From NCBI GenBank assembly GCA_903885595.1, contig CAISJJ010000068.1, positions 10,671-74,670 of the forward strand: 64,000 nucleotides of DNA. The letters run 5' to 3'. The translations under genes and the position numbers were made by a program. The first letter of the stretch is position 1. Every line of letters begins with the position of its first letter. Shown piece after piece: positions 1 through 64,000 of the stretch. The notes beneath the pieces were generated by a model that worked only from the letters and a program-made list of their open reading frames with translations, did not search any database and was not told the DNA's origin. Source of the DNA: an uncultured Bacteroidales bacterium. GTDB taxonomy: Bacteria; Bacteroidota; Bacteroidia; Bacteroidales; FEN-979.

Positions 1-309
1 CCGCTGGGGACTTTTCGGAATAATAATTTCGAGGATCGTTTTTTTATTCAGGTTCCACTCTTTGACACTGAATGCAACGGCAGGTTTGCAATACATTTTG
101 GCGGCAGCTTCGACCATGTAATACTCCTCTTCCGACCGCACTCCGGCCAATACCCCATTGTCTTTCACGCCAACCAGTAACCGACCGCCATCGGTATTTG
201 CAAATGCTACCAGCGTACGGGCTATTTTATGAGCATCGGCGATCTCGAACTTAAAATCGAGTCGCTGATGTTCTCCTTCGGCAATCAGTTTTGTTATATG
301 ATGTAGCAT
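1..309 (-). CDS. AlbA_2/Schlafen-like (divergent AAA, putative DNA-binding) domain protein, 5' part only; the gene continues past the window start
   Basis: The reverse-strand translation from the ATG at 309..307 reads MLHHITKLIAEGEHQRLDFKFEIADAHKIARTLVAFANTDGGRLLVGVKDNGVLAGV. This is the typical E..FK....ia..vcAfANt.GG.l.iGV.D.G N-terminus of AlbA_2 domain proteins. It is not in the ORF track because it is truncated by the window edge. Its start overlaps the pyrI stop (TAATG). Confidence 0.6.
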   Translation of the reverse strand, partial: MLHHITKLIAEGEHQRLDFKFEIADAHKIARTLVAFANTDGGRLLVGVKDNGVLAGVRSEEEYYMVEAAAKMYCKPAVAFSVKEWNLNKKTILEIIIPKSPQR

Positions 310-776
310 TACCGGAACGAAATATTGTCGCGGGCTGTAATTTTCTCACAATAATGACAACGAAGTTTCAACTCCTTTTTATCGATAACCGTGAATTTTG
401 TGGTGATCTCTTCATTGTTGGTTATACAGTTGGGGTTGAAACATTTTACGATTTTTTCAGCGTAGTCGGGAACTTCAACTTTTTTCTTCTCAATTACAGC
501 AAAGTTCTTAATGATGATCAGCGTGGCCGAAGGTGCAACAAGCGCAATTTTGTTGATTTCATCGCTCTTGAAGAATTTATTGCTGACCTTGATAATGCCT
601 TTTTTACCCATTTTCTGGCTGTCGAGATTGGTTGCGATCAACAGTTGATTCTGGTATTCGGTCAGGTTCAAAATTTTGATGACCTGGAATACGCTTTCCG
701 ATGGGATATGATCGATGACAGTACCATTTTCGATGGCCGATACCTTTAATTCTTTTCTCAAATCTTCTTTTTCCAT
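309..776 (-). CDS. pyrI: aspartate carbamoyltransferase regulatory subunit
   Basis: 155 aa. Contains LKVSAIENGTVIDHIP and the C-terminal Zn-binding pattern CFNPNCIT...RCHYC. Lies directly downstream of pyrB. Confidence 0.9.
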   Translation of the reverse strand: MEKEDLRKELKVSAIENGTVIDHIPSESVFQVIKILNLTEYQNQLLIATNLDSQKMGKKGIIKVSNKFFKSDEINKIALVAPSATLIIIKNFAVIEKKKVEVPDYAEKIVKCFNPNCITNNEEITTKFTVIDKKELKLRCHYCEKITARDNISFR

Positions 777-794
777 GATTTTTCTGTTTTTCTG

Positions 795-1706
795 TTAATC
801 AACAACACCCAGAATGGATGCAAGCAATGCCTGCCGTACGAAAACCCCGTTCAGGGCTTGTGTAAAGTAATAGGCCTTTGGGTTATCATCTACGTCGGTC
901 GTGATCTCATTGACGCGGGGCAGGGGATGCATGATCTTCAGGTTTGCTTTGGCGCTCTCGAGCATATTATTGCGCAAAACATATGCATTTTTCACTTTTT
1001 CATAATCGAGCGGATCTGAAAATCTTTCCTTCTGGATCCGGGTCATATACAGGATGTCTACTTTCGGAATAACTTCGAGCAGCTCAGTATATTGATGGTA
1101 AACCAGGTTTCGTTCCTTGATGTCAATTTTAACCGAACTGGGTAATTTCAGCTCTTGGGGAGAAACAAGATGGAAGGTAGTATTATAGTTGCAGAGAGCC
1201 TGTACCAGCGAATGCACCGTGCGGCCATATTTCAGGTCACCGACAAAGGCGATGTTCAGGTTATCGAGCGAGCCCTGGGTTTTCCTTATCGAATACATGT
1301 CCAATAAGGTTTGCGTGGGGTGCTGGTTTGCTCCATCTCCTGCATTGATTACCGGCACTTTTGATACTTCGCTGGCAAACCGGGCGCTTCCCTCCCTGGG
1401 GTGGCGCATTACAATGATATCGCAGTAGTTGGAAACAGTGAGTATCGTATCACGCAGCGACTCTCCCTTTGTCACACTTGAGCTTGATGCGTCGGTAAAT
1501 CCTATAACCCTGGCGCCCAGGCGTGTAGCTGCACTTTCAAAACTCAAACGTGTACGTGTTGAAGGTTCAAAAAACAGGGTCGCAACAACAAAATCTTCAA
1601 GAATGCGCTGCTTTGGGCGTTTTTCAAATGCACCGGCAAGTTCAAGGATGCGGACATGCTCTTCACGTGTGAAATCATTGATGGAAACTAAGCTTTTATT
1701 TTTCAT
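795..1706 (-). CDS. pyrB: aspartate carbamoyltransferase catalytic subunit
   Basis: 303 aa with the hallmark motifs FFEPSTRTRLSFE, HPTQ and HPLPR. Confidence 0.95.
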   Translation of the reverse strand: MKNKSLVSINDFTREEHVRILELAGAFEKRPKQRILEDFVVATLFFEPSTRTRLSFESAATRLGARVIGFTDASSSSVTKGESLRDTILTVSNYCDIIVMRHPREGSARFASEVSKVPVINAGDGANQHPTQTLLDMYSIRKTQGSLDNLNIAFVGDLKYGRTVHSLVQALCNYNTTFHLVSPQELKLPSSVKIDIKERNLVYHQYTELLEVIPKVDILYMTRIQKERFSDPLDYEKVKNAYVLRNNMLESAKANLKIMHPLPRVNEITTDVDDNPKAYYFTQALNGVFVRQALLASILGVVD

Positions 1707-1739
1707 TTGATCGGTCTTAACGGTTGATGTTCATCTTAA

Positions 1740-1747
1740 CAAAGTTA
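1740..1747 (-). promoter_or_regulatory. candidate Bacteroidota -7 promoter box (TAACTTTG on the minus strand) for pyrBI
   Basis: Matches the TAnnTTTG consensus and lies 34 nt upstream of the pyrB start. Confidence 0.35.
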
Positions 1748-1776
1748 AAAAAAATCCCGGCGAAGACCGGGATTTC
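1745..1776 (-). terminator. Rho-independent terminator after the 1782..3119 gene
   Basis: On the minus strand the stem AATCCCGG / CCGGGATT (1753-1760 pairs with 1767-1774) has a 6-nt loop and is followed by a T8 run (A-run 1747-1754 on plus). It begins a few nt after the stop at 1782. Confidence 0.55.
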
Positions 1777-1781
1777 AATCA

Positions 1782-3119
1782 TTATTTAATTTTGTGTTTT
1801 TTCAGAAAACCATTCAGGATATCATCCAGATCAGGTTTTCCGATTTCCTGGAGATCATAATAAACACGGGTATTTGGTTTTTTGATCTTGATCAGGCGGT
1901 TGAGGTCGATGGGAGTGGCAATGATTACTGAATCGCATTTTACCTTGTTGATCGTGGCTTCAAGATCCTGGATCTGCTGATCACCGTAACCCATTGCAGG
2001 CAAAAGTTGCCCGATGTTTGGATAAATCCGGAATGTCTCGGCTAATTTTCCGACCACATAAGGGCGGGGATCAACGAGCTCGGCAGCGCCATATTTTTGT
2101 GCAGCCACGATACCTGCGCCAATTTTCATTTCACCATGGGTGAGGGTAGGGCCATCCTCAATAACAAGAACCTTCTTGCCGCGGATGATCGATTCATCAT
2201 CAACACGGATGGGGGATGCGCCATCAACGACAACAGCCTTTGGGTTGATTTTCTGGATGTTATCGCGAACGATCTTAATGTTTTCAGGATAGGCGGAGTC
2301 GATTTTATTCAACACCACAACATCTGCAATCCGGATATTAACCTCGCCAGGATAATAATTCAATTCGGCACCAGGACGATGAGGATCGGCTACTGTTACC
2401 ATCAGGTCGGGTTTGTAAAATGGAAAGTCATTGTTGCCGCCATCCCAGAGAATGATGTCACAACCGCTGGGATCTTTTTCAGCAGCACGAAGTATTGCTT
2501 CATAGTCGACCCCGGCATAAATAACATTGCCGCGTACCACATGCGGTTCATATTCTTCCATCTCTTCGATGGTGCACTTGTGCTTTTCGAGATCCTTTAC
2601 CGTAGCAAACCGTTGAACCTTTTGTGCAACAAGGTCTCCGTAAGGCATCGGGTGGCGGATAGCTACAACCTTCAGGCCTTTTGCCATAAGGATCTCGATG
2701 ATACGTCGCGATGTCTGGCTTTTTCCACAACCTGTACGGGTGGCTCCAACTGCAATTACCGGTTTGGTGCTTTTGATCATGGTATCTTTTGGCCCCAGCA
2801 GCATGAAGTTAGAACCGGCGGCGTTGACTACTGAACTGAGATTCATTACCCTTTGATAAGGAACATCGCTGTAGGCAAAGTTGCAGATCTCAACATTGTG
2901 TTTCTTGATCAGGGCAACCAACTCTGATTCAGCATAGATGGGAATGCCCTTTGGATACAGTTTTCCCGCCAGGGCGGCAGGATATTTTCTTCCATCTATG
3001 TCCGGAATTTGCGCAGCTGTAAAAGCTACCACGTTAAATGTCGCGTTGTCGCGATAATACGTGTTGAAATTGTGGAAATCTCTTCCGGCAGCACCAATAA
3101 TAATTACATTTTTTTTCAT
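1782..3119 (-). CDS. P-loop protein of the cyclic 2,3-diphosphoglycerate synthetase-like / GTPase family
   Basis: 445 aa. Has an N-terminal Rossmann-like IIIGAAGRDFHNFN segment and the Walker A motif GATRTGCGKS. Overall it resembles proteins usually annotated as cDPG synthetase family in Bacteroidota. The biochemical function is not established. Confidence 0.55.
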   Translation of the reverse strand: MKKNVIIIGAAGRDFHNFNTYYRDNATFNVVAFTAAQIPDIDGRKYPAALAGKLYPKGIPIYAESELVALIKKHNVEICNFAYSDVPYQRVMNLSSVVNAAGSNFMLLGPKDTMIKSTKPVIAVGATRTGCGKSQTSRRIIEILMAKGLKVVAIRHPMPYGDLVAQKVQRFATVKDLEKHKCTIEEMEEYEPHVVRGNVIYAGVDYEAILRAAEKDPSGCDIILWDGGNNDFPFYKPDLMVTVADPHRPGAELNYYPGEVNIRIADVVVLNKIDSAYPENIKIVRDNIQKINPKAVVVDGASPIRVDDESIIRGKKVLVIEDGPTLTHGEMKIGAGIVAAQKYGAAELVDPRPYVVGKLAETFRIYPNIGQLLPAMGYGDQQIQDLEATINKVKCDSVIIATPIDLNRLIKIKKPNTRVYYDLQEIGKPDLDDILNGFLKKHKIK

Positions 3120-3332
3120 GCTAACCTCGCTTTTTTGTGATGTTAAATATAGTTTGGATTTTGAAATTTTTCATGAGATTGTCTGCAAACCTACTCATTT
3201 TTTGCAAAATACCCAAACAGTAAATAAAAAAATAACTAAGTGCCCGCAGAGTGTTACAGGTTTATATTTTTCATGCACTTTAACCTGCTAATCAACCAGA
3301 AAATAAATGACGATTTTTTCTAAAAATCAGCC

Positions 3333-3340
3333 TAAATTTG
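3333..3340 (+). promoter_or_regulatory. candidate -7 promoter box TAAATTTG for argS
   Basis: Matches TAnnTTTG and lies 20 nt upstream of the argS ATG. Confidence 0.45.
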
Positions 3341-3359
3341 CAACGCAATACCTTGAAAA

Positions 3360-5150
3360 ATGATTGAAACGAAAATTCGGGAACAGACTTGTGATGCAAT
3401 ACGGACTCTTTATAGACATGAGTTGAAGCCTGATTCAATTGGATTGGAAAAGACAAAAAAGGAGATTCCCGGCGATTATACGATCGTGGTATTTGCGTTG
3501 TCAAAAATATCACGGAAATTACCGGAAGCCACCGCAACTGAAATCGGGAATTTTCTTCAGCACAAAATGCCGGAGATTGCGACTTTTAATGTCATCAAAG
3601 GATTTTTAAACCTGGTATTAAACGATCATTTCTGGATAAAATTTTTATCTAAACAAAGCGTTCAGCCGGCTTTTGGATTTCATAAACCACGACACGAACG
3701 TCCGGTTGTATTGGAATATTCTTCGCCAAATACGAACAAACCACTCCATCTTGGCCATATCCGCAACAACCTCCTGGGCTTTTCACTGGCCGAAATACTG
3801 AAGGCCAACGGGCATAAGGTTGTAAAGGCTAACCTGGTAAACGATCGTGGCATCCACATCTGTAAATCGATGCTTGCCTATATGAAATGGGGGCAGCATG
3901 AAACACCTGCTTCAACAGGCATTAAGGGCGATCACCTGATCGGAAAATATTATGTGCTGTTCAACACGAATTATAAATCAGAAATTCATGACCTGATTAT
4001 AAAGGGACTTACAGAGGAGGAGGCAGAACGCCAGGCGCCCCTGATAGTCGAGGCACAGGAGATTCTGCGAAGGTGGGAAGCAAAGGACCCCGTGACAGTT
4101 GATCTGTGGAGGACCATGAACGGCTGGGCATACGAAGGATTTGATGTGACCTACCAGCGCCTCGGGGTTGATTTTGATAAAATTTATCATGAAAGCGAGA
4201 CCTATCTTTTAGGAAAGAAACTGGTGATGGAAGGCCTTCACAATGGGATATTGGTTCAAAAGGATGATGGCAGTATATGGGCCGATCTCAGGAGTGAAGG
4301 ACTGGATGAAAAGCTTTTACTTCGGTCCGATGGAACTTCCGTCTACATGACCCAGGATTTGGGCACCGCACAGTTGAGATACGATGATTACCTTCCTTCC
4401 AACATGATCTATGTTGTGGGAAACGAACAGAATTATCATTTCGATGTGCTGAAAAAAGTGTTGGTAAAACTGGGAAAGAATTACGCTGCTCATATCAATC
4501 ATCTTTCCTATGGAATGGTAGAACTTCCGCAGGGAAAAATGAAGTCGCGTGAGGGGACTGTTGTCGATGCCGACGATCTGCTGGATGAAATGATTCAGAC
4601 AGCTGAAGAGACCACGCGCGAACTTGGGAAAGCAAATGAGCTTACAACAGAGGAAGCTGGTAAGTTATTCAACACCATTGGACTGGGTGCTTTGAAATAT
4701 TTTATACTCAAAGTCGACCCTAAGAAAAACATGCTGTTTGACCCTAAAGAATCGATTGATTTCAACGGCAATACTGGTCCGTTTATCCAATATACCTATG
4801 CTCGCATTCAGTCTCTGCTGGCAAGGGCCAGCGCTGCAGGTTTCTGGTGGGAGGATGCACAAATTTCTTTGAATTTATCCTTGCTGCCACTTGAAAAAGA
4901 GACGATCAAACGGCTCTACCAGTTTCAGGAGGTGGTAATACAGGCCGGCGATGAGTTAAGCCCGGCTGTTATCGCAAATTATGTATACGAACTTGCAAAG
5001 GGTTTTAATCAGATATACCAGGAACTCCCGGTGCTGAAAGAATCAGATGGTGAAAAGGTACTTCTGCGTATTTGTTTGTCAGGTTTTACCGGGAGTGTAA
5101 TTAAAAAATCAATGAAACTCCTCGGGATTGAAGTGCCTGATCGAATGTAA
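3360..5150 (+). CDS. argS: arginine--tRNA ligase
   Basis: 596 aa. Contains the class I HIGH motif region SSPNTNKPLHLGHIRNN, a KMSxxxG-like GKMKSREG segment and a C-terminal DALR anticodon-binding-like region. Confidence 0.95.
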   Translation: MIETKIREQTCDAIRTLYRHELKPDSIGLEKTKKEIPGDYTIVVFALSKISRKLPEATATEIGNFLQHKMPEIATFNVIKGFLNLVLNDHFWIKFLSKQSVQPAFGFHKPRHERPVVLEYSSPNTNKPLHLGHIRNNLLGFSLAEILKANGHKVVKANLVNDRGIHICKSMLAYMKWGQHETPASTGIKGDHLIGKYYVLFNTNYKSEIHDLIIKGLTEEEAERQAPLIVEAQEILRRWEAKDPVTVDLWRTMNGWAYEGFDVTYQRLGVDFDKIYHESETYLLGKKLVMEGLHNGILVQKDDGSIWADLRSEGLDEKLLLRSDGTSVYMTQDLGTAQLRYDDYLPSNMIYVVGNEQNYHFDVLKKVLVKLGKNYAAHINHLSYGMVELPQGKMKSREGTVVDADDLLDEMIQTAEETTRELGKANELTTEEAGKLFNTIGLGALKYFILKVDPKKNMLFDPKESIDFNGNTGPFIQYTYARIQSLLARASAAGFWWEDAQISLNLSLLPLEKETIKRLYQFQEVVIQAGDELSPAVIANYVYELAKGFNQIYQELPVLKESDGEKVLLRICLSGFTGSVIKKSMKLLGIEVPDRM

Positions 5151-5211
5151 AACCTTAACTGCAATTTTCAAAACCCGATTATCTCTGATATTCAGTGTCG
5201 ATATAAATTGT

Positions 5212-5219
5212 TATTTTTG
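5212..5219 (+). promoter_or_regulatory. candidate -7 promoter box TATTTTTG upstream of ffh
   Basis: Matches TAnnTTTG, but it is about 140 nt upstream of the ffh ATG, which would imply a long leader containing the heptamer repeat. Confidence 0.3.
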
Positions 5220-5272
5220 CAACTGCAAATGACAGACAAACGCTTTTTATGTAACCTTTTACCCGATGACAC

Positions 5273-5314
5273 TGTCCCGTGTCCCGTGTCCCGTGTCTGG
5301 TGTCCCGCGACCCG
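5273..5314. repeat. heptanucleotide tandem repeat, (TGTCCCG) x6 with two degenerate units
   Basis: Read directly as TGTCCCG TGTCCCG TGTCCCG TGTCTGG TGTCCCG CGACCCG. It is intergenic, between argS and ffh. Confidence 0.9.
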
Positions 5315-5358
5315 CATTTTGCTATTAACGATTAACCAATAAAATAAATCAATATTCA

Positions 5359-6696
5359 ATGTTCGAAGGATTAAGTGATAAATTAGACAGAGCATTTAAA
5401 GTTCTTAAAGGTCATGGTCATATTTCAGAGATCAATGTTGCCGAGACCTTAAAGGATGTCAGGAAAGCCTTGCTCGATGCCGATGTTAGTTTTAAGATTG
5501 CCAAGCAATTTACCGACCAGGTTAAGGATAAAGCACTTGGACAGAATGTGTTGACAGCTGTTTCGCCAGGGCAGCTGATGGTTAAGATCGTGCATGATGA
5601 ATTAACAGAACTCATGGGCGGTCAGAAAACAGAGCTTAACATCAAGGGAGATCCGGCCATCGTGCTTGTTGCAGGTTTGCAGGGATCAGGAAAAACCACC
5701 TTTTCGGCCAAGCTTGCAAATTATCTCAAAACGAAGAAGGGGAGAAGGGTTTTATTGGTTGCCTGCGATGTTTACCGGCCTGCCGCTATTGAGCAATTAA
5801 AGGTTCTCGGAGGACAAATCGAGGTCGAGGTATATACGGAAGATGCCTCGAACGATCCGGTTAAAATCGCAAAGCGTTCCCTCGTTCATGCCCGGGAACA
5901 TGGGTATAATGTCGTAATTGTCGATACGGCGGGCCGCCTGGCCATCGATGAGGAGATGATGGACGAAATCGCCAACATTAAATCAATCCTCAATCCCCAG
6001 GAAACCCTGTTTGTAGTCGATTCCATGACGGGCCAGGATGCAGTTAACACTGCAAAGGCATTTAACGATCGTCTCGATTATGAAGGGGTGGTATTAACGA
6101 AGCTGGATGGCGATACACGCGGCGGGGCGGCACTAAGCATTAAATCTGTTGTTAACAAACCCATCAAATTTGTGGGTCTTGGCGAAAAAATGGATGCCAT
6201 CGATATTTTCTATCCTGAACGTATGGCCGACCGGATCCTGGGGATGGGCGACATCGTTTCACTGGTAGAGAAGGCACAGGAGCAGTTCGATGAAGAAGAG
6301 GCGCAGAAACTTCAGAAAAAGATAGCAAGGAACCAGTTTGATTTCAATGATTTCCTGGCGCAGATCAAGCAGATTAAAAAGATGGGCAATGTAAAAGACC
6401 TTCTGGGTATGATTCCAGGCATGGGGAAGGCTATTAGGAATCTTGAAATTGACGACAATGCATTTAAGGGGATCGAGGCTATTATACATTCCATGACACC
6501 CGATGAACGTGTTAATCCTGCTGTCTTAAACGGCAGCCGACGGAAACGGATCGCAACCGGTTCAGGAACCACCATCCAGGATGTGAACAGGCTGATAAAA
6601 CAATTCGACGATACGCGGAAAATGATGAAAATGGTCACAGCCAACAAGGGAAAAAACATGGCCAATGTCATGCGGAACATGAAAAACATGAACTAA
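5359..6696 (+). CDS. ffh: signal recognition particle protein
   Basis: 445 aa. Contains the GTPase motifs GLQGSGKTT, DTAGR and TKLDGD, and a Met-rich M domain at the C-terminus. Confidence 0.95.
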   Translation: MFEGLSDKLDRAFKVLKGHGHISEINVAETLKDVRKALLDADVSFKIAKQFTDQVKDKALGQNVLTAVSPGQLMVKIVHDELTELMGGQKTELNIKGDPAIVLVAGLQGSGKTTFSAKLANYLKTKKGRRVLLVACDVYRPAAIEQLKVLGGQIEVEVYTEDASNDPVKIAKRSLVHAREHGYNVVIVDTAGRLAIDEEMMDEIANIKSILNPQETLFVVDSMTGQDAVNTAKAFNDRLDYEGVVLTKLDGDTRGGAALSIKSVVNKPIKFVGLGEKMDAIDIFYPERMADRILGMGDIVSLVEKAQEQFDEEEAQKLQKKIARNQFDFNDFLAQIKQIKKMGNVKDLLGMIPGMGKAIRNLEIDDNAFKGIEAIIHSMTPDERVNPAVLNGSRRKRIATGSGTTIQDVNRLIKQFDDTRKMMKMVTANKGKNMANVMRNMKNMN

Positions 6697-6707
6697 CGCA
6701 CTGATCA

Positions 6708-7589
6708 ATGAAATTGCTTGACGGTAAACTGGTAGCTGACCAGATCAAATCTGAAATTGCCAGAGATGTAAAGGAGAATTTTCTCGATAAGGGGTTCGAT
6801 GCCCCTCACATTGCTGCAGTGCTGGTGGGTGAAGACCCTGCAAGTATGACCTACGTGTCGGCAAAAGAAAAAGCCTGTCATGAAGTGGGATTTGTATCTT
6901 CGGTCTATCGCTATCCTTCAAATATTACCAGGGAAAAGCTGCTTGAAGTAGTAGATTTCCTCAATGCCGATGACGAAATTCATGGTTTTATCGTTCAGTT
7001 GCCTTTGCCGGGTCACATCGATGAACAGAAAATCATTGAAAGGATTGACCCGCTAAAAGATGTTGATGGATTTCACCCGGTAAATATCGGGAAAATGGTG
7101 CTTAACCTTCCATGCTTTTTACCGGCAACTCCACTTGGAATCATCACTTTGCTCGATCGCTGTGGAATTGAAACAGCCGGGAAGCATGTTGTGGTGCTTG
7201 GCAGAAGCCATATTGTTGGCACCCCTGTGAGTATCCTTCTTTCGCGAAAGGCAGATCCGGGTAATGCCACTGTGACGATCTGTCATAGTTTCTCAAAGGA
7301 TATACCTGCTATTGCAGCCCGGGCCGACATTCTTATTGTTGCCATGGGTAAGCTGGGATTTGTGACGCCTGAAATGGTCAAACAGGATGCAGTGGTCATT
7401 GATGTCGGTGTTCACCGGGTTCCTTCAACAGAAACAAAGTCAGGATTCCGTCTGAAAGGGGATGTCGATTTTGACCGTGTTTCACGCAAATGCAGCTATA
7501 TTACACCGGTGCCGGGTGGCGTTGGACCGATGACCATCGTATCATTGCTCCAGAATACCCTGAAAGCAGCAAAAAAAGAAGTTATCTGA
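6708..7589 (+). CDS. folD: bifunctional methylenetetrahydrofolate dehydrogenase / methenyl-THF cyclohydrolase
   Basis: 293 aa. Contains VGEDPAS..YV, VQLPLP and PVPGGVGPMT. Confidence 0.95.
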   Translation: MKLLDGKLVADQIKSEIARDVKENFLDKGFDAPHIAAVLVGEDPASMTYVSAKEKACHEVGFVSSVYRYPSNITREKLLEVVDFLNADDEIHGFIVQLPLPGHIDEQKIIERIDPLKDVDGFHPVNIGKMVLNLPCFLPATPLGIITLLDRCGIETAGKHVVVLGRSHIVGTPVSILLSRKADPGNATVTICHSFSKDIPAIAARADILIVAMGKLGFVTPEMVKQDAVVIDVGVHRVPSTETKSGFRLKGDVDFDRVSRKCSYITPVPGGVGPMTIVSLLQNTLKAAKKEVI

Positions 7590-7645
7590 ATCCCTCCGAA
7601 CAAACACTGGAAATTTTATTACAAGATGGGAAAGTCCTTCCTGTA

Positions 7646-8227
7646 ATGGAGGAATTTTATTCAATCCAGGGAGAGGGTTATAATACAGGTCAGGCAGCAT
7701 TTTTTATCAGGGTTGGAGGTTGTGATGTGGGATGTAAATGGTGCGACGTTAAAGAATCATGGAATGCCACGGCATTTCCGCCTGTATCCACCGACCTGGT
7801 TGTACAGCATGCCATATCTTACACAGCAAAGTCAATAGTGGTCACCGGGGGAGAACCCTTGCTGTATAATATGGACTACCTCTGCCATGAATTGCACAGC
7901 CATGGTATCCGGATTTTTCTTGAAACATCGGGATCGCAGCCACTGAGCGGTAAATGGGACTGGATTTGCGTTTCTCCAAAAAAAGATGCTCCTCCGCTGC
8001 AGGAACTGGCCCTGCAGGCTCATGAACTTAAGGTGATCATTCACGATCAGACTGACTTTCAATGGGGAGAAGAGCAGTCGCAATTGGTTTCCCCGTCATG
8101 TTTGTTGTATTTGCAACCGGAATGGAGCAGGCACAAAACAATGATGCCCGAAATTATCCGTTATATCCACGAAAATCCTAAATGGAGGATATCACTGCAA
8201 AGTCACAAATACATGCACATCCCATGA
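7646..8227 (+). CDS. queE: 7-carboxy-7-deazaguanine synthase (radical SAM)
   Basis: Contains EEFYSIQGEG and the CxxxCxxC cluster GGCDVGCKWCD. The track ORF starts at 7490 inside folD. The first in-frame ATG after the folD stop, at 7646, gives the usual N-terminus. Confidence 0.85.
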   Translation: MEEFYSIQGEGYNTGQAAFFIRVGGCDVGCKWCDVKESWNATAFPPVSTDLVVQHAISYTAKSIVVTGGEPLLYNMDYLCHELHSHGIRIFLETSGSQPLSGKWDWICVSPKKDAPPLQELALQAHELKVIIHDQTDFQWGEEQSQLVSPSCLLYLQPEWSRHKTMMPEIIRYIHENPKWRISLQSHKYMHIP

Positions 8228-10170
8228 TTCCCCAGCGTTTCCTTTTTGCATTTTGTATTTTGTATTTTGCATTTTGCACTTTATCCATCCAGGCTCAACA
8301 GCTCTCAACCAGGAATAAAAAAGCTGAAAAGTGTTTTTTCGCCGCTATCGATTCATACCATGCAAAAAATTATGATCAGGCTGTTTCTGAATTAAAAAAG
8401 GCGATAGAACAGGATCCGTTATTTACCGAAGCTTACATCTTGCAAGGCGACATATTTGCTGATAATCAGCAAGCCAATGAAGCCATTTCATCTTACAATG
8501 CTGCTATTAAAACCAACAAACCTTTTTCGCCTGACTTATTTGTCATTTTAGCCAGGATGCAGCTGAGCATTGGCATTTACAGAGATGCAATGTTTAATTT
8601 TCAACGGTACCTGGAATTTGAACAACTAACGGATGAAAAAAGACAACATGCAGAAATTGGAAAACGCGCATGTGAATTTGCAATTCAATGTATGGCCCAC
8701 CCGGTTTTGTTTGAACCTGTTAACCTTGGAGATAGTATTAATACCCGGTTTGATGAATATATCAATGCCATCACTGCGGATGACGAGAATCTATATTTTA
8801 CGCGTTTAAACCCAAAAGACAGCCAGGCGCCTGGCTTGCCGAATCATGGTGAAGAGGACTTCTATGTAGCGAAACGCGCTGATTCTTGCTGGTCTGGAGC
8901 GTTGAACATGGGGCCGCCCATCAACACACAGTTGAATGAAGGCGCATTAAATATTTCACCCGATGGCAAAAAACTGTTTTTCGCGGGATGTAACAGACCT
9001 GATGGGTATGGCCGGTGCGATATTTATTGGGCTAGTCGGGTAGGTGACCAATGGACTGTACCTGAAAATTTGGGTGAAATTGTCAATTCCCCCCAATGGG
9101 ATTCACAACCATCCTTTTCATCCGATGGTAAAACGCTCTATTTTGCCAGCAATCGTCCCGGCGGCAAAGGTAGTTCCGACATCTGGAAAACAGAGTTGCA
9201 GTCAGATGGCCAATGGACTTTACCAGTAAACCTGGGCGATTCTGTAAATACAAAAAATGAAGAAATGGCGCCTTTTATACATCCGGATGATCAAACGCTC
9301 TATTTTTCTTCAAAAGGACATCCGGGAATGGGCAAGCTTGATCTTTTCTATTCACGCCGGTCACCGGGAGGGGCATGGAATGGCCCGGTAAATATGGGAT
9401 ATCCGATCAATACCTTCGCTGATGAAATAACATTGGTTGTAAGTGCAAAAGGCGATGTTGCGTACATCTCCTCTGATATGTCAGGCGGTAAAGGAGGTCA
9501 GGACGTTTACAAATTCCCGCTTTACCCTGAGGCGCGTCCACTTCTTACGACCTATTTCAAAGGTGTTGTTTATGATGATAAGACCGGGGCAAAGTTAGAG
9601 GCACGGTTTGAACTGATCGATCTGGAGACCTCGGCAATTGCGGCAGAATCGCGATCGGACAGAATTACCGGCGAATTTTTACTGATTTTGCCGACCGATA
9701 AAAACTATGCATTGAATGTGTCGAAAGATGGTTACCTCTTTTTTTCAGAAAATTTTTCATTAAGGGGATCGGGGACGCAAACGAAACCATTTATAAAAAA
9801 TATTCCACTTAAGCCGATTAAGCTGGGAGAGGCAGTTGTATTGAAGAACATCTTTTTTGATACAGACAAGTTTATCCTCAGGGATGAATCGCTGGCAGAA
9901 CTGGCAAAATTACTGGAACTGCTGCAAAAGAATCCCAAATTGAAAATCGAGATAAGTGGACACACCGACAATATTGGCACCGCAGAGCATAATCTTGAAT
10001 TATCTGGCAATCGTGCACAGGCTGTGTATAGCTACCTGATACAACATGGCATTGCGGCAACCAGGCTTTCGTTTGCCGGGTATGGGTTCAGTCAGCCCAT
10101 TGATGACAATACATCTGAGGATGGCCGTGCAAATAACCGTCGCACTGAATTTAAAGTAATGGGGAATTAA
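8224..10170 (+). CDS. OmpA-family protein with a signal peptide, TPR repeats, PD40/TolB-like beta-propeller repeats and a C-terminal OmpA peptidoglycan-binding domain
   Basis: Signal peptide MIPQRFLFAFCILYFAFCTLSIQAQ. Repeated SPDGK.LYFAS/SSDGKTLYFAS PD40 motifs. C-terminal TDNIG...NL.LS..RA..V...L...GI...R.....G.G...P...N......NRRTEF. The start at 8224 overlaps the queE stop (ATGA). Confidence 0.85.
   Translation: MIPQRFLFAFCILYFAFCTLSIQAQQLSTRNKKAEKCFFAAIDSYHAKNYDQAVSELKKAIEQDPLFTEAYILQGDIFADNQQANEAISSYNAAIKTNKPFSPDLFVILARMQLSIGIYRDAMFNFQRYLEFEQLTDEKRQHAEIGKRACEFAIQCMAHPVLFEPVNLGDSINTRFDEYINAITADDENLYFTRLNPKDSQAPGLPNHGEEDFYVAKRADSCWSGALNMGPPINTQLNEGALNISPDGKKLFFAGCNRPDGYGRCDIYWASRVGDQWTVPENLGEIVNSPQWDSQPSFSSDGKTLYFASNRPGGKGSSDIWKTELQSDGQWTLPVNLGDSVNTKNEEMAPFIHPDDQTLYFSSKGHPGMGKLDLFYSRRSPGGAWNGPVNMGYPINTFADEITLVVSAKGDVAYISSDMSGGKGGQDVYKFPLYPEARPLLTTYFKGVVYDDKTGAKLEARFELIDLETSAIAAESRSDRITGEFLLILPTDKNYALNVSKDGYLFFSENFSLRGSGTQTKPFIKNIPLKPIKLGEAVVLKNIFFDTDKFILRDESLAELAKLLELLQKNPKLKIEISGHTDNIGTAEHNLELSGNRAQAVYSYLIQHGIAATRLSFAGYGFSQPIDDNTSEDGRANNRRTEFKVMGN
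8244..8278 (+). repeat. heptanucleotide tandem repeat, (TTTTGYA) x5, inside the signal-peptide coding region
   Basis: Read directly as TTTTGCA TTTTGTA TTTTGTA TTTTGCA TTTTGCA. It encodes the hydrophobic core FAFCILYFAFC. Confidence 0.9.
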
Positions 10171-10181
10171 ATTAATATTCG

Positions 10182-10189
10182 TACCTTTG
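10182..10189 (+). promoter_or_regulatory. candidate -7 promoter box TACCTTTG for thrS-infC-rpmI-rplT
   Basis: Matches TAnnTTTG and lies 27 nt upstream of the thrS ATG. Confidence 0.4.
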
Positions 10190-10215
10190 CACCCCTTAAA
10201 ATCACCCATTCTTAC

Positions 10216-12159
10216 ATGATTAATATTACACTGCCCGATAATTCGGTTCGTCAATATCCTGAAGGAGTTACAGGTGTTGATATAGCAAAAAGCATCAGCG
10301 AGGGACTTGCACGCAACGTTCTTTCAATTAAGGTTAATGATGAAATTTGGGATGCAACCCGTTCTATTTCAACCGATGCGAAGATCAGATTGTTTACCTG
10401 GAGCGACCCCGAAGGTAAGGCTACCATGTGGCATTCTTCGGCTCATTTAATGGCCGAGGCTGTTGAATTGCTTTACCCGGGTGTAAAATTCGGGATCGGC
10501 CCCGATATTGAAAACGGCTTTTACTACGATATCGATTTTGGAAATCAAACGATCTCTTCAGATGATTTTATAAAAATTGAAAAAAAAATACTGGAATTAG
10601 CCAGGGAAAAGCAGCAGTTCATTCGCAAGGATGTATCCAAATCTGAGGCGGTTGACTATTTCACAACGAAAGGAGATGAATATAAAATCGAGTTGATTCA
10701 GGGCCTCGATGATGGACAGATCACCTTTTATGAATCGGGGAAATTCACCGATTTGTGCCGCGGCCCGCATATCCCTGATACCAGCTTTATAAAGGCGATC
10801 AAACTCCTGAACATTGCCGGCGCTTACTGGCGGGGTGATGAAAAACGCAAACAATTGACCCGCATCTACGGAATCACCTTCCCGAAACAAAAAGAGCTGG
10901 ATGATTTCCTCGTATTCCTTGAAGAGGCGAAAAAACGCGACCACCGCAAGCTCGGTAAGGAACTTGAACTTTTTGCATTTTCACAAAAAGTCGGCTTAGG
11001 ACTTCCGTTATGGCTGCCCCGGGGCGCGGCACTGCGTGAAAGGCTGGAAATGTTCCTGAAAAAGGTGCAGAAAAAGGCTGGTTATGAACAGGTGATGTGC
11101 CCCCATATCGGCAATGTCGAATTGTACAAGACATCCGGACACTACCAGAAATATGGAGAAAGCTCTTTTCGTCCGATATCAACTCCGGTTGAGGGTGAAG
11201 AATTTTTCCTCAAACCCATGAATTGCCCTCACCATTGTGAGATATACAAGGTAAAACCGAGATCCTACCGCGATCTGCCGGTCAGGCTTGCCGAATTTGG
11301 CACCGTTTACAGGTATGAACAAAGTGGTGAATTGCATGGATTAACGCGCGTTCGCGGATTTACCCAGGATGATGCGCATATCTTTTGCACCCCCGAACAG
11401 GTGAAAGATGAATTCAAAGGGGTCATGGATATTGTGATGTTGATTTTTAAAGCCTTGAATTTCAAAGATTTCATTGTCCAGATTTCTTTGCGTGATCCGG
11501 AAAATAAAGACAAGTATATTGGTTCCGATGAAAACTGGGAAAAGGCTGAACGTGCCATCATGGAGGTTGCCGAAGAACGCGGATTAAACACTGTCATTGA
11601 ACTTGGCGAAGCGGCCTTCTACGGACCTAAAATGGACTTTATGGTGAAGGATGCCTTGGGCAGAAAATGGCAGCTTGGTACGATCCAGGTTGACTATAAC
11701 CTGCCGGAAAGGTTTGAACTTGAGTATATTGGAAGCGATAATCAAAAGCACCGCCCGGTTATGATCCACCGTGCACCATTTGGGTCAATGGAGCGGTTTG
11801 TGGCTGTATTGTTAGAACATACAGCGGGAAATTTTCCGCTCTGGTTAACGCCGGATCAGGCTATTGTATTGCCAATCAGTGAGAAATATCAGGAATATGC
11901 AAAAAAAGTTTTAAATTTGCTAAATAATTCCGAAATTCGCGCCCTGATTGACGACCGTAATGAAAAGGCGGGCAAGAAAATTCGTGATGCCGAATTGATG
12001 AAAGTTCCCTTTATGCTTGTGGTGGGAGAACGTGAGGAGCATGAAGGTACGGTATCAGTGCGGAAGCATGGCCAGGGTGACCTGGGACCGCAGACAATTG
12101 AGGATTTCATCAGGCTCGTTCATGAGGAAACAAAGAAAGAACTTGGAGAAATTAGCTGA
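10216..12159 (+). CDS. thrS: threonine--tRNA ligase
   Basis: 647 aa. Has an N-terminal TGS domain, an editing-domain HSSAH motif, class II core motifs (FRPISTP..., GFTQDDAH) and a C-terminal anticodon-binding domain. Confidence 0.95.
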
Positions 12160-12193
12160 TAGATAACCTGAGTATTCACTAATCATTGGAGGA

Positions 12194-12754
12194 ATTACAA
12201 TAGTAACACAATTTAGCGGCCCGAGACGATATCCAAAACCGGGAAAGAAAGAAGAACCTTATAACATCAACCAATGGATCAAGGCTCCAGTTGTACGGGT
12301 GGTTGGTGAAAATATTGAACCAGGCATCTACAACATTCGTGAAGCTATGAATATTGCCGAAGCCAAAGGTCTTGACCTTGTCGAAATTTCACCAACTGCA
12401 AATCCTCCCGTTTGCAAGGTGATTGACTACAAAAAGTTTCTTTACGAGCTTAAAAAGAAGCAGAAAGAGATGAAGGCCAAAACCGCGAAAATTATTGTTA
12501 AGGAAATTAGACTTGGACCGAATACCGATGAGCATGATTTTAATTTTAAACTCAACCATGCAATAAAATTTCTGAAAGATGGTGCGAAGGTTAAAGTTGA
12601 TGTTTTTTTCAAAGGTCGTTCAATCATCTATAAAGAACAAGGGGAGCTGATCCTGTTGAAATTTGCCCAGGCCCTGGTTGAGGTCGGAAAAATTGAACAG
12701 ATGCCACGCCTCGAAGGAAAACGCATGATCATGATCATCACGCCTAAAAAATAA
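12194..12754 (+). CDS. infC: translation initiation factor IF-3; the start is probably non-AUG (ATT 12194 or ATA 12200)
   Basis: The track ORF begins at GTG 12299 (MVGENIE). The conserved IF-3 N-terminus [16 protein letters not shown] lies in frame upstream, and the frame is open back to 12167 with no ATG. ATT at 12194 sits right after GGAGGA. The exact start is uncertain. Confidence 0.8.
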
Positions 12755-12759
12755 TGCAC

Positions 12760-12799
12760 AATTCAATAATTCAATAATTCAATAATTCAATAATTCAAC
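12760..12799. repeat. octanucleotide tandem repeat, (AATTCAAT) x4 plus AATTCAAC
   Basis: Read directly. It lies in the 56-nt infC-rpmI spacer. Confidence 0.9.
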
Positions 12800-12810
12800 A
12801 AAAAGGTAAC

Positions 12811-13005
12811 ATGCCAAAAATGAAGACCAAATCCGGCGCCAAAAAAAGATTCGCTCTTACGGGTACCGGTAAAATCAAACGGAAGCATGCTTACAAAAGC
12901 CACATCCTGACCAAAAAAACCATCAAACGGAAACGTAATCTTACGTATTCGACTACGGTTCATAAAGCAGATGAAGCCAATGTAAAAGAGATGCTCCAGG
13001 GTTAA
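12811..13005 (+). CDS. rpmI: 50S ribosomal protein L35
   Basis: 64 aa. [14 protein letters not shown]...HILTKK is canonical L35. Confidence 0.95.
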
Positions 13006-13079
13006 TTATTCATTGTTTAACTTGTGATTAGCTTCAAAAGTTCCCGGAATCGGGGCGCTAACGCAAAAAATCAGAAACT

Positions 13080-13427
13080 ATGCCAAGATCAGTAAACGCA
13101 GTCGCCTCGCGAGAGAGAAGGAAGAAAATCCTTAAACGGGCAAAAGGACAGTTCGGAAGAAGAAAAAATGTTCTTACCGTTGCGAAAAATTCAGTAGAAA
13201 AAGGGTTGGGCTATGCCTACCGCGATCGTCGTACCAAGAAACGGAATTTCCGTGGTCTCTGGATCACCCGTATCAATGCCGGTGTACGCCAGTATGGAAT
13301 GTCATATTCCGTATTTATTGGTAAACTTGCGGAGAAGAACATCACCCTCAACAGGAAAACACTTGCCGATTTAGCCATGAACCATCCGGAAGCCTTTAAA
13401 GCAGTGGTTGACGAACTCAACAGCTAG
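13080..13427 (+). CDS. rplT: 50S ribosomal protein L20
   Basis: 115 aa. MPRSVN.V.SR.RRKKILK.AKG..G and INRK.LA.LA are canonical L20. Confidence 0.95.
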
Positions 13428-13447
13428 ACCAGCTTGTCCGATAAAGA

Positions 13448-13480
13448 AAGAAAGCCGTTCCCTCTAAGGACGGCTTTCTT
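13448..13480. terminator. hairpin between the convergent rplT and thioredoxin-like genes (likely a bidirectional terminator)
   Basis: The 11-bp stem AAGAAAGCCGT (13448-13458) pairs with ACGGCTTTCTT (13470-13480) around an 11-nt loop. It is flanked by A-rich sequence on the left and T-rich sequence on the right. Confidence 0.6.
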
Positions 13481-13501
13481 CGTTATGGTCAAACACGGGG
13501 A

Positions 13502-14920
13502 TCAGTCCTCTTTATTCCGCTTTGCATAATTATCCAGGAATTCTCCGATTTTGTCGGGTGGCAATTGCTTGGCAATGATCTCTTTCTGCTCGTTCAGAAT
13601 ATAAATGACCGGAGTAGAAATAATGTCGTAGGAGTCGTGAAAATCGCCGGTTAAAGTTCGCGGACCATTTACATTGATCCAGATCATGCTGTTCTTCCTG
13701 ATTTTGGTTTTCATTTTAGCCATGGAAGTGTCAGAACTCACAGCAAAAATTTCGAGCCCGTATTTCTCTTTATTGATGTCATAAGCCGACTTGATCTTGG
13801 GCATATCCTGCTCACAATGACTGCAATCGGGATCCCAGAATAAAAGCATAAGGTATTTAGCCTTGATGGTGTGCATGGAGATAAGTTTCAAACTTGTATC
13901 CTGCATGACCATATTGGGCGCTACTTTTCCAAGGAGTAAGCTACGGGTTTTATTTGCTTTTTTAATAATCTTTTCATTGGTGGTTTTATCTACCCACGAC
14001 GCCTGGCCGGTAACGTAATACTTATCAACAATATGGACAAATATCTCATCAAATCCCATGATTTCTGAGGTTTCAAACTTGTAGGTCGTGAACCATACAA
14101 AGTATTTGAACATTTCAGGATTTGGTCTTGATTTCTCTACTATCGTATCCACTTCGCGAATTATAGAATCAGGGTCTGGAACAATAATCTGATCAAAATA
14201 TTTCTTGAGCTTAGGATAGAAAACAGGGGTTCGCAATAGCCGGTCATCCGTAAAATCAACATCGTCCCAATAATGTGCTTTATAGTATCGGTATGAAAAA
14301 GTGGAATCCTTTTTTCCGTTTGCAAGTAAAGGTGCCTCTGGAATCTCAGGCTCTTTCATCGCATTTATCATCAGGGAGATAAATGCTTCCGGATACTTTT
14401 TGACAAGGTCGAGCTTATATGAAATGAGCTCTTTGCTCAGGTCAGAGATCATGGTTGAATAAATTTCGACGGAATCTTTTTTCTCTGCTGCATTTTTCTG
14501 CTTATTCTGAATTGCCTGAATCTGGGTGTATTTTTCCCTGTTGAAGGTCAAATATTTGAAAAAAAGTTCATTGTCAGGGGAGTCTTTGATGACCATCTTT
14601 GTAACCGGATCGTTAACGTCTGTCTCCATGGAGAATTTGCGGTCATTGTTAATGACAAAATCAAAATAGTTTTTATCGGTAATTACAAAAATATAAAGTC
14701 CTTTTGGAAGATCAGACGGCGCTTTAAAAACACAACGGCCCGAACCATCAACCTTAAGCGTATCTTTAATGTAGGTTCCGTTGCTGTAATAATTGCCGAT
14801 AAAACATGTTGTATCCTTTAACCCGTTAATTTTGAATTTTATTAAATAATCCTGTCCATACGAAGGTGAAAAAAAAAGTAAGCAGATACTTACACATATT
14901 GTAATTCGTAATTTCAGCAT
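13502..14920 (-). CDS. secreted thioredoxin-fold (TlpA/AhpC-TSA-like) protein with an N-terminal DUF4369/DUF5106-like region
   Basis: 472 aa with a signal peptide. The C-terminal thioredoxin motif is FWDPDCSHCEQ (CxxC). Confidence 0.75.
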   Translation of the reverse strand: MLKLRITICVSICLLFFSPSYGQDYLIKFKINGLKDTTCFIGNYYSNGTYIKDTLKVDGSGRCVFKAPSDLPKGLYIFVITDKNYFDFVINNDRKFSMETDVNDPVTKMVIKDSPDNELFFKYLTFNREKYTQIQAIQNKQKNAAEKKDSVEIYSTMISDLSKELISYKLDLVKKYPEAFISLMINAMKEPEIPEAPLLANGKKDSTFSYRYYKAHYWDDVDFTDDRLLRTPVFYPKLKKYFDQIIVPDPDSIIREVDTIVEKSRPNPEMFKYFVWFTTYKFETSEIMGFDEIFVHIVDKYYVTGQASWVDKTTNEKIIKKANKTRSLLLGKVAPNMVMQDTSLKLISMHTIKAKYLMLLFWDPDCSHCEQDMPKIKSAYDINKEKYGLEIFAVSSDTSMAKMKTKIRKNSMIWINVNGPRTLTGDFHDSYDIISTPVIYILNEQKEIIAKQLPPDKIGEFLDNYAKRNKED

Positions 14921-14958
14921 AAGGTCATTTTTGTATTAGTAACGTAAAGTTTGTAATT

Positions 14959-15651
14959 CTATTTTCCTGATAATTCCTTTTCATAGGGACGGAAGAAGAA
15001 CCGGACATAAAAATAGCCAATAAGTTCATTTACGGTCTCCCTTACGCCTTTGCTCGATCTCCACCAATTAGCAGGGCCATAGTAAAAATTCGGGACGGAT
15101 ATGATGCCAACACTGATCGAGTCCCCTAAGGCAGCTTCGAATAACAACCAGCTGCGGCCTCCATGCACGCTCATGGTCATGAGGTTGATGGCCTTAATAT
15201 CCGGCCGGTTGGCCCTGATCCATTTTTTTAATCTGATCGCAGAATTATAGGTCCGGTCATTCCTGATTTCGTCTGTTCCGATCATGATAAGTTTCGTGGA
15301 ATCAAAACCCAGCCTGAGCAGCGACATCCCGGCCACCCTGGCAGTATTGCGGTATGGTGCAAGCAAATCTCCATATTCCAATGGTGTTCCGGTGGTTATG
15401 AGCAGTTTGTAATGGTTGTTGGTAAATTCCTTCATCGCATCCTTCAGAACATAGTCACTGATAAATCCCTCAAGAACGAGAACGTCGGTTTTCTCGCGGT
15501 GGACAGGAGCAAGGATCGAAAAAATATTTCTGAATCCGATAAACAGGGTCAATATAATTATTATTACCAAAACCAACCATCCGTAAAGAGACAAACCCCA
15601 ACGCTCTTTTTTGTTTATAAGAAAATAGTTCTTTCCAGTTTTTTCCTTCAT
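14959..15651 (-). CDS. membrane-anchored DUF218 (YdcF/ElyC/SanA-like) protein
   Basis: 230 aa with one N-terminal TM helix. The domain layout resembles DUF218. Assigned by overall resemblance only. Confidence 0.45.
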   Translation of the reverse strand: MKEKTGKNYFLINKKERWGLSLYGWLVLVIIIILTLFIGFRNIFSILAPVHREKTDVLVLEGFISDYVLKDAMKEFTNNHYKLLITTGTPLEYGDLLAPYRNTARVAGMSLLRLGFDSTKLIMIGTDEIRNDRTYNSAIRLKKWIRANRPDIKAINLMTMSVHGGRSWLLFEAALGDSISVGIISVPNFYYGPANWWRSSKGVRETVNELIGYFYVRFFFRPYEKELSGK

Positions 15652-15653
15652 AG

Positions 15654-17207
15654 CTATGCCGACAGGTGTTCCTTGCGTAAAAGATCATTGACGGTCTTCA
15701 CCGGATTAAAGGTAATGATGGGAACTTCAATAAATATGGTGATCCACTTCGCCATGGCACCGTTCCATAATCCCGGTAATTCCTGTGCTTTCAGCGTTTT
15801 ACCGCCGCTTGACTTAAATGAAATAAATCCGGTATTTTCATCAACAAACTCCTTTAGATCAAACGGATTCCCCTTGTAATCTTTGGTACTGCAAACCAAA
15901 TCAACAGGATTAAAATGAGTGGATGCAGCAACAATGGCTTTTTGGTCAGGATCGTTCATGTTTATCTGGGATGCTTCAACAATCTGGAGCGACAAACTGC
16001 CGTCATCTCCAACGACCCAGAAGGGGCCGCCTCCCGGTTCGCCTTCATTTTTCACCATACCGCAAACGCGCATCGGGCGATTCATAAGTGCAACCAGGAT
16101 ATCAGCCTGCTCTCTTAGTGTTTTTGAAAACAGATCCCCGGGGATATGTAAAAACAGTTTCTTTTTTAAAAATGAAGATATTTCCGCTAAATCTTCCTGG
16201 CTGGCCTGCTGGTTGATTATTTTCTGCAGGTAAGCCATGATCATCTGCTTCATGTTTAAAAGATAGCCTCCAAGAAGCTTCTTATACTCAAAGGTTATCT
16301 CTTTTAACCGGTCGGGGACAATATTGTCTATGTTTTTTACAAAAATCAGATCTGCATCTGCTTCATTCAGGTTCTCAAGCAATGCGCCATGTCCACCGGG
16401 ACGGAAAAGGATAGAGCCATCCTGGTTTCTCACAGGTTGATTGTTTTCGTCGACTGCGATCGTATCGGTTGATGGCTTTTGAATTGAAAAGGTAATCTCG
16501 AAATTCACCCCAAGCCTTAATTGATAGAACTCCCTGACTTGTAAAAGAAGCGCCAGGAACTTTTCCTGGTGTTCGGGGGAGATGGTAAAATGAATCCGTG
16601 CCTTGTGTGCCCTGTCTTTGGTGTATTCGGCAGCTTCGACCATGTGCTCTTCAGCGGCGGTTCGCGAACCTTCGGGATATTGGTGGAATTTCAATAGTGC
16701 CTTTGGCAGATTTGCACAACCCAATCCCTGGTCGGTGAGAATAAAATCTATGAGTGTCGCATATTCTTTGTCTGATAGGATTCGATCTATTGACTTTCCC
16801 GATTTGCCTAATTGATCGGAGAGGTCCTGGTAAAAGGCAATCTGATCAAGATGCGAGATAAAATAACTTACCGAATTAAATCCCAAATCCTGGCTGAGTA
16901 ATTCATCTCCCAGCGAACCCGGCTTAAATTTCTCCCTGAATTCAAACAAGTGCTTGAACATTCGGCTAGCAGCCCCGGACGCAGGGACAAATTTAACAAC
17001 CTTCAGGCCGGGTAGGGTTGAGATAAACTGAGATATGTAAAAGGCTTTTTCCTCATCGGTGAAAGTCAGCAATCCATCATCCGGAATGGCAGGTTTGGCC
17101 AGTTTTATGAATGGAAAACCTGTAACAAAATGATCAATTTGCTTCCTGATTACGGAAACCTGAATTCCCTTATTCAGAAATTGTTCAGAATCTTTGGAGT
17201 CAAACAT
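15654..17207 (-). CDS. DUF4301-family protein (UDP-sugar pyrophosphorylase-like nucleotidyltransferase fold suspected)
   Basis: 517 aa. The N-terminal FL.KGI....I..QI..F..G.PF..L..PA pattern and FVPASGAASRMFK are typical of Bacteroidota DUF4301 proteins. Confidence 0.55.
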   Translation of the reverse strand: MFDSKDSEQFLNKGIQVSVIRKQIDHFVTGFPFIKLAKPAIPDDGLLTFTDEEKAFYISQFISTLPGLKVVKFVPASGAASRMFKHLFEFREKFKPGSLGDELLSQDLGFNSVSYFISHLDQIAFYQDLSDQLGKSGKSIDRILSDKEYATLIDFILTDQGLGCANLPKALLKFHQYPEGSRTAAEEHMVEAAEYTKDRAHKARIHFTISPEHQEKFLALLLQVREFYQLRLGVNFEITFSIQKPSTDTIAVDENNQPVRNQDGSILFRPGGHGALLENLNEADADLIFVKNIDNIVPDRLKEITFEYKKLLGGYLLNMKQMIMAYLQKIINQQASQEDLAEISSFLKKKLFLHIPGDLFSKTLREQADILVALMNRPMRVCGMVKNEGEPGGGPFWVVGDDGSLSLQIVEASQINMNDPDQKAIVAASTHFNPVDLVCSTKDYKGNPFDLKEFVDENTGFISFKSSGGKTLKAQELPGLWNGAMAKWITIFIEVPIITFNPVKTVNDLLRKEHLSA

Positions 17208-17231
17208 AGGAGTTAATTTGTATTTTTATGA

Positions 17232-17239
17232 CAAAATTA
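17232..17239 (-). promoter_or_regulatory. candidate -7 promoter box TAATTTTG (minus strand) for the DUF4301 gene
   Basis: Matches TAnnTTTG, 25 nt upstream of the start at 17207, inside a 41-nt divergent spacer. Confidence 0.35.
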
Positions 17240-17248
17240 TTGTAAAAA

Positions 17249-18949
17249 ATGAAAAAGAGAGCGATTTTTCTCATTTCTGTCATTTCTGTGTTGTTTTCAG
17301 TTCAAATCGATGCCCAGGTGGCGCCGCAGAAATACTTTGTCGAATTTATGGATAAGGCAAATTCACCCTATTCAGTTTCCCGCCCTAACGAATTTCTATC
17401 GGACCGCGCTATTTCACGACGTCAAAAACAGGGGATAGCCATCGGGGAGGAAGATCTTCCTGTAAACCCTTCCTATGTTAACAGGGTAAGAAATTATGCC
17501 AACTCGATACTAACAAGGTCAAAATGGTTTAACGGTGTAACTATTAGTTGCCTGAATCCTGCGCTGGTTGATTCAATAAGATTGCTTCCATTTGTAAAAA
17601 AAATCGTCAAAAACTTAAATACTTTAAATGATAAAACTAGTTCTATATCAATTGATAAAATTGATATAGAAGAATCTTTACTTGAATACGATATACCTGC
17701 TTGTTTACCTGAAATCATGAGTTACAATAATAACTCAAGCTATAATTACGGACCATCATTTCGTCAGGTGCATATGTTAAATGGTGATAGTCTCCACAGC
17801 ATGGGATACAAGGGGCAGGGTTTGGTCATCGCCATATTGGACGGGGGGTTTTTCAGTGTGGACCAGCTGGTGGCATTTGATAGTTTGTGGTTTAACAACC
17901 AGATACTTGGAACAAAGGACTTTGTCGTCCCGGGTAATAATGTGTTTATCGAAAGTCCCCATGGCATGGAGGTTCTTTCATGTATGGGGGGAAACATCCC
18001 GGGATTGTTGATCGGTACCGCACCCAAAGCAAGTTATTGGTTGCTCAGATCAGAAGATGTTCGTTCTGAGAATCTTATAGAGGAATATAATTGGGTGGCA
18101 GCCGCTGAGTTCGCTGACAGCGTTGGGGCAGATATCATTAATTCATCACTGGGATATACTCAATTTGACGATGTTACAAAAAATCACACCTGTTCTGATA
18201 TGAACGGTAATACTACACCGGTAACGAGGGGAGCAAACCTTGCATTCAACAAAGGAATGATCGTTATAAACAGCGCTGGCAATTCAGGAGGAAGTTCATG
18301 GAAGTGTGTCAGTGCACCTGCAGATGGATTCAATGTGCTGGCTGTTGCCTCGGTTGATTCAAATGGGGTTCGGGCAGGGAGTAGTTCAGTGGGGGAGGCT
18401 ACGAAACGAATTAAGCCTAATGTGGCTGCAATGGGGGTATATACCGTTGTTTCCTCCCCGGTTGGGACAATAATGAGGGCAAGCGGTACTTCGTTCTCTT
18501 CACCGCTTGTTGCCGGGATGATTGCATGTTTGTGGCAGGCAGCTCCCAATTGGAGTAATGAAATAATTAAACGAGCTGTAGAACTGAGCTCCAGCAGGGT
18601 TATGAGTCCGGATTCATTGACAGGATATGGCATTCCGGACTTTGTTAAGGCTATAAAAATTGTATCCGTTTCTGAATCCAGCAATAATAAAACTTTCACT
18701 CTTTACCCGAACCCTTTCTCCAGCCGGTTAACACTGTCTGTATATTCAGCCGGTGAGCAGGAGATCGGAATATCTGTTCGTGATCAGCAGGGAAGGGTAA
18801 TCTATTCCCTACAAAAGCAACGGGTCAGGGCAGGAGAGAATGAAATCTCCCTGGCAAATTTATATGCATTCAGCAATGGCATCTACTTTATAAGCGTAAC
18901 CACAAACGATTTTACATCAACCTCGAAGGTTATAAAAATCAATAATTGA
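17249..18949 (+). CDS. S8 (subtilisin-family) serine peptidase with a T9SS type-A C-terminal sorting domain
   Basis: 566 aa with a signal peptide. The triad contexts are AILDGG, HGMEVLS and GTSFSSPLVAG. The C-terminus FTLYPNPFSSRLTL...GIYFISV is a Por/T9SS CTD. Confidence 0.85.
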   Translation: MKKRAIFLISVISVLFSVQIDAQVAPQKYFVEFMDKANSPYSVSRPNEFLSDRAISRRQKQGIAIGEEDLPVNPSYVNRVRNYANSILTRSKWFNGVTISCLNPALVDSIRLLPFVKKIVKNLNTLNDKTSSISIDKIDIEESLLEYDIPACLPEIMSYNNNSSYNYGPSFRQVHMLNGDSLHSMGYKGQGLVIAILDGGFFSVDQLVAFDSLWFNNQILGTKDFVVPGNNVFIESPHGMEVLSCMGGNIPGLLIGTAPKASYWLLRSEDVRSENLIEEYNWVAAAEFADSVGADIINSSLGYTQFDDVTKNHTCSDMNGNTTPVTRGANLAFNKGMIVINSAGNSGGSSWKCVSAPADGFNVLAVASVDSNGVRAGSSSVGEATKRIKPNVAAMGVYTVVSSPVGTIMRASGTSFSSPLVAGMIACLWQAAPNWSNEIIKRAVELSSSRVMSPDSLTGYGIPDFVKAIKIVSVSESSNNKTFTLYPNPFSSRLTLSVYSAGEQEIGISVRDQQGRVIYSLQKQRVRAGENEISLANLYAFSNGIYFISVTTNDFTSTSKVIKINN

Positions 18950-18958
18950 TAAGAGGTA

Positions 18959-18986
18959 GTTTACAAATGTAATTACAATTGTAAAC
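18959..18986. repeat. 28-nt near-perfect palindrome GTTTACAAATGTAATTACAATTGTAAAC, made of two abutting TTAC-N4-GTAA units
   Basis: 13 of 14 positions are self-complementary. It starts 10 nt after the peptidase stop codon. Confidence 0.85.
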
Positions 18987-19310
18987 AAGCTAATCAGGTC
19001 TACTACAACATTCCAACATCATATTCTAAATAAGATACTTGCGTTGCAAGTGAAAAATAATATTATTGCATTTGCTGACAATTCTCAGCCAATATTATTT
19101 CATTTAAGGAGATGGGTTGATCAATTATTGATTAATAAATACTATTATTGTCGCCATATACAAATGTAAATTACAAAAGTAAACAAATATTATATTATAC
19201 ATTAATTAATTTCAAATAATTTAATATCAATTAATTATTAAGCTTAGTTAAATATTTACTTAATACACAAGACTAATTACATTTGTTTTGTATACATGTG
19301 ATGCTTTTAT

Positions 19311-19318
19311 TACTTTTG
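19311..19318 (+). promoter_or_regulatory. candidate -7 promoter box TACTTTTG for the HTH regulator gene, overlapped by a TTAC-N4-GTAA palindrome (19310-19321)
   Basis: Matches TAnnTTTG and lies 18 nt upstream of ATG 19336. Confidence 0.45.
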
Positions 19319-19335
19319 TAAAAAAGATATAAGTG

Positions 19336-19737
19336 ATGTTAGAGCGAATTTTGGAATTGCTAAGGCAAAGAAATTTAACTCCTTCCCAGTTTGCTGACGA
19401 GATCGGGATTCAGCGTTCCGGAATGTCACATTTAATTTCTGGTCGGAATAAACCAAGTCTGGAATTTGTGATGAAAGTCATGCAGCGTTTTCCTGACGTT
19501 AAAGCCGACTGGTTACTTTATGGCGCTAAAGATCCGGTTACTGATTCGGAGGAGGAGATTGTCATGATGCCTAAAGCGGCAACTGCTACTTTATTTGATG
19601 ATCCTGTACTTCAGGAAAGCAGTCCTGTGAATAAAGCGCCGCGGATTGTCAGAAAAGAAAAACCGGAACGCCGGATAGAAAAAATAGTTGTTTTTTACGA
19701 TGATCGGACATTCAGGGAATATGAACCAGAAAGATGA
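19336..19737 (+). CDS. XRE-family helix-turn-helix transcriptional regulator
   Basis: The N-terminal 65 aa, LERILELLRQRNLTPSQFADEIGIQRSGMSHLISGRNKPSLEFVMKVMQRFPDV..DWLLYG, form a classic HTH_3-like domain. The C-terminal half is low-complexity. The track starts at GTG 19333, and ATG 19336 is equally possible. Confidence 0.8.
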   Translation: MLERILELLRQRNLTPSQFADEIGIQRSGMSHLISGRNKPSLEFVMKVMQRFPDVKADWLLYGAKDPVTDSEEEIVMMPKAATATLFDDPVLQESSPVNKAPRIVRKEKPERRIEKIVVFYDDRTFREYEPER

Positions 19738-20157
19738 TCAAACGCGTTCGGTAAATGAGAAGAAGAAGGATGCTTCACGTTCAGCGCTCTCATCGCTGTC
19801 TGACCCATGTACGGCATTCTCACCAAGGTTTTTCCCATATAAGTTACGGATAGTGCCCTTTTCTGCTTTTGCAGGATCTGTGGCGCCAATAAACTTCCGG
19901 AAGGATTCTACTGCATTTTCCTTTTCAAGAATTGCTGCAACGATTGGACCTGAGGACATAAAGGTGGTAAGTTCCTCATAAAATGGCTTCCCAACGTGCA
20001 TTTCATAAAAATGACCTGCCATGGTTTTGCTTAACCATATTTTCCTGATGGCTTTAATCTTATAACCGCCCTCTTCGATCATTGCAAGGATTTTTCCGGT
20101 ATATCCAGCCTCAAATGCAGATGGCTTGATCATGGTGAAGGTAATGTTGCCTGTCAT
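19738..20157 (-). CDS. ndk: nucleoside-diphosphate kinase
   Basis: 139 aa. Contains TFTMIKP, the active-site NAVHGSDS and GTIR. Its stop abuts the HTH gene stop (convergent, no spacer). Confidence 0.95.
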   Translation of the reverse strand: MTGNITFTMIKPSAFEAGYTGKILAMIEEGGYKIKAIRKIWLSKTMAGHFYEMHVGKPFYEELTTFMSSGPIVAAILEKENAVESFRKFIGATDPAKAEKGTIRNLYGKNLGENAVHGSDSDESAEREASFFFSFTERV

Positions 20158-20180
20158 TTTTCGTGTGTTTAATGAGTGAA

Positions 20181-20188
20181 CAAAATTA
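20181..20188 (-). promoter_or_regulatory. candidate -7 promoter box TAATTTTG (minus strand) for ndk
   Basis: Matches TAnnTTTG and lies 24 nt upstream of the ndk start. Confidence 0.4.
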
Positions 20189-20209
20189 CAATTATATTTT
20201 AAATATCCT

Positions 20210-20217
20210 TAGTTTTG
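20210..20217 (+). promoter_or_regulatory. candidate -7 promoter box TAGTTTTG for nrnA
   Basis: Matches TAnnTTTG and lies 23 nt upstream of the TTG start at 20240. Confidence 0.4.
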
Positions 20218-20239
20218 CAGTTCATAAACGTCATACTAT

Positions 20240-21259
20240 TTGGAAAATACTGATTTTGCAGTCATATCTGAAAAGCTCTCCGTCCCTTTACGGATATTGA
20301 TCACCACGCATACGAATCCCGATGGGGATGCCATCGGATCGAGCCTGGCACTCTCATTTTACCTGAAAAAGAAAAGCCATTCCGTGCAGGTTATGGTACC
20401 GGATCCCTATCCTGATTTTCTTGCCTGGATGCCAGGCCATGAACAAATCCTGGTATTTGCTTCTGACCGTGATGCATGTATTACGGCTATCGAAAATGCT
20501 GATCTCATCATTTCGTCAGATTATAACAATCTGAGTCGCCTCAATGAAGCCGGCCCCCTTGTTCGGAAATCAAAAGCCATTAAGGTGCTAATCGACCATC
20601 ATCTGAATCCTTCCGATGAGTTTGATTATAAAATTTCAATCTCCCGCATCTCCTCCACTTCCGAAATCGTGTACAACTTTATCGCGGCGCATGGAGATGT
20701 TCATTTACTGGACAGGGATATAGCAGAATGTATTTATACAGGGATCATAACCGATACAGGTTCGTTGAGCTACTCATGCAATTACGTTAACACTTATGTG
20801 ATCATTGCAGCGCTGTTTCGTCTGGGTATTGATGGAGAGCACTTGCACAGGCTGATTTATGATACATATTCTGAAAGCAGGTTGAGACTATTGGGATATT
20901 CTATAAGTGATCAGCTGGTTGTTCTCCAGGAATTTCATACAGCCTATATTACGCTCACAAAGGAAGATCTGCAGCGCTTTGATCACCAGATTGGAGATAC
21001 TGAGGGCGTTGTTAATTACGCACTTTCTATAAAGGATATCAATCTTGCTGCATTATTTATGGAAAGGGATGGAATTGTCAAGGTTTCATTTCGTTCAAAA
21101 GGCAATTTCTCTGTTGATACCCTGGCACGGGATTATTTCGGCGGTGGTGGTCACAGGAATGCCGCAGGGGCCAATTGCACCACCACGCTTGCTGAAACTG
21201 TATCCAAATTTGAACAGTTGCTCTCAGACTATCAGGCAAAGCTTAAATCTGTATATTGA
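20240..21259 (+). CDS. nrnA: DHH/DHHA1 phosphoesterase (bifunctional oligoribonuclease / pAp phosphatase NrnA-like)
   Basis: 339 aa. Contains HTNPDGDAIGS, IDHH and the C-terminal GGGGHRNAAG (DHHA1). Confidence 0.85.
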   Translation: MENTDFAVISEKLSVPLRILITTHTNPDGDAIGSSLALSFYLKKKSHSVQVMVPDPYPDFLAWMPGHEQILVFASDRDACITAIENADLIISSDYNNLSRLNEAGPLVRKSKAIKVLIDHHLNPSDEFDYKISISRISSTSEIVYNFIAAHGDVHLLDRDIAECIYTGIITDTGSLSYSCNYVNTYVIIAALFRLGIDGEHLHRLIYDTYSESRLRLLGYSISDQLVVLQEFHTAYITLTKEDLQRFDHQIGDTEGVVNYALSIKDINLAALFMERDGIVKVSFRSKGNFSVDTLARDYFGGGGHRNAAGANCTTTLAETVSKFEQLLSDYQAKLKSVY

Positions 21260-21260
21260 T

Positions 21261-21806
21261 TTGGAAGCAAAAAAAGGTTTTCTTTTACGAACTATCTTCC
21301 TGACGATCATTTCATTGGGATTTTTTTGTATTAATTCCTGTGGTGATCGTCCTGATAAACCTGCTGCAGTCAGTTCTATCACTGTGCTGTATGATACTTT
21401 GATAAACTTTAATCAGCAGGTTGTTCAGCAAGAAAGCCAGGAAATCGATGATTTCATCCGGAGGTACCAATGGAAGATGAAGACGACCCAAACGGGTCTC
21501 AGGTATATGATCTATCAACATGGTGCCGGAAAGCCGGCCAGGAAAGGTGATCTGGTAAGCATCCATTACAGCCTGAGCTTGTTAAATGGAGCTCTGATTT
21601 ACAAGACAGACTCGCTGGTCCCGTTCAGATTTGACATCGGCAAACGAAAAGTTACGCGTGGACTGGAGGAGGGCGTGTTGTTGATGAAACCCGGAGACCG
21701 GGCCAAACTGGTGGTTCCCTCACACCTGGGTTATGGACTGATCGGCGATCAGGCAATGGTTCCGGAGAGGGCAATTTTAGTATATGATGTAATTTTTGTC
21801 AGATAA
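21261..21806 (+). CDS. FKBP-type peptidyl-prolyl cis-trans isomerase lipoprotein
   Basis: The C-terminal FKBP domain contains GD.V..HY.....G......S......F..G...V..G.EEG...M..G......VP..LGYG. A lipobox-like FFCINSCG is present. The track ORF (21045) begins inside nrnA, and TTG 21261 directly after the nrnA stop is the likely start. The start is uncertain. Confidence 0.75.
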   Translation: MEAKKGFLLRTIFLTIISLGFFCINSCGDRPDKPAAVSSITVLYDTLINFNQQVVQQESQEIDDFIRRYQWKMKTTQTGLRYMIYQHGAGKPARKGDLVSIHYSLSLLNGALIYKTDSLVPFRFDIGKRKVTRGLEEGVLLMKPGDRAKLVVPSHLGYGLIGDQAMVPERAILVYDVIFVR

Positions 21807-22047
21807 ATCATCCGAATTAGTAAATTTACATCCGCAACAACAAGGATTATTAATTGTTCAAAAAAAAGTGAAAAAATAAATATTTACGCTGTGAAGACCA
21901 AGGCTGGACTTTATTATCTTGAGCAGGTCAAAAGGATGGACGGTAAAATATGGTTCTATCGAATTTAAAGGTATTGCAATGCTTTGTTAATGCAGGTATT
22001 GTAACATTTATGTTGTTTATTCAATTATTATTAATTAAAAGTTTAAA

Positions 22048-23355
22048 ATGCAAAGTATGAAAAAAGTGTTTGTGAATCCGTTGGTCATTGTGATGCTGGT
22101 TGCTTTGACTATGTTGGCTTGTTCATCAAAGTATGCCGGTTATGATAAAACAGAATCGGGATTATATTACAAGTTATTTGAAGTTAGTAAAGATACTGTG
22201 AAAGCAAGAGTTGGAGATTGGGTTTCGATGACCATGCGTTATGCATATAAAGATTCCATTCTTTTTGACAGCAAAGCAGCGATGGGAAATCCCGTGCGCT
22301 TCCAGTTGCCCCCCTCTGAGTTTAAAGGTGATATTTATGAAGGAATTCAAATGCTGCACCCGGGCGATAGTGCTGATTTTATTGTGAATGCTGATTCACT
22401 TTTTATCAAAACTTTCCGCCAGCCTACCCGTCCTGCGTTCATTGACAGCAACAGTGTGATCCATTTTTACATAACATTACTTACTGTTGATTCTCCAATA
22501 TCGATGATGAAGAAAGAGGAAGATGCACTGAAGAAATATATTGAAGAAAAGAAAATCACTATTGAGCCTTCCCCAACAGGTTTGTATTTTCTTGAAACCG
22601 TTGTGGGCAAAGGGGCGAAGATCGATTCCGGATCCTGGGTAAAAGCCAATTTCAAAGTATCACTCATTGATGGAAAACAGATCTTTTCAACCCTGGATCG
22701 TGGAGAACCCATGTCGTTTGAATATGGGAAGCGCTTTGATACGCCTGGATTTGAAGAAGGTGTTGGAAAAATGTTGAAAGGTGGCAAAGCCACGCTTATT
22801 GTTCCGTCAAAAATTGCTTTTGGTGAGATGGGCAGGGGAGCCATGGTACCGCCCTATTCAACTGTCATTTATGATCTGGAGGTGGTTGATGTTCAAACAA
22901 AAGCAGAACATGATAAACAGGTGGCAGAAGATAAAAAAAAAGAACAGTTGAAAGTCGAAACAAATAAGAAACAAGAAGGAGCCCTTATGCAGAAGTATCT
23001 GAAGGAAAAAAACATCAACGCCAAACCGACGGCAAGTGGTTTAATTTATGTTGAGAATGTCAAGGGAACAGGCGCAAAGGCAGCAGCCGGCAAAAAAGTA
23101 AAAGTTCATTACACCGGAACCCTGCTCAATGGAACTAAATTTGACTCTTCGCGCGACCGCAATGAGCCATTTGAATTTACCCTTGGCCAGGGCCAGGTCA
23201 TCAAAGGCTGGGATGAAGGTATCGCATTGATGAACGTTGGTGGAAAAGCGACACTTGTTATTCCTTCGACCATTGCGTATGGTGACCGTGATATGGGAAC
23301 GATTCCCCCATTTTCAACCCTCGTTTTCGATGTTGAATTACTCGATGTGAAATAA
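22048..23355 (+). CDS. multi-domain FKBP-type peptidyl-prolyl isomerase lipoprotein
   Basis: 435 aa with the signal/lipobox LTMLACSS. It has three FKBP-like modules. The last is canonical: VKVHYTGTLLNGTKFDSS...PFEFTLGQGQVIKGWDEG...M..GGKA.LVIPS..AYG. Confidence 0.85.
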   Translation: MQSMKKVFVNPLVIVMLVALTMLACSSKYAGYDKTESGLYYKLFEVSKDTVKARVGDWVSMTMRYAYKDSILFDSKAAMGNPVRFQLPPSEFKGDIYEGIQMLHPGDSADFIVNADSLFIKTFRQPTRPAFIDSNSVIHFYITLLTVDSPISMMKKEEDALKKYIEEKKITIEPSPTGLYFLETVVGKGAKIDSGSWVKANFKVSLIDGKQIFSTLDRGEPMSFEYGKRFDTPGFEEGVGKMLKGGKATLIVPSKIAFGEMGRGAMVPPYSTVIYDLEVVDVQTKAEHDKQVAEDKKKEQLKVETNKKQEGALMQKYLKEKNINAKPTASGLIYVENVKGTGAKAAAGKKVKVHYTGTLLNGTKFDSSRDRNEPFEFTLGQGQVIKGWDEGIALMNVGGKATLVIPSTIAYGDRDMGTIPPFSTLVFDVELLDVK

Positions 23356-23373
23356 ATCTAAAACTCTGAACAA

Positions 23374-24432
23374 TTGAAAAGCCTGATTTCATTTGTTGTC
23401 ATATGTATTTTAACTGCTTCATCCCCTGTGGTTGCGCTGATCATTGACTTTTCTGCAACACGGGTCTGCTACGGGAACATAACAACCTTAATTGACAGAT
23501 CTGTTTTGTCGACGGGTGATTCTGTGCAGTTCCGTACATGGGACCTTAATGGTGACGGATATTTCGGTGATGAAGGATTTACCAACGACACCGTTTTCAA
23601 GGAATTCCTGAGCCCTGGCTTACATCAGGTTGGTTTGAGAATTATCACATACAATGGGGAGGCAAAAGCAATTTATAAAACCGTCTATGTCGATTATATA
23701 AACGTTGCCTTTTCATTCCTGAATGGATGTGTAAACAAACCCATTCAGTTTACCGATCAATCAACCATTGTCGGCGATGAAACTGAGTATTCCTACCTCT
23801 GGGATTTCGGTGATGGAAGCCAGTTGGTTTCGGGACGTAAACCGATTCATACGTATACAATATCAGGTAGTTACAGTGTGATATTACAGGTTATCTCTCC
23901 CGGACAATGTATCAGTTCGTTGCCAAAGACCATTAACATCGGCGATGAGGTTACTGTTGACCTGCGGTTCAACGGCGATACTATTTTTGTCCAGGGAGGA
24001 AGCGTGACTGCTTACGTTCCTCCGGGAATTTATGACAGGGTTCTTTGGTCAACAGGTGAAACAACTGAATCTATTATCGTTTCAAAAGCCGGAACTTACT
24101 GGGTGAGAGTTTTTGTCGGGGATTGTTTCTCCGACAAAAGCTTTCATATCCAGGTCGATAAATATGGTTCAACGCCTGTTATTATGACGCTCTTCACCCC
24201 TAATGGAGACGGAATGAATGATAAATGGGAGATTCTGAACCTTGCAAAAGTCGGTCCGTGCGATGTGAATGTTTACAGCCGGGGGGGGGAACTGGTGTTG
24301 TCAAATCCGGTTTATGATAATGGATGGGATGGCACTTACAAAGGGAAGGAATTGGCAAATGATACCTATTATTATTTTGTCCGTTGTTTCGATAATATCT
24401 TATTACAGGGAACAGTAAACATTCTGAAATGA
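23374..24432 (+). CDS. PKD-domain surface protein with a T9SS type-B (gliding-motility-associated) C-terminal sorting domain
   Basis: 352 aa with a signal peptide. The PKD-like segment is YLWDFGDGS....KPIHTY...G.Y.V.L.V. The C-terminus FTPNGDGMNDKWEI......V.VYSR.G..V......WDG.YKG..L...TYYY is the type-B CTD signature. The start codon is TTG. Confidence 0.8.
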   Translation: MKSLISFVVICILTASSPVVALIIDFSATRVCYGNITTLIDRSVLSTGDSVQFRTWDLNGDGYFGDEGFTNDTVFKEFLSPGLHQVGLRIITYNGEAKAIYKTVYVDYINVAFSFLNGCVNKPIQFTDQSTIVGDETEYSYLWDFGDGSQLVSGRKPIHTYTISGSYSVILQVISPGQCISSLPKTINIGDEVTVDLRFNGDTIFVQGGSVTAYVPPGIYDRVLWSTGETTESIIVSKAGTYWVRVFVGDCFSDKSFHIQVDKYGSTPVIMTLFTPNGDGMNDKWEILNLAKVGPCDVNVYSRGGELVLSNPVYDNGWDGTYKGKELANDTYYYFVRCFDNILLQGTVNILK

Positions 24433-25364
24433 GAAATACCATATTCAGTTTATTCATCTTAATTGTTTTTAGCACGGTAATTCAGGCTCAGCAACTTCCT
24501 ATCTTTGATAATTACCTCCTGAACCCCGTATCAATTTCTCCTGCTTTTTCAGGAAAAAATTATGCTTTACAGGCATTGTTAACACATCGGAATGAAGCAC
24601 TTAAGATCGATGGTTCACCTGTTATTGGAAATATTAATGTCGATGCCCGGATTTTAAAAACCATGGGTGTTGGTGGGAGCATCATGCTCAATAAAGCAGG
24701 AATTTACAGAAATTTTTCAGCCAATCTGAACTATGCATACCACCTGCAATTAGCCAAGCTGCATTTTCTCAGCTTTGGCATCAGCGCTGCCATATATCAA
24801 AATTCGATCGATTTAACTTCTGTTGTAGTAAATGATCCGAATGATCCCATGCTGGTTAATCACGATAAAATATCTGAATCTTATTTCAATGTGGGAGCAA
24901 GTCTGCTTTATAATTATGAGGATTTTAACATCAGCATCTCCATTCCCCTTCTGTTCAACAACAGGTCATTTTATGAGAACTCACCCTATCAGTATGTGCT
25001 TACCATGAACCGCAATTTTCTTCTGTACTCAAACTACACACTTGGATTAGGGGAAGACTGGAAATTAAAATTCGATCTGTTGTTCAGATATGCGCAGCAG
25101 ATTCCCTGGACTATTGATGTTAGCACGATGGTTAAGTTCCAGGACTCTTACTGGCTTGGGGTATTTTACAGGAAACCCAATATTATTGGTATTACTGCCG
25201 GTGTAGCAATCATCAACAGCATTATAATAAATTTCAATTATGAATTCTTAGGTTCTTCAATGATGGGGAAAAGTGGCGGAAGCTTTGAAGTGACAGCGGG
25301 TTACCGGCTTGGAGGACCATCTAAACCTAAAAAGCCCTTGCTAATAAAAGACTATGCAAGATAA
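24429..25364 (+). CDS. PorP/SprF-family T9SS outer-membrane protein
   Basis: 311 aa with a signal peptide ending VIQAQQ. The N-terminus QQLPIFDNYLLNPVSISPAFSG and the overall beta-barrel-like composition are typical of PorP/SprF. It overlaps the upstream gene by ATGA. Confidence 0.8.
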   Translation: MRNTIFSLFILIVFSTVIQAQQLPIFDNYLLNPVSISPAFSGKNYALQALLTHRNEALKIDGSPVIGNINVDARILKTMGVGGSIMLNKAGIYRNFSANLNYAYHLQLAKLHFLSFGISAAIYQNSIDLTSVVVNDPNDPMLVNHDKISESYFNVGASLLYNYEDFNISISIPLLFNNRSFYENSPYQYVLTMNRNFLLYSNYTLGLGEDWKLKFDLLFRYAQQIPWTIDVSTMVKFQDSYWLGVFYRKPNIIGITAGVAIINSIIINFNYEFLGSSMMGKSGGSFEVTAGYRLGGPSKPKKPLLIKDYAR

Positions 25365-28300
25365 AAAAAATAGCCATTTCCGGAAACCTCTGATATACAG
25401 GGCGGGAAGGATATCCAGGCTCACCCTCCTGATTGTTATATTTTTTCACCTTGCAACGGTGAGTCAGAATATCAGTAAAACCGGGGGCGTATGTTTCAGG
25501 GTTGACAATAACCCTTCATTGGTTCAATTGAACCAGTTTGATTCAATTTTTCAAAAATACCAGCAGAAGTTTTGCCTTGCCATAACCTCATGGGCGCTGC
25601 CGGCTTCTCCCACTTATGTGGCTAGACTTAAAGATTACATCACTTACGGACATGAATTAATGGATAATACCCCGACACATCAGACCCATTATTTCAAACT
25701 ACTCAATATTCAGGATACCCTGCTGTATAAGAACAGTTGGGGGGTGGATCACTTTTGGGGAGACCAGGTTTGTTTAAAATATACTACAATCGACACAACG
25801 ATAGGTCATAATGAAGGACCTGTAAATGTTTTCGGCAATCTGGTGATCAGCGCATATAACGGTGAATTCGCCAATCTGAATGGCAATCCCTATTATCTGG
25901 GTTTATACTTCACTTATAACAACAAATTGTGTATTTGGTATGATCTGAAAAATGTTGATCCTTCAAATCCCGACACCCTTAAACTGAAATCATTCTGGGG
26001 CGAGCCCATCGATATGGGAACCCATTGGTGGACGAGTTATCATAAAATGGCCCAGCGGGAGATATATATGCATCCATCTGCAATTCAGCTGCTTGGTATG
26101 AGATCCATGAAAATATTCGATGACCTCAATATTTCAAGGCCGGTTACCTGGATCCATCCTGCCGGCCAGATGCCATGGATCAATGCGTATAATGTTAAGT
26201 CAAACCTTGGCGATTCGTTGGGTTACACGAGCGGATCGAACTTTGTAAATTCTGCCTACTTCTGCTATAATGAGTTCAATAACTATAACATAAAGCAATT
26301 CTCCTTACAATCGGGCGATATTTCCATTGAGAATCATGATTTTCAATGGAATAAAACACAAATAGCCAATTCCTTTGCCAAGCATTATGTTAAAGTCGAC
26401 GTTTCCTATTTTAACCTTGTACAGAGCGACTGGACGGCTTACCTGAAGCGGGTCGACAGTTTGCTTGCCTGGTGCATAACCAGTAATATCCCGGTAAAGA
26501 CCTATCGTGAATGGAGCAGTTTATTATATGACAGCCTGCCAGCGAGGTTTATCAATATGTTTCCCAAACTCAATGCTGATCTGGATGGAAATAATTTCCC
26601 CGATGGATATGATCAGGATCCTGCATTTGGAGGGATATTTCAGACAACCGGCGGTGTTTCTGAAAGTGGAGGCCGATGCTTTAAAATAGGAGGGGCAGGC
26701 ATTATAAGTCAGATCACAGCGCTGGGCGGCCTTGAGAAGGGGAGCAATATGTTTTCCATCTGGGTACGACGTACTGGTGAAGAATCAAGCAATATCATCG
26801 TCGATTTCATCTTCCCCGAGACAGGAACGAGGCAAACAGTAGAGTTCCCTGTTGACACCACGATTTGGGTGAAAAAAGATACAGTTATCAACGTACCTGA
26901 ATCAGCTTCATTGGTGACTATCCTTATAAAAAATGCTGGCCAAAACCAGGATACCATTAAGGTGAGTGGAATGGATATGCGTTCTGCAGGTTTTTTAAAG
27001 CTGACCAAATATCCTGAACAAAATATTAATGCGAATGAACCATTTGCATCTGTCGACTTGAATGCCCTGGTTGCTGAATCAATTTATCCACCTTCGGTGA
27101 TAACCTGGACTATACAAAGTCATGACACGCTGAATTTGACCATTCTTCCGGGAAAGATTTTGCAAGTGATGAAACCGGTGTCATTCTGGACTGGCAGGGA
27201 CAGTACTTATCTCATTGCCCACAGCCCCGATGGATTAAAAGACAGTTGTTTCATGAATTTTGTATCGAAGCCTCTCACCAGCGGATGCAGTGGCATCCCT
27301 GTTAGGATATCCTTACTTGACACCCTCAGAAACGGGGTGTATGATATAATTCAATGGAAATCTGATCCGTTTGATTCTACTATGTCCGATACAACGATAT
27401 ACAATCCCGTTGTGACCCCTGATACCACCACTACCTATACTGTTACATGTATTAATACGGTCAGTGGTAATATCAACAGGGATACCATCACATTCGAACG
27501 GCACCCGTTTCCGAAGCCCGGACTGCCTGCAGATACAGCCATGTGCAAAGGAGACAGTATCAGGCTGACGGCCAAAGACGGATTTCAATATTTATGGAAC
27601 ACAGGCGACACGCTGGCTTCCATCATGGTAAAGGATACAATTACAACGCAGTACTCGGTTATTGTGACAAGCTCCTATAAATGTTCAACAATTGACAGTA
27701 TTCTGGTTACGGTTTCTGAAAAACCAACGGCTCAGTTAAACGGGTTACTGGAATCGTATTGCCCCAATGACTGGGCCGCGACTTTATATGGGTTGCCTCA
27801 GGGAGGTACCATGAGTTCTACCTCTTCTGGATTTATTGCCGATACGATACAATCAGACCATGCTATATTTTCACCGAAGCTGGCCGATACAGGCATTAAC
27901 GTGGTTTGGTATACTGTAAAACAAAATGGTTGTGCAGATACCGATACTGTTAAGGTTTGGGTTCATTCAGTGCCTAACCCCGATCTGCCTCCTGATACAG
28001 CTATCTGTAAAGGTGATACTATCAGGCTCACAGCCAAAGAGGGACTTCACTTTTTATGGAACACGGGCAACCCGGCCGATACACTGGCCTCCATTTTGCT
28101 TACGCCTGCTGCTACGCGCGATTATACGGTGCAGGCTACCAATTCCTTTGGCTGTTCGGCAACTGACACCACCCATATCACGGTTTCCGACCGATCACTG
28201 GTTGGAGGATTGGTGCCAGCCTATTGCATGAATGACTGGCCTGCATCATTATATGGTTTACCTCCCGGTGGCACGATGAGTTCTAACTCCTCGGGATTTA

Positions 28301-28929
28301 AAGGAGATCCGCTTTTACCTGATAAGGGGCAATTCTATCCGGCCCAGGCCGATCCGGGAGTCAATCTGGTGTGGTATACGGTGCCATTTCCTCTAGGTTG
28401 CGGTGACACCGACACTGTCAAGGTCAGGGTTTATGCAGTGCCTGAAGTATTACCGCTTCCTGACACCATGCTGTGTGGTGGCCGAACGATCACCCTTGAT
28501 GCCGGCACTGGTTTTGATAATTATCTGTGGACAAATGGATCGATGGGACAAACAACAACCGTTGATTCCGCTGGTTATGGCCTAGGTCTTTATGAAATCT
28601 GGGTATATGTCACAAAGGACGGCTGTGTTGCAAAGGAAAATGCCCGGATTACGTTTATCGTATGCCCCGGCTTTCAGGATAAGGAGCTGATAAACGAATT
28701 TTCCCTCTACCCAAATCCAGCGTCCGACGAAATTATAATTAAGGTAAAATCCAATATCCCTGAATTGTTACACATGCAAATTATGGATCTTAAGGGGTTA
28801 ATTGTCAAGCAGATGATCCTTGAAAATATATCCAATAACATACCTGTTGCTGATTTACCGAGGGGTACCTATATCCTCAGGATATTCAAGGGTGTTAAAA
28901 AGGTTGACTATAAATTTATTAAAATCTGA
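25354..28929 (+). CDS. large T9SS-secreted surface protein (type-A CTD) with a unique N-terminal half and tandem Cys-containing Ig-like modules
   Basis: 1191 aa with an N-terminal signal anchor. The C-terminus FSLYPNPASDEIIIKV...GTYILRI is a type-A CTD. It overlaps the PorP/SprF gene by 11 nt. Confidence 0.75.
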   Translation: MQDKKNSHFRKPLIYRAGRISRLTLLIVIFFHLATVSQNISKTGGVCFRVDNNPSLVQLNQFDSIFQKYQQKFCLAITSWALPASPTYVARLKDYITYGHELMDNTPTHQTHYFKLLNIQDTLLYKNSWGVDHFWGDQVCLKYTTIDTTIGHNEGPVNVFGNLVISAYNGEFANLNGNPYYLGLYFTYNNKLCIWYDLKNVDPSNPDTLKLKSFWGEPIDMGTHWWTSYHKMAQREIYMHPSAIQLLGMRSMKIFDDLNISRPVTWIHPAGQMPWINAYNVKSNLGDSLGYTSGSNFVNSAYFCYNEFNNYNIKQFSLQSGDISIENHDFQWNKTQIANSFAKHYVKVDVSYFNLVQSDWTAYLKRVDSLLAWCITSNIPVKTYREWSSLLYDSLPARFINMFPKLNADLDGNNFPDGYDQDPAFGGIFQTTGGVSESGGRCFKIGGAGIISQITALGGLEKGSNMFSIWVRRTGEESSNIIVDFIFPETGTRQTVEFPVDTTIWVKKDTVINVPESASLVTILIKNAGQNQDTIKVSGMDMRSAGFLKLTKYPEQNINANEPFASVDLNALVAESIYPPSVITWTIQSHDTLNLTILPGKILQVMKPVSFWTGRDSTYLIAHSPDGLKDSCFMNFVSKPLTSGCSGIPVRISLLDTLRNGVYDIIQWKSDPFDSTMSDTTIYNPVVTPDTTTTYTVTCINTVSGNINRDTITFERHPFPKPGLPADTAMCKGDSIRLTAKDGFQYLWNTGDTLASIMVKDTITTQYSVIVTSSYKCSTIDSILVTVSEKPTAQLNGLLESYCPNDWAATLYGLPQGGTMSSTSSGFIADTIQSDHAIFSPKLADTGINVVWYTVKQNGCADTDTVKVWVHSVPNPDLPPDTAICKGDTIRLTAKEGLHFLWNTGNPADTLASILLTPAATRDYTVQATNSFGCSATDTTHITVSDRSLVGGLVPAYCMNDWPASLYGLPPGGTMSSNSSGFKGDPLLPDKGQFYPAQADPGVNLVWYTVPFPLGCGDTDTVKVRVYAVPEVLPLPDTMLCGGRTITLDAGTGFDNYLWTNGSMGQTTTVDSAGYGLGLYEIWVYVTKDGCVAKENARITFIVCPGFQDKELINEFSLYPNPASDEIIIKVKSNIPELLHMQIMDLKGLIVKQMILENISNNIPVADLPRGTYILRIFKGVKKVDYKFIKI
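27502..28680 (+). repeat. intragenic tandem repeat: about 2.5 copies of a 154-156-aa module (462/468 nt)
   Basis: Module starts at 27502, 27964 and 28432 align by eye: H.(F/V)P.P.LP.DTA.CKGD.IRLTAK.G...LWNTG...DTLASI...; later ...YC.NDW.A.LYGLP.GGTMSS.SSGF......ADpG.N.VWYTV...GC.DTDTVKV.V. Confidence 0.8.
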
Positions 28930-28953
28930 TTGACTTTCTGATTTCATATTTTT

Positions 28954-30171
28954 ATGGACATTGTCATTACTGGTTTGCAATCTTATGATAATGATATAGG
29001 TTGTAATAGTATCAACCTTGCCCATGAATTTGCGAAGAACCATCGTGTACTATATGTAAATTATGCGCTTGACCGGCTTACCCTTTACCGCGAGCCAAAA
29101 AATCCGAAGGTTCTGTTCCGAAAAAAGATTATCAGGGGGGAAGCCGAGAACCTCATAAAAGTTGCCGATAATCTCTGGACGCTCTATCCAAAAACAGTAC
29201 TGGAATCGATAGGCCAGCTGCCAGTGAACTTCCTGTTTGACTTCCTGAATAAAATAAATAATAAACGCTTTGCAAGGCAGATTTCCATTGCCATGCAAAC
29301 GCTTGGGTTTTCTGATATCATCCTGTTTACCGACAATGATATGTTCAGGAGCTTCTACCTGAAAGAGTTACTGAAGCCCAACCTGTTCATCTATTATTCA
29401 CGCGACTACATGATAGGTGCCGACTGGTGGAAACGGCATGGAATCCGCATTGAAGCGGAGTTGATCAGAAAAGCCGATCTGGCGGTAGCCAACTCTGTGT
29501 ACCTGACCAATTACCTGAAAAAATTTAATTCTTGTTCCTATTATATCGGACAAGGCTGTGATGTCAGTGCATTTGATAGAAAACTGATTACCTCTGTTCC
29601 CGACGATATCCGAAACATGCCTAAACCTATCATCGGATATATCGGTGCATTGTTTACTTCGCGTCTCGACATTGACATTATTCACCTTTTAGCGACAAAG
29701 CACCCCGAATGGTCTGTTGTGCTTGTCGGACCCGAAGATGACGGGTTCAAAGGAAGTAAGCTGCATCAGGTAAAAAATATCCATTTTCTTGGAAGCAGGA
29801 ATCCCTCAGCCTTGCCTTCTTACTTATATGCCTTCGACGTTGCGATAAACCCTCAGATACTGAATGAGGTTACAATTGGGAATTATCCCCGGAAAATTGA
29901 TGAATACCTTGCCATGGGTAAACCGATAGTAGCCACAAAAACCGAAGCCATGGAGGTTTTTGAAGGATATACCTACCTTGCATCAACGGCCGGGGAATAC
30001 CTGAAATTGACCGAACTGGCCCTGGTGGAGGACAATGAGGATTTGGCCAGTCAGCGGGAAAATTTTGCAAGGAGTCATACCTGGGAGGCCAATGTAAAAG
30101 CTATCTTTGAAGCCATTGAATGTATGAAGAGAGATAAATCCCCAAAAACAGGTAACAATGACAATCGATAA
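28954..30171 (+). CDS. GT-B fold glycosyltransferase (GT1/GT4-type, TuaH-like)
   Basis: 405 aa. The C-terminal segment NPQILNEVTIGNYPRKIDEYLAMGKPIVATKTEAM is the GT-B nucleotide-sugar binding region. It is a close paralogue of the N-terminal about 395 aa of the 41423..43252 protein. Confidence 0.75.
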   Translation: MDIVITGLQSYDNDIGCNSINLAHEFAKNHRVLYVNYALDRLTLYREPKNPKVLFRKKIIRGEAENLIKVADNLWTLYPKTVLESIGQLPVNFLFDFLNKINNKRFARQISIAMQTLGFSDIILFTDNDMFRSFYLKELLKPNLFIYYSRDYMIGADWWKRHGIRIEAELIRKADLAVANSVYLTNYLKKFNSCSYYIGQGCDVSAFDRKLITSVPDDIRNMPKPIIGYIGALFTSRLDIDIIHLLATKHPEWSVVLVGPEDDGFKGSKLHQVKNIHFLGSRNPSALPSYLYAFDVAINPQILNEVTIGNYPRKIDEYLAMGKPIVATKTEAMEVFEGYTYLASTAGEYLKLTELALVEDNEDLASQRENFARSHTWEANVKAIFEAIECMKRDKSPKTGNNDNR

Positions 30172-31348
30172 AATTCATATTGGTGATAAGGCTTCCATTA
30201 AACACAAAATCACAGATAAAGACATTGAGCAGTTTGTCGATTTGACCGGAGATAATAATAAGCTCCATGTGAATGAGGAATATGCACGCAAAACGGAGTT
30301 TAAGCATCCGGTCGTTCACGGGATGCTGGGCGCTTCATTTATTTCAACCGTGATTGGGACCAAGCTTCCGGGCGATGGTGCGCTCTGGTACGCCCAAACC
30401 CTCGAATTTTTGAGACCAGCAAGGGTAGGAGATACCATAACCGTTACCGGTGAGGTAATCGGAAAAAATGATTCAACCAAAACCGTTGAAATTAAAACGG
30501 AAATTCTCAATCAGCACAAACAAGTAATAACTACCGGCGTTGCCAGGGTCAAATTGGTTGAGTTGCAAAAAGCACCGGAAATCATTCAGACCGGTACGGA
30601 TGAGAAATCAGAAAGGGTCGTAATTATCCTGGGAGCAACCGGAGGTATTGGACAGGCTGCTGCGCTAAAACTGGCTTCTGAAGGCTACCATCTCGTCCTC
30701 CATTATAATACCAACAAAAAACTTGCAGTGTCAATCAGGGAAGCTGTTCAGAAAACCGGCAGAAAAGCAATTGCAGTGCAGGCCGATCTACTTGACCCGT
30801 CTGCGGTTGGTTCCTTTATGGAGGCCGTGAACAGGGAGTTCACTTCGATATATGGTTTCGTAAATTGTTCCAGTGTTAAAATTCCCTCGGTTAAATTCAC
30901 CGACCTTGAATGGAGTTATCTTCAGGATCACCTGGACATAAATATTAAATGTTCTTTTCACATTCTTAAAGAGATCCTGCCGAAAATGGAGGTTCAGAAG
31001 TTTGGAAAAATTGTGTTTATTACAACCCAGGCCATCGAAACTCCAAATTCTGAGTGGCTTCATTATATCACGGCAAAATCGGCACTGCATGGCTTTGCAA
31101 AAGCGCTCGCCATTGAATACGCACCTAAAGGAATACAGGTTAACATGGTTTCGCCCGGTATGACTGATACCGATCTGCTTTCGGAGGTCCCGCAGAAAAT
31201 CAAATTGCTGTCAGCCGCCAAAACACCACTCCGGAGATTATGCACTCCCGGAGATGTGGCAAACAGTATCGCTTTTTTACTTTCCGACAGCGCAAATTTT
31301 ATAACCGGTGAAACAATCAGGGTAAATGGAGGACAAGTAATGATATGA
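30158..31348 (+). CDS. fusion protein: N-terminal MaoC-like (R)-hydratase/dehydratase hot-dog domain plus C-terminal short-chain dehydrogenase/reductase (FabG-like)
   Basis: 396 aa. The N-terminus LTGDNNKLHVNEEYARKTEFKHPVVHGML is the MaoC motif. From about aa 160, ILGATGGIGQAAALKLA (TGxxxGxG), YITAKSAL (YxxxK) and NMVSPG mark the SDR. Confidence 0.8.
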   Translation: MTIDKIHIGDKASIKHKITDKDIEQFVDLTGDNNKLHVNEEYARKTEFKHPVVHGMLGASFISTVIGTKLPGDGALWYAQTLEFLRPARVGDTITVTGEVIGKNDSTKTVEIKTEILNQHKQVITTGVARVKLVELQKAPEIIQTGTDEKSERVVIILGATGGIGQAAALKLASEGYHLVLHYNTNKKLAVSIREAVQKTGRKAIAVQADLLDPSAVGSFMEAVNREFTSIYGFVNCSSVKIPSVKFTDLEWSYLQDHLDINIKCSFHILKEILPKMEVQKFGKIVFITTQAIETPNSEWLHYITAKSALHGFAKALAIEYAPKGIQVNMVSPGMTDTDLLSEVPQKIKLLSAAKTPLRRLCTPGDVANSIAFLLSDSANFITGETIRVNGGQVMI

Positions 31349-33081
31349 ATGCACTTACTTTTTCTGAGTTGTTCCGGCTGAATGAAGAATTAGGTGAGTT
31401 GTTGCGTGAAAAAGAGGCAATTTCTCTCAAGATTTTGTCGAATGTTACCATGAATCAGCTTAAGCCCATTTTGGAGTATGCTCTTCGCAGCGAATCCCTG
31501 AATGCGGTCGCTGAAATGACCTCCTATGATAATATACTGCAGGAGAGCATGCATATACAAGGGAAAGCGATTCCTGTCGTTTTCTGGGAATTATGCAATC
31601 TTAAATCAAGTTTCGCCTTTGAAATAGAATATTATACGCCAGAGGAAATTTCCAGGTATGCAGAAAAAACGACGAAAGAACTTGAGCTGCTCTTTGATAA
31701 TCTTAGGCAGTCTCCATTGGTAATATTTAACCGGTTTTCGCACATCTTATTCACGAATCATACGATTACAGGAAATAATTTTGAACGGTTTGTTAAACAA
31801 CTGAATGATTTTTTAATTCAACATGCTCCGCCGAATTTCCTGCTGATCGATCTTGACCGTATTTTTAGTGCAATTTCCCTTGATGCTTCCGTAGATCTTA
31901 GAAATTACTATAGTTCAAAAGTATTGTATACCGTAAATTTTCTTAAATCATATACATCACAAATAGTCCCCGTGATCCTGTCAACCTATGCAAAGTCGCG
32001 GAAAGTGATCATTCTTGATTGCGATAATACCCTTTGGAAAGGCATTGTTGGAGAGGATGGATGGGAACACCTTGCGATTTCTGATAAAGACAAGGATGGG
32101 ATTTATTTTAAAGAGGTACAATGTATTTTAAAATCGCTGATAAAAAAGGGAATTGTGCTTTGCCTTTGCAGCAAGAATAATGCAGAGGATGTTGAGGAGG
32201 TCTTTCAACACCGGCACGACATGGTGCTGAAATCGGATGATTTTGTCATTAAAAAAATCAACTGGAATGACAAGGCAAGCAACATCAGGGAGATTGCCGG
32301 GGAACTCAATCTTGGAACCGACAGTTTTATCTTTGTTGATGATTCAGAATTTGAAATAAACCTTGTGAAGGAACAGTTGCCGGAAGTAAAAACAATCCAG
32401 GTTCCTGTTAAGCTTTTTCATTATCCCAGGATGATTCTTGATCATTTGCCGCTTTGTTTTTCCTTAAGCTTCACAAATGAAGACCTTGCCAGGGTGCAGA
32501 TGTACCAGCAGGAATTACGCAGAACCACCGAAAAAAGCAGGTTCCAGGATATGGATGATTATCTGGCATCGCTCGGAATTAAAGTGGTCATTTCTGAAAA
32601 AAATCCGGAGGAGATGGAGCGGCTGACCCAGTTAACGCAGAAGACAAATCAATTCAACCTCACAACAAAACGATATTTGCCCGGTGAGATGCAGCAGTTT
32701 TATCAGTCATCTCACACCGATGTTCTCAGTTTAAGTGTAAGCGATAAATTCGGGAATTTTGGAATTACCGGGCTTTGTATCATCAAATACTCGAAAAACA
32801 TTGCCGTCATTGATACGTTGCTGTTGAGTTGCAGAATCCTGGGACGAAATATAGAGTCAGTTTTTCTGATGGAGATCGTTAAGCGGGTGTACATGAAGAG
32901 ATATGACCTGATTCAGGCAACATATAAAAAAACTTTAAAAAATGGAATTGTTGAATCATTTTATGACAAGAGTGGATTTGCCCTTCTTGGAAGCGATAAT
33001 GATGAACGGCGCTATGAAACAACATGCCGGAAATTCCTGGGTAATGCAAGGCCTGTAAAATATATAAAGGTGATTTCCTAA
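31345..33081 (+). CDS. FkbH-like HAD-IIIC family protein
   Basis: 578 aa. The central HAD motif is VIILDCDNTLWKGIVGEDG, followed by CSKN and VDDS motifs. The C-terminal GNAT-like fold contains LLLSCRILGRNIE. This architecture is characteristic of the FkbH / HAD-IIIC family. Confidence 0.8.
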   Translation: MNALTFSELFRLNEELGELLREKEAISLKILSNVTMNQLKPILEYALRSESLNAVAEMTSYDNILQESMHIQGKAIPVVFWELCNLKSSFAFEIEYYTPEEISRYAEKTTKELELLFDNLRQSPLVIFNRFSHILFTNHTITGNNFERFVKQLNDFLIQHAPPNFLLIDLDRIFSAISLDASVDLRNYYSSKVLYTVNFLKSYTSQIVPVILSTYAKSRKVIILDCDNTLWKGIVGEDGWEHLAISDKDKDGIYFKEVQCILKSLIKKGIVLCLCSKNNAEDVEEVFQHRHDMVLKSDDFVIKKINWNDKASNIREIAGELNLGTDSFIFVDDSEFEINLVKEQLPEVKTIQVPVKLFHYPRMILDHLPLCFSLSFTNEDLARVQMYQQELRRTTEKSRFQDMDDYLASLGIKVVISEKNPEEMERLTQLTQKTNQFNLTTKRYLPGEMQQFYQSSHTDVLSLSVSDKFGNFGITGLCIIKYSKNIAVIDTLLLSCRILGRNIESVFLMEIVKRVYMKRYDLIQATYKKTLKNGIVESFYDKSGFALLGSDNDERRYETTCRKFLGNARPVKYIKVIS

Positions 33082-33125
33082 AGGTCTATCTTTGCAAAAA
33101 TCAGTCATAAACTCATTTTGTCAGC

Positions 33126-33362
33126 ATGGAAGAAAAAGTAAGGCGAATTATGTCCAGTGTATTTCTGGTAGATATTGAAAAAATTGATGAAAATGCTTCA
33201 CCTGAAACACTTCCCAAATGGGATTCGCTGGGGCATTTGAACCTGATAACATCCATTGAAGAAGAATTTGGAATCACACTGGATGATGAACAAATCATTG
33301 AGATGCTCAATTATAAACTGGTTTTAGAGGTTATCAGGGAGTGTTTGAAGGCTTCTTCCTGA
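33126..33362 (+). CDS. acyl carrier protein
   Basis: 78 aa. Contains the phosphopantetheine attachment motif WDSLGHLNLI (Ser codon 33225-33227). It is acidic and of four-helix size. Confidence 0.8.
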   Translation: MEEKVRRIMSSVFLVDIEKIDENASPETLPKWDSLGHLNLITSIEEEFGITLDDEQIIEMLNYKLVLEVIRECLKASS

Positions 33363-33974
33363 TCAGGGGCGCCAGGCTTTGGCTTCGTGGTTATATTGTC
33401 GTAACAAACGGGCAGGATTTCCGCTTACCACCGAATAGGGAGGAACGTCTTTAGTTACCACGCTGCCTGCCGAAACCACACTATGTTTTCCAATGACAAT
33501 CCCTGGAAAAATCACGCAATTGGCGCCAACCCAAACATCATCTTCAATGATAATGGGCGATCGCGTAAATCCCTGCTCAAGGATGGTTCTGGTAACATCT
33601 TCGTAATTATGACTCATTCCGGTCAGCAGGATTCCCTGGGCCAATCCGACATCATTTCCAATGGTGATAGGGCCGATGAGTGTGCAACCAAGGCCAACAA
33701 TACTGCGGTCGCCAATAATGATGTCTCCAACGCAATTGTTAATGGCCGTGAAATCTTCAACTGTTGAATAATTCCCGACGCTGAATTTGTTAAAAGGTAA
33801 AACATCAAGTCGGGTTCGCTTCCTGATTACTGCGCCCTTTCCTTTATGATGGATAAAAGGATTTATGAACCAGGCTACAAATTTCCGGGGCCTGGCCTGA
33901 TTCTTTGGCATCAAAATCCTTAAGGTCAATAATTTAAGTTGTGGATTCGATTTTATTTTTGCCGCTATGCCCAT
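33363..33974 (-). CDS. left-handed beta-helix (hexapeptide-repeat) acyl/acetyltransferase
   Basis: 203 aa. Hexapeptide repeats IGD.S.VG.G..L.G...IGN.V and VWVGANCVIFPGIVIGKHSVVSAGSVV, ending PPYSVVSGNPARL. It is a paralogue of the C-terminal domain of the 41423..43252 protein. Its stop abuts the ACP stop. Confidence 0.8.
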   Translation of the reverse strand: MGIAAKIKSNPQLKLLTLRILMPKNQARPRKFVAWFINPFIHHKGKGAVIRKRTRLDVLPFNKFSVGNYSTVEDFTAINNCVGDIIIGDRSIVGLGCTLIGPITIGNDVGLAQGILLTGMSHNYEDVTRTILEQGFTRSPIIIEDDVWVGANCVIFPGIVIGKHSVVSAGSVVTKDVPPYSVVSGNPARLLRQYNHEAKAWRP

Positions 33975-34028
33975 ATTTCACTTTTTATTATCAATGGATT
34001 TTCTTCCTGCCATAAAATGAACCTTTAT

Positions 34029-34970
34029 TTACACTGAAAGGTTTGAAAGTTTACCGGAATCAGATTTTACCAGTGCACAATAATTTATAGTGACTTTGAG
34101 CCTGATAATTTCATCCATGGGTAAATCTTCAACGGGGAGCACCAGCTCCTGTTCAATCTTTAGTTCGTTGCCGCCAATCAGGTTCCTGATCTCGTCAATT
34201 TGTTTAAAATGATAAACATGATCTATTGCGGGGCAATTCACACAGGTTGAGATAAATGCAACACCATCTGGTGTAAGCAACCTGCTTATTTTCAACAGTA
34301 ATTCTCCTGGATTTTCAACATGTTCCAGAACTTCACCCATCGTAATAAAATCAAATTTTCCGATGGGATCATATTCCAGGACATCTTTTACAATGTATTC
34401 AATATGAGATGAACCACCTGTAAAATAATTGATGAATGACCTGGATACCTCCATTGACATTTTACTGATATCGATCGTCGTATAATGGATGTCGGGACCA
34501 AGTATGTGAAAAGCGTCATTCAAAAATAAACCATGCCCTGGCCCAATCTCGAAATAGTGTTTTATTCTCCCCTTTTCGCTGTTAAGAGCGTTCAGCAGGA
34601 ACTGATACATCCTGTAGTGACTTCCCCAAAGAAATTGAGAGATAGCCAACCCGGTCATGTATGCTTTCATGCGAATATCGGCATTATATACCGCTTCTAT
34701 GGTTTGAGAGGTTTTCTCAGCTGGGTATCTCCCTGTTTTCATAAAATAACGCTGGCTGATCATCATGTCATTACACAACGTCAGGTATGAATCTACAGCA
34801 TAATCCAGTGGAATTTGCTGTGCATCCAGGTAACCCTGGTAATCATTTATAAACTGTTCTGCTTGGACAAAAAATGCCGGATCCTGTTTATTCAGATATT
34901 TCTCCAGTTTCATTTTTTGCAGTGGAGAACGTTTATAAACCAGTTGTAACAGTTGATCGAGATAACCCAT
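34029..34970 (-). CDS. class I SAM-dependent methyltransferase
   Basis: 313 aa. Motif I is YFEIGPGHGLF and the post-I/II region is FDFITMGEVLEHVENP. Confidence 0.75.
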   Translation of the reverse strand: MGYLDQLLQLVYKRSPLQKMKLEKYLNKQDPAFFVQAEQFINDYQGYLDAQQIPLDYAVDSYLTLCNDMMISQRYFMKTGRYPAEKTSQTIEAVYNADIRMKAYMTGLAISQFLWGSHYRMYQFLLNALNSEKGRIKHYFEIGPGHGLFLNDAFHILGPDIHYTTIDISKMSMEVSRSFINYFTGGSSHIEYIVKDVLEYDPIGKFDFITMGEVLEHVENPGELLLKISRLLTPDGVAFISTCVNCPAIDHVYHFKQIDEIRNLIGGNELKIEQELVLPVEDLPMDEIIRLKVTINYCALVKSDSGKLSNLSV

Positions 34971-35003
34971 AATCGGTTTAGTTATAAATGAACCTGTTTC
35001 CTG

Positions 35004-36299
35004 TTAATCCCAATCCAGACTTTCAAGGATGGCAATTAATTCGTGCGGACGGTATGGTTTAGAGATGTACTCGTCCATTCCTGCTGCCAGGCATTTTTCA
35101 CGATCGGTAACCATTACATGGGCGGTTACTGCAACAATCTTGATTCGTTTTGTTTCTTTTTCCAATGCCCTGATCACACGGGTTGCCTCAATCCCATCCA
35201 TAATAGGCATGGCGATATCCATCAGGATCAGATCGTACTGAGAATTTTTAAATTTTTCAACGGCTATTTTCCCATTCTCGGCAAGCTCAACATGATGTCC
35301 CGAACGTTCGAGACTGGTCATTGCAAATTTCTGATTTAATATGTTGTCTTCAACAAGTAGTATAGAAAGCGGCCTCAGTGCTTTTTTTTGAGAAATAACG
35401 CCTAGTCTTTGATTTGTAAGTAGTTCGTCATCTCCTTTGTCGACGACCAATGTGAACCAAAAGGTGGATCCATCTCCTTTTTTACTGCGAACCCCAATTT
35501 TACCATTCATCAAACGTGTGAGGTTTTTTGATATGGAGAGCCCCAAACCTGTCCCTTCAAACTGTTTGATCAGTGGATTTTCCAATTGGGCAAAATCATT
35601 AAACAGGCTTTGCTGTTCTTCGTCAGAGATCCCAATACCGGTATCGGTCACTTCAAATTTTAATAATACTTCACTATCAGGATTCAGTGAGGATGGACCG
35701 GTGATCCAGTCTGGAATAAATTCGACGTTTTGATCGAATCCGCCGTGTTTCAGATCGATGGTTTCAACCGCGACAACAACATGTCCTTCATTGGTGAATT
35801 TGATAGCATTGTTTGTGAGGTTGATGAGGATTTGCTTCACCCTGACGGGATCACCAATAACGCAGGTAGGCACGGTTGACTGGATTTTGGAAAAAAGATC
35901 AATGCCTTTTCCCTTGGCTTTTATTGATAAAAGCCTGATAACCTGGTGGATTTCGTCCTGGAGGAAGAATGGTTTCTGATCCAGTTTCAACTGACCGGCT
36001 TCAATCTTTGATAAATCGAGAATATCATTGATGATTGTAAGCAGGTTGACACTTGAAATGTTGATGATCTCCAGAAATTCCCGCTGCTCGCTGGTTAGCT
36101 CGGTTTGACTTAAAACATTATAAATCCCAATAATACTGTTCATGGGAGTTCTGATCTCATGGCTCATATTGGCCAGGAACATGGTTTTTGACCTGTTGGC
36201 ATTTTCAGCCTCCTGTTTTGCTTTTATAAGGGCACTGCGAACCTTTTCATGTTCCTCTTTTGTGACAAACCCTTCATTATTAGCCTTCAATTCGTCCAT
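35004..36299 (-). CDS. cytoplasmic hybrid sensor histidine kinase (HisKA-HATPase_c-REC) without a recognisable input domain or TM segment
   Basis: 431 aa. The H-box is [14 protein letters not shown], with an N box [10 protein letters not shown] and G boxes DTGIGI and GTGLGLSI. The receiver contains ILLVEDN...[10 protein letters not shown]...KPY. Confidence 0.85.
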
Positions 36300-36300
36300 T

Positions 36301-37713
36301 TTATAATTTATTCAATTGATTTTTAATGATTGAGTAAAGTTCCTGCTGATTGATAGGTTTGGAGATATAGTCATCGAATCCCGCTTCTAAAAGCTTTTCT
36401 TTATCCCCGGCCATTGCATAAGCTGTTTGTGCAACGAAAGGAATAGATTTGTACTCCTTCCATTTTTTTCTTATTTCCTGCATTAACCTGATTCCATCCC
36501 AGGGCGGAGGAAGATTAATATCAAAAAGCATGATGTCGAAAATTTTTCCCTCTTTGTATGTCTGCTCCATAATCCTCATTGTTTCATCACCATTGACCGA
36601 TGTGATCACATTGCCGAGTGATTTTGTCATTTCGTACAACACAATTTTATTCATCAGGTCATCTTCGATTATGAAGATCTCTAAACCTTGCAGCGTTTTG
36701 AATTTCTGCTTGCGCGTTGGTTCCTTGGTAATATGGTCGGTTTTGTTTGTTTTTTCAGGAGGGAAAAAGATGGTAACTGTAGTTCCGATCCCTTTGGCCG
36801 ATTCGATTTCGATGTGTCCCCTCATTAATTCAACGAGACTTTTTGCCAGGGGTAACCCCAGGCCTGCACCTTGTGCCTCGTTGGAATATCCAAGGGTTTC
36901 CTGTCTGAACGGATCAAAGATAACCGGCAGGTAGGAGGGGTCAATACCTGAACCTGTGTCTTTTACCCGTATACAGATTTCATCCTTGTCACCGATAAAC
37001 TCTGTCGAAACATTAATAAACCCGTTTTGCGTATATTTTATTGCATTTTCAACAATTGCGCTGATCACTTTTGTCAACCCTTTTTCATCAACACAAGCCT
37101 GGGGCAACTCGTTGGTCTTTAAATTCAATTTCAGTTTTTGCTCATTGGCTTTGAAGATATACAATTGGGTTGCATTGGCAACGATGGTGTTTAAATCGCA
37201 TGGCTTGAGCACAATCTGCATATCATTTGCTTCAAGTTTGCTGATATCGATGATATTGTTCAACAAATGCAGCAACCGGTCACCACTGTCGGAGATAGCT
37301 CTTGCATAATCATACAATTCCTTATTCTCAAGCAGTGATATTTCCGCTTCCAGTAAACTGGAAAAACCAATGATGTTATTTAACGGGGTACGAATCTCAT
37401 GGCTGATATTGGATAAAAATGCATTCTTCATGAAATTTGATTCCTCAGAACGCTTTAATGCACGTTTCAGAGTGAAATCAGTTTTTTCACCCTCTTCGTA
37501 TTCCTCTTTCATCGATTGAATTCTCTCCTGTATTTTTGTTTCAACCGAATCTTTAAGTTCTTCATTAAGGGCATTGGCTTTACCAAGTTCTGCGGTTTTA
37601 TCTGAAACTGATTCAGCAAGTTGTTTGTTCTTTTTTAGCAGCGTGTACACAAAAGCCAGACAAATGAGTAGCGCAAGAAATAAGAGAATGGGGATAAATA
37701 TTGTATTTTGCAT
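36301..37713 (-). CDS. membrane-anchored hybrid sensor histidine kinase (1 TM, coiled coil, HisKA-HATPase_c-REC)
   Basis: 470 aa. The N-terminal TM is [22 protein letters not shown]. The H-box is [14 protein letters not shown], with DTGSGI and GAGLGLPLA. The receiver contains IFIIEDD...[10 protein letters not shown]...SKPI. It is separated from the next kinase gene by 1 nt. Confidence 0.85.
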
Positions 37714-37721
37714 CTGATCAG

Positions 37722-38528
37722 TTATTTGTAGGCAACATATAAATCTTCTTCGGGATTTATTGCATATTGATTAATATTTTCAATCCATTTTTCTTTGGTA
37801 GGATTGTATGTTTTTACCACAAAGCCTCCCTTTTCAAGCCTGTTCTTATAATCCTGACCATAAATCCGCACATGATCAAACTGGCCAAAAACACGTTCAC
37901 GTGTTTCCGGATCAATTGCCAAAGGATCTTCGAAGGTTTTTTCCAATAATTTGGAAATTGGTACCTGCAGGATAGCCCAACCTCCGGGCTTCAGTACCCG
38001 GTAAAGTTCTTTGATCGCCAATTCATCGTCTGGTATGTGTTCAAGAACGTGATTACATATGATGACATCAAATGCTTCGTCATCATAAGGAATGCTGGTG
38101 ATATCCAACAGGTTGGTTTGCCGTGCATAATAATACCCTTCAAGATATTTAACACCTGGGATATAAGTTATATTGGTCATTGAATCAAGTATAACGCGCA
38201 GACAACCTTCAGGAGCTACGTGAAACACAGTGACCGGTGATGAGAAAATGGTCGATTTTTCATGCAGGAAAAGATAAACAAGCCGGTCCCTGTCTAAGGA
38301 GTAGCAACGGGGGCAAACATTGTTCTGCCGGTATCCGGCTCCAACAATCTGTTTTTCAAATAGTACAGGAAGATCCGATCCGCCAGGTAAAAATTTGCGA
38401 AATGATTTCTTGCAGTATGGACAGTAGTAGGAATCACCGGTATAAAATAATCCGTTTACCTTCTGGTAGCCTCCTCTGAGTTTCCTGCCAAGCCAGTAGG
38501 GAACCAATTTTTTTAATGCACTTTTCAT
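37722..38528 (-). CDS. SAM-dependent methyltransferase with an N-terminal Cys4 zinc-ribbon
   Basis: 268 aa. The zinc-ribbon cysteines are CPYC...(29 aa)...CPRC. The Methyltransf_11-like core is FDVIICNHVLEHIPDD...LKPGG. Confidence 0.7.
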   Translation of the reverse strand: MKSALKKLVPYWLGRKLRGGYQKVNGLFYTGDSYYCPYCKKSFRKFLPGGSDLPVLFEKQIVGAGYRQNNVCPRCYSLDRDRLVYLFLHEKSTIFSSPVTVFHVAPEGCLRVILDSMTNITYIPGVKYLEGYYYARQTNLLDITSIPYDDEAFDVIICNHVLEHIPDDELAIKELYRVLKPGGWAILQVPISKLLEKTFEDPLAIDPETRERVFGQFDHVRIYGQDYKNRLEKGGFVVKTYNPTKEKWIENINQYAINPEEDLYVAYK

Positions 38529-38539
38529 AGCCGAAATTT

Positions 38540-40261
38540 TTAGTTATTCAATATTATTAATTTCCTTGTAACTGCTGAGTAATCAGTTTGAAAAATCAAG
38601 GAATAAACCCCCGGTTTCAACGATTCCCTGTAAATGATGAATTGGTATTTACCTGGTGGTTGAAGCGCTGATCTCCTAAGCATAACCATACGTCCCTGGT
38701 CATCAAGCAGCCGTATGGTAATATCGGTTGAATGTATAAGCTGGTATGCGACATCGCATTGATCTGTGAATGGATTTGGAGAAATGACAAGTTTCAGATC
38801 GGTTAGGTTTCCATGTTCTGGCGTGTCAAGGAGCGAAGAATCGCTACACTCATAGGCTCCTATGTCGTATGAAACGGCAAATGGGCGTGGCCGGTTTATG
38901 TGGTCATAGGAAAGATCGAATCCTGCCACAGGTAAAGCATTATTAACGGCAGGGGAAGTAGATTTCAGGTCAAAAATTTTCAGACCCGGATCCAAAAAAC
39001 CGGGGTAATTGATATCACGGGTGGTGAGGTTTTTAAAAAGAGTCACATCAATTGTAGCCGGACTAAGGTTAATATAAGCTTGTTCCTGGAGTGTTTGATA
39101 GGATCCCGGATCAACGATTATATTATTTGCTATAACATTGCCTGTACTCTGATTATCCGTAAACCGAACACCATAGCTTTTCGGGGAGATGATTGTATTG
39201 AAAACGATCATACAGGAATTGCCAGGAGATGTATATTCAGGGCCGACATAGATCCCGTGTTTTAACCAGGGAGTATAATTCTGGGTTGGTTTATAGGCTT
39301 TTCCCGGGTTTATGATAAGGTTGTTATATATATATTGTTTTCCGAAGGAGATTACGTCGATCCCATCGCCCAGCCCGTCTGTGATTCTGTTGTTGAAAAC
39401 ACTGGCATTCGTGCCCCCGCCAATAAGTATCCCCGACATCTGATACGTGATTGCGAGTTTGCTGTCATTAAGAATCACATTGTCGTGTATGGTGCATGCT
39501 GAATCGGTGGAGCTGACCTGGATACCATCCCATCCTGCTTCCTGGACCAGGTTTCGGTAAACTTTCACCCCTTTCAGCAAATGAGGCAACACAGTAGTAT
39601 CCCTTCCTCCACAGGTAATTACCTGGCCGGCATACTTGGAACTTCCGATATACATACCTTCCATCCCGGTATGGTGGATGTAATTATCATGGATGCTGAG
39701 ATTCCGCAGTGTGTACTTATCCCTGGTTGAGGTGAAAGAACAATTTGGATCAGTTTTGGCAAAAATACCTGCAAGTCCGACATTGCCAATTTCCAGACCC
39801 TCAATCTCAATATCCGTACTCAACCCATCAACAGACAAACCGGCGCCAATAAACTGGTCAATTTTAATTCCATGCTGCAGCGCTGATATTCCAGTGCCTG
39901 ATAATTTTATATAGGAGCAGGAGTCGAATTTAACCCCGTAATTTGATCCGCCGGTAATGGTTACAAGGCCATCAGCGTTTTGGATGATTATAGGGTCAGT
40001 TTTCGTACCATGCATGTATGAAAGAAGTAAAAATGTTTTGATCCCCTTCTTTAAGCAAATGGTATCACCTCCCCTGACCATCGCAGCGTTACTATGGCCG
40101 TTGATCAGGGTTACCGAAGAGTCGACCAGGAGTTTACAGTGCTTGTACTGAGCCTGCCCGATAAATGTAAATGTCAGCATACAAAATGTAAGCAGAAAAA
40201 ACCACGATTTCCTGTAAGCTGCTAAACCTGACATCGTTGAATTATTATCCACGTTTTGCAC
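38540..40261 (-). CDS. right-handed parallel beta-helix repeat protein with a T9SS type-A C-terminal sorting domain (candidate secreted glycan-modifying or degrading enzyme)
   Basis: 573 aa with a signal peptide. Repeated G..I....N..I.NN/HDN turns are typical of PbH1 repeats. The C-terminus LVISPNPFTDQCDV...GVYSLIF is a type-A CTD. Confidence 0.65.
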   Translation of the reverse strand: MQNVDNNSTMSGLAAYRKSWFFLLTFCMLTFTFIGQAQYKHCKLLVDSSVTLINGHSNAAMVRGGDTICLKKGIKTFLLLSYMHGTKTDPIIIQNADGLVTITGGSNYGVKFDSCSYIKLSGTGISALQHGIKIDQFIGAGLSVDGLSTDIEIEGLEIGNVGLAGIFAKTDPNCSFTSTRDKYTLRNLSIHDNYIHHTGMEGMYIGSSKYAGQVITCGGRDTTVLPHLLKGVKVYRNLVQEAGWDGIQVSSTDSACTIHDNVILNDSKLAITYQMSGILIGGGTNASVFNNRITDGLGDGIDVISFGKQYIYNNLIINPGKAYKPTQNYTPWLKHGIYVGPEYTSPGNSCMIVFNTIISPKSYGVRFTDNQSTGNVIANNIIVDPGSYQTLQEQAYINLSPATIDVTLFKNLTTRDINYPGFLDPGLKIFDLKSTSPAVNNALPVAGFDLSYDHINRPRPFAVSYDIGAYECSDSSLLDTPEHGNLTDLKLVISPNPFTDQCDVAYQLIHSTDITIRLLDDQGRMVMLRRSALQPPGKYQFIIYRESLKPGVYSLIFQTDYSAVTRKLIILNN

Positions 40262-41444
40262 GTTCCCAATTAACCGATTGTTGTTTTTTTAAATATCTGA
40301 AAAAGCCCAGATACACAGCCAGATTCATGATAAAAAAATAGTACGGAACAAACAAAATCTTGATTTTTATCTTTTGTCCTTCCAGGTACCAGCCCAGCAA
40401 TGCCATTAAATAAAAGATAAATTGTCCGGCAAGCAGCCACATATAAATGCTTGAGAAATCGAAGCGCTCACCAATAAAAACAATCGCCAGGTTACAGCAC
40501 ATAATTATCAGTAAGCCAAGTGGCGCAAGGGTCCACCGCAAAACCCTGTGAGAAATATACTGAAATGAAAGAATTCCATATTTGAATGGGTTTAATAATT
40601 CCTTTAGTCGTACAATGGATTGAATTCCACCTGCTGATATCCTGATTTTTCGCTTTAGTTCTTCCCTCACATTGGCAGAAGGGTTTTCAATGGCAAATGC
40701 ATCCGGATCATATTGAATGGTATACCCTTGCATGGCAATTCTCAGGGAAATGATAAAATCATCGAGCAGGGTGTCTTTTTCAATCGGACGAAACAGGGAG
40801 GTTCTGAGTGCAAACAATTCCCCGGCAGCGCCAACAACTGAATGAAGACGGGCATCCCATTGTTTGAGTTTTGATTCATATTTCCAGTATATACCCTCTG
40901 TGGCCGCAGCAGTGTCTTTTGAAAACAGCCTTTTTTCTCCAGAAACACAACCGACATTTGGATTTTTAAAAAGGTTAACGATTCGGCGAATGGACTCTTT
41001 TCCAAGCATGGTATTTCCATCGGAAAAGATAACGATCGGGGTTTTTACGAATTGCATTCCGCGGTTCATTGCTGCAATCTTACCGGCACGTTCCGGCTGA
41101 TGATAAACCTCAACTCCTTCGTACTTTTGCAGTAATTCAGGGGTCCCGTCATCTGATCCGTCTGTAACCCAAACATGCCTTACTTTTTCCCTCGGATAAT
41201 CCAATGAAAAGGAGTTTTGAAGCTTCATGTCGATAAAATCCTTTTCATTAAATGCAGCAACAAACAATGTAACTTCTGGTTCATAAACTTCACCACCTTT
41301 ATCACCTTCCCTTTTTGCAAACATTTCTTTGATCCTGACGAGCAAAAAAAGCAAAATGCCATACCCGATATAGGCATAAAAAATCAGGAACAGAAAAATC
41401 CAAAAAATAATTTTCAATGTGATCATTGTTTCATCCTTTCCCAT
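40245..41444 (-). CDS. multi-TM family-2 glycosyltransferase of the PgaC/IcaA/NodC/cellulose-synthase-like type
   Basis: 399 aa. It has an N-terminal TM, a GT-A core (FVAAFNE, TDGSDDGT, FSDGNT, LLDDFIISLR) and three or more C-terminal TM helices. RKIRISAGG replaces the usual QxxRW. An alternative start at 41426 would give an ATGA overlap with the upstream gene. Confidence 0.8.
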   Translation of the reverse strand: MGKDETMITLKIIFWIFLFLIFYAYIGYGILLFLLVRIKEMFAKREGDKGGEVYEPEVTLFVAAFNEKDFIDMKLQNSFSLDYPREKVRHVWVTDGSDDGTPELLQKYEGVEVYHQPERAGKIAAMNRGMQFVKTPIVIFSDGNTMLGKESIRRIVNLFKNPNVGCVSGEKRLFSKDTAAATEGIYWKYESKLKQWDARLHSVVGAAGELFALRTSLFRPIEKDTLLDDFIISLRIAMQGYTIQYDPDAFAIENPSANVREELKRKIRISAGGIQSIVRLKELLNPFKYGILSFQYISHRVLRWTLAPLGLLIIMCCNLAIVFIGERFDFSSIYMWLLAGQFIFYLMALLGWYLEGQKIKIKILFVPYYFFIMNLAVYLGFFRYLKKQQSVNWERAKRG

Positions 41445-43252
41445 GTTTTTGTTTCACTACTATATTGTTTGAGCAACTTGGCCGGATTGCCTCCCACAAT
41501 GGAATAGGGGGGGACGTTTTTTGTGACAATGCTTCCGGCAGCTATCACCGCATGTTTGCCTATCGTTACACCGGCAACAACAACGGCATTGGCGCCGATC
41601 CACACCTGGTCTTCAACCACGATGTTGGAAAATGTACTTTTCTGTTTACTGGGGGGAGTGTTAATATCTTCATAACCATGATTTAATCCAGATAGCACAA
41701 TGTTTTGGGCAAACATAATATCGTTCCCTATGGTTACTGGTCCAATGATCACATTGCTCATTCCAATCCGGGTACGGTCGCCGATAATCACCGACCCAAC
41801 TCCGTTATTTATAGTCGAAAAGTCTTCAATGGTTGAATCATTTCCCAGTTTGAAATCATTCCAGGGGAACACATCAATTCGTGTCCGCCGACGGATTGTC
41901 GACCGCTTTCCCCGCTTATGTATGAACGGGTTGATGAAAAGTTTCACCCATGTCCTGGGGCGCGCCTGGTTATTGGGAATAAGCGACCATAGCATAAATT
42001 TCTTGATCCTGGGGTTCGATTTGAACCTGGACAGCCATGATGTTGACTTTTGAATTTTGGGTGGAGGTTGATCATTTTTAACGAGTGCTATCGCTTTATA
42101 AATCTCGTTTACATTGGCTTCCCAGGTATGACTGCGGGCAAATTCTTCACGGGCTTTGGCTAAATCAGGGGTGTTCTCTTTCAGTGCACGTTCGACCAGG
42201 GATAAATACTCTTCTTTTGAGCTGGCGAGGTAGGTGAAGGTTTCGAACACCTTCATTGCTTCTGTCCTCGTTGCGACTACTGGTTTTCCCATCGAAAGGT
42301 ATTCATCAATTTTTCGGGGATAATTTCCGATCGTTACTTCATTAAGTATTTGCGGATTGATCGCAACATCGAAGGTTGCCAGGTACATAGGCAACTCGGC
42401 AGGATTTTTACTGCCAAGAAAATGGACATTATTCAACCGGTGAAGTTCACTTGCTTTAAATGCCTCATCTTCAGGTCCAACGAGAACGATTGACCAATCA
42501 GGACGTTGTTTTGCAAGGTGGGTTATTATTTCCATGTCGAGCCGCAGGGTGAACAAGGCGCCAATATAGCCAATAATTGGATGATTTATCTTCTGAATAT
42601 CATCAGGGACAGTCTTGATCAGTTGCAAATCAAATGCACTTACATCACAACCCTGGCCAACATAATAGGCGTGGGGGTTGAATTTTTTCAGATAACCGGC
42701 CAGGTAGACTGAGTTTGCAACTGCAAGATCCGATTTCCGAATGAGGGCTGCTTCAATGCGGATTCCCTGTGTTTTCCACCAATCGACGGCAATCATGTTA
42801 TCGCGCGAATAATAGATATACAATGATGGCTTCAAATATTCTTTCAGGTAAAAACTTCTGAACATATCACTATCATTGAATAGCACAAAGTCTTTGAAGC
42901 CGAGTTTGTTTACCGCCCATGAAATCTGTTTTGCAAACCGTTTATTGTTTATTTTATTCAGGAAATCAAAAATGGCATCATATGGAACCTGGCTGATTGA
43001 TTCCAACATGGTACGGGGATAAAAACTCCATAAATTATCCTGGATTTTAATAAGGTTTTCAAGTTCACCCCTGAGCATTTTTTTCCGTTTTCCGATCTTC
43101 GGGTTATGGCGCTCCCGGTAAGCCGTCAGCCTGTCGAGTGGGTAGTTTACATAAAGTACCCGATGCTGTTTCGCAAATTCAATCGCAAGATTGATGCAAT
43201 TACTTCCAATATCGCTATCAAAAGCCTGTAAACCGGTTATAACAATATCCAT
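41423..43252 (-). CDS. bifunctional fusion: GT-B glycosyltransferase (TuaH-like, aa 1 to about 395) plus hexapeptide-repeat acyltransferase (aa about 410-609)
   Basis: 609 aa. The N-terminal part aligns end to end with the 28954..30171 product (MDIVITGLQ...SHTWEANV). The C-terminal part aligns with the 33363..33974 product (NQARPR...FINPFIH..GK...IGD...VWIGANAVV..GV.IGKH.V..AGS.VTK.VPPYS...GNPA.LL.QY). Confidence 0.8.
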   Translation of the reverse strand: MDIVITGLQAFDSDIGSNCINLAIEFAKQHRVLYVNYPLDRLTAYRERHNPKIGKRKKMLRGELENLIKIQDNLWSFYPRTMLESISQVPYDAIFDFLNKINNKRFAKQISWAVNKLGFKDFVLFNDSDMFRSFYLKEYLKPSLYIYYSRDNMIAVDWWKTQGIRIEAALIRKSDLAVANSVYLAGYLKKFNPHAYYVGQGCDVSAFDLQLIKTVPDDIQKINHPIIGYIGALFTLRLDMEIITHLAKQRPDWSIVLVGPEDEAFKASELHRLNNVHFLGSKNPAELPMYLATFDVAINPQILNEVTIGNYPRKIDEYLSMGKPVVATRTEAMKVFETFTYLASSKEEYLSLVERALKENTPDLAKAREEFARSHTWEANVNEIYKAIALVKNDQPPPKIQKSTSWLSRFKSNPRIKKFMLWSLIPNNQARPRTWVKLFINPFIHKRGKRSTIRRRTRIDVFPWNDFKLGNDSTIEDFSTINNGVGSVIIGDRTRIGMSNVIIGPVTIGNDIMFAQNIVLSGLNHGYEDINTPPSKQKSTFSNIVVEDQVWIGANAVVVAGVTIGKHAVIAAGSIVTKNVPPYSIVGGNPAKLLKQYSSETKTWERMKQ

Positions 43253-43274
43253 ATGTCTTCCTTTTCGGTTTATC

Positions 43275-44411
43275 TCATTTTACTGCAAGTTCCATGTAAA
43301 GGTTGAGTACTTGTTCGGCCATCGCTTTCCATGAAAACTTTCGTGCATTATCAAATCCCTTAAGGATAAGGGATTCGCATAGCGATGGGTCAGATAATAG
43401 TTTCTTCATGGCCCCGGTAATCTCTTCGGGGTTAAAAGGATTGATGAATAATGCGGCATTTCCACCAACTTCGGGCATTGAACTGGTATTGGAGGTTATG
43501 ACTGGTATACCGCAAGCCATGGCCTCCAGCATAGGAATTCCAAAACTTTCGCGAAGGGAAGGATAAAGAAAAATCGTGCTGAGTGCATATAAAGCAGGCA
43601 ACTCAGTATTGGGCACATATCCGGTAAGATGAATGTACTCATGAAGTGTGGGATCACCTATATCATTGATGATCCTGGTTAACTCAGTCCTGTCAAAATC
43701 AAGCATGACCAGGGGAATTTTTTCTTCTGATGAATTGAGAAAAAGTGAAAGCGCTTTCAGAACGCCCGGTGTGTTCTTTTTCGGATCGGTATTCCCGAAG
43801 AAAAAGAAGAATTTGTCAGGTAGCCTATATTTGGCCTTGATCAGGTTTAAATAGTCCTTATCTGAGACCGGCTTGAAATGGTCACTGACACCATTATAGA
43901 TAGCTTTGAGTTTATGGTCGTTCACATGAAAAAATTCACCGATCCGTTTTTTTTCAAATTCAGATACGGTGATGATCCTGGCACTGCTGCGCACAACTTG
44001 CGGTACAACGAAACGCCGGTAAAGGTTCCCGAATTTCTGATAGGAAGTGAATCCCTTTTTCAGAATACTCAGACTTTCCATGTAAATGATATCATGCAAG
44101 GTGATGATAAGTGGCACTGATGTAACGACAGGCGCGGTATTGCTCGTACAATGCAGGATATCGCAGTGAGCTTTTTTCGCTGCAGCAGGCAGGTTGACCT
44201 GCTCCCAAATTGGATAGGGGGCCGGGGCTACCTCAACGATTTTAAAATTTGCCCTTTCGTCAAGGCAGTGGTCGACATCATTTTTTACAAAAATGAAATA
44301 CTCATTTTTGCTGTCTATATCCTGGAGATTCCTGATCAACTCCAGGGCTACCATATCCATTCCGTGCTTTTTCTGCCGGAACAGGCGCTGCCCTTCAATC
44401 CCAATCTTCAT
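43275..44411 (-). CDS. family-4 (GT-B, RfaG-like) glycosyltransferase
   Basis: 378 aa. The C-terminal segment YPSLRESFGIPMLEAMACGIPVITSNTSSMPEV is the EX7E region. Confidence 0.85.
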   Translation of the reverse strand: MKIGIEGQRLFRQKKHGMDMVALELIRNLQDIDSKNEYFIFVKNDVDHCLDERANFKIVEVAPAPYPIWEQVNLPAAAKKAHCDILHCTSNTAPVVTSVPLIITLHDIIYMESLSILKKGFTSYQKFGNLYRRFVVPQVVRSSARIITVSEFEKKRIGEFFHVNDHKLKAIYNGVSDHFKPVSDKDYLNLIKAKYRLPDKFFFFFGNTDPKKNTPGVLKALSLFLNSSEEKIPLVMLDFDRTELTRIINDIGDPTLHEYIHLTGYVPNTELPALYALSTIFLYPSLRESFGIPMLEAMACGIPVITSNTSSMPEVGGNAALFINPFNPEEITGAMKKLLSDPSLCESLILKGFDNARKFSWKAMAEQVLNLYMELAVK

Positions 44412-45598
44412 TTTTCATCATTTTTATAACTGTGTTCCGTATGGATGAATTCTTTATTACTTCCCCGTATTTTAAAAATGATCATAACCATCAGAAAGAA
44501 CACTTTTGGAAGGGAAATCAATGCCATAAGTGTTTTTTTGCTCCAGAATTTTTGGGGAACTGAAATTACCAGGGTGGTTAAGATCATGATTAACAAACCC
44601 AACCAGCAATATTGAAAGCGTGGATTTGGAATGAACAGGTTCAATAAATTCACAAGAACGAGTATGCCCAACAGCATCACACGGGGAGGAAGGGAGAATT
44701 GCAGGGTCTTATCAAAATAGTCAAAATTACGATGGGCGATTAAGTGCCAGACAGACACGATAAAATCTCTGCCGAAAAAGTAAAACTGTGCATAAATCCA
44801 GCGTTTGCGTTGTTTGTAAAACACGCTTGCATTCTGAACTTTCTCGTCCAGGACATAAGCATCCTGAAGATATTCAATTTTAACCTTTTCGCGTAAGATC
44901 AACAATTCAAGTTCTTTGTCAAAACCACCTATGGCGCTTAACTGCGGGATGTATCGCCTGAACAGCTGGGCGTCGAAAACCATGGCGGAGCCGATCAATG
45001 CAGATGAAATGCCGAAAAGACGATGTCCTGCCCTGAAAATGTTATTATTGATCTCTTCACTGATCGCATCCAGCAGGGCAAAGGATGTATTGGTGTTTTT
45101 GGCAATACGATGGCATTGAATGACTTTATAACGAGACTCGCTTGCCATGTTGATTTTGTCGAGAAAATGATCTTCCATAATATTATCTGCATCGAGCACC
45201 AGTATCAGGTCGGTATCAGCACGGAGATGATTCAATGCAATCTGCAGCGATTTAGCTTTTGTACTGTATTCAAAATGTGCTTCAACAAGGGTAATGGGTA
45301 AAATTCTGAGCAATTCAAGTGTTTCGGTTTTAAATGAGTCGGCTATCAGAATTATGCTGAAGGAAGAAGTGGGATAATCCTGGTTCAGCGCCGATTTGAT
45401 CACTTCAATAATCACCGGATCTTCCATAAAAGCCGGAATGACTATACTGATATGTCTTTTTTTAGATACCGGATATTTTTTGTCTTTCCCTCTCAGGAGA
45501 CCTGCAACTGCGAAGACCAGTAAATAAAGAGATGCCCCACCTAAATAGGCCAGAACAATGAGCTGCAGGATATGTAGGATTGATCTGATATGTTCCAT
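44408..45598 (-). CDS. multi-TM family-2 glycosyltransferase, processive-synthase-like (QRKRW motif)
   Basis: 396 aa. It has an N-terminal TM and a GT-A core (IVIPAFMED, LDADNIM, FDKELEL), then KQRKRW followed by four predicted TM helices. It is a paralogue of the next gene. Confidence 0.8.
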   Translation of the reverse strand: MEHIRSILHILQLIVLAYLGGASLYLLVFAVAGLLRGKDKKYPVSKKRHISIVIPAFMEDPVIIEVIKSALNQDYPTSSFSIILIADSFKTETLELLRILPITLVEAHFEYSTKAKSLQIALNHLRADTDLILVLDADNIMEDHFLDKINMASESRYKVIQCHRIAKNTNTSFALLDAISEEINNNIFRAGHRLFGISSALIGSAMVFDAQLFRRYIPQLSAIGGFDKELELLILREKVKIEYLQDAYVLDEKVQNASVFYKQRKRWIYAQFYFFGRDFIVSVWHLIAHRNFDYFDKTLQFSLPPRVMLLGILVLVNLLNLFIPNPRFQYCWLGLLIMILTTLVISVPQKFWSKKTLMALISLPKVFFLMVMIIFKIRGSNKEFIHTEHSYKNDEK

Positions 45599-45607
45599 AC
45601 GTATCTG

Positions 45608-46810
45608 TTATTTAGGTGTACTGATATCTTTTTGTACAGTATGTGTCGTATGACCAAAACCCCGTTTGGCTTTGAAGATCCGGAAGAGTGAACCAAGCAT
45701 GAAGATGAACCCTTGAGGAAGGACAAGTACCGCTTTTAAGGTCTCGATGTTAAAGTAGGGACCTGGGATTGAGATTAGCAGCATGAAGGTACACAAAGCC
45801 GTAAGTGCAATCCAGCCAATGGCTATTGGCAATGGGTTAAATAAAAACGAGAGAAGTGAGATAATGACAAGGAAACCCATCAGGAAGATCCTGGGAGGCA
45901 AAAACTGTTGAAATACTTTGTCGAAATAATCAACATTTCCTCTGACAAATAACTCTTTTAAACTTGAAATAAAGTATTGTCGTGCATAAATGAATTGGTT
46001 TGCCAACCACCTGGTTCGCTGAACCATAAATACCTGTGATTTTTGAACTTTTTCGTCGTAAACATATGCATTTTCACAATACTCGATACGTTTCCTGTCT
46101 CTTAAAAGTTTAATTTCCAATTCTTTGTCTTCTCCAAATGAGTCAATGGTTGACATATAATCTTTAAACATTTTATAATCGAAAGCCATGCCGCTGCCGA
46201 TCAGGGCTGATGATAGCCCGATTACGCGATGACCTTTGCGAAAAATGTGGTTGTTGATCTCTTCACTTACTGAATCAAGCACAGCGAAGGATGTATTTCT
46301 GTTTTTGGCTTTGCGGTGTCCCTGAATAGCAACAAATCCACTGGAAAGTGCAGCATTCATTTTTGTTATAAAGTCCTGTGCCATTATATTATCGGCATCA
46401 AGAATGATAACGGCATCATAAATGTCGGGCAGGATGCTCATGGTTTTATTTAATGCCCTTGATTTGGAGCTTTTTTCAAATGACACTTCAATCACCTTGA
46501 CAGGTAACTTGCGAAGTTCGTCAATGGTCGTTTGCTGAAATGAATCGGCAATGATGATCACATCAAATTGGGAAGGTGGATAGTCCTGGTGCAGAGCCTG
46601 TTTTGCAACTTCGATAATCACGGCATCTTCCTTGTATCCCGGGATCAGGACTGCGAACTTGCGGGTCACTTTATCCTTAACAGGTTTCAGAGTATATCGG
46701 AAAAGCCCTGAAATAGAGAAAATGGAAAAATAAAGTGCGGCAATAAAGAAATAAAAAAACACGATTGCTTCAAGAGCCAGGAGTGCAAAACAGAGGTAAT
46801 CTTTTGCCAT
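45608..46810 (-). CDS. multi-TM family-2 glycosyltransferase, processive-synthase-like (QRTRW motif)
   Basis: 400 aa with the same architecture as 44408..45598 (VLIPGYKED, LDADNIM, GEDKELE, VQRTRW, C-terminal TM bundle). Confidence 0.8.
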   Translation of the reverse strand: MAKDYLCFALLALEAIVFFYFFIAALYFSIFSISGLFRYTLKPVKDKVTRKFAVLIPGYKEDAVIIEVAKQALHQDYPPSQFDVIIIADSFQQTTIDELRKLPVKVIEVSFEKSSKSRALNKTMSILPDIYDAVIILDADNIMAQDFITKMNAALSSGFVAIQGHRKAKNRNTSFAVLDSVSEEINNHIFRKGHRVIGLSSALIGSGMAFDYKMFKDYMSTIDSFGEDKELEIKLLRDRKRIEYCENAYVYDEKVQKSQVFMVQRTRWLANQFIYARQYFISSLKELFVRGNVDYFDKVFQQFLPPRIFLMGFLVIISLLSFLFNPLPIAIGWIALTALCTFMLLISIPGPYFNIETLKAVLVLPQGFIFMLGSLFRIFKAKRGFGHTTHTVQKDISTPK

Positions 46811-46890
46811 AAGATGGTTGTTTATGAAAAAATCAGATGAGCTGCTGAAGCAAAGTTAAATATAAATCAAACCGAATACAATATCACCAT

Positions 46891-47814
46891 TTATAAATAA
46901 GGATTGTCATGTATTTCAGAACTGATTGATCTTTTCAGATGCCAACCGATAGCCCTGACATATGCATAAAACAATGAAAATTTGCCCTTAATCAGAAATT
47001 TCAGTGCATTCCTTGGAATTGCAACCATTAGCTGATACAGTATTCCTATTAAAAAATCAATCCCAAAAACATTTCTCCGCATAAATACGATGCGGTTGCG
47101 GTTCAGATAATATATTTTCATGGGGCTTAATTTCCCCACCGAGATTGACTCTTTATGATAAACCAGCGAATTATGGACATAGAATATTTTATAACCGGCC
47201 CTTTTGATTCGGTAACTCCAATCGGCTTCTTCATAATAAAGAAAAAAAATGTACGACATCAGCCCAACCTCTTTAATAACCCGCATGGGCACCATCATAG
47301 AAGCGCCATGTGCATAGGGGGTTTCATGATCGCGGTCATGCTGTCCCTTATCTTTTTCTTTATGACCAATGGCGAAATTACGCATGGTCCGGTGGTTGAT
47401 CGGGGTATAGCCAGCGTATTGTATTAAATTACGATCGTAATAGTAACGGAGTTTTGAACTGACAGCGCCAATGGTTTTATCCCTCTCCAATTTATCTACC
47501 AGCGGTTCAAGAAATCCCTTATCAACAATAGTATCATTATTCAACAGCAGCACATATTCACCCCGGGCACGCATGATACCCTGGTTATTGCCACCTGCAA
47601 ATCCATAATTGATGATACTCTCGTAAAGGATTATCGAAGGGAAACGCTGTTTAATAATCTTGGGGTTATCAGAAGGAGAGGCATTGTCGATGATGATGAT
47701 TTCAATATTTGGATAGGATATTTTAGTCAGTGATTCAATAAACTCGCACGTATCCTCTGACCCGTTGTAATTAACCGAAACAATAGAAACAAGCGGATAG
47801 TTTTTTTGTGCCAT
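46891..47814 (-). CDS. family-2 glycosyltransferase (soluble type, WcaA/rhamnosyltransferase-like)
   Basis: 307 aa. Contains VSIVSVNYNG, LLNNDT and YYEEADW. It is a paralogue of the next gene. Confidence 0.85.
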   Translation of the reverse strand: MAQKNYPLVSIVSVNYNGSEDTCEFIESLTKISYPNIEIIIIDNASPSDNPKIIKQRFPSIILYESIINYGFAGGNNQGIMRARGEYVLLLNNDTIVDKGFLEPLVDKLERDKTIGAVSSKLRYYYDRNLIQYAGYTPINHRTMRNFAIGHKEKDKGQHDRDHETPYAHGASMMVPMRVIKEVGLMSYIFFLYYEEADWSYRIKRAGYKIFYVHNSLVYHKESISVGKLSPMKIYYLNRNRIVFMRRNVFGIDFLIGILYQLMVAIPRNALKFLIKGKFSLFYAYVRAIGWHLKRSISSEIHDNPYL

Positions 47815-47847
47815 GTTTACAGGTTCTATGTGTTTCAGTATTCATTT

Positions 47848-48795
47848 TCAGTTAAGACGCGGACTTTGATAAAGTTCAGGGTTATGTAAATTCTTTATGT
47901 GCCAGATGATAGCCCTGGCATAGGCGATAAAAAGTCTGAATTTGCCTTTTAGCAGAAAAACAGCCAGGTTTTTGGGAATGGCAATAAATACCTGATAAAA
48001 CAGTGACGCGATAGCTATCATTCCATGAACATTCCGACGCATATAGAGCAATCGGTTCCTGTTTAGGTAGAAGATTTTCAATGGACTCATTGTTCCTGTT
48101 GTGATAGAGTCCTTATGAAATACCAGGGAGCTGTGAACGTAAAAGATTTTATATTTTGCATCCTTGATCCGCTGCATCCAGTCCATCTCTTCATAATAAA
48201 GGAAAAAAATGTCGGCCATTAAGCCAACCTCCTTCATGACTTTCATTGGTATAACCATAGCAGCTCCGAATGCATAATTTGTCTGCGCATCTGAATCATA
48301 CTGTCCATGGTCGATTTCATTAAAACCAATCCCGTTGTTACGGATTGTGATCGGATTTATGGGGGTGAACCCTGCGTACTGAATGGTATCGGGAGTGAAA
48401 AAATATCTGATTTTCGGGCTTACAACACCAATTTCAGGATTGTTTTCCAATTTAGCAATCAAAGGCTCAAGGAACCCGGAATCAACTTCCGTATCATTGT
48501 TTATCAACAAGGCGTATTTTCCTTTTGCGACCCGGATCCCCAGGTTGTTTCCTCCGGCAAATCCAAGGTTCAGATCACTTTTAATTAAAGTGATATAAGG
48601 GTACTTTTCAAGGATTATGTCAGGATTTTTTGAAGGGGAGGCGTTATCTACAACGATAATTTCGATTGACGGATAGGTTATGTGCGTAAGTGATTCAAGA
48701 AGATCGCAGGTTATTTCCGGCTGATTGTAATTGACCGTAATTATAGAAACCAAAGGAAAATTTAAAAGTGGTTTCTCAATCATAATTTCTGACAA
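47848..48795 (-). CDS. family-2 glycosyltransferase (soluble type), tandem paralogue
   Basis: 315 aa. Contains VSIITVNYNQ, LINNDT and YYEEMDW. It is collinear with the 46891..47814 product. Confidence 0.85.
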   Translation of the reverse strand: MSEIMIEKPLLNFPLVSIITVNYNQPEITCDLLESLTHITYPSIEIIVVDNASPSKNPDIILEKYPYITLIKSDLNLGFAGGNNLGIRVAKGKYALLINNDTEVDSGFLEPLIAKLENNPEIGVVSPKIRYFFTPDTIQYAGFTPINPITIRNNGIGFNEIDHGQYDSDAQTNYAFGAAMVIPMKVMKEVGLMADIFFLYYEEMDWMQRIKDAKYKIFYVHSSLVFHKDSITTGTMSPLKIFYLNRNRLLYMRRNVHGMIAIASLFYQVFIAIPKNLAVFLLKGKFRLFIAYARAIIWHIKNLHNPELYQSPRLN

Positions 48796-48838
48796 TTAAT
48801 TGTGTAAATATTTATAGTTAACGTCTTAAGAAAAGTGA

Positions 48839-48979
48839 CTATTTTTCCATCATGTGACGGAGATGTTCCTCCTCCTTGGCTTTTTCTATTTTTTTTCTGT
48901 ATTGATACATTGCGGTTATATATCCGATTGGGGCGGCAATGAGCAGGCCAATGACCATATGTACAACAACACCTTCCAT
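48839..48979 (-). CDS. possible 46-aa small membrane protein (below the ORF-track threshold)
   Basis: My own translation is MEGVVVHMVIGLLIAAPIGYITAMYQYRKKIEKAKEEEHLRHMMEK. It has one hydrophobic helix and a charged tail. The ATG lies 3 nt after the upstream Wzy-like stop and fills an otherwise unexplained 187-nt gap in a tightly packed operon. Confidence 0.3.
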   Translation of the reverse strand: MEGVVVHMVIGLLIAAPIGYITAMYQYRKKIEKAKEEEHLRHMMEK

Positions 48980-48982
48980 TTT

Positions 48983-50470
48983 TTAAACTGATAATTGAGG
49001 TTGATTTTCCAAGGAACTTTCTGCCAGTTGCTCGTCAAGGTCAGGCGCAATAAATACGTATGCCATACTTGCATATATCAGCAATCCCGTAGGAAACTGT
49101 CCAAGAACTGCATTCCCGTAACTCGCTATAATAATACCGAATATACCAGCCAAAAGGGCTCCTGTTTTAACAAATAAATCCTGGTTTTTAATCTCGAACA
49201 TACAGATAAAGGTTCCCTTGCCAATGATAAACCCGATGATGAACAGGTGAATATACAATCCGACAATTCCGGTTTCGGCCCATATCAGCACAAACCAGCT
49301 GTCGGTAGCAACATTTGCCAGGAAAGCGTCAGGTGTATATTGCAATGCCCTGTTTCCTGCGTGCCCGATACCTCCTCCGAAGGGCCTGGTCTTCAGATAT
49401 TGTTCAAAAAGCCGCTGATTTGCCAGACGAACCTGGTAAGAGGCATCTTCTTCAGGAACGAAGGCGGTTCGCATACGGTAAATCTGGTAGTTGGAATTGC
49501 CTATATAGGTAAAACGGAAGAATGAATAAAAAAGCAAAAAGAGGATGCTTCCAATAAAAATAACCTTAATGTTTTTCCGGAGAATCATGTATAGGAATAA
49601 TCCGGCCATAGGAACAAAAATGGCGCCGCGTGTACCCGAGCTTGACATTCCGTAGTACCCGGCGATCATGACCACAATCCAAAAAAAACGCTTTTTTGTA
49701 TCTTTTTCGTTAAACATCAGTATCGTTGCGATCAAACCGATTTGTGCCTGGGCAGCTCCAAACTGGCCTGCATCGGTATAGAAAGAAAATGCACGCAGAT
49801 TCCCGAGCAGGATATGGGTGACAGCACCACCTCCTTCATAAAGCCAGCGTTCTTCCCACGCATCGGGTCCTATGTTTATTTGTATCCATGCTTTAACGGA
49901 AGCAAGAATCGAGAAAATTCCCCAAATTATCAGAAATTTATCAAGGTGGCGGGGCGAGTTATACAGCATGAATACCAGCGGGATGGTCAGAAGCATGTAT
50001 AACCCGATCCCGCGAAATGAAGCAAACCATGCAGCTTTACTGATGGCTTCCGGATTAAACAACTCCATGCAAATGTAAATAAACCAGATGGCTGCCAGGA
50101 TGACAAGATCAAGTTTTAAGGACTTTATTGGCCATCTTCTGTCAAAATAATGAAAGAAAATAGAAATATAAATTACTACAAGGGTGATATCCATTACATA
50201 ACCAAGTTTAATGGGCAGATAACGCGTAAGTCCCATTAAAATGAAATTAATAATGAAGGCAAAGGTGAGCCCAAGTTCAGGCTTTGCAATTAACCGGTTC
50301 AGGGCATAAGCAAGAAATGGTAAAACCATCAATACAGATGCTACCGTAAATCCACCTCTGGCAATTACAAAACCGATCCCGACTGACATAACGAGTACTG
50401 AGCCAATCAGAAATGGATCTTTCAGACGGTCGGAGCCTGTTCTGTAATAAAATGGATTAATCTGATTCAC
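48983..50470 (-). CDS. O-antigen ligase/polymerase (Wzy-like) family membrane protein
   Basis: 495 aa with about 11-12 predicted TM helices and a large loop. The composition is typical of the Wzy_C family. The start codon is GTG. Confidence 0.7.
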   Translation of the reverse strand: MNQINPFYYRTGSDRLKDPFLIGSVLVMSVGIGFVIARGGFTVASVLMVLPFLAYALNRLIAKPELGLTFAFIINFILMGLTRYLPIKLGYVMDITLVVIYISIFFHYFDRRWPIKSLKLDLVILAAIWFIYICMELFNPEAISKAAWFASFRGIGLYMLLTIPLVFMLYNSPRHLDKFLIIWGIFSILASVKAWIQINIGPDAWEERWLYEGGGAVTHILLGNLRAFSFYTDAGQFGAAQAQIGLIATILMFNEKDTKKRFFWIVVMIAGYYGMSSSGTRGAIFVPMAGLFLYMILRKNIKVIFIGSILFLLFYSFFRFTYIGNSNYQIYRMRTAFVPEEDASYQVRLANQRLFEQYLKTRPFGGGIGHAGNRALQYTPDAFLANVATDSWFVLIWAETGIVGLYIHLFIIGFIIGKGTFICMFEIKNQDLFVKTGALLAGIFGIIIASYGNAVLGQFPTGLLIYASMAYVFIAPDLDEQLAESSLENQPQLSV

Positions 50471-50491
50471 AATTAAAATTACAAAAAATAA

Positions 50492-51298
50492 TCATTTGAA
50501 TGAATTAATTTTTTTAACTGCCATATTCATGTTATCGACCAGCACAAATTCAAACTCGTTCCGTGGATTAAAATAGGTTTTGATCTCATCCAGCCCACTC
50601 AGTTTCCACTCGATGATGAACAGCAGATCAGGATGCCCGCTTATGAAATTCATCGCTCCAGCAAGCACTTCCGGTTCCATACCCTCTGTGTCGATTTTGA
50701 TCATGATCTTGTCAGTTTTGTTTAATTTCAGCTGGTCTGTTACTGAATCAAACGTTCTGATTTCAACTTTTTCTATTTTTTTCAGTCCCACGATGGAATG
50801 ATCGTAATGCGTTGAAGCGGCCAAGTGGGAAGCTCCGGTGTTTATTGTTTCGAAAATGAAGTCCTCTTCACTGTTACTTGATCCAAGTCCAAAATTAAAC
50901 GGTGTGATTTTATGTCCGAGGTCATTTAACAGGATATTGATTTTTAAAGCAGAATAATTTTCTTTCGCTGGTTCAAATGCAAAGCATTGCAAACCCATTT
51001 TTGCCATGAGGACACTATAGGTGCCAATGTTTGCGCCAATGTCGATAAATACGTTGTACTCCTTGTAATGTTTGAAGAAAAACTGTTTTACATTCCATTC
51101 GTAGGCATAATTAGCAAACTGAAAGTCCAGAGTTCCCTTGCGTGAAAAAAAAAGTCCGATGCTGCTTTTGTATAGCCGGTTTCTACTGGTGGTCCTTTTG
51201 AATATGATGTATTTAATGGAGGTCAGGAGAAACAGGTATTCGCCATGCTTCATGTAATCAATTAAATAGCGATAAAAAGTTACCAGTTTTACAATCAT
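50492..51298 (-). CDS. FkbM-family methyltransferase
   Basis: 268 aa. Contains FIDIGANIGTYSV and CFAFEP. The C-terminal IKIDTEG.E..VL.G is the FkbM family signature. Confidence 0.8.
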   Translation of the reverse strand: MIVKLVTFYRYLIDYMKHGEYLFLLTSIKYIIFKRTTSRNRLYKSSIGLFFSRKGTLDFQFANYAYEWNVKQFFFKHYKEYNVFIDIGANIGTYSVLMAKMGLQCFAFEPAKENYSALKINILLNDLGHKITPFNFGLGSSNSEEDFIFETINTGASHLAASTHYDHSIVGLKKIEKVEIRTFDSVTDQLKLNKTDKIMIKIDTEGMEPEVLAGAMNFISGHPDLLFIIEWKLSGLDEIKTYFNPRNEFEFVLVDNMNMAVKKINSFK

Positions 51299-52677
51299 TT
51301 GATTCTTTTTGCAAGAAGCCGTATAGCATTTTCTTTGTAAAAAGCATATCCTTTTCTGAATATTTCAAAGAAGGAGATATCTATTTCCTGTTTCAAAAAT
51401 TTATAGCCGATAAAAATTCCGATGAGTGCAAAAACTATTGATGCAAGAGCTACAAATAACAACAGGGTTGTTACAGGGAGTTCAGGGAACAGGTAATGCA
51501 TTCCGAATACCGCAAATATATCACCCAGGATATTGGCAGATGTCATAAAGAGAACTTTCTGAAAATTTCGCTGTGGTTTATTGAGGCTATCCAGGGCGAC
51601 ACCGGTAAAACGGTCCAAAGGTAGCAGGGTACAATATACAACGAACACGATCATGATGTAGGATATCTCAGTAAGCGATGCCATGTATTGGGTTCCACCG
51701 ATAATAATGATAAACAACTTATTAAAGAAGAGACCAAGGATTGCTATAGCAATAAAAAGGAAAACAACGATTCCCGTGTACGAATAAAAGATTTCACGGA
51801 ATTTGTTCTGGTCATTATCAAGACTTGCTTTTGATAATTTGGGAAAAGCGGTAGTGGCAAAACTGATGAGTGGAATTTCAATGAGCTCAACATACTTGAG
51901 AGGGATTGCATATAAGGCAACGCCAATCGGACCGCAATAGGCGCTGAAGGAGATAATAAAACTATCGGCTCCTTTAAGCAGGCTGCTACCAACTTTGGTT
52001 CCCATTGAAAACTGGCCATACCTGAGAACCTCCTTCATCTTAATCCAAGAGATGTGTCTGAAAAATTCAATCCCTGTCCATTTTTTTATAAGGCAGAAAG
52101 CTGAAGTTGCAAAATTAGTCAGCAGATAAATCATCACAACTACAGTGATGTTTATTTTGATCAGGAAGTAGGCAGCGAAAATTATAATAAGAAAGGAGCA
52201 CAGGTTAAAAAAACGGATCCAGAATATTCTTTTGAAATTCAATTCAGCCTGGAAGATTGTCCAGGCGTAATTCCAGGGAAGGTTAATGAGCGCAAGGACC
52301 GGATACCAGTAACAAAAAACATCATAACCACTGCTATTCAGTGCATCGGGAATGAGGAATGTCAGACTCCACAGGATAATAGTGATTGGAATCAGGATTA
52401 AAAAACCGATGGCCCAACTGGAACCCAGGTAATACTTCCGGTCCGTTTCGGTAGGTGAGGATAAAAACCTTACCAGTGCTTCTTTACTGAGTCCAAACCG
52501 CATCATATCAATCAGGGAGGCAGGAGCGGTGAACAACACCCATTTACCGAAATCAGGGATGGAGAGCATGCGCATCAGGATCATAAAAGATAAAAGACCC
52601 ATGACAGCGGTGGAAAAATTTGCCGCTAAAGATAGAAAGTTTAGATCATTGACTAATTTAGATAGTGTCTTTTTCAA
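51295..52677 (-). CDS. oligosaccharide flippase (Wzx / polysaccharide biosynthesis protein family)
   Basis: 460 aa with about 12 TM helices of MOP-superfamily composition. It overlaps the FkbM gene by ATGA. Confidence 0.8.
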   Translation of the reverse strand: MKKTLSKLVNDLNFLSLAANFSTAVMGLLSFMILMRMLSIPDFGKWVLFTAPASLIDMMRFGLSKEALVRFLSSPTETDRKYYLGSSWAIGFLILIPITIILWSLTFLIPDALNSSGYDVFCYWYPVLALINLPWNYAWTIFQAELNFKRIFWIRFFNLCSFLIIIFAAYFLIKINITVVVMIYLLTNFATSAFCLIKKWTGIEFFRHISWIKMKEVLRYGQFSMGTKVGSSLLKGADSFIISFSAYCGPIGVALYAIPLKYVELIEIPLISFATTAFPKLSKASLDNDQNKFREIFYSYTGIVVFLFIAIAILGLFFNKLFIIIIGGTQYMASLTEISYIMIVFVVYCTLLPLDRFTGVALDSLNKPQRNFQKVLFMTSANILGDIFAVFGMHYLFPELPVTTLLLFVALASIVFALIGIFIGYKFLKQEIDISFFEIFRKGYAFYKENAIRLLAKRIK

Positions 52678-52678
52678 C

Positions 52679-55339
52679 CTAGATTATGTTCTTTTCATGA
52701 AACCGGAAAGTCAAAATCTGTTTCATCGTTCTTCTGAATTTAGACCTATGGCGCGGAAGTTCACCAAAGATGGCATCAAGGTATATCAATTCTACCCCAT
52801 TGAGAACGATTTGCGTATTTTGCTTGAAGAGTGGAATGAAGGCATTCAATGCCGTACTATCGGCAGTGGTCCATGAACGGTTTGCCCTTGTGACAAGTAA
52901 GGAGAAATCGAATTGCCGGATGAATTCCAGTGGGTATGGATTATTAATCAGGGAAGGTATTTCGACAAAAATATAATCAAAACTCTCCAAATCAATATGT
53001 TCATATCCGACCATCAAGGTTGCGAGGTCCTTTGCATCAAAGAAATTTTCTTTTATCGAATACTGGATCTCATCTTCGGCTGGAGGGATCAGTTCCCCAC
53101 CGGCAATATAGCTTGGATTTCCGCCTGTCTCCTTGACATAATTCAAGAACAGCACATTTTCACCAAATGATTTGAGTTTTCTGCTGAGTTCTCTACCGAT
53201 ACTGGTCTTGCCTTCTGAGTCGCGTGTACTGAAAAGAAGGATCATCACCGGCTTTTTATACTGTGTAATATTGGCTCTGACCAGGGCCAATTTAACATTT
53301 TGAGCCAATATTTCAACCAATCTTGGAATGATGAATCCGATGTCAACCGCATAAATTTGTTTTGCAATCTGGGGATAGACCCCGGCGACTTTGAGTTTAA
53401 TAAAGCGTTCAGCTCTTTCAGGTGTTTTGATCGTTGTATCAAACAATTCCATTGCAAGCAGCAAGGCTACAACCAGAATGAACCCGACGAAAGCGGCAAG
53501 GAGAACAAGTAACAGCATTTTTGACCTGATAGGGTTCAATGGGTAATAAGGAGGGTCGACTACCTTTATATTGGTTCTCAATTCATCATCCTGTTGTCGT
53601 AGTTTTGCCAGGTTCAGATCATGAAGCAGTTGTAAAAACTCACTTTCCGTAACGGCGATCAATCGTTCGATACGTTTCATTTCAGCTCCAAGGGGCGCAA
53701 ACACTTCATAAACATGCTGGAAATATTTTTTCCGTTCGGCTAAAACCCTGAATGCAGCTCTGCTTTCTTCATATGCGATGACATTTTTAAGCCATGCATC
53801 CAGTAATTCCTTGGTTGGTAATCCTTCAACACTGTTGACTACAAGGTACAAGCGGTCGATATTATCCTTTATAGCTTGTTTAATATTTTCTACCCTCGCT
53901 TTCAAACCCTCCACCTGGAGGATTGTTGCGGAATCGTTGCCAAGATCGATCTCAATGTTAGCTATCTGCATGGTAGTCTCCGACAATTCGTTTCGTAATC
54001 GGAGTATTGCGCTGGTGTTCAGCGAAAGTTTGGCATGGGCTTCCAGCTTTTTTTCAATGATTTTGATTGCAGCATCCGAAGAGGCGAAGGCAATTTGTTT
54101 GTTTTGAAGCGCAACGTCAAGTTCTTCCTTGGTTATGGCGATGATTTTTGTTTGCTCGTAATAGTTGATGATGTTGTTGCGCTCATTGAAAATCAACAGG
54201 TCGTTTTCGGCCTTTTTAAGCCTGCGTGCAGCATCCTCCAGCTGTCGCTTAAAATACTGGATTACTGCATCTGTTTGATTTTGCTTAAGCAATTTATAAT
54301 TTGCAATAAAAACGCGTGTTAAAAAGATGAGGGTTTGCTGGCAAATTCCCGGATCAGGGTTGGTGTAGGTCAATTTGACCAGGTCACTGCTCTGGATCCT
54401 GTATATGCCTATTGTTGAAAGAACCTTAATGCTGTAAAACCGGTCTTCCTCTGAACTCCATAATTTATAGATGAAATTATAATTATTCTGATGCCCGTAA
54501 GCCAGCAGCCTTTTAACGATTCTATCAAAAGCAGATGAATCCTGGGTTCCTCTTGTAACAGTGACCAGGGTATCGCTGCTGATAAAATAGTCATTTACTG
54601 AAGAGGATGAATCTCCTGCGGGTGAAGGCTCCGGTTCATATTCCTCTTCAGGTGCGGGAGAGGCCTCCGGTAAATTTTCAATACTGCTGACCAGGAGTTT
54701 TTGTCCGACCGAAATACTGTTGCCCCTTAAATCATTGTACGACATCAATTCGTCCACATTCAATCCATTTGCTTTGGCAATTGAGTACATCGTTTCGCCT
54801 CGCCTGACCACATGATATTTTTTATTTTCATTTGAACGGGAGCGTGACTGGGAATATTCTCCGTTTTGTTCGTTCAGATCATTCTGGTACAGCGACGTGT
54901 CAATTCTGGAGGTTTGCTTTGAAGGAGGGCGGTAATAACGTTTATCATTTCGTTTTGCTTTTTTTACGATATCAACAACATCGGCCGGAACTTTTGCAAG
55001 CAGTTCGTCGTAGTTTTCTTTTGAAATATAACGTGGATCAGCATGATCCAGCAAAAGATGTTGTGCAAGCAGACAAACCGAAACTTCCTCGAGTGTTTGT
55101 CTTGATTTAATAAGGTTGATGAGATTGTCAAACGAAGCAGCCGTTGCCATATAATCGACGGTAGCTTGCTGCTGAACAGAGTAGCCCGATGTAACCCCGG
55201 TATATATTGTCGTTTCGGATACATACGACCATTGACTTTTCCTGGTTAGAATAAAAACAACCGCGGCTATGATCAGAGGGACCAGAATCAGCAAAAGAAT
55301 ATGCCTCTGAAGTAACTTTAGGAAATAAATAATTTTCAT
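52679..55339 (-). CDS. polysaccharide co-polymerase / chain-length determinant (Wzc/GumC-like) with an inserted LysM domain and a degenerate C-terminal P-loop domain
   Basis: 886 aa. It has an N-terminal TM, a Wzz-like start (SYVSETTIY), LysM at aa 175-217 (YHVVRRGETMYSIAKANGLNVDELMSYNDLRGNSISVGQKLLV, nt 54689-54817), a long coiled-coil region and a second TM (LLLVLLAAFVGFILVVALLLA). The C-terminal Walker-A-like motif is FSTRDSEGKTS, and there is no Tyr-rich tail. Confidence 0.75.
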   Translation of the reverse strand: MKIIYFLKLLQRHILLLILVPLIIAAVVFILTRKSQWSYVSETTIYTGVTSGYSVQQQATVDYMATAASFDNLINLIKSRQTLEEVSVCLLAQHLLLDHADPRYISKENYDELLAKVPADVVDIVKKAKRNDKRYYRPPSKQTSRIDTSLYQNDLNEQNGEYSQSRSRSNENKKYHVVRRGETMYSIAKANGLNVDELMSYNDLRGNSISVGQKLLVSSIENLPEASPAPEEEYEPEPSPAGDSSSSVNDYFISSDTLVTVTRGTQDSSAFDRIVKRLLAYGHQNNYNFIYKLWSSEEDRFYSIKVLSTIGIYRIQSSDLVKLTYTNPDPGICQQTLIFLTRVFIANYKLLKQNQTDAVIQYFKRQLEDAARRLKKAENDLLIFNERNNIINYYEQTKIIAITKEELDVALQNKQIAFASSDAAIKIIEKKLEAHAKLSLNTSAILRLRNELSETTMQIANIEIDLGNDSATILQVEGLKARVENIKQAIKDNIDRLYLVVNSVEGLPTKELLDAWLKNVIAYEESRAAFRVLAERKKYFQHVYEVFAPLGAEMKRIERLIAVTESEFLQLLHDLNLAKLRQQDDELRTNIKVVDPPYYPLNPIRSKMLLLVLLAAFVGFILVVALLLAMELFDTTIKTPERAERFIKLKVAGVYPQIAKQIYAVDIGFIIPRLVEILAQNVKLALVRANITQYKKPVMILLFSTRDSEGKTSIGRELSRKLKSFGENVLFLNYVKETGGNPSYIAGGELIPPAEDEIQYSIKENFFDAKDLATLMVGYEHIDLESFDYIFVEIPSLINNPYPLEFIRQFDFSLLVTRANRSWTTADSTALNAFIPLFKQNTQIVLNGVELIYLDAIFGELPRHRSKFRRTMKQILTFRFHEKNII

Positions 55340-56148
55340 TAATCAATTTTATTTATTACGTTAAATTTTATGCCGGCAAACTCCTGCAGGAGCATGTAGG
55401 CATTATAGAAATTAAACCGCGATTCTTCATAGTCGGTAACTGCCTTACGATACATTTCATTGATGTAAGCCAATTCATATAGCGTGATCTGACCGTTGAG
55501 AAATTCTTTATCACCCATCTCTTTTTGAAGCGCCTGGGCATAAATATTTTCATTGGCAATTTTAAGAATACGTTGATTAACGATAAGCTGGTTATATTGA
55601 ACGATAATTAATTTCCGTAATTCAATTATTTGGTTGTCTTTGATTGCCATTGATTTTTCGACCTCTTTTGTTGCGGTTTTTATCCTGTTTTTACGATCCC
55701 AGAAGTCATCCATCGGCAAACGCACACTTACGCTGACAAGCGCCCGGTTATTGTCCTGGTACGATTGAAAGGTATTGCTGATTATCACCGGATTGGATAC
55801 ATCAAAATTCTGTGTATATGAATCCCAATAGTCTGTTTGTAACAATCCATCAATAAATAAATTCTGCATCCATTCCCTTTTGGCAGTTTTGATTTTATAT
55901 TTCCAGATAGCAATGTCTGCATCCTGCGACCGCAGTAAAGGAGAATTTACGATAGCGCTGTCAATAAGGTCTTCCAGCGGAGGAATGCGTAAGGTTATGT
56001 CATCCACAAACGGGTTGAATGTCGCGGCTGAATCCTGGTTGTTGCTGGAACCCTGAAAGAATCCTTGTCCAAAGAATAAAAGTGGAGAACAAAATAGAAT
56101 TAGGACCAATAAAAATGTATGTCTTGTTTTCATATCCACTTGTTGCAT
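55339..56148 (-). CDS. secreted half-size TolC/OEP-like protein (single outer-membrane-efflux-protein repeat)
   Basis: 269 aa with a signal peptide. The pattern LEDLIDSAIVNSPLLRSQDADIAIWKYKIKTAKREW....L, then RLPM.D...R...I..A..E.......... and ...F..G.IT..EL........A...Y......F....LLQEFAGI, follows one OEP repeat. That is about half the length of canonical TolC-family proteins. Confidence 0.5.
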   Translation of the reverse strand: MQQVDMKTRHTFLLVLILFCSPLLFFGQGFFQGSSNNQDSAATFNPFVDDITLRIPPLEDLIDSAIVNSPLLRSQDADIAIWKYKIKTAKREWMQNLFIDGLLQTDYWDSYTQNFDVSNPVIISNTFQSYQDNNRALVSVSVRLPMDDFWDRKNRIKTATKEVEKSMAIKDNQIIELRKLIIVQYNQLIVNQRILKIANENIYAQALQKEMGDKEFLNGQITLYELAYINEMYRKAVTDYEESRFNFYNAYMLLQEFAGIKFNVINKID

Positions 56149-56160
56149 TTTACGGTGTCG

Positions 56161-57393
56161 CTAGACATTTTCTTTTTGAATGAATACTGCGAATGTTCTG
56201 ATAATTAACTTTATATCTGTCCAAAATGAACTGTGTTCTGCATAATAATTATCAAGGGCAAATCTTTCCTCTTCCGACATTGTCCCTTTTGTACCGCGTT
56301 TTTCCACTTGCCAGAGTCCGGTAAGTCCGGCGGCAGCCCTGAAGCGTCGGCTCCATTTCTTTTTTGTCAGGGCCTCGGCTTCATTTAGTGGCAGGGGGCG
56401 GTTCCCGACAATTGACATATCTCCTTTCAGAATGTTGAATAATTGGGGCAATTCATCAATACTGGTCATTCGTATGAATTTTCCGACTTTCGTAATCCTC
56501 GGATCGTCCTTGATTTTCAGGAACGCCTTTTTTGCACTGCGTCGTTTGTTGGCCAGGCGTTCGCAAATTTCTTCCCCGTCATAATAAACAATTGGCGAAC
56601 AAGTGTTACCAGCAGGCAATTTGGCACATTCTGTACAGGATACCTCAACCGATTCACTGATATATTGATTCAGATGGGCGACATCTTTAATCCGTGCATC
56701 GGCATCGGGATACATCGAGCGGAACTTATAAAAATCAAAAATTTTATAGTTGGATCCGACACGTTTGGCAATATAATAAACTTTTCCCCTTGATTCAATC
56801 ATAATCGCAATGACGGCAAGCAACATGATGGGCGACAGGATAAGAAGTGCGAAAAGTGCAATGATTATATCGAAAATGCGCTTCGGTAAAGGTGTTTTAT
56901 ATGGCGTCATATCTTCATCCTGCAACGACATTGGCTTTGGAACATATTCTGTCTTGAATTTGTTCAGGAAAAGAATTCTGCTATGCAAATTATCAACATC
57001 TAATTTTTTATAATAAAAATCGTCAACGCCCATGTTGAAGGCCTCTTGTTTGATAACATCATCCCTGAAAAAGGATATAATGATAAAAGGGGTTTTGGGA
57101 TAGACCTTATTCAGTTTCAGTTTACGGAAAAACAATAACGCATTGATGCCGGGCAGTACAAATTCAGTAACAATGGCATCAATTTTTTGTTTTTCCTGAT
57201 AGACCTTTTCGAAACGGGTATCCTGGTCAAGGTCAAAAAGGTTAAACTGGTTATCTGTTAACCAATGGAGCGCAGCCAGCCCATTCGGTAGGTGTGTGAC
57301 GCTAAATAAATCGCTTTTTTCGAAAAGATCAATGGATTGCTGATCGTTTCCAATATAAAGGATTTTCAAACATCTGGCGGCATCTTCATCCAT
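56161..57393 (-). CDS. priming sugar-phosphate transferase (bacterial sugar transferase / WbaP-EpsE type) fused to an N-terminal atypical receiver-like domain
   Basis: 410 aa. The C-terminal part is KRIFDIIIALFALLILSPIMLLAVIAIMIESRGKVYY...RVG.....F..YKFRSM......DELPQLFNILKGDMSIVGNRP. The N-terminal about 150 aa aligns by eye to a CheY-like fold, with the acidic pair reading ND and the phospho-acceptor position reading Glu (VTEFVLPG, Glu77 codon 57163-57165). Confidence 0.85.
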   Translation of the reverse strand: MDEDAARCLKILYIGNDQQSIDLFEKSDLFSVTHLPNGLAALHWLTDNQFNLFDLDQDTRFEKVYQEKQKIDAIVTEFVLPGINALLFFRKLKLNKVYPKTPFIIISFFRDDVIKQEAFNMGVDDFYYKKLDVDNLHSRILFLNKFKTEYVPKPMSLQDEDMTPYKTPLPKRIFDIIIALFALLILSPIMLLAVIAIMIESRGKVYYIAKRVGSNYKIFDFYKFRSMYPDADARIKDVAHLNQYISESVEVSCTECAKLPAGNTCSPIVYYDGEEICERLANKRRSAKKAFLKIKDDPRITKVGKFIRMTSIDELPQLFNILKGDMSIVGNRPLPLNEAEALTKKKWSRRFRAAAGLTGLWQVEKRGTKGTMSEEERFALDNYYAEHSSFWTDIKLIIRTFAVFIQKENV

Positions 57394-57399
57394 AAAATA

Positions 57400-57798
57400 C
57401 TAGTTCCCCCTGCGTTGCGAGTATAAGTCCTTAAATTCCAGTCGCCGTTTTATTCTGGCAATCAATTCTTTGGGATTAAATGGTTTAAGCACATAATCGT
57501 CAGCTCCCATTTCAAAGCACTTAATTTTATCTGCGCTCTCTTCCTTCCCTGAAAGCATTATCAGCGGAATTTCATCAAAGAAGCCGCTTTCCCTGATCCT
57601 TCGAATAAACTCAAAACCATTTAAAACGGGCATTTCGACATCACAAATAATAACATCAGGAAGGTTCCCGGTCTGCAAATAGAAAAGGGCATCCATTCCA
57701 TTACTTATCGAAGTGACTTCGAAGTCCTTGTTAAAGGTATTTTCGATGATAAACCGGATACTCTTTTCATCATCAATCGCGAGTATCTTTTTCTTCAT
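57400..57798 (-). CDS. single-domain response regulator (CheY-like receiver)
   Basis: 132 aa with canonical residues: ILAIDDE, DVIICDVEMPVLNG, LIMLSG, VLKPF. Confidence 0.9.
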   Translation of the reverse strand: MKKKILAIDDEKSIRFIIENTFNKDFEVTSISNGMDALFYLQTGNLPDVIICDVEMPVLNGFEFIRRIRESGFFDEIPLIMLSGKEESADKIKCFEMGADDYVLKPFNPKELIARIKRRLEFKDLYSQRRGN

Positions 57799-57817
57799 GA
57801 AATCTTATTTTGGTAAG

Positions 57818-57825
57818 CAAATATA
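57818..57825 (-). promoter_or_regulatory. candidate -7 promoter box TATATTTG (minus strand) heading the glycan super-operon
   Basis: Matches TAnnTTTG and lies 20 nt upstream of the receiver gene ATG at 57798. It is the only sizeable upstream spacer (94 nt) of the block. Confidence 0.4.
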
Positions 57826-57892
57826 TTCAAATATGTATAAAACGCAGAAAATAGATATTAACAAAAAAAAAAAGTTATTTACTAAAATGCTT

Positions 57893-59932
57893 TCACGGAC
57901 TATCCTGAATGGTCAGTTTTTCCAGTCTTTCATTCAGAATCTTCAGTTGATCCCGCAACCGGGCTGCTTCAAGGAAATCAAGGCCCTTAACTGCATCCTC
58001 CATTGCCTTGCGGTTTTTACCGATATATTTCTGAAGTTTTTCCCTTGATAAATACTGAATTAAAGGGTCTGCAGCGATATCGGAATAGTCTTTTTCAATG
58101 TATGCTGCGGGGGAATGTGATTTTCCATTTGCAACCGCTGTCTGACCGAGAATTTCATGTGTGCTTTTCATGATCTGGGTAGGGGAAATGTTATTTATTT
58201 CATTGTACCTTATCTGCTTTTCCCTCCTGCGGTTCGTTTCATTCATCATCCGTTTCATCGATTCGGTGATCTTGTCGGCATACATGATCACCTTGCTGTT
58301 AATGTTGCGTGCAGCGCGTCCTGCTGTCTGGGTCAGGGACCGTTCCGATCGCAGGAAGCCTTCTTTATCTGCATCGAGTATAGCCACCAGCGAAACTTCG
58401 GGGAGGTCAAGCCCTTCGCGCAGAAGGTTCACCCCCACCAGTACGTCGAACGCTCCGAGCCGTAAATTTCTTAAAATTTCCACCCTTTCGAGCGTATCAA
58501 CATCAGCATGAATGTAGCGGCATCGGATGCCTACTTTTGTCATATAATTAGTAAGTTCTTCTGCCATCCGTTTTGTAAGGGTTGTGACCAGGGTTCGCTC
58601 ATTTTTTTTCAAACGCTGATCAATCTCTTCCAAAAGGTCGTCAATCTGGCGTAAACTAGGTCTGACCTCAACGAAGGGGTCAAGTAATCCGGTTGGACGG
58701 ATGAGTTGCTCCACCATGACACCTTCACACTGCTGCAGTTCAAAATCGGCAGGGGTGGCACTTACATAGATGGTCTGATTTACCATGGTCTCAAATTCGT
58801 CAAATTTTAATGGTCTGTTGTCCATCGCCGAAGGGAGCCTGAACCCATACTCCACCAGGGTTTGTTTGCGTGACCGGTCCCCCCCGTACATGGCCCTGAT
58901 TTGCGGAATCGTCACGTGACTTTCATCAATCACCATCAGGAAATCGTCGGGAAAAAAATCAAGCAGGCAGAAAGGGCGGGAACCGGAAGCCCGGCCGTCG
59001 AAATATCTCGAATAGTTTTCAATTCCGGAACAATAACCAAGTTCTCGCATCATTTCAATATCATAACTGACCCGGTCTTCAAGTCTTTTTGCCTCCAGCT
59101 CTTTGCCGTTTTCCCTGAAAAAGGCGCATTGCCTGATCAGGTCATCCTGTATTTCAACCAATGCTTCGCGCATCTTATCCTGTGAAGTAACGAAAATATT
59201 GGCCGGGTAGAGTGTCATCAATTCCATTGACTCAATTTTGCGTCCGGTCAACGGATCGAACGACTCCATTGTCTCCACTTCATTTCCAAAGAAAATAACC
59301 CGGTATGCTACATCGAGATAGGCCGGGAATATATCGACAGAATCACCCTTAACCCTGAACCTTCCCCGTGTGAAATCTCCTTCTGTCCGGGAATACAGGC
59401 TGTTGACCAGCGATTGCAGGAGTTTTTTACGCCCAACCTGATCCCCGGTTTTAATACGGATTACATTCTGATTGAAATCATCCGGGTTCCCAATGCCATA
59501 AATGCAGGAAACAGAAGATACGACGATGATATCACGTCTGCCCGACAACAGGGCGGAAGATGCGCTCAACCTTAGTTTTTCAATCTCTTCATTGATCGAA
59601 AGATCTTTTTCGATATACGTATTTGTAACAGGAATAAATGCTTCGGGCTGGTAATAATCATAGTAGGAAACAAAAAATTCCACCGAGTTCTCAGGAAAAA
59701 ACTGTTTGAATTCCCCATACAGTTGTGCCGCAAGCGTCTTGTTATGGCTGAAAACCAGGGTAGGCTTCTGAACCTGCTGGATCACATTGGCAATGGTAAA
59801 TGTCTTGCCGGAACCCGTTACCCCATTTAAAACCTGTGAAGGATCGCCCCTGTGAATGCCTTCCACAAGTTGCCTGATCGCCTCTGGCTGATCTCCGGTT
59901 GGTATGAATTCGGAGGTGAGTTTGAAATCCAA
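57893..59932 (-). CDS. uvrB: excinuclease ABC subunit B
   Basis: 679 aa. Contains GVTGSGKT, DESH and helicase motifs, and a C-terminal UVR domain (LEAARLRDQL). Confidence 0.95.
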   Translation of the reverse strand: MDFKLTSEFIPTGDQPEAIRQLVEGIHRGDPSQVLNGVTGSGKTFTIANVIQQVQKPTLVFSHNKTLAAQLYGEFKQFFPENSVEFFVSYYDYYQPEAFIPVTNTYIEKDLSINEEIEKLRLSASSALLSGRRDIIVVSSVSCIYGIGNPDDFNQNVIRIKTGDQVGRKKLLQSLVNSLYSRTEGDFTRGRFRVKGDSVDIFPAYLDVAYRVIFFGNEVETMESFDPLTGRKIESMELMTLYPANIFVTSQDKMREALVEIQDDLIRQCAFFRENGKELEAKRLEDRVSYDIEMMRELGYCSGIENYSRYFDGRASGSRPFCLLDFFPDDFLMVIDESHVTIPQIRAMYGGDRSRKQTLVEYGFRLPSAMDNRPLKFDEFETMVNQTIYVSATPADFELQQCEGVMVEQLIRPTGLLDPFVEVRPSLRQIDDLLEEIDQRLKKNERTLVTTLTKRMAEELTNYMTKVGIRCRYIHADVDTLERVEILRNLRLGAFDVLVGVNLLREGLDLPEVSLVAILDADKEGFLRSERSLTQTAGRAARNINSKVIMYADKITESMKRMMNETNRRREKQIRYNEINNISPTQIMKSTHEILGQTAVANGKSHSPAAYIEKDYSDIAADPLIQYLSREKLQKYIGKNRKAMEDAVKGLDFLEAARLRDQLKILNERLEKLTIQDSP

Positions 59933-59943
59933 CTTTATTCGTT

Positions 59944-61059
59944 TTAATGGTTAAAAAACATGGTTGTGGTAACCGGAAAATGATCTGATAAATCCACATC
60001 AATTTTTTTATAGGTTAAAGCCTGAAATTCCCTGGAATGAAGAATGTAGTCAATCCTGAAGGATGGCAGTTTTCCTGCATAGGTTCCGTCGAAAAATCCA
60101 TGGCCGGCCTCCCTGTATGAATCTGTCAAACGGTCGGTTAATTGCTGATAGGTATAGGAAGAGGGCACATCATTAAAATCTCCTGAAAGGATTACCGGGT
60201 ATGGACACGACGCAATATGATCAGCAAGGATTCTAACTTGTTTTGATCTCGTTATGAAGGCTTTCCTGATTTTCCACATCATGCGCTTTGACCCGGCTTT
60301 AAGGGGGGTTGCCTCTTTATCAGGATCGGTCAGCTGTGCATAGAAGGAATAATCGTCATTACCAAAACGGATTGATTCAAGATGCAGGTTGTAAACCCTG
60401 ACTGTATCTCCCCGCAGAACGATATCGGAAAAAAGCGCAAATAAAAGATGGTCCTGCAACTGAAAATAACCGGTATTGACAATAGGGTGATGCGAAAATG
60501 TTGCAATTGCAACTATTTTCTTTTTATTATAGAAATCCTTGTAATTCTTAAACGCAAAATAATCCATTTTTATGGCTCTGGAAAATTTTTCAAGAGTTTT
60601 GGTAAAGTCATCCCCGATGGCAAAAAATTCCTGAACGGAAATAATATCAGCTGATTGTTCTGTCAGAAACTCCATGATTTTGCTCCTTGTCTCGGGTATA
60701 CTTTCAGCACGTTGATTGCCATAAAAGTGGTGAACATTGAAGCTGACCAGCTTTATCGGCGGCCCTGCCAGAGATTTCCGGACTGCAAAATGCACCGGAT
60801 AGATGGTAAGGAGATTATTCCATCCGATAAGGATTGAGATCAATGAAATAAAGATGAATTTGTTCCAAAGCACGAGCCATAAAATGACAAATAACAAATT
60901 TAGTATCAGAAAAACCGGATAGGCCAGGCCGAAAAAAGCAAAAAACCAAAACTTGTCCGGACTAATATATCCTGCGGCATAGGAGGAAAACAATCCGATC
61001 ACGGCCAATAAGTTTATGAATAATAGAAACTTAAAGAAAAATGATCGTTTCATTTTCAT
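59944..61059 (-). CDS. membrane-anchored endonuclease/exonuclease/phosphatase (EEP) family protein
   Basis: 371 aa with three N-terminal TM helices. The EEP motifs are SFNV, SVQE, GDFN and the C-terminal SDHFPV. Confidence 0.8.
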   Translation of the reverse strand: MKMKRSFFFKFLLFINLLAVIGLFSSYAAGYISPDKFWFFAFFGLAYPVFLILNLLFVILWLVLWNKFIFISLISILIGWNNLLTIYPVHFAVRKSLAGPPIKLVSFNVHHFYGNQRAESIPETRSKIMEFLTEQSADIISVQEFFAIGDDFTKTLEKFSRAIKMDYFAFKNYKDFYNKKKIVAIATFSHHPIVNTGYFQLQDHLLFALFSDIVLRGDTVRVYNLHLESIRFGNDDYSFYAQLTDPDKEATPLKAGSKRMMWKIRKAFITRSKQVRILADHIASCPYPVILSGDFNDVPSSYTYQQLTDRLTDSYREAGHGFFDGTYAGKLPSFRIDYILHSREFQALTYKKIDVDLSDHFPVTTTMFFNH

Positions 61060-61075
61060 ATAAACTCCAGTTTGA

Positions 61076-62011
61076 TCAGCGTTTATTCGATGTTTTAAAT
61101 AAAAACTCTTTTTCCTCCTTCGTCAGGCTATCATAGCCACCCTTGGAGATTTTTTCAAGTATATCATCGACTTTTTTCTGTTTTTCCCTTTTTTTCCGGT
61201 TGTATTCTTCATCTGATACAGGCTTTGAATAGTCGGGAGGCGTTTGCCAGGGCTGTTGTTTTTTTTGAAATTTGTCTTTTAAATTACTAAAAAATGCAGA
61301 AGAGTTACCTGTATCATATGAATTTTTTTTCAGATGAAAAACCTGACTAAGGATTACGCCAAGCAATGCTCCTCCAATATGGGCAAGGTGTCCGCCTGCA
61401 TTGCCCGATGGAATCATAAAGAAGTCAAATACAAACAAAATGATGGCGAGGTAAAGAATTTTTATCTTCCCAAAAAGGAAAAGCTGTATTGTATAATTGG
61501 GAACATAAAATGAAATGGCCGTAACGATGGCCATAACGGATGCAGATGCGCCCAGGGCATATGAAACCGGAACAACTTCGGTGAAAACAGGAAACACATT
61601 GAAGGCAAATACATATACCAGGGCCCCGGCCAGTCCACCCAGGATATAAACAAAAACCAATTGTTTTGATGACAAAAATTCAAGGAAAATTCTTCCAAAC
61701 CAATAGAGCCATATCATATTGAACAACAGGTGCCAGATATCGATATGAAGAAACATGTATGTGAAAAGAGTCCATGGCGAGGAAACCAATGCCGGAATGA
61801 ATGCCGGAATGGCCAACACATGCAACACGATGGTGTTGGCAGCAGTTCCGTCGGGATTATTATAAATAAACAGGACCACCTTTAGTGACTGGATTAATAT
61901 CCATACGATAATATTAATCAGGATCAGCATTGACAGGCTGGATCCCTGTTTGAAAAATCTCCTGAACTCATCAAGAGGATTTGATGGTTGTTGATAGGCG
62001 TAGTTCATCAT
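61076..62011 (-). CDS. rhomboid-family intramembrane serine protease with a Lys/Glu-rich C-terminal tail
   Basis: 311 aa. Contains HLLFNM, the GASASVMA (GxSx) catalytic Ser context and the AHIGGALLG catalytic His context. Confidence 0.8.
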   Translation of the reverse strand: MMNYAYQQPSNPLDEFRRFFKQGSSLSMLILINIIVWILIQSLKVVLFIYNNPDGTAANTIVLHVLAIPAFIPALVSSPWTLFTYMFLHIDIWHLLFNMIWLYWFGRIFLEFLSSKQLVFVYILGGLAGALVYVFAFNVFPVFTEVVPVSYALGASASVMAIVTAISFYVPNYTIQLFLFGKIKILYLAIILFVFDFFMIPSGNAGGHLAHIGGALLGVILSQVFHLKKNSYDTGNSSAFFSNLKDKFQKKQQPWQTPPDYSKPVSDEEYNRKKREKQKKVDDILEKISKGGYDSLTKEEKEFLFKTSNKR

Positions 62012-62844
62012 GATGAATAGAATCCGGATTTTTTCTTCCAGTAAATTATTAAAAAGAAACCAAAGATCATGCCTCCCAGATGGGCAAAATGGGCGACGTT
62101 ATCGCTTGGATTGTTTGATATTCCGGAGAATAGTTCAATGGCGCCGTAAAGGATTACGATCCATTTGGCTTTAATCGGGAAAAGAAAATATATGTAAACC
62201 AGCATATTAGGGAACATCATTCCGAAGGCAAGCAGGATCCCGTATACTGCTCCGGAAGCGCCGACTGTTGGGATATCCATTTGTAATTTTATCAGCTGGC
62301 TGGCATATTCAAGTGACTGGGGGATATATTCCGGGCTGTTCCGGGCAAGAGACCACTCGTTTATAAAGTTCCTGATTGTGCCTTCAGCCTCATAGTGGCG
62401 CGGAAAATTATGCCTTACAAATGCAACAAAGCCATCCAATGTCGGATTGGCTGCATAGGTTTGGGCGGCAGCCTGGATTGATGAAAAATCCAGCCAATGT
62501 ACAAAGGTTTGCACGATTGCAGCGCCAATTCCGGTAATCATATAGTATGTAAGAAAGCGTTTCGGTCCCCAGACATTCTCAAGTAAATATCCGAACATCC
62601 AGAGTGCAAACATGTTAAAAAGTACATGCGAGAAATTCGCATGTACAAACATGTAGGTGACAAACTGGTAAGGGCGGAACAGGTCAGACTGAAAATAATG
62701 GAGACCCAAAATATTATCCAGTTCAATCCCAAAAGCTGAGTTTAACGAAAGTGTTGCCAGAAAGAATAATCCGTTGATTATCAATAGATTTTTTACAACT
62801 GGAGGAAGCAGGCTGAAACCGGCCGGGCTATATTGCTGAGACAT
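62008..62844 (-). CDS. rhomboid-family intramembrane serine protease
   Basis: 278 aa. Contains HVLFNM, GASGAVYG and AHLGGMIFG. It overlaps the downstream rhomboid by ATGA. Confidence 0.85.
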   Translation of the reverse strand: MSQQYSPAGFSLLPPVVKNLLIINGLFFLATLSLNSAFGIELDNILGLHYFQSDLFRPYQFVTYMFVHANFSHVLFNMFALWMFGYLLENVWGPKRFLTYYMITGIGAAIVQTFVHWLDFSSIQAAAQTYAANPTLDGFVAFVRHNFPRHYEAEGTIRNFINEWSLARNSPEYIPQSLEYASQLIKLQMDIPTVGASGAVYGILLAFGMMFPNMLVYIYFLFPIKAKWIVILYGAIELFSGISNNPSDNVAHFAHLGGMIFGFFLIIYWKKKSGFYSS

Positions 62845-62859
62845 ATTGTGGATTGGTCA

Positions 62860-64000
62860 TTAAATTTTAAATTTCCTGTTAAGTTCTTCAAATGTAAGCA
62901 TTACCATGGTAGGTTTTCCGTCGGGTGAGATTTCGGGCATATTACAGGCGAAAAGATCTTTAATGATGGTCTCTAACTCCTCTTTGTGCAGCCGTTTTCC
63001 TCTTTTAACAGACAGTTTTTTTGCCATTGCTTTGGCAAGCAATTGACCTTGCGCCAATTTACTATCCCTTCCGGGTGATTTTAGTGATTCCAGCACCGAC
63101 TCGATAAAGGAGCCTATATTTGCAGTATCAATGTTTCCGGGAATAGCTTGTATTACGAAGGATCCTTTACCGAAATCATTTATTTCAAATCCGAGTTCAG
63201 TGAAATATTCCTTCCATTCCATAAAAAACTGGGCATTGTCGGGACTCAATGTTATGGTTTGCGGAATCAGCTGGCGCTGGCCTGACTTGTCATACTGGCT
63301 ATCCTGGTAGAGTATCCGTTCATAGAGGATACGTTCGTGTGCCAGTTGCTGATCGATGATGGTAATACCGGCTTTTGTATGAGTCGTTATGAAGGAATTG
63401 TTTACCTGGAAACTACCTTGCCGGTCGGCAAAGGCCTCGTCGGCAAGCAGGTCATGAGAAACTACCTGAGTCTCCAGTGGAGGATCAGATTCACCTTTTT
63501 CGGAGAACGGTGGGATAATGGCATACAGATCGTTCCATCCCCGGACAGATTGGGATTGACTTGGAGAAAATGTGAACCTGGACTGTGGTTCGGTTCGTTT
63601 TTCAAAAGGATTGTAATGTGGGTTGATCGTGATGGTTGGTTGTTTGACAGGTTGATTTTCATTAAAGGGTGGAAAGGTCATGCTTTGTTCCACCTCAAAA
63701 TCGAGGGTGGGGGAGATATTGAATTTTCCGATTGATTGTTTGACGGCTGCATGCAGAATGGCGTAAATGCTTTTAATGTCCTGGAAGTTTATCTCTGTTT
63801 TTGTCGGATGAATATTAACATCTATCGTTTGAGGGTCCACTTCCATATAAATAAAATAGGAGGGTATTGAATCATCAGGAATCAGTTCTTTGAAAGCGTT
63901 TTCAACTGCATGGTGCAGGTATGGACTTTTCATGAACCTTCCGTTCGTAAAGAAATACTGTTCTCCCCTGGTTTTTTTTGCAAATTCCGGTTTCCCGAGG
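62860..64000 (-). CDS. mutL: DNA mismatch repair protein MutL, C-terminal about 380 aa; the gene continues past the window end
   Basis: IDVNIHPTKTEINF is the MutL transducer motif, and the C-terminal dimerisation domain contains QLAHERILYE and CNMP...PDGKPT. The reading frame stays open upstream of the track ATG (…FFTNGRFMKSPY…) to position 64000. Confidence 0.9.
   Translation of the reverse strand, partial: LGKPEFAKKTRGEQYFFTNGRFMKSPYLHHAVENAFKELIPDDSIPSYFIYMEVDPQTIDVNIHPTKTEINFQDIKSIYAILHAAVKQSIGKFNISPTLDFEVEQSMTFPPFNENQPVKQPTITINPHYNPFEKRTEPQSRFTFSPSQSQSVRGWNDLYAIIPPFSEKGESDPPLETQVVSHDLLADEAFADRQGSFQVNNSFITTHTKAGITIIDQQLAHERILYERILYQDSQYDKSGQRQLIPQTITLSPDNAQFFMEWKEYFTELGFEINDFGKGSFVIQAIPGNIDTANIGSFIESVLESLKSPGRDSKLAQGQLLAKAMAKKLSVKRGKRLHKEELETIIKDLFACNMPEISPDGKPTMVMLTFEELNRKFKI

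Follow-up and report, generated by a model that had tools for sequence, protein, structure and literature searches.

A single-repeat TolC-like protein encoded next to a LysM-bearing Wzc-like co-polymerase in an exopolysaccharide locus of an uncultured Bacteroidota bacterium

The window analyzed here, the whole 64-kb stretch of DNA from an uncultured Bacteroidota bacterium, contains a minus-strand gene cluster for sugar-polymer export without Wza. The cassette opens with a stand-alone response regulator consisting of a receiver domain only (57400–57798; Pfam Response_reg, 1.9e-28), whose gene lies ahead of the phosphoglycosyl transferase (PGT) gene in all related contexts examined. This initiating PGT (56161–57393) joins a Bac_transf domain (aa 171-405, Pfam 1.9e-59; TIGR03025, 2.7e-70) to an N-terminal receiver-like domain (aa 67-140, Response_reg, 1e-9). 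The following two genes encode a single-repeat OEP/TolC-like protein with a longest ORF of 269 aa (55339–56148), hereafter half-OEP, and an 886-aa Wzc-like polysaccharide co-polymerase of the PCP-2a type with a LysM insert and a pseudokinase-like P-loop domain (52679–55339), hereafter PCP. Both ORFs occupy the coordinates given in a preliminary description of this DNA and lie on the minus strand, and the 1-nt overlap reported between them holds; the junction reads gatTAATGaaa, so that one base is common to stop and start. Further along lie a Wzx-type flippase (51295–52677; Pfam Polysacc_synt, 5e-11), whose position next after the PCP gene is conserved across related loci, a locus-specific tailoring methyltransferase of the FkbM family (50492–51298; TIGR01444, 3.2e-24; Pfam Methyltransf_21, 6.2e-13), a Wzy-type polymerase kept in related loci (48983–50470; Pfam Wzy_C, 4.2e-9), and seven glycosyltransferase genes assigned by Pfam (40245–48795), namely five GT2, one GT4, and one GT4-hexapeptide acyltransferase fusion. 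The order conserved in related loci is response regulator, PGT, half-OEP, PCP, Wzx, and Wzy.

The 269-aa protein had been proposed to follow one TolC repeat, about half of a TolC, and Pfam, an AF2 model, and Foldseek agree on this assignment. The single Pfam OEP repeat at aa 58-257 (E = 3.3e-14; 53.6 bits, cut-off 22) spans profile positions 1-185 of 187, and the Pfam search returned OEP/TolC alone, with no unrelated family. The AF2 model (pLDDT 79.7) shows the topology H1-H2-β-β-H3-H4 with elements of 11, 26, 11, 11, 72, and 36 residues, and its helix lengths nearly match those of one OprM repeat (H1 13, H2 23, strands ~12, H3 67, and H4 36, as given in section 6.2 of PMC8277102). The best 38 PDB fold matches were TolC-family channels in 38 of 38 cases (Foldseek; query TM-score 0.50-0.55, target TM-score ~0.33), with alignments of ~205-230 residues out of 400-490, i.e. 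each channel was about half covered; pTM values of the monomer models were modest (0.58 and 0.40). No solved OMF in the PDB was matched by the half-OEP family profile at the sequence level; the OEP assignment rests on Pfam and fold.

Translation of half-OEP probably begins at Met6 (nt 56133; 264 aa), since homologues and gene calls in other databases begin there. The signal peptide (aa 1-27; 56068–56148) has a basic n-region and a hydrophobic core and ends at FFG/QG, where Gln28 is near-invariant in the family alignment; mature Bacteroidota proteins often begin with Gln, and half-OEP is by these signals a secreted protein. A predicted transmembrane β-hairpin (aa 98-108 and 133-143; 55720–55857), taken from the AF2 secondary structure, carries a variable outer loop of low model confidence. 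Across 45 diverse half-OEPs hydrophobicity alternates on both strands and Tyr/Gly/Pro sites are conserved, and the amphipathic hairpin is kept down to 22% identity. The predicted periplasmic helix-turn-helix tip, KEFLNGQIT (aa 214-222; 55483–55509; AF2 and conservation), joins the 72-residue helix at 146-217 to the helix at 223-258. Within it, K214, E215, F216, N218, and G219 are near-invariant and Q220 is invariant in the half-OEP alignment, while F216 and G219 are conserved at 84% and 80%, respectively, in the diverse alignment.

Half-OEP and the TolC/OMF proteins (Pfam OEP PF02321; E. coli TolC 1EK9, OprM, CusC, and CmeC) have a repeat unit in common, comprising H1-H2, two transmembrane β-strands, a ~70-residue helix, and a 36-residue return helix, along with secretion, the amphipathic β-hairpin, and a conserved helix-turn-helix tip with Gly. 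However, half-OEP has one repeat per chain (~250-270 aa) where OMFs have two (~430-500 aa), lacks an evident duplication of the equatorial domain, and has a PCP as its genomic partner rather than an MFP and a transporter. Closing a 12-strand duct would then take six such one-repeat chains instead of three, and other numbers are possible. Half size is, on sequence comparison, a property of the family: 102 of 110 homologues are 228-274 aa long, the other 8 being shorter and probably partial, and in a collection of at least 443 clusters at E ≤ 1e-10 (732 at E ≤ 1e-3; clusters defined at 50% identity) the best 150 measure 121-295 aa throughout, each with a single matched stretch.

The 886-aa protein is a Wzc-like PCP-2a co-polymerase with 740 homologues. 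Matches to Wzz (aa 7-87) and GNVR (aa 564-629) fall under the Pfam cut-offs, aa 308-661 match the chain-length determinant profile TIGR03007 (4e-14), and the model matches full-length Wzc (Foldseek; 9r62_K, 1.2e-15; 7nhr_A, 1.6e-14). As in E. coli K30/K12 Wzc (7NHR, 9R62), two transmembrane helices, seen as helices by AF2 (hydrophobic TM1, aa 14-32, ILLLILVPLIIAAVVFILT, 55244–55300; TM2, aa 608-632, 53444–53518), flank a large helical periplasmic arm (aa 330-588; 53576–54352), modeled by AF2 as helices 330-387, 393-436, 442-464, 470-497, and 509-588. Across 64 PCPs, few periplasmic stretches are as conserved as the turn motifs FNERNNIINYYEQTK (384-398) and NSVEGLP (501-508), and G506 is invariant in the PCP alignment. 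Also common to Wzc and PCP are a proline-rich motif before TM2 (here VVDPPYYP, in which D595, P597, and P600 are invariant), a BY-kinase fold with the Walker A Lys, and a gene residing in a Wzx/Wzy locus that also encodes a PGT. PCP departs from Wzc in the LysM inserted, on disordered linkers, in the membrane-proximal periplasmic region and in its sub-threshold Wzz and GNVR matches; the Wzb phosphatase and Wza partners of Wzc are not in the window.

Foldseek, profile, and motif counts identify the cytoplasmic part of PCP as a BY-kinase/MinD-like P-loop domain (52682–53422). Its fold matches to kinase domains, at ~1e-5, include that of Wzc, 3la6 (3.7e-6), BceF, Etk, and CapAB, and the family profile matches MinD 4v02 (4e-6) and VpsO (7e-3). 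Walker A had been called degenerate, which it is not really, as xGK[ST] (mostly EGKT) occurs in 136 of 136 family members. The Glu ascribed to Walker A' sits instead at Walker B (YIFVEIPS), in place of the Asp of Wzc, and Walker A' (hhDxDxR) is absent, with 0 of 136 members carrying it. The absence of a Tyr-rich tail was borne out: the last 30 residues contain no Tyr in 104 of the 136 PCPs, one in 28, two in 3, and three in 1, and the basic C-terminal tail lacks the Tyr cluster found in Wzc. The domain probably still binds nucleotide, and we infer that it behaves as a pseudokinase. BY pseudokinases without catalytic and/or phospho-acceptor residues work with PCP-2 proteins in the pairs M. xanthus EpsV/EcpK and C. 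crescentus HfsA/HfsB, and those of the EcpK/HfsB type are proposed to support PCP oligomerisation as scaffolds, with no role for Tyr phosphorylation (PMC12004946). There the pseudokinase is a separate protein, whereas the domain here is fused to PCP with GK[ST] invariant; those systems also export via OPX-type translocons, unlike the half-OEP exit proposed below. With no Tyr-tail autophosphorylation possible, the kinase-fold domain of PCP would take the part proposed for EcpK and HfsB, that of a scaffold or ATP switch.

The LysM domain (aa 175-217; 54689–54817) passes the profile threshold (Pfam aa 176-217, E = 1.5e-12; 47.7 bits, cut-off 20.9). The segment matches PDB 4xcm (4.9e-8), the PCP family profile matches LytE 8i2e (1.1e-23), and AF2 models aa 173-219 as a β-α-α-β unit. 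The flanking low-complexity stretches described earlier are both disordered (pLDDT <50), comprising an upstream linker (aa 138-171; 54827–54928) that is variable and gap-rich in the PCP alignment, and a variable Pro/Glu/Ser-rich downstream linker (aa 221-267; 54539–54679). In this clade, these flexible linkers (34 and 47 residues) would let LysM fasten the inner-membrane ring to peptidoglycan. In a comparable arrangement, the LysM protein TsaP links the type IV pilus secretin to peptidoglycan, securing a trans-envelope machine on the cell wall; TsaP is a separate periplasmic protein associated with an outer-membrane secretin, whereas the LysM here lies within an inner-membrane PCP. It is possible, if rather unlikely, that LysM instead binds the nascent GlcNAc-containing polymer or lipid-linked repeat unit as a periplasmic glycan receptor, a role like the one proposed for the jelly-roll domain of E. 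coli Wzc. LysM domains generally bind GlcNAc-containing glycans, chitin included, PDB matches extend to chitinase and plant LysM receptor domains, copy number varies from 0 to 2 among loci with differing glycosyltransferase sets, and the Wza-Wzc study placed a proposed glycan-receptor domain on the side of Wzc nearest the membrane. However, it is the anchors of peptidoglycan hydrolases that match best (LytE, a cell-wall-binding endopeptidase-related protein, and MltD), and the long disordered linkers suit reaching a distant layer over handling substrate at the membrane. Moreover, LysM-free PCPs sit in an unchanged cassette, which makes LysM dispensable for core polymer handling. All copies (0, 1, or 2 per PCP) share one insertion point, and LysM is a clade-specific accessory that does not define the half-OEP/PCP system.

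In each of the 41 related loci with downstream sequence, the half-OEP gene is followed by a PCP gene of this family, the overlap being 1 nt in 34 of them and 4 nt in another 4. Over 38 distinct pairs, pairwise identities among half-OEPs track those among PCPs (correlation of the two matrices, r=0.97). The identical cassette occurs in a branch with half-OEP ~25% identical. Close relatives are MAGs only, both families are uncurated, and a literature search found nothing on either family among the papers searchable. The preliminary description had suggested a non-canonical envelope conduit, and that inference gains support from an adjacency that is invariable, usually with overlap, and Bacteroidota-wide among half-OEPs down to ~18-25% identity.

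The reported absence of Wza holds across a wider set of loci. Pfam found no Poly_export/SLBB protein among ORFs of at least 150 aa in the 64-kb window (at least 120 aa beyond position 29000), nor any HlyD/MFP adaptor, RND, or Wzb-type phosphatase in the window; Poly_export/SLBB, HlyD, RND, and Wzb-type phosphatase were likewise not found in nine further distinct contexts with precomputed Pfam matches for the neighbor genes, covered to 10 kb in each direction. Several capsule loci with Wza-like genes are common in Bacteroidota, and an OPX gene could lie elsewhere in the genome. Half-OEP might then be a membrane-embedded or accessory part of a composite translocon gated by that OPX protein, analogous to the Myxococcus pairing of a periplasmic D1D2 OPX with a β-barrel. 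We consider this doubtful. Composite translocons of periplasmic OPX and separate β-barrel are established (PMC12004946 and PMC9603273), and our inspection covered 64 kb of the source genome and, in related loci, up to 10 kb to the left and right of the pair; however, known composite systems keep the OPX gene in the cluster, and none was present in the window or the nine contexts. The 1-nt coupling is, in addition, with PCP itself, and the modeled half-OEP helix of ~100 Å would span the periplasm, so that the periplasmic domains of an OPX protein would hardly be needed or accommodated. Efflux pumps and type I secretion are the settings in which OEP proteins are best known (PMC8277102), and the pair might alternatively be no polysaccharide exporter at all, but an efflux or type-I-like component beside PCP by chance, or a decayed TolC fragment. 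This is highly improbable: no HlyD/MFP adaptor, RND, or ABC transporter was found near the gene, which always sits between the PGT and PCP-Wzx-Wzy genes, and its own signal peptide, conserved length, and strong conservation in >440 clusters mark it as no fragment.

We therefore favor, with a probability of roughly 0.6, a Wzx/Wzy-dependent exopolysaccharide pathway whose outer-membrane exit would be a homo-oligomer of single-repeat TolC-like subunits docked on PCP, rather than an OPX (Wza) protein. Each half-OEP subunit would contribute one β-hairpin to an outer-membrane barrel, and one long and one split helix to a periplasmic α-tunnel of ~100 Å. The tip (EFLNGQ) would dock on the conserved distal turns of the PCP helical arms, giving an unbroken conduit that links the Wzy polymerase with the cell surface; both candidate docking surfaces, the half-OEP tip and the PCP arm turns, are conserved. 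Added together, the 80-residue PCP helix (~120 Å) and the 72-residue half-OEP helix (~108 Å) are within the range of the Wza-Wzc machine, which measures 360 Å overall in a periplasm of 210-440 Å (Wza-Wzc study). Six half-OEP copies would form a TolC-sized duct, and eight would stand one-to-one with a PCP octamer. Six duct subunits on eight PCP subunits would leave a symmetry mismatch, which counts against the conduit reading.

Wza/OPX proteins, including the Myxococcus D1D2-OPX with β-barrel, fill the equivalent functional slot, a PCP-contacted outer-membrane exit for Wzx/Wzy polymer, although Wza, an α-helical outer-membrane barrel with Poly_export/SLBB domains, is unrelated in fold to half-OEP. 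The cellulose exporter proposed for Thermosynechococcus would be a full-length two-repeat TolC. That cellulose system is synthase-dependent and combines a HlyD-like MFP adaptor with the TolC-like exporter (Maeda 2018, as cited in PMC8892547), whereas the half-OEP locus depends on Wzx/Wzy and pairs a PCP with a subunit of one repeat. The TolC-like exporter proposed there for cellulose in some cyanobacteria provides a precedent for a TolC-type polysaccharide exit.

The 269-aa and 886-aa proteins are encoded by consecutive minus-strand reading frames, at 55339-56148 and 52679-55339 respectively, with one base common to the stop and start codons (gatTAATGaaa). The smaller protein, half-OEP (numbered here from the longest ORF), matches the OEP family (PF02321) once, over aa 58-257 and profile positions 1-185 of 187 (E 3.3e-14, 53.6 bits against a cut-off of 22). 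Its AlphaFold2 monomer (pLDDT 79.7) comprises helices at 58-68 and 70-95, strands at 98-108 and 133-143, and helices at 146-217 and 223-258, with lengths of 11, 26, 11, 11, 72, and 36 residues. For comparison, a repeat of the TolC-type outer membrane factors (OMFs) contains two transmembrane strands of ~12 residues each, and helices H1 to H4 of OprM span 13, 23, 67, and 36 residues (PMC8277102). The OMF repeat fold, namely H2, two strands, a long H3, and H4, is present in the half-OEP model. In a Foldseek search of the PDB, the best 38 matches were all OMFs (TolC, OprM, CusC, CmeC, VceC, MtrE, OprN, SilC, and ST50), with query TM-scores of 0.50-0.55 and target TM-scores of ~0.33, the latter indicating that half of each OMF target is covered. 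Half-OEP amounts to precisely one repeat of TolC, in line with the preliminary description. In a diverse alignment of 45 members, with identities down to 22%, the two strands alternate hydrophobic and polar residues and keep Tyr/Gly at their outer ends, a pattern as expected for a membrane β-hairpin, and Phe216 and Gly219 are retained at the helix-turn-helix tip. PDB-chain sequence searches with the single half-OEP sequence and with a 47-sequence profile returned no OMF, which marks the family as distant; the OMF assignment therefore rests on Pfam and fold. Matches to DnaA and amine oxidase in these searches were weak (E>0.1) and are attributed to chance.

Half size is a property shared by a large family. 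When 1.84 billion cluster representatives were searched with a profile, 732 clusters scored E<=1e-3, of which 443 reached E<=1e-10. Lengths in the top 150 run from 121 to 295 aa, each with one matched stretch, and most of these 150 are <40% identical to any half-OEP whose gene context was examined. Among 110 homologues, 102 are 228-274 aa in length and the remaining eight are shorter and probably partial; those with names are called 'TolC family protein' and derive from Bacteroidota/Bacteroidales MAGs. The alignment of 47 close sequences is strongly conserved, with a signal peptide ending at a nearly invariant Gln. A truncated or pseudogenised TolC can be rejected on the grounds that half-OEP has its own signal peptide and that its length is conserved over >440 clusters. 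A lipoprotein was also considered and dismissed, as Cys20 is unconserved and lies outside any lipobox. Although the longest ORF opens with MQQVDM..., both the homologues and an independent gene call start from the second Met (nt 56133), which gives MKTRH... and 264 aa; the annotated 269 aa thus probably includes five residues too many.

These features set half-OEP apart from the OMF/TolC family, in which each protomer of about 430-500 aa carries two tandem repeats and a homotrimer forms a 12-stranded β-barrel and a 12-helix α-barrel. With one repeat in 269 aa, half-OEP supplies two strands per chain, and a trimer would therefore be unable to close a 12-strand barrel. The partners differ as well: OMFs work with a periplasmic adaptor (HlyD/MFP) and an inner-membrane transporter, whereas the invariant neighbour of half-OEP is the 886-aa co-polymerase, here termed PCP.

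Pfam recognizes PCP below threshold, with Wzz at aa 7-87 (20.4 bits, cut-off 25.5) and GNVR at aa 564-629 (24.2 bits, cut-off 27.7). Its best NCBIfam match is the chain-length determinant model TIGR03007 (4e-14, far below its cut-off), and that of half-OEP is TIGR01844 (TolC, 3e-3); the NCBIfam scan yielded no dedicated model for either protein. The AlphaFold2 model of PCP (pLDDT 74.7) places TM1 at aa 14-32, a membrane-proximal α/β base at aa 38-131 and 270-327, a helical arm at aa 330-588 whose last helix is 80 residues long, and TM2 at aa 608-632, preceded by a conserved proline-rich VVDPPYYP motif. This arrangement, two transmembrane helices around a large and mostly helical periplasmic domain, is that of PCP-2a proteins. 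Foldseek supports the assignment, with full-length Wzc as the best match (9r62_K at 1.2e-15, 7nhr_A at 1.6e-14), followed by isolated kinase domains of Wzc, BceF, Etk, and CapAB.

C-terminal to TM2 lies a Rossmann-like cytoplasmic domain (52682-53422, minus strand). Its similarity to kinase domains (3la6, 6z0p, 3cio, and 3bfv, at 4e-6 to 1e-4 with target TM-scores of 0.50-0.58) and the sequence matches of the family profile to MinD (4e-6), Wzc (5e-4), and VpsO (7e-3), as well as PslE, identify the P-loop fold of BY-kinases. Across 136 distinct family members, Walker A (xGK[ST], mostly EGKT) is present in every one and Walker A' (hhDxDxR) in none. The Walker B position reads E-h-P in 112 and D-h-P in two, with the pattern unmatched in 22. 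The last 30 residues contain no Tyr in 104 members, one in 28, two in three, and three in one; in the present protein, the C-terminal tail is ...PRHRSKFRRTMKQILTFRFHEKNII. An active BY-kinase is accordingly rejected, given that both Walker A' and a tyrosine-rich tail are missing in 136/136, and these counts mean that the domain cannot run the Wzc-type Tyr-tail phosphorylation cycle. The preliminary description had also considered a BY-kinase unlikely, and that judgement stands; its motif details require correction, in that Walker A is intact rather than degenerate and the Glu it had assigned to Walker A' occupies Walker B. Judged from its motifs, the domain probably still binds nucleotide, and ATP binding or hydrolysis may persist because the Walker A Lys and Walker B acid are kept. 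Other family-invariant motifs in the domain are R-A-N-R-x-W-x-x-x-D (aa 818-827), L-N-G (aa 846-848), and a G-x-x-P-x-x-R motif that leads into a basic amphipathic tail. In distant members, Walker A and Walker B are separated by a shortened stretch of ~30 residues.

Two comparisons place this domain. Members of the PCP-2a/BY-kinase family have complete Walker A, A', and B motifs and a tyrosine-rich tail that serves as autophosphorylation substrate, with a cognate OPX (Wza-type exporter) and a phosphotyrosine phosphatase (Wzb) in the locus, whereas PCP lacks both the complete motif set and the tail, and neither partner was reported among the scanned window ORFs. The missing Walker A' and Tyr tail resemble a PCP-2 class that would work independently of phosphorylation, as proposed for EpsV/EcpK and HfsA/HfsB, in which a kinase-fold partner is without catalytic and/or acceptor residues (PMC12004946), but PCP keeps the Walker A Lys and the Walker B acid. 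Unlike in EpsV/EcpK and HfsA/HfsB, the kinase-fold domain is here fused to PCP.

The α/β base of PCP is interrupted by a LysM domain (aa 173-219 in the model), flanked by disordered linkers at aa 138-171 and 221-267. The Pfam match (PF01476, aa 176-217, E 1.5e-12) scores 47.7 bits against a cut-off of 20.9, and the model shows the β-α-α-β fold expected of LysM (strand 173-177, helices 184-190 and 195-202, strand 214-219; pLDDT ~76-86), with further matches to LysM structures in the PDB. Both the placement of this domain and that of the two reading frames in the preliminary description agree with Pfam and the ORF calls. Among the 112 full-length top homologues of PCP, 97 carry one LysM copy, nine carry two, and six carry none; the domain is missing from distant PCPs (about 690-790 aa) and a few close ones, and its insertion point is identical in all members that bear it. 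LysM is thus a clade-specific accessory, and the half-OEP/PCP pair is the conserved unit. The ligand suggested by family membership would be peptidoglycan or another GlcNAc polymer; a rival to the cell-wall tether is that LysM binds the GlcNAc-containing product instead.

Conservation of the pair was evaluated by a genome scan with half-OEP, which identified 38 loci, all in MAGs. The scan used the closer alignment of 47 sequences, and distant branches are consequently under-sampled; contexts added from a branch whose half-OEP is ~25% identical compensate in part. Most scan loci belong to Bacteroidales, Prolixibacteraceae, or unclassified Bacteroidota, and the distant members are from MAGs assigned to Ferruginibacter and Cytophagaceae. 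Wherever sequence extends downstream of half-OEP (41 loci), the next gene encodes a PCP of the same family without exception, and the two genes overlap by 1 nt in 34/41 and by 4 nt in 4/41. Pairwise identities of half-OEP and PCP are closely correlated (r=0.97, 38 distinct pairs), indicating that the two are co-inherited as a unit; r alone does not imply physical contact. With the pair conserved in 41/41 loci, the earlier suggestion of a non-canonical export conduit continues to be a sound interpretation. Two contigs (L010, SACF01000050.1; L033, CAYMTB010000498.1), with half-OEPs 73% and 52% identical to that of the window, are filed under an 'Alphaproteobacteria' and a 'Syntrophorhabdaceae' MAG, respectively, and are probably mis-binned, given their Bacteroidota-type content.

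In the window, which type IX secretion domains and the names of homologues assign to Bacteroidota, the pair lies in a tightly packed minus-strand cluster (~33.4-57.8 kb). The cluster begins with a stand-alone response regulator, a receiver-fused phosphoglycosyl transferase (PGT), half-OEP, PCP, and a Wzx-type flippase, continues with an FkbM methyltransferase, a Wzy-type polymerase, and seven glycosyltransferases, and ends with a β-helix protein with a type IX sorting domain, further methyltransferases, and two hybrid histidine kinases. Nine other distinct contexts, including the ~25%-identical branch, keep the core (Hpt)-RR-PGT-halfOEP-PCP-Wzx-Wzy, where RR denotes the response regulator. Pfam detected no Poly_export/SLBB (Wza/OPX) domain in any substantial ORF of the 64-kb window, consistent with the missing Wza of the preliminary description, and gene tables list no OPX within 10 kb of the pair in the nine other contexts. 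HlyD-type adaptors, RND transporters, and ABC exporters are likewise absent from the substantial window ORFs and from these contexts, and no Wzb-type phosphatase (LMWPc or PHP-type) occurs among the scanned window ORFs.

Several neighbouring genes merit description. The PGT (56161-57393, minus strand) has an N-terminal receiver-like domain (Response_reg 1e-9, aa 67-140), and its gene is preceded by the response regulator (57400-57798, minus strand). The two hybrid histidine kinases occupy 35004-37713 (minus strand) at the cluster end, and an Hpt gene is added in distant loci. Together, these genes suggest that a phosphorelay directly controls the enzyme that initiates the pathway. Within the cluster, a right-handed β-helix/NosD-like protein with a type IX C-terminal sorting domain (38540-40261, minus strand) could be secreted and modify the polymer as a glycanase, lyase, or epimerase. 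In two loci of a very divergent branch (L048, 2427-9465; L050, 4633-11633), the order is Hpt-RR-PGT-halfOEP-PCP-Wzx-Wzy-acyltransferase and no glycosyltransferase gene is nearby, which would imply a single (acylated) sugar repeat unit or glycosyltransferases encoded elsewhere. Beyond the cluster, a type IX secretion gene group (17249-28929, plus strand) encodes a subtilase with a sorting domain, a PKD/CHU_C protein, a PorP/SprF family protein, and a 1191-aa protein whose sole Pfam match is the sorting domain. A 578-aa ORF (31345-33081, plus strand), flanked on one side by a MaoC-SDR fusion gene and on the other by the end of the polysaccharide cluster, and a 230-aa ORF (14959-15651, minus strand) have no Pfam match at E<=1e-3.

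From these genes, domains, folds, conservation, and co-inheritance, we infer an export mechanism. Half-OEP would be secreted and inserted in the outer membrane as a homo-oligomer, with each chain contributing one β-hairpin and what amounts to two full-length helices. The 12 strands and 12 helices of TolC would be matched by six chains; eight would pair one-to-one with an octameric PCP and give a wider 16-strand pore. One-to-one pairing has an analogy in AcrA/TolC, where one adaptor hairpin meets each OMF repeat tip. The half-OEP helix (~108 Å) is predicted to meet the PCP arm (~120 Å) within the periplasm, which measures 210-440 Å; the Wza-Wzc machine is 360 Å long. Candidate docking surfaces are the conserved EFLNGQ tip of half-OEP and, at the helix turns of PCP, FN..NNIINYYEQTK (384-398) and NSVEGLP (501-508), which are among its most conserved periplasmic motifs. 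LysM, on linkers extendable by ~100 Å or more, would tether the PCP ring to peptidoglycan. There is a proposed precedent for a TolC-type polysaccharide duct in cyanobacterial cellulose secretion (Maeda 2018, as cited in PMC8892547). In the most far-reaching version of this mechanism, half-OEP would be a natural single-repeat TolC that, as a hexamer or a PCP-matching octamer with a 16-strand barrel, sits tip-to-tip on a Wzc-like co-polymerase. Such an assembly would define a novel type of translocon for polysaccharides at the outer membrane, one that is widespread in Bacteroidota and takes the place of Wza/OPX, and its subunit would be a living example of the unit from which all TolC-type ducts are built, either predating the duplication or secondarily split. 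We give this version in full a probability of roughly 0.45, slightly short of even odds.

The system combines known kinds, namely a Wzx/Wzy pathway, a PCP-2a protein, and an OMF repeat. Two features are unusual: a widespread and conserved TolC-like subunit with a single repeat occupies the exporter slot, and the co-polymerase carries a LysM insertion that is clade-specific. Searches of the open-access PMC and bioRxiv literature turned up no account of either family, and the comparators there were EcpK, the OPX classes, Wza-Wzc structures, and the cyanobacterial TolC-like cellulose exit. Current names are generic ('TolC family protein' and 'LysM peptidoglycan-binding domain-containing protein'), and better annotation of both proteins would follow. 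The internal repeat of TolC has long been taken as a gene duplication, an idea that a one-repeat homologue makes testable, along with barrel closure by six or eight copies and the determinants of pore size. With a kinase-fold domain that is fused and has no Tyr tail, PCP broadens the phosphorylation-independent PCP-2 class put forward recently, and the LysM insertion suggests a direct tether between the inner-membrane ring and the cell wall. Current models of Gram-negative capsule and exopolysaccharide export invoke an exit formed by OPX (Wza), with or without a β-barrel partner; if our reading is true, a cassette with a single-repeat TolC-like exit would represent a different solution for moving long sugar polymers through the periplasm and the outer membrane, and would connect polysaccharide export with the world of tripartite pumps.

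Follow-up and report, generated by a model that had tools for sequence, protein, structure and literature searches.

To our knowledge, the control of the first, substrate-limited step in surface-polysaccharide synthesis is largely unknown in bacteria, and direct control of a phosphoglycosyl transferase (PGT) by a response regulator was first shown in 2025, for one myxobacterial system only. Schwabe et al. (mBio 2025, PMC12802240) described such control in Myxococcus xanthus, where the single-domain regulator EpsW, once phosphorylated, binds to the PGT EpsZ and activates it post-translationally. EpsZ is a large monoPGT with four transmembrane helices and a DUF, which in enzymes of this type is cytoplasmic and lacks a β-hairpin; a receiver-like domain is absent. 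EpsW, which is fed by a chemosensory kinase, was modelled on the DUF/catalytic region, promoting dimerization of EpsZ, and small monoPGTs are reported to function as monomers (PMC12802240). The locus described here resembles the EpsW–EpsZ pair in that a phosphorylatable single-domain regulator is genomically linked to a priming monotopic PGT of a Wzx/Wzy pathway. It differs in that the PGT is a small, PglC-type enzyme without a DUF, that a fused pseudo-receiver is the likely docking site, and that the arrangement is found across Bacteroidota. The present module could thus be called an EpsW–EpsZ analogue at most, and not a member of that system.

Pseudo-receivers and atypical regulators include the plant PRR/TOC1 proteins, which have Glu at the acceptor position, KaiA, CikA, FrzS and the second receiver of PleD. 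As in these proteins, the fused domain described below seems to keep the receiver fold as an interaction or adaptor module after loss of the phospho-acceptor, and as in the plant PRRs a Glu is found at the acceptor position. We know of none among them that forms part of a glycan-initiating membrane enzyme or has a canonical receiver of its own encoded directly upstream. In PNAS 2021, O'Toole, Imperiali and Allen reportedly noted, in a sequence-similarity-network survey, small monoPGTs fused to receiver domains, apparently with the same Response_reg plus Bac_transf architecture as the protein examined here. The text in PMC12802240 that cites this survey makes no mention of a degenerate acceptor, an obligatory upstream regulator or a canonical/degenerate dichotomy in such fusions, and a literature search for pseudo-receiver or Bacteroidetes PGT fusions found nothing specific. 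The wider context reported here, with a family of degenerate fused receivers, their phylum-wide pairing with a regulator and the complementarity of canonical and degenerate forms, is new.

Organization of the locus

The window analyzed is a stretch of 64,000 nucleotides from an uncultured Bacteroidales bacterium. The initial annotation had placed a receiver gene and a sugar transferase gene 6 nt apart, and both open reading frames and the gap were recovered on the minus strand (Table 1), where the stop codon TAG of the regulator is followed by the spacer and the ATG of the PGT. A candidate –7 box upstream of the regulator agrees with TAnnTTTG, which we take to be the Bacteroidetes promoter consensus from the promoter literature, and is the putative start of the transcription unit. 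A scan for sigma-70 promoters and terminators remained at chance level, with no site above chance. No NCBIfam model meets its cut-off for any protein of the regulator–PGT module.

Table 1. Features of the regulator–PGT locus, in window coordinates
Feature	Position	Strand	Description and basis
Candidate –7 box, Bacteroidetes type	57818..57825	–	TATATTTG (TAnnTTTG), 19 nt 5' of regulator ATG; sequence read
Stand-alone single-domain response regulator	57400..57798	–	132 aa; PhoB-type receiver without output domain; Pfam Response_reg 99 bits
Spacer between regulator stop codon and PGT start codon	57394..57399	–	TATTTT, 6 nt; sequence read
Fusion of pseudo-receiver and small monotopic PGT	56161..57393	–	410 aa
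Pseudo-receiver domain	56947..57369	–	aa 9-149; Pfam, AlphaFold2 fold, Foldseek
α2-β3 insertion, clade-specific	57178..57258	–	aa 46-72, TDNQFNLFDLDQDTRFEKVYQEKQKID; predicted with low confidence
Re-entrant membrane helix	56794..56889	–	aa 169-200, LPKRIFDIIIALFALLILSPIMLLAVIAIMIE; AlphaFold2 helix; K171-R172, L-S-P break
PGT catalytic domain, Bac_transf	56179..56883	–	aa 171-405; Asp-Glu dyad D313-E314 (56452-56457); Pfam 200 bits
Cys4 insertion in PGT domain	56524..56661	–	C253-x2-C256...C265...C277; homologue alignment
OEP/TolC-like protein, directly 3' of PGT	55339..56148	–	269 aa; Pfam OEP 53.6 bits
Wzz/GNVR chain-length-determinant-like protein	52679..55339	–	886 aa, with LysM domain
Hybrid histidine kinase 1	36301..37713	–	470 aa; N-terminal membrane anchor, HisKA, HATPase_c, receiver
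Hybrid histidine kinase 2	35004..36299	–	431 aa, soluble; HisKA, HATPase_c, receiver

A match to the OEP-like ORF is present in most of 79 related loci, usually directly 3' of the PGT gene, and in most related loci it is followed by a homologue of the Wzz/GNVR-like protein. The hybrid kinases that had been noted about 20 kb downstream were located 18.5-21 kb from the module on the same strand; there are two, the first with a hydrophobic segment at its N-terminus, and both are candidate phosphodonors for the free regulator.

The free regulator and the transferase domain

The regulator consists of a full-length Response_reg domain. The reading that it has all canonical receiver residues was borne out by the presence of D9, D10, D53 (in ICDVEMP, codon 57640-57642), S83 and K105, with Y102 and K105-P106 as further key residues. 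Its best partial NCBIfam matches are the receivers of PhoB, VanR and OmpR, and its residue numbering is that of PhoB in the α4-β5-α5 region, where the PhoB set R91, D100, D101, E111 and R115 reads K91, D100, D101, E111 and R115. Across 76 orthologues the phospho-site is conserved (D10, D53 and S83 in 75 each, K105 and P106 in 76), as are the surface positions R/K91 (74), D101 (74) and E111 (75). At R115, 22 of the 76 loci instead have Leu, Val, Lys or Met; in the fused domain D125 and R139 are almost always kept. In related loci 77 of 78 free regulators are canonical.

The C-terminus of the 410-aa protein is a PglC-type small monotopic PGT. Foldseek aligns it with Campylobacter PglC (PDB 8g1n, 8e37) at E ~6e-14 and TM 0.77-0.81, and the Pfam and Foldseek matches uphold the initial assignment of a receiver-like domain fused to a priming sugar transferase. 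The domain shares with PglC the catalytic fold, the Asp-Glu dyad and a re-entrant helix broken at Ser-Pro; PglC in contrast has neither an N-terminal domain nor the Cys4 insertion. The dyad lies within IDELPQ and, like P188 in the break L186-S187-P188, is conserved to at least 90%; K171 and R172 do not vary. The model contains one long hydrophobic helix (169-200) and no others, and no WbaP-like four-helix bundle or DUF. All four Cys residues are kept in 110/110 close homologues and in ~48/89 distant representatives. The predicted activity, from the function of PglC-like families, is transfer of a sugar-1-phosphate to undecaprenyl phosphate; no NCBIfam equivalog reaches its cut-off to indicate sugar specificity.

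The pseudo-receiver domain

The N-terminal domain is a confidently predicted (βα)5 receiver fold. Pfam matches Response_reg to aa 67-140 with 39 bits (gathering score 30.2), and Foldseek aligns the domain with solved receivers at TM ~0.8 and rmsd 2.3-2.5 Å. The AlphaFold2 model of the full protein has a pLDDT of 83 overall and >90 in the receiver core, with a pTM of only 0.54, which leaves the placement of the domain relative to the catalytic domain unfixed. The modelled elements are β1 9-14, α1 18-26, β2 30-35, α2 38-45, β3 73-77, α3 85-94, β4 103-107, α4 112-121, β5 125-128 and α5 133-149. The receiver fold proposed initially from an alignment by eye thus agrees with both profile and structure comparison.

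The same annotation had read a Glu at the acceptor position, a degenerate acidic pair (ND) and an insertion of about 25 aa before β3, and all three were recovered. E77 (AIVTEFVLPG, codon 57163-57165) occupies the position of the acceptor Asp in three independent alignments (phmmer against PDB receivers such as ArlR, BLASTP against the neighboring receiver, and MAFFT with CheY) and is placed at the C-terminal end of β3 in the model. The acidic-pair site reads G15-N16-D17. S107 and K129 are present at the Thr/Ser and Lys positions. The insertion, of about 20 aa, lies between α2 and β3; its pLDDT is low (~54-76), and residues ~49-68 are missing in most of 215 relatives.

Conservation was examined in about 215 diverse relatives, in all of which the fused receiver is degenerate. 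The acceptor column contains E (92), D (59) and Q (15) as well as N, G, S and H. The acidic-pair region reads 'LYIG' in the family, with G15 in 163 of 214 and the next two positions variable. The conserved Lys is found in 41/210 (~20%), and in 50/110 members of the close clade; the Ser/Thr column is occupied as expected in 88/215. The full canonical quintet occurs in none of the pseudo-receivers of 76 genome loci and in 3 of 139 diverse representatives, those three being a different, regulator-like receiver type. Pfam detects Response_reg in just 44/125 diverse representatives, and annotation-based surveys would therefore under-count this architecture.

These data bear on the suggestion, made in the initial annotation, that Glu77 is a built-in phosphomimetic. 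In this scenario the domain would be locked 'on' and the PGT would be constitutive, with no input from the neighboring gene. D-to-E substitutions partly activate some receivers, the window protein keeps D17, S107 and K129, and conservation of Glu reaches 87% in the close clade. This conservation is confined to that clade, however, and family-wide the acceptor varies, the Lys is mostly lost and Gly replaces the acidic pair, so the geometry of an activated pocket is not maintained by selection. Constitutive activity would also leave the conserved canonical partner gene unexplained. We therefore regard the domain as a generic pseudo-receiver and not a locked-on mimic, and consider the phosphomimetic explanation very improbable. 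The other part of the original claim, that the module cannot be phosphorylated in the normal way, stands, the acceptor Asp being absent; as judged from these alignments the pseudo-receiver is predicted to be unable to be phosphorylated.

The domain could instead sense a small ligand, perhaps a sugar-nucleotide or a nucleotide second messenger. Binding of c-di-GMP occurs in some degenerate receivers, and a pocket could be formed with the help of R139 and of F53 in the insertion, which is invariant in 110/110 close homologues; T46, F50, Y65 and E67 of the insertion are also conserved in these, as is W44 just before it. No known ligand-binding motif was found in the pseudo-receiver, the insertion is clade-specific, and the complementary distribution with the free regulator described below would be unexplained. 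A ligand sensor is accordingly the explanation to which we give the smallest chance.

The best-conserved polar residues of the pseudo-receiver are D125 (codon 57019-57021; 176/215, and Glu in 24) and R139 (codon 56977-56979; 173/215, and Lys in 14). They lie on the β5/α5 face and align with the residues taken as D101 and R115 of PhoB; both residues are also present in the free regulator. The role of D101 and R115 in α4-β5-α5 dimers is presumed here from the OmpR/PhoB literature. Other PhoB-type α4-β5-α5 positions are variable in the pseudo-receiver. The domain scores higher against the neighboring regulator (31 bits) than against PhoB, CheY or kinase receivers. In such pairwise comparison it appears closest to the free regulator, and we do not claim that the two are sister paralogues.

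Receiver folds are natural partners of kinases, and the pseudo-receiver might serve as a pseudo-substrate or membrane anchor on which histidine kinases, and not the free regulator, dock; the initial annotation had also raised docking of the hybrid kinases. Signalling would in this way be brought to where glycan synthesis starts. Of 80 related loci, 21 have a kinase core gene no more than 6 kb from the module, and there are two in the present cluster. This occurrence is inconsistent when compared with the near-universal regulator, and the face by which kinases recognize receivers, α1/β5-α5 around the active site, is also where the pseudo-receiver is least conserved. Docking of kinases is thus considered very unlikely.

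Gene pairing across Bacteroidota

A canonical PhoB-like single-domain regulator is encoded directly 5' of the degenerate fusion in 80 of 82 loci across Bacteroidota. Among 79 loci from Bacteroidales, Flavobacteriales, Sphingobacteriales, Chitinophagales and Cytophagales, 76 have it there in the same orientation as the fusion. The gap to the PGT gene has a median of 14.5 nt in 76 related loci and is at most 60 nt in 73 of them. Receiver–PGT fusions with a canonical receiver lack the free regulator in all 7 sampled loci, as verified by a six-frame check, whereas the degenerate fusions of the same Cytophagales clade have it in 4/4. The association between the presence of the regulator and the state of the fused receiver gives p ~5e-9 in a Fisher exact test, a value that overstates the independence of the loci, since they are phylogenetically related and 7+4 of them were hand-picked by signature. 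The adjacency and the complementary distribution point to a functional link and not to a mode of binding. The docking of the adjacent CheY-like protein onto the fused domain, which the initial annotation had offered as a possibility, gains strong comparative support from this distribution.

A pairing of D101 in the regulator with R/K139 in the pseudo-receiver holds in 73 of 75 loci. Targeted analysis of covariation between putative salt-bridge positions of the two proteins revealed conservation alone, which is phylogenetically confounded. No three-part fusion of regulator, pseudo-receiver and PGT occurs among the long representatives, in which the extra length consists of insertions or N-terminal extensions.

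The main alternative to a role of the pair as a switch is that the pseudo-receiver is a constitutive scaffold or homodimerization domain, and that the regulator works elsewhere, on the chain-length protein or a transcription factor for example, or drains phosphate from the hybrid kinases as a sink. D125 and R139 could fit a homodimer of pseudo-receivers equally well. Single-domain regulators are often phosphate sinks, and the kinases of the cluster are hybrids, with no Hpt protein found in the putative operon. On the other hand, a scaffold or sink does not explain why the regulator is lost when the fused receiver is phosphorylatable, why a receiver of the regulator type has been fused directly to a PGT domain, or why the two genes are so tightly spaced. 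We regard this explanation as unlikely, while giving it some weight. The pairing of the genes and the degenerate state of the fused receiver suggest instead a switch in two parts, operated by phosphorylation, at the step that starts glycan synthesis.

Possible mechanism of the proposed switch

A mechanism should account for the direct observations, which are the fold, the degenerate phospho-site, the intact PGT motifs, the phylum-wide pairing and the complementarity with canonical fusions. In the mechanism that we propose, the two genes would form a split receiver switch that controls the committing step at the start of a polysaccharide pathway of the Wzx/Wzy type. A histidine kinase, for which the two hybrid kinases of the cluster are candidates, would phosphorylate the free regulator on D53. 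The phosphorylated regulator would then bind the pseudo-receiver, most likely as a receiver–receiver heterodimer through α4-β5-α5, and binding would alter the activity or the oligomeric state of the PGT, providing a post-translational gate on glycan initiation. Receivers of the OmpR/PhoB family dimerize through this surface. The equivalents of D101 and R115 in the pseudo-receiver would be in agreement with such an interface, but unlike in OmpR and PhoB neither partner has a DNA-binding domain, and the proposed dimer would consist of an active and a dead receiver. We infer physical binding, the interface, the kinase involved and the sign of the effect, whether activating or inhibitory. That the phosphorylated free regulator gates glycan initiation in trans by acting on the pseudo-receiver, probably by an α4-β5-α5 heterodimer, is in our view probable. 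The reported monomeric state of small monoPGTs (PMC12802240) makes gating based on dimerization less than certain.

Canonical fusions and wider occurrence

The canonical fused receivers score 105-140 bits against an HMM of the regulator family, and the pseudo-receivers 29-41 bits; the canonical fused receivers are therefore of the regulator type and not of the pseudo-receiver type. In neighbor-joining trees the pseudo-receivers are monophyletic to the exclusion of the canonical fused receivers in 200/200 bootstraps, and one canonical group, group A, clusters with free regulators of Cytophagales in 135/200; the deep nodes between pseudo-receivers, free regulators and PhoB have 15-17% support. 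The PGT domains of the canonical fusions nest among those of the pseudo-receiver fusions. Together, the regulator-type receivers and the nested PGT domains argue that the free regulator has been joined directly to a PGT at least once in evolution.

A two-gene split-receiver device may be used throughout the phylum Bacteroidota, in which a phosphorylated stand-alone PhoB-like receiver and a dead paralogous pseudo-receiver form a heterodimer that turns exopolysaccharide initiation on or off after translation, and the canonical fusions of some Cytophagales are its one-protein version. We put this generalization forward tentatively, as a reading that may well turn out either way. If true, this would be the first known heterodimer of a receiver and a pseudo-receiver that controls a membrane glycan-initiating enzyme, and the split receiver would be the dominant regulatory logic for this type of locus in Bacteroidota. 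Compared with the myxobacterial system, the pairing points to a structurally different and far more widespread solution, occurring in gut, marine and soil Bacteroidales, Flavobacteriia, Sphingobacteriia, Chitinophagia and Cytophagia. It also offers a clean evolutionary case of the conversion of a receiver domain to a pseudo-receiver adaptor. The one-protein and two-protein versions constitute a natural experiment, and since they are carried by cultured species, such as those of Flavobacterium, Mucilaginibacter, Pedobacter (P. yonginense), Marinifilum (M. breve) and Emticicia, with a canonical fusion in E. oligotrophica, the mechanism is directly testable. In one of the seven canonical-fusion loci the free regulator is replaced by an Hpt protein.

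Fold and catalytic domain of the 410-aa protein

The initial annotation had described a canonical receiver 6 nt upstream of a 410-aa protein, and the ORFs and their coordinates are as claimed; read from the sequence, the junction is TAG, then the spacer TATTTT, then ATG. The 132-aa protein, here called the free regulator, consists of one full receiver domain (Pfam Response_reg, 99 bits) and carries all canonical residues ascribed to it (D9, D10, D53, S83, K105). The C-terminal part of the 410-aa protein, proposed to be a bacterial sugar transferase, matches Bac_transf over aa 171-405 with 200 bits, and Foldseek relates it to Campylobacter PglC (E ~6e-14, TM 0.77-0.81) and to WbaP. Its features are those of a small monotopic phosphoglycosyl transferase (PGT): a single re-entrant helix (169-200) with K171-R172 and an L-S-P break, and a D313-E314 dyad. 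An insertion in the catalytic domain, absent from PglC and modelled with a confidence of only 58-84, contains four cysteines (C253-x2-C256...C265...C277). All four are kept in 110/110 close homologues and also occur in roughly half of the more distant representatives. The insertion may serve in Zn binding or redox chemistry.

The receiver fold suggested for the N-terminal domain was recovered by profile and structure comparison. Response_reg is matched at aa 67-140 with 39 bits (gathering score 30.2), and an AlphaFold2 model built from a 150-sequence alignment (mean pLDDT 83, domain core >90) shows five β-α units, with β3 ending at E77; the pTM of 0.54 means that the inter-domain geometry is not fixed by the model. 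In Foldseek the N-terminal half matches dozens of solved receivers (TM ~0.8, rmsd 2.3-2.5 Å). Three independent alignments place E77 of AIVTEFVLPG in the phospho-acceptor Asp column: phmmer against PDB chains such as ArlR (…LIILDLMLP…), BLASTP against the adjoining receiver (26% identity, E 3e-11), and MAFFT with a CheY reference sequence. The acidic-pair site reads G15-N16-D17, and S107 and K129 are both there. The insertion reported before β3 appears as a 20-residue gap in the BLASTP alignment and as a low-confidence loop (residues 46-72) in the model. The ORFs, fold, acceptor position and PGT hallmarks taken together, the sequence observation is therefore borne out in every detail, and a receiver fold, a dead phospho-site and an intact enzyme are established. 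The degenerate N-terminal domain is referred to as REC* and the fusion as REC*-PGT.

Conservation of REC*

The Glu at the acceptor position had been interpreted as a phosphomimetic substitution. Among 110 full-length close homologues (54% identity or more, each from a Bacteroidota metagenome) position 77 is E in 96, D in 8, N in 3 and S in 3. Position 16, the first of the acidic pair, is N in 71, K in 15, T in 9 and D in 8, and the conserved Lys at 129 is found in only 50. When 1.84 billion cluster representatives were searched exhaustively with HMMER, 139 of the best 150 matches had an N-terminal extension of 124-201 aa, and in these 139 the acceptor column holds E 53, D 45, N 11 and other residues 30. 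Glu is conserved in the window's clade but freely replaced elsewhere, which argues against the phosphomimetic role; it is probably incidental. In these extended representatives the Lys is kept in 27/139 and the first acidic position is Gly in 108/139 (motif 'LYIG'). Pfam detects Response_reg in only 44/125 of them.

A merged alignment of 215 sequences ranks the columns of the phospho-site with the most variable ones, at entropies of 2.5 bits for the acceptor (77), 3.3 bits for the Ser/Thr (107) and 3.9 bits for the Lys (129). The best-kept polar residues are G15, D125 (D 176, E 24) and R139 (R 173, K 14). These alignments mark the fused domain as a pseudo-receiver in the family as a whole. The α2-β3 insertion of about 20 aa occurs only in the window's own clade. 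It has the motif WLTDNxFxLFDLD, with F53 invariant (110/110) and T46, F50, Y65 and E67 conserved, as is W44 just before it, and could be a docking motif.

The free regulator as genomic partner

A survey limited to one genome per species found 80 loci; apart from one in Balneolaceae (L079), they belong to Bacteroidota. A single-domain regulator of 121-150 aa, homologous to that of the window (E 1e-24 to 1e-55), is the next gene upstream, in the same orientation, in 76 of the 79 analysable loci, and the median gap to the PGT gene is 14.5 nt. No pair was detected at L079, which has no receiver domain, or at L026, where the ORF is split, and no free regulator was detected upstream at L041. The signature [D/E]-D-D-[S/T]-K is present in 77/78 regulators; the full phospho-site set was found in no fused domain of these loci.

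The best partial matches of the 132-aa protein are receivers of PhoB, VanR and OmpR-type regulators, and its numbering coincides with that of E. coli PhoB. Over 76 orthologues, Y/F102 and K105-P106 are conserved in all, D10, D53, S83 and E111 in 75 each, and R/K91 and D101 in 74 each. D125 and R139 of REC* align with D101 and R115 of PhoB, residues that in the OmpR/PhoB literature belong to the α4-β5-α5 dimer interface. The pair of regulator D101 and REC* R/K139 is present in 73/75 loci. REC* scores 31 bits against its own neighbour regulator, compared with 16 for PhoB, 13 and 0.6 for kinase receivers and 0.8 for CheY.

The Arg equivalent to PhoB R115 is replaced in 22/76 free regulators (Leu 11, Val 9, Lys 1, Met 1), nearly all of which also have Gln at position 100. 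These are Flavobacteriia-type loci (e.g. L019, L022, L027-L031, L033-L037, L050, L053, L080), and their REC* partners almost always keep D125 and R139. Such a pattern would be less harmful to a heterodimer of regulator and REC* than to a homodimer of the regulator.

Canonical and degenerate fusions

A fully canonical, phosphorylatable fused receiver occurs in 3/139 extended representatives. A search seeded with a canonical one, P0237, led to a Cytophagales group including Emticicia, Leadbetterella, Algivirga and Spirosomataceae, in which 39 of about 117 sequences are canonical; in the sequences neighbouring these, the acceptor residue is Gly, Ser, His or Asn. Test loci were picked by signature alone and their genomic context was fetched afterwards. 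A free regulator was detected upstream in 0/7 canonical fusions (L081-L084, L089-L091; six-frame check included) and in 4/4 degenerate fusions of the same clade (L085-L088; 128-133 aa, 8-68 nt upstream). Adding the loci of the survey gives 0/7 versus 80/82, for which the Fisher exact p of ~5e-9 overstates the evidence because the loci are phylogenetically non-independent; the canonical sample is small (n=7) and comes from Cytophagales only. In L090 (Algivirga pacifica, BAABJX010000042.1) the slot held by the free regulator in degenerate-fusion loci is occupied by a 120-aa Hpt protein (3573-3935), 65 nt upstream of the canonical fusion, as would be expected if a phosphorelay fed the fused receiver directly.

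With the regulator-family HMM, canonical fused receivers score 105-140 bits and REC* domains 29-41 bits. In neighbor-joining trees, the only type built, REC* is monophyletic in 200/200 bootstraps and canonical fused receivers never fall inside it. One set of these, canonical group A, is monophyletic in 197/200 and groups with Cytophagales free regulators in 135/200. The PGT domains of canonical fusions nest among REC*-PGTs in a tree without bootstrap. By sequence, canonical fused receivers are regulator-like, not REC*-like, and the simplest reading is that a free regulator was fused straight onto the PGT at least once, with loss of REC*. Such a fusion would be evidence of the Rosetta-stone type for the regulator acting on the PGT. 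The Bacteroidota-wide gene pairing, the complementary distribution and the regulator-type canonical fusions are established by this analysis.

At the Cytophagales loci L081, L083, L086 and L089 an opposite-strand FIST-domain gene lies upstream beside the PGT module, with a divergent NtrC-type sigma-54 activator and/or PAS/hybrid histidine kinase, which suggests an added transcriptional layer.

Proposed mechanism and known systems

The free regulator and REC*-PGT are best read as a split receiver switch. D53 of the regulator would be phosphorylated by a kinase. In this state the regulator would dock on REC* of the PGT, and the α4-β5-α5 face, which both proteins retain, is the most plausible contact. 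Binding would alter PGT activity or assembly and so control entry of undecaprenyl phosphate and nucleotide-sugar into the pathway. What we infer here is regulator-REC* binding, the interface, the sign of the effect and the kinase.

The closest functional precedent is EpsW-EpsZ of Myxococcus xanthus, in which a single-domain regulator, once phosphorylated, binds to a large monoPGT and activates it (PMC12802240). The window locus has neither a large monoPGT nor the DUF of that family and is therefore not a member, but by analogy it may work in the same way. The discussion of that paper mentions, with reference to O'Toole et al. 2021, that fusions of small monoPGTs to receiver domains exist, and suggests a possible regulatory role for these domains (PMC12802240). 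In the searchable literature we found no description of the degenerate fused domain, of an obligatory canonical partner of REC*-PGT, or of the canonical/degenerate dichotomy.

Gene cluster and neighbouring features

The two genes head a one-strand cluster running from 57798 down to 33363, with a putative Bacteroidetes-type -7 box, TATATTTG, 19 nt 5' of the first ATG. They are followed by an OEP/TolC-like protein, a Wzz/GNVR protein, a Wzx flippase, an FkbM methyltransferase and a Wzy polymerase, seven glycosyltransferases, a β-helix protein, methyl- and acetyltransferases, and two hybrid histidine kinases. Both kinases are essentially without sensor domain, and no Hpt domain was found among the proteins of the cluster.

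Features of the gene pair and its surroundings in the window
Feature	Position	Strand	Remark
uvrB	57893-59932	-	directly upstream of free regulator
Free regulator	57400-57798	-	132 aa
REC*-PGT	56161-57393	-	410 aa
REC* insertion	57178-57258	-	aa 46-72
PGT Cys4 insertion	56524-56661	-	aa 245-290
OEP/TolC-like protein	55339-56148	-	269 aa, half-size; directly after PGT
Wzz/GNVR chain-length-determinant-like protein	52679-55339	-	886 aa; LysM domain aa 176-217
Right-handed β-helix protein	38540-40261	-	type-IX secretion C-terminal sorting domain
Hybrid kinase 1	36301-37713	-	N-terminal membrane anchor
Hybrid kinase 2	35004-36299	-	soluble
T9SS-tailed protein	25354-28929	+	1191 aa

The placement of uvrB is the same in many Bacteroidales relatives (L001, L003, L006-L009, L011, L015, L016), a synteny with no obvious functional reason. 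The OEP/TolC-like protein matches no NCBIfam model, and an ORF matching it lies 3' of the PGT gene in most related loci and in the canonical-fusion loci L082, L084, L090 and L091. As no Wza/Poly_export gene was seen in the window's cluster, export across the outer membrane may be the task of this protein in loci of this type. The C-terminal region of the Wzz/GNVR protein has a degenerate Walker-A-like motif (…STRDSEGKTS…), possibly of a pseudo-kinase domain. The β-helix protein, one of two T9SS-tailed proteins in the table, is encoded inside the polysaccharide cluster and might be secreted to trim the product as a glycan lyase or hydrolase.
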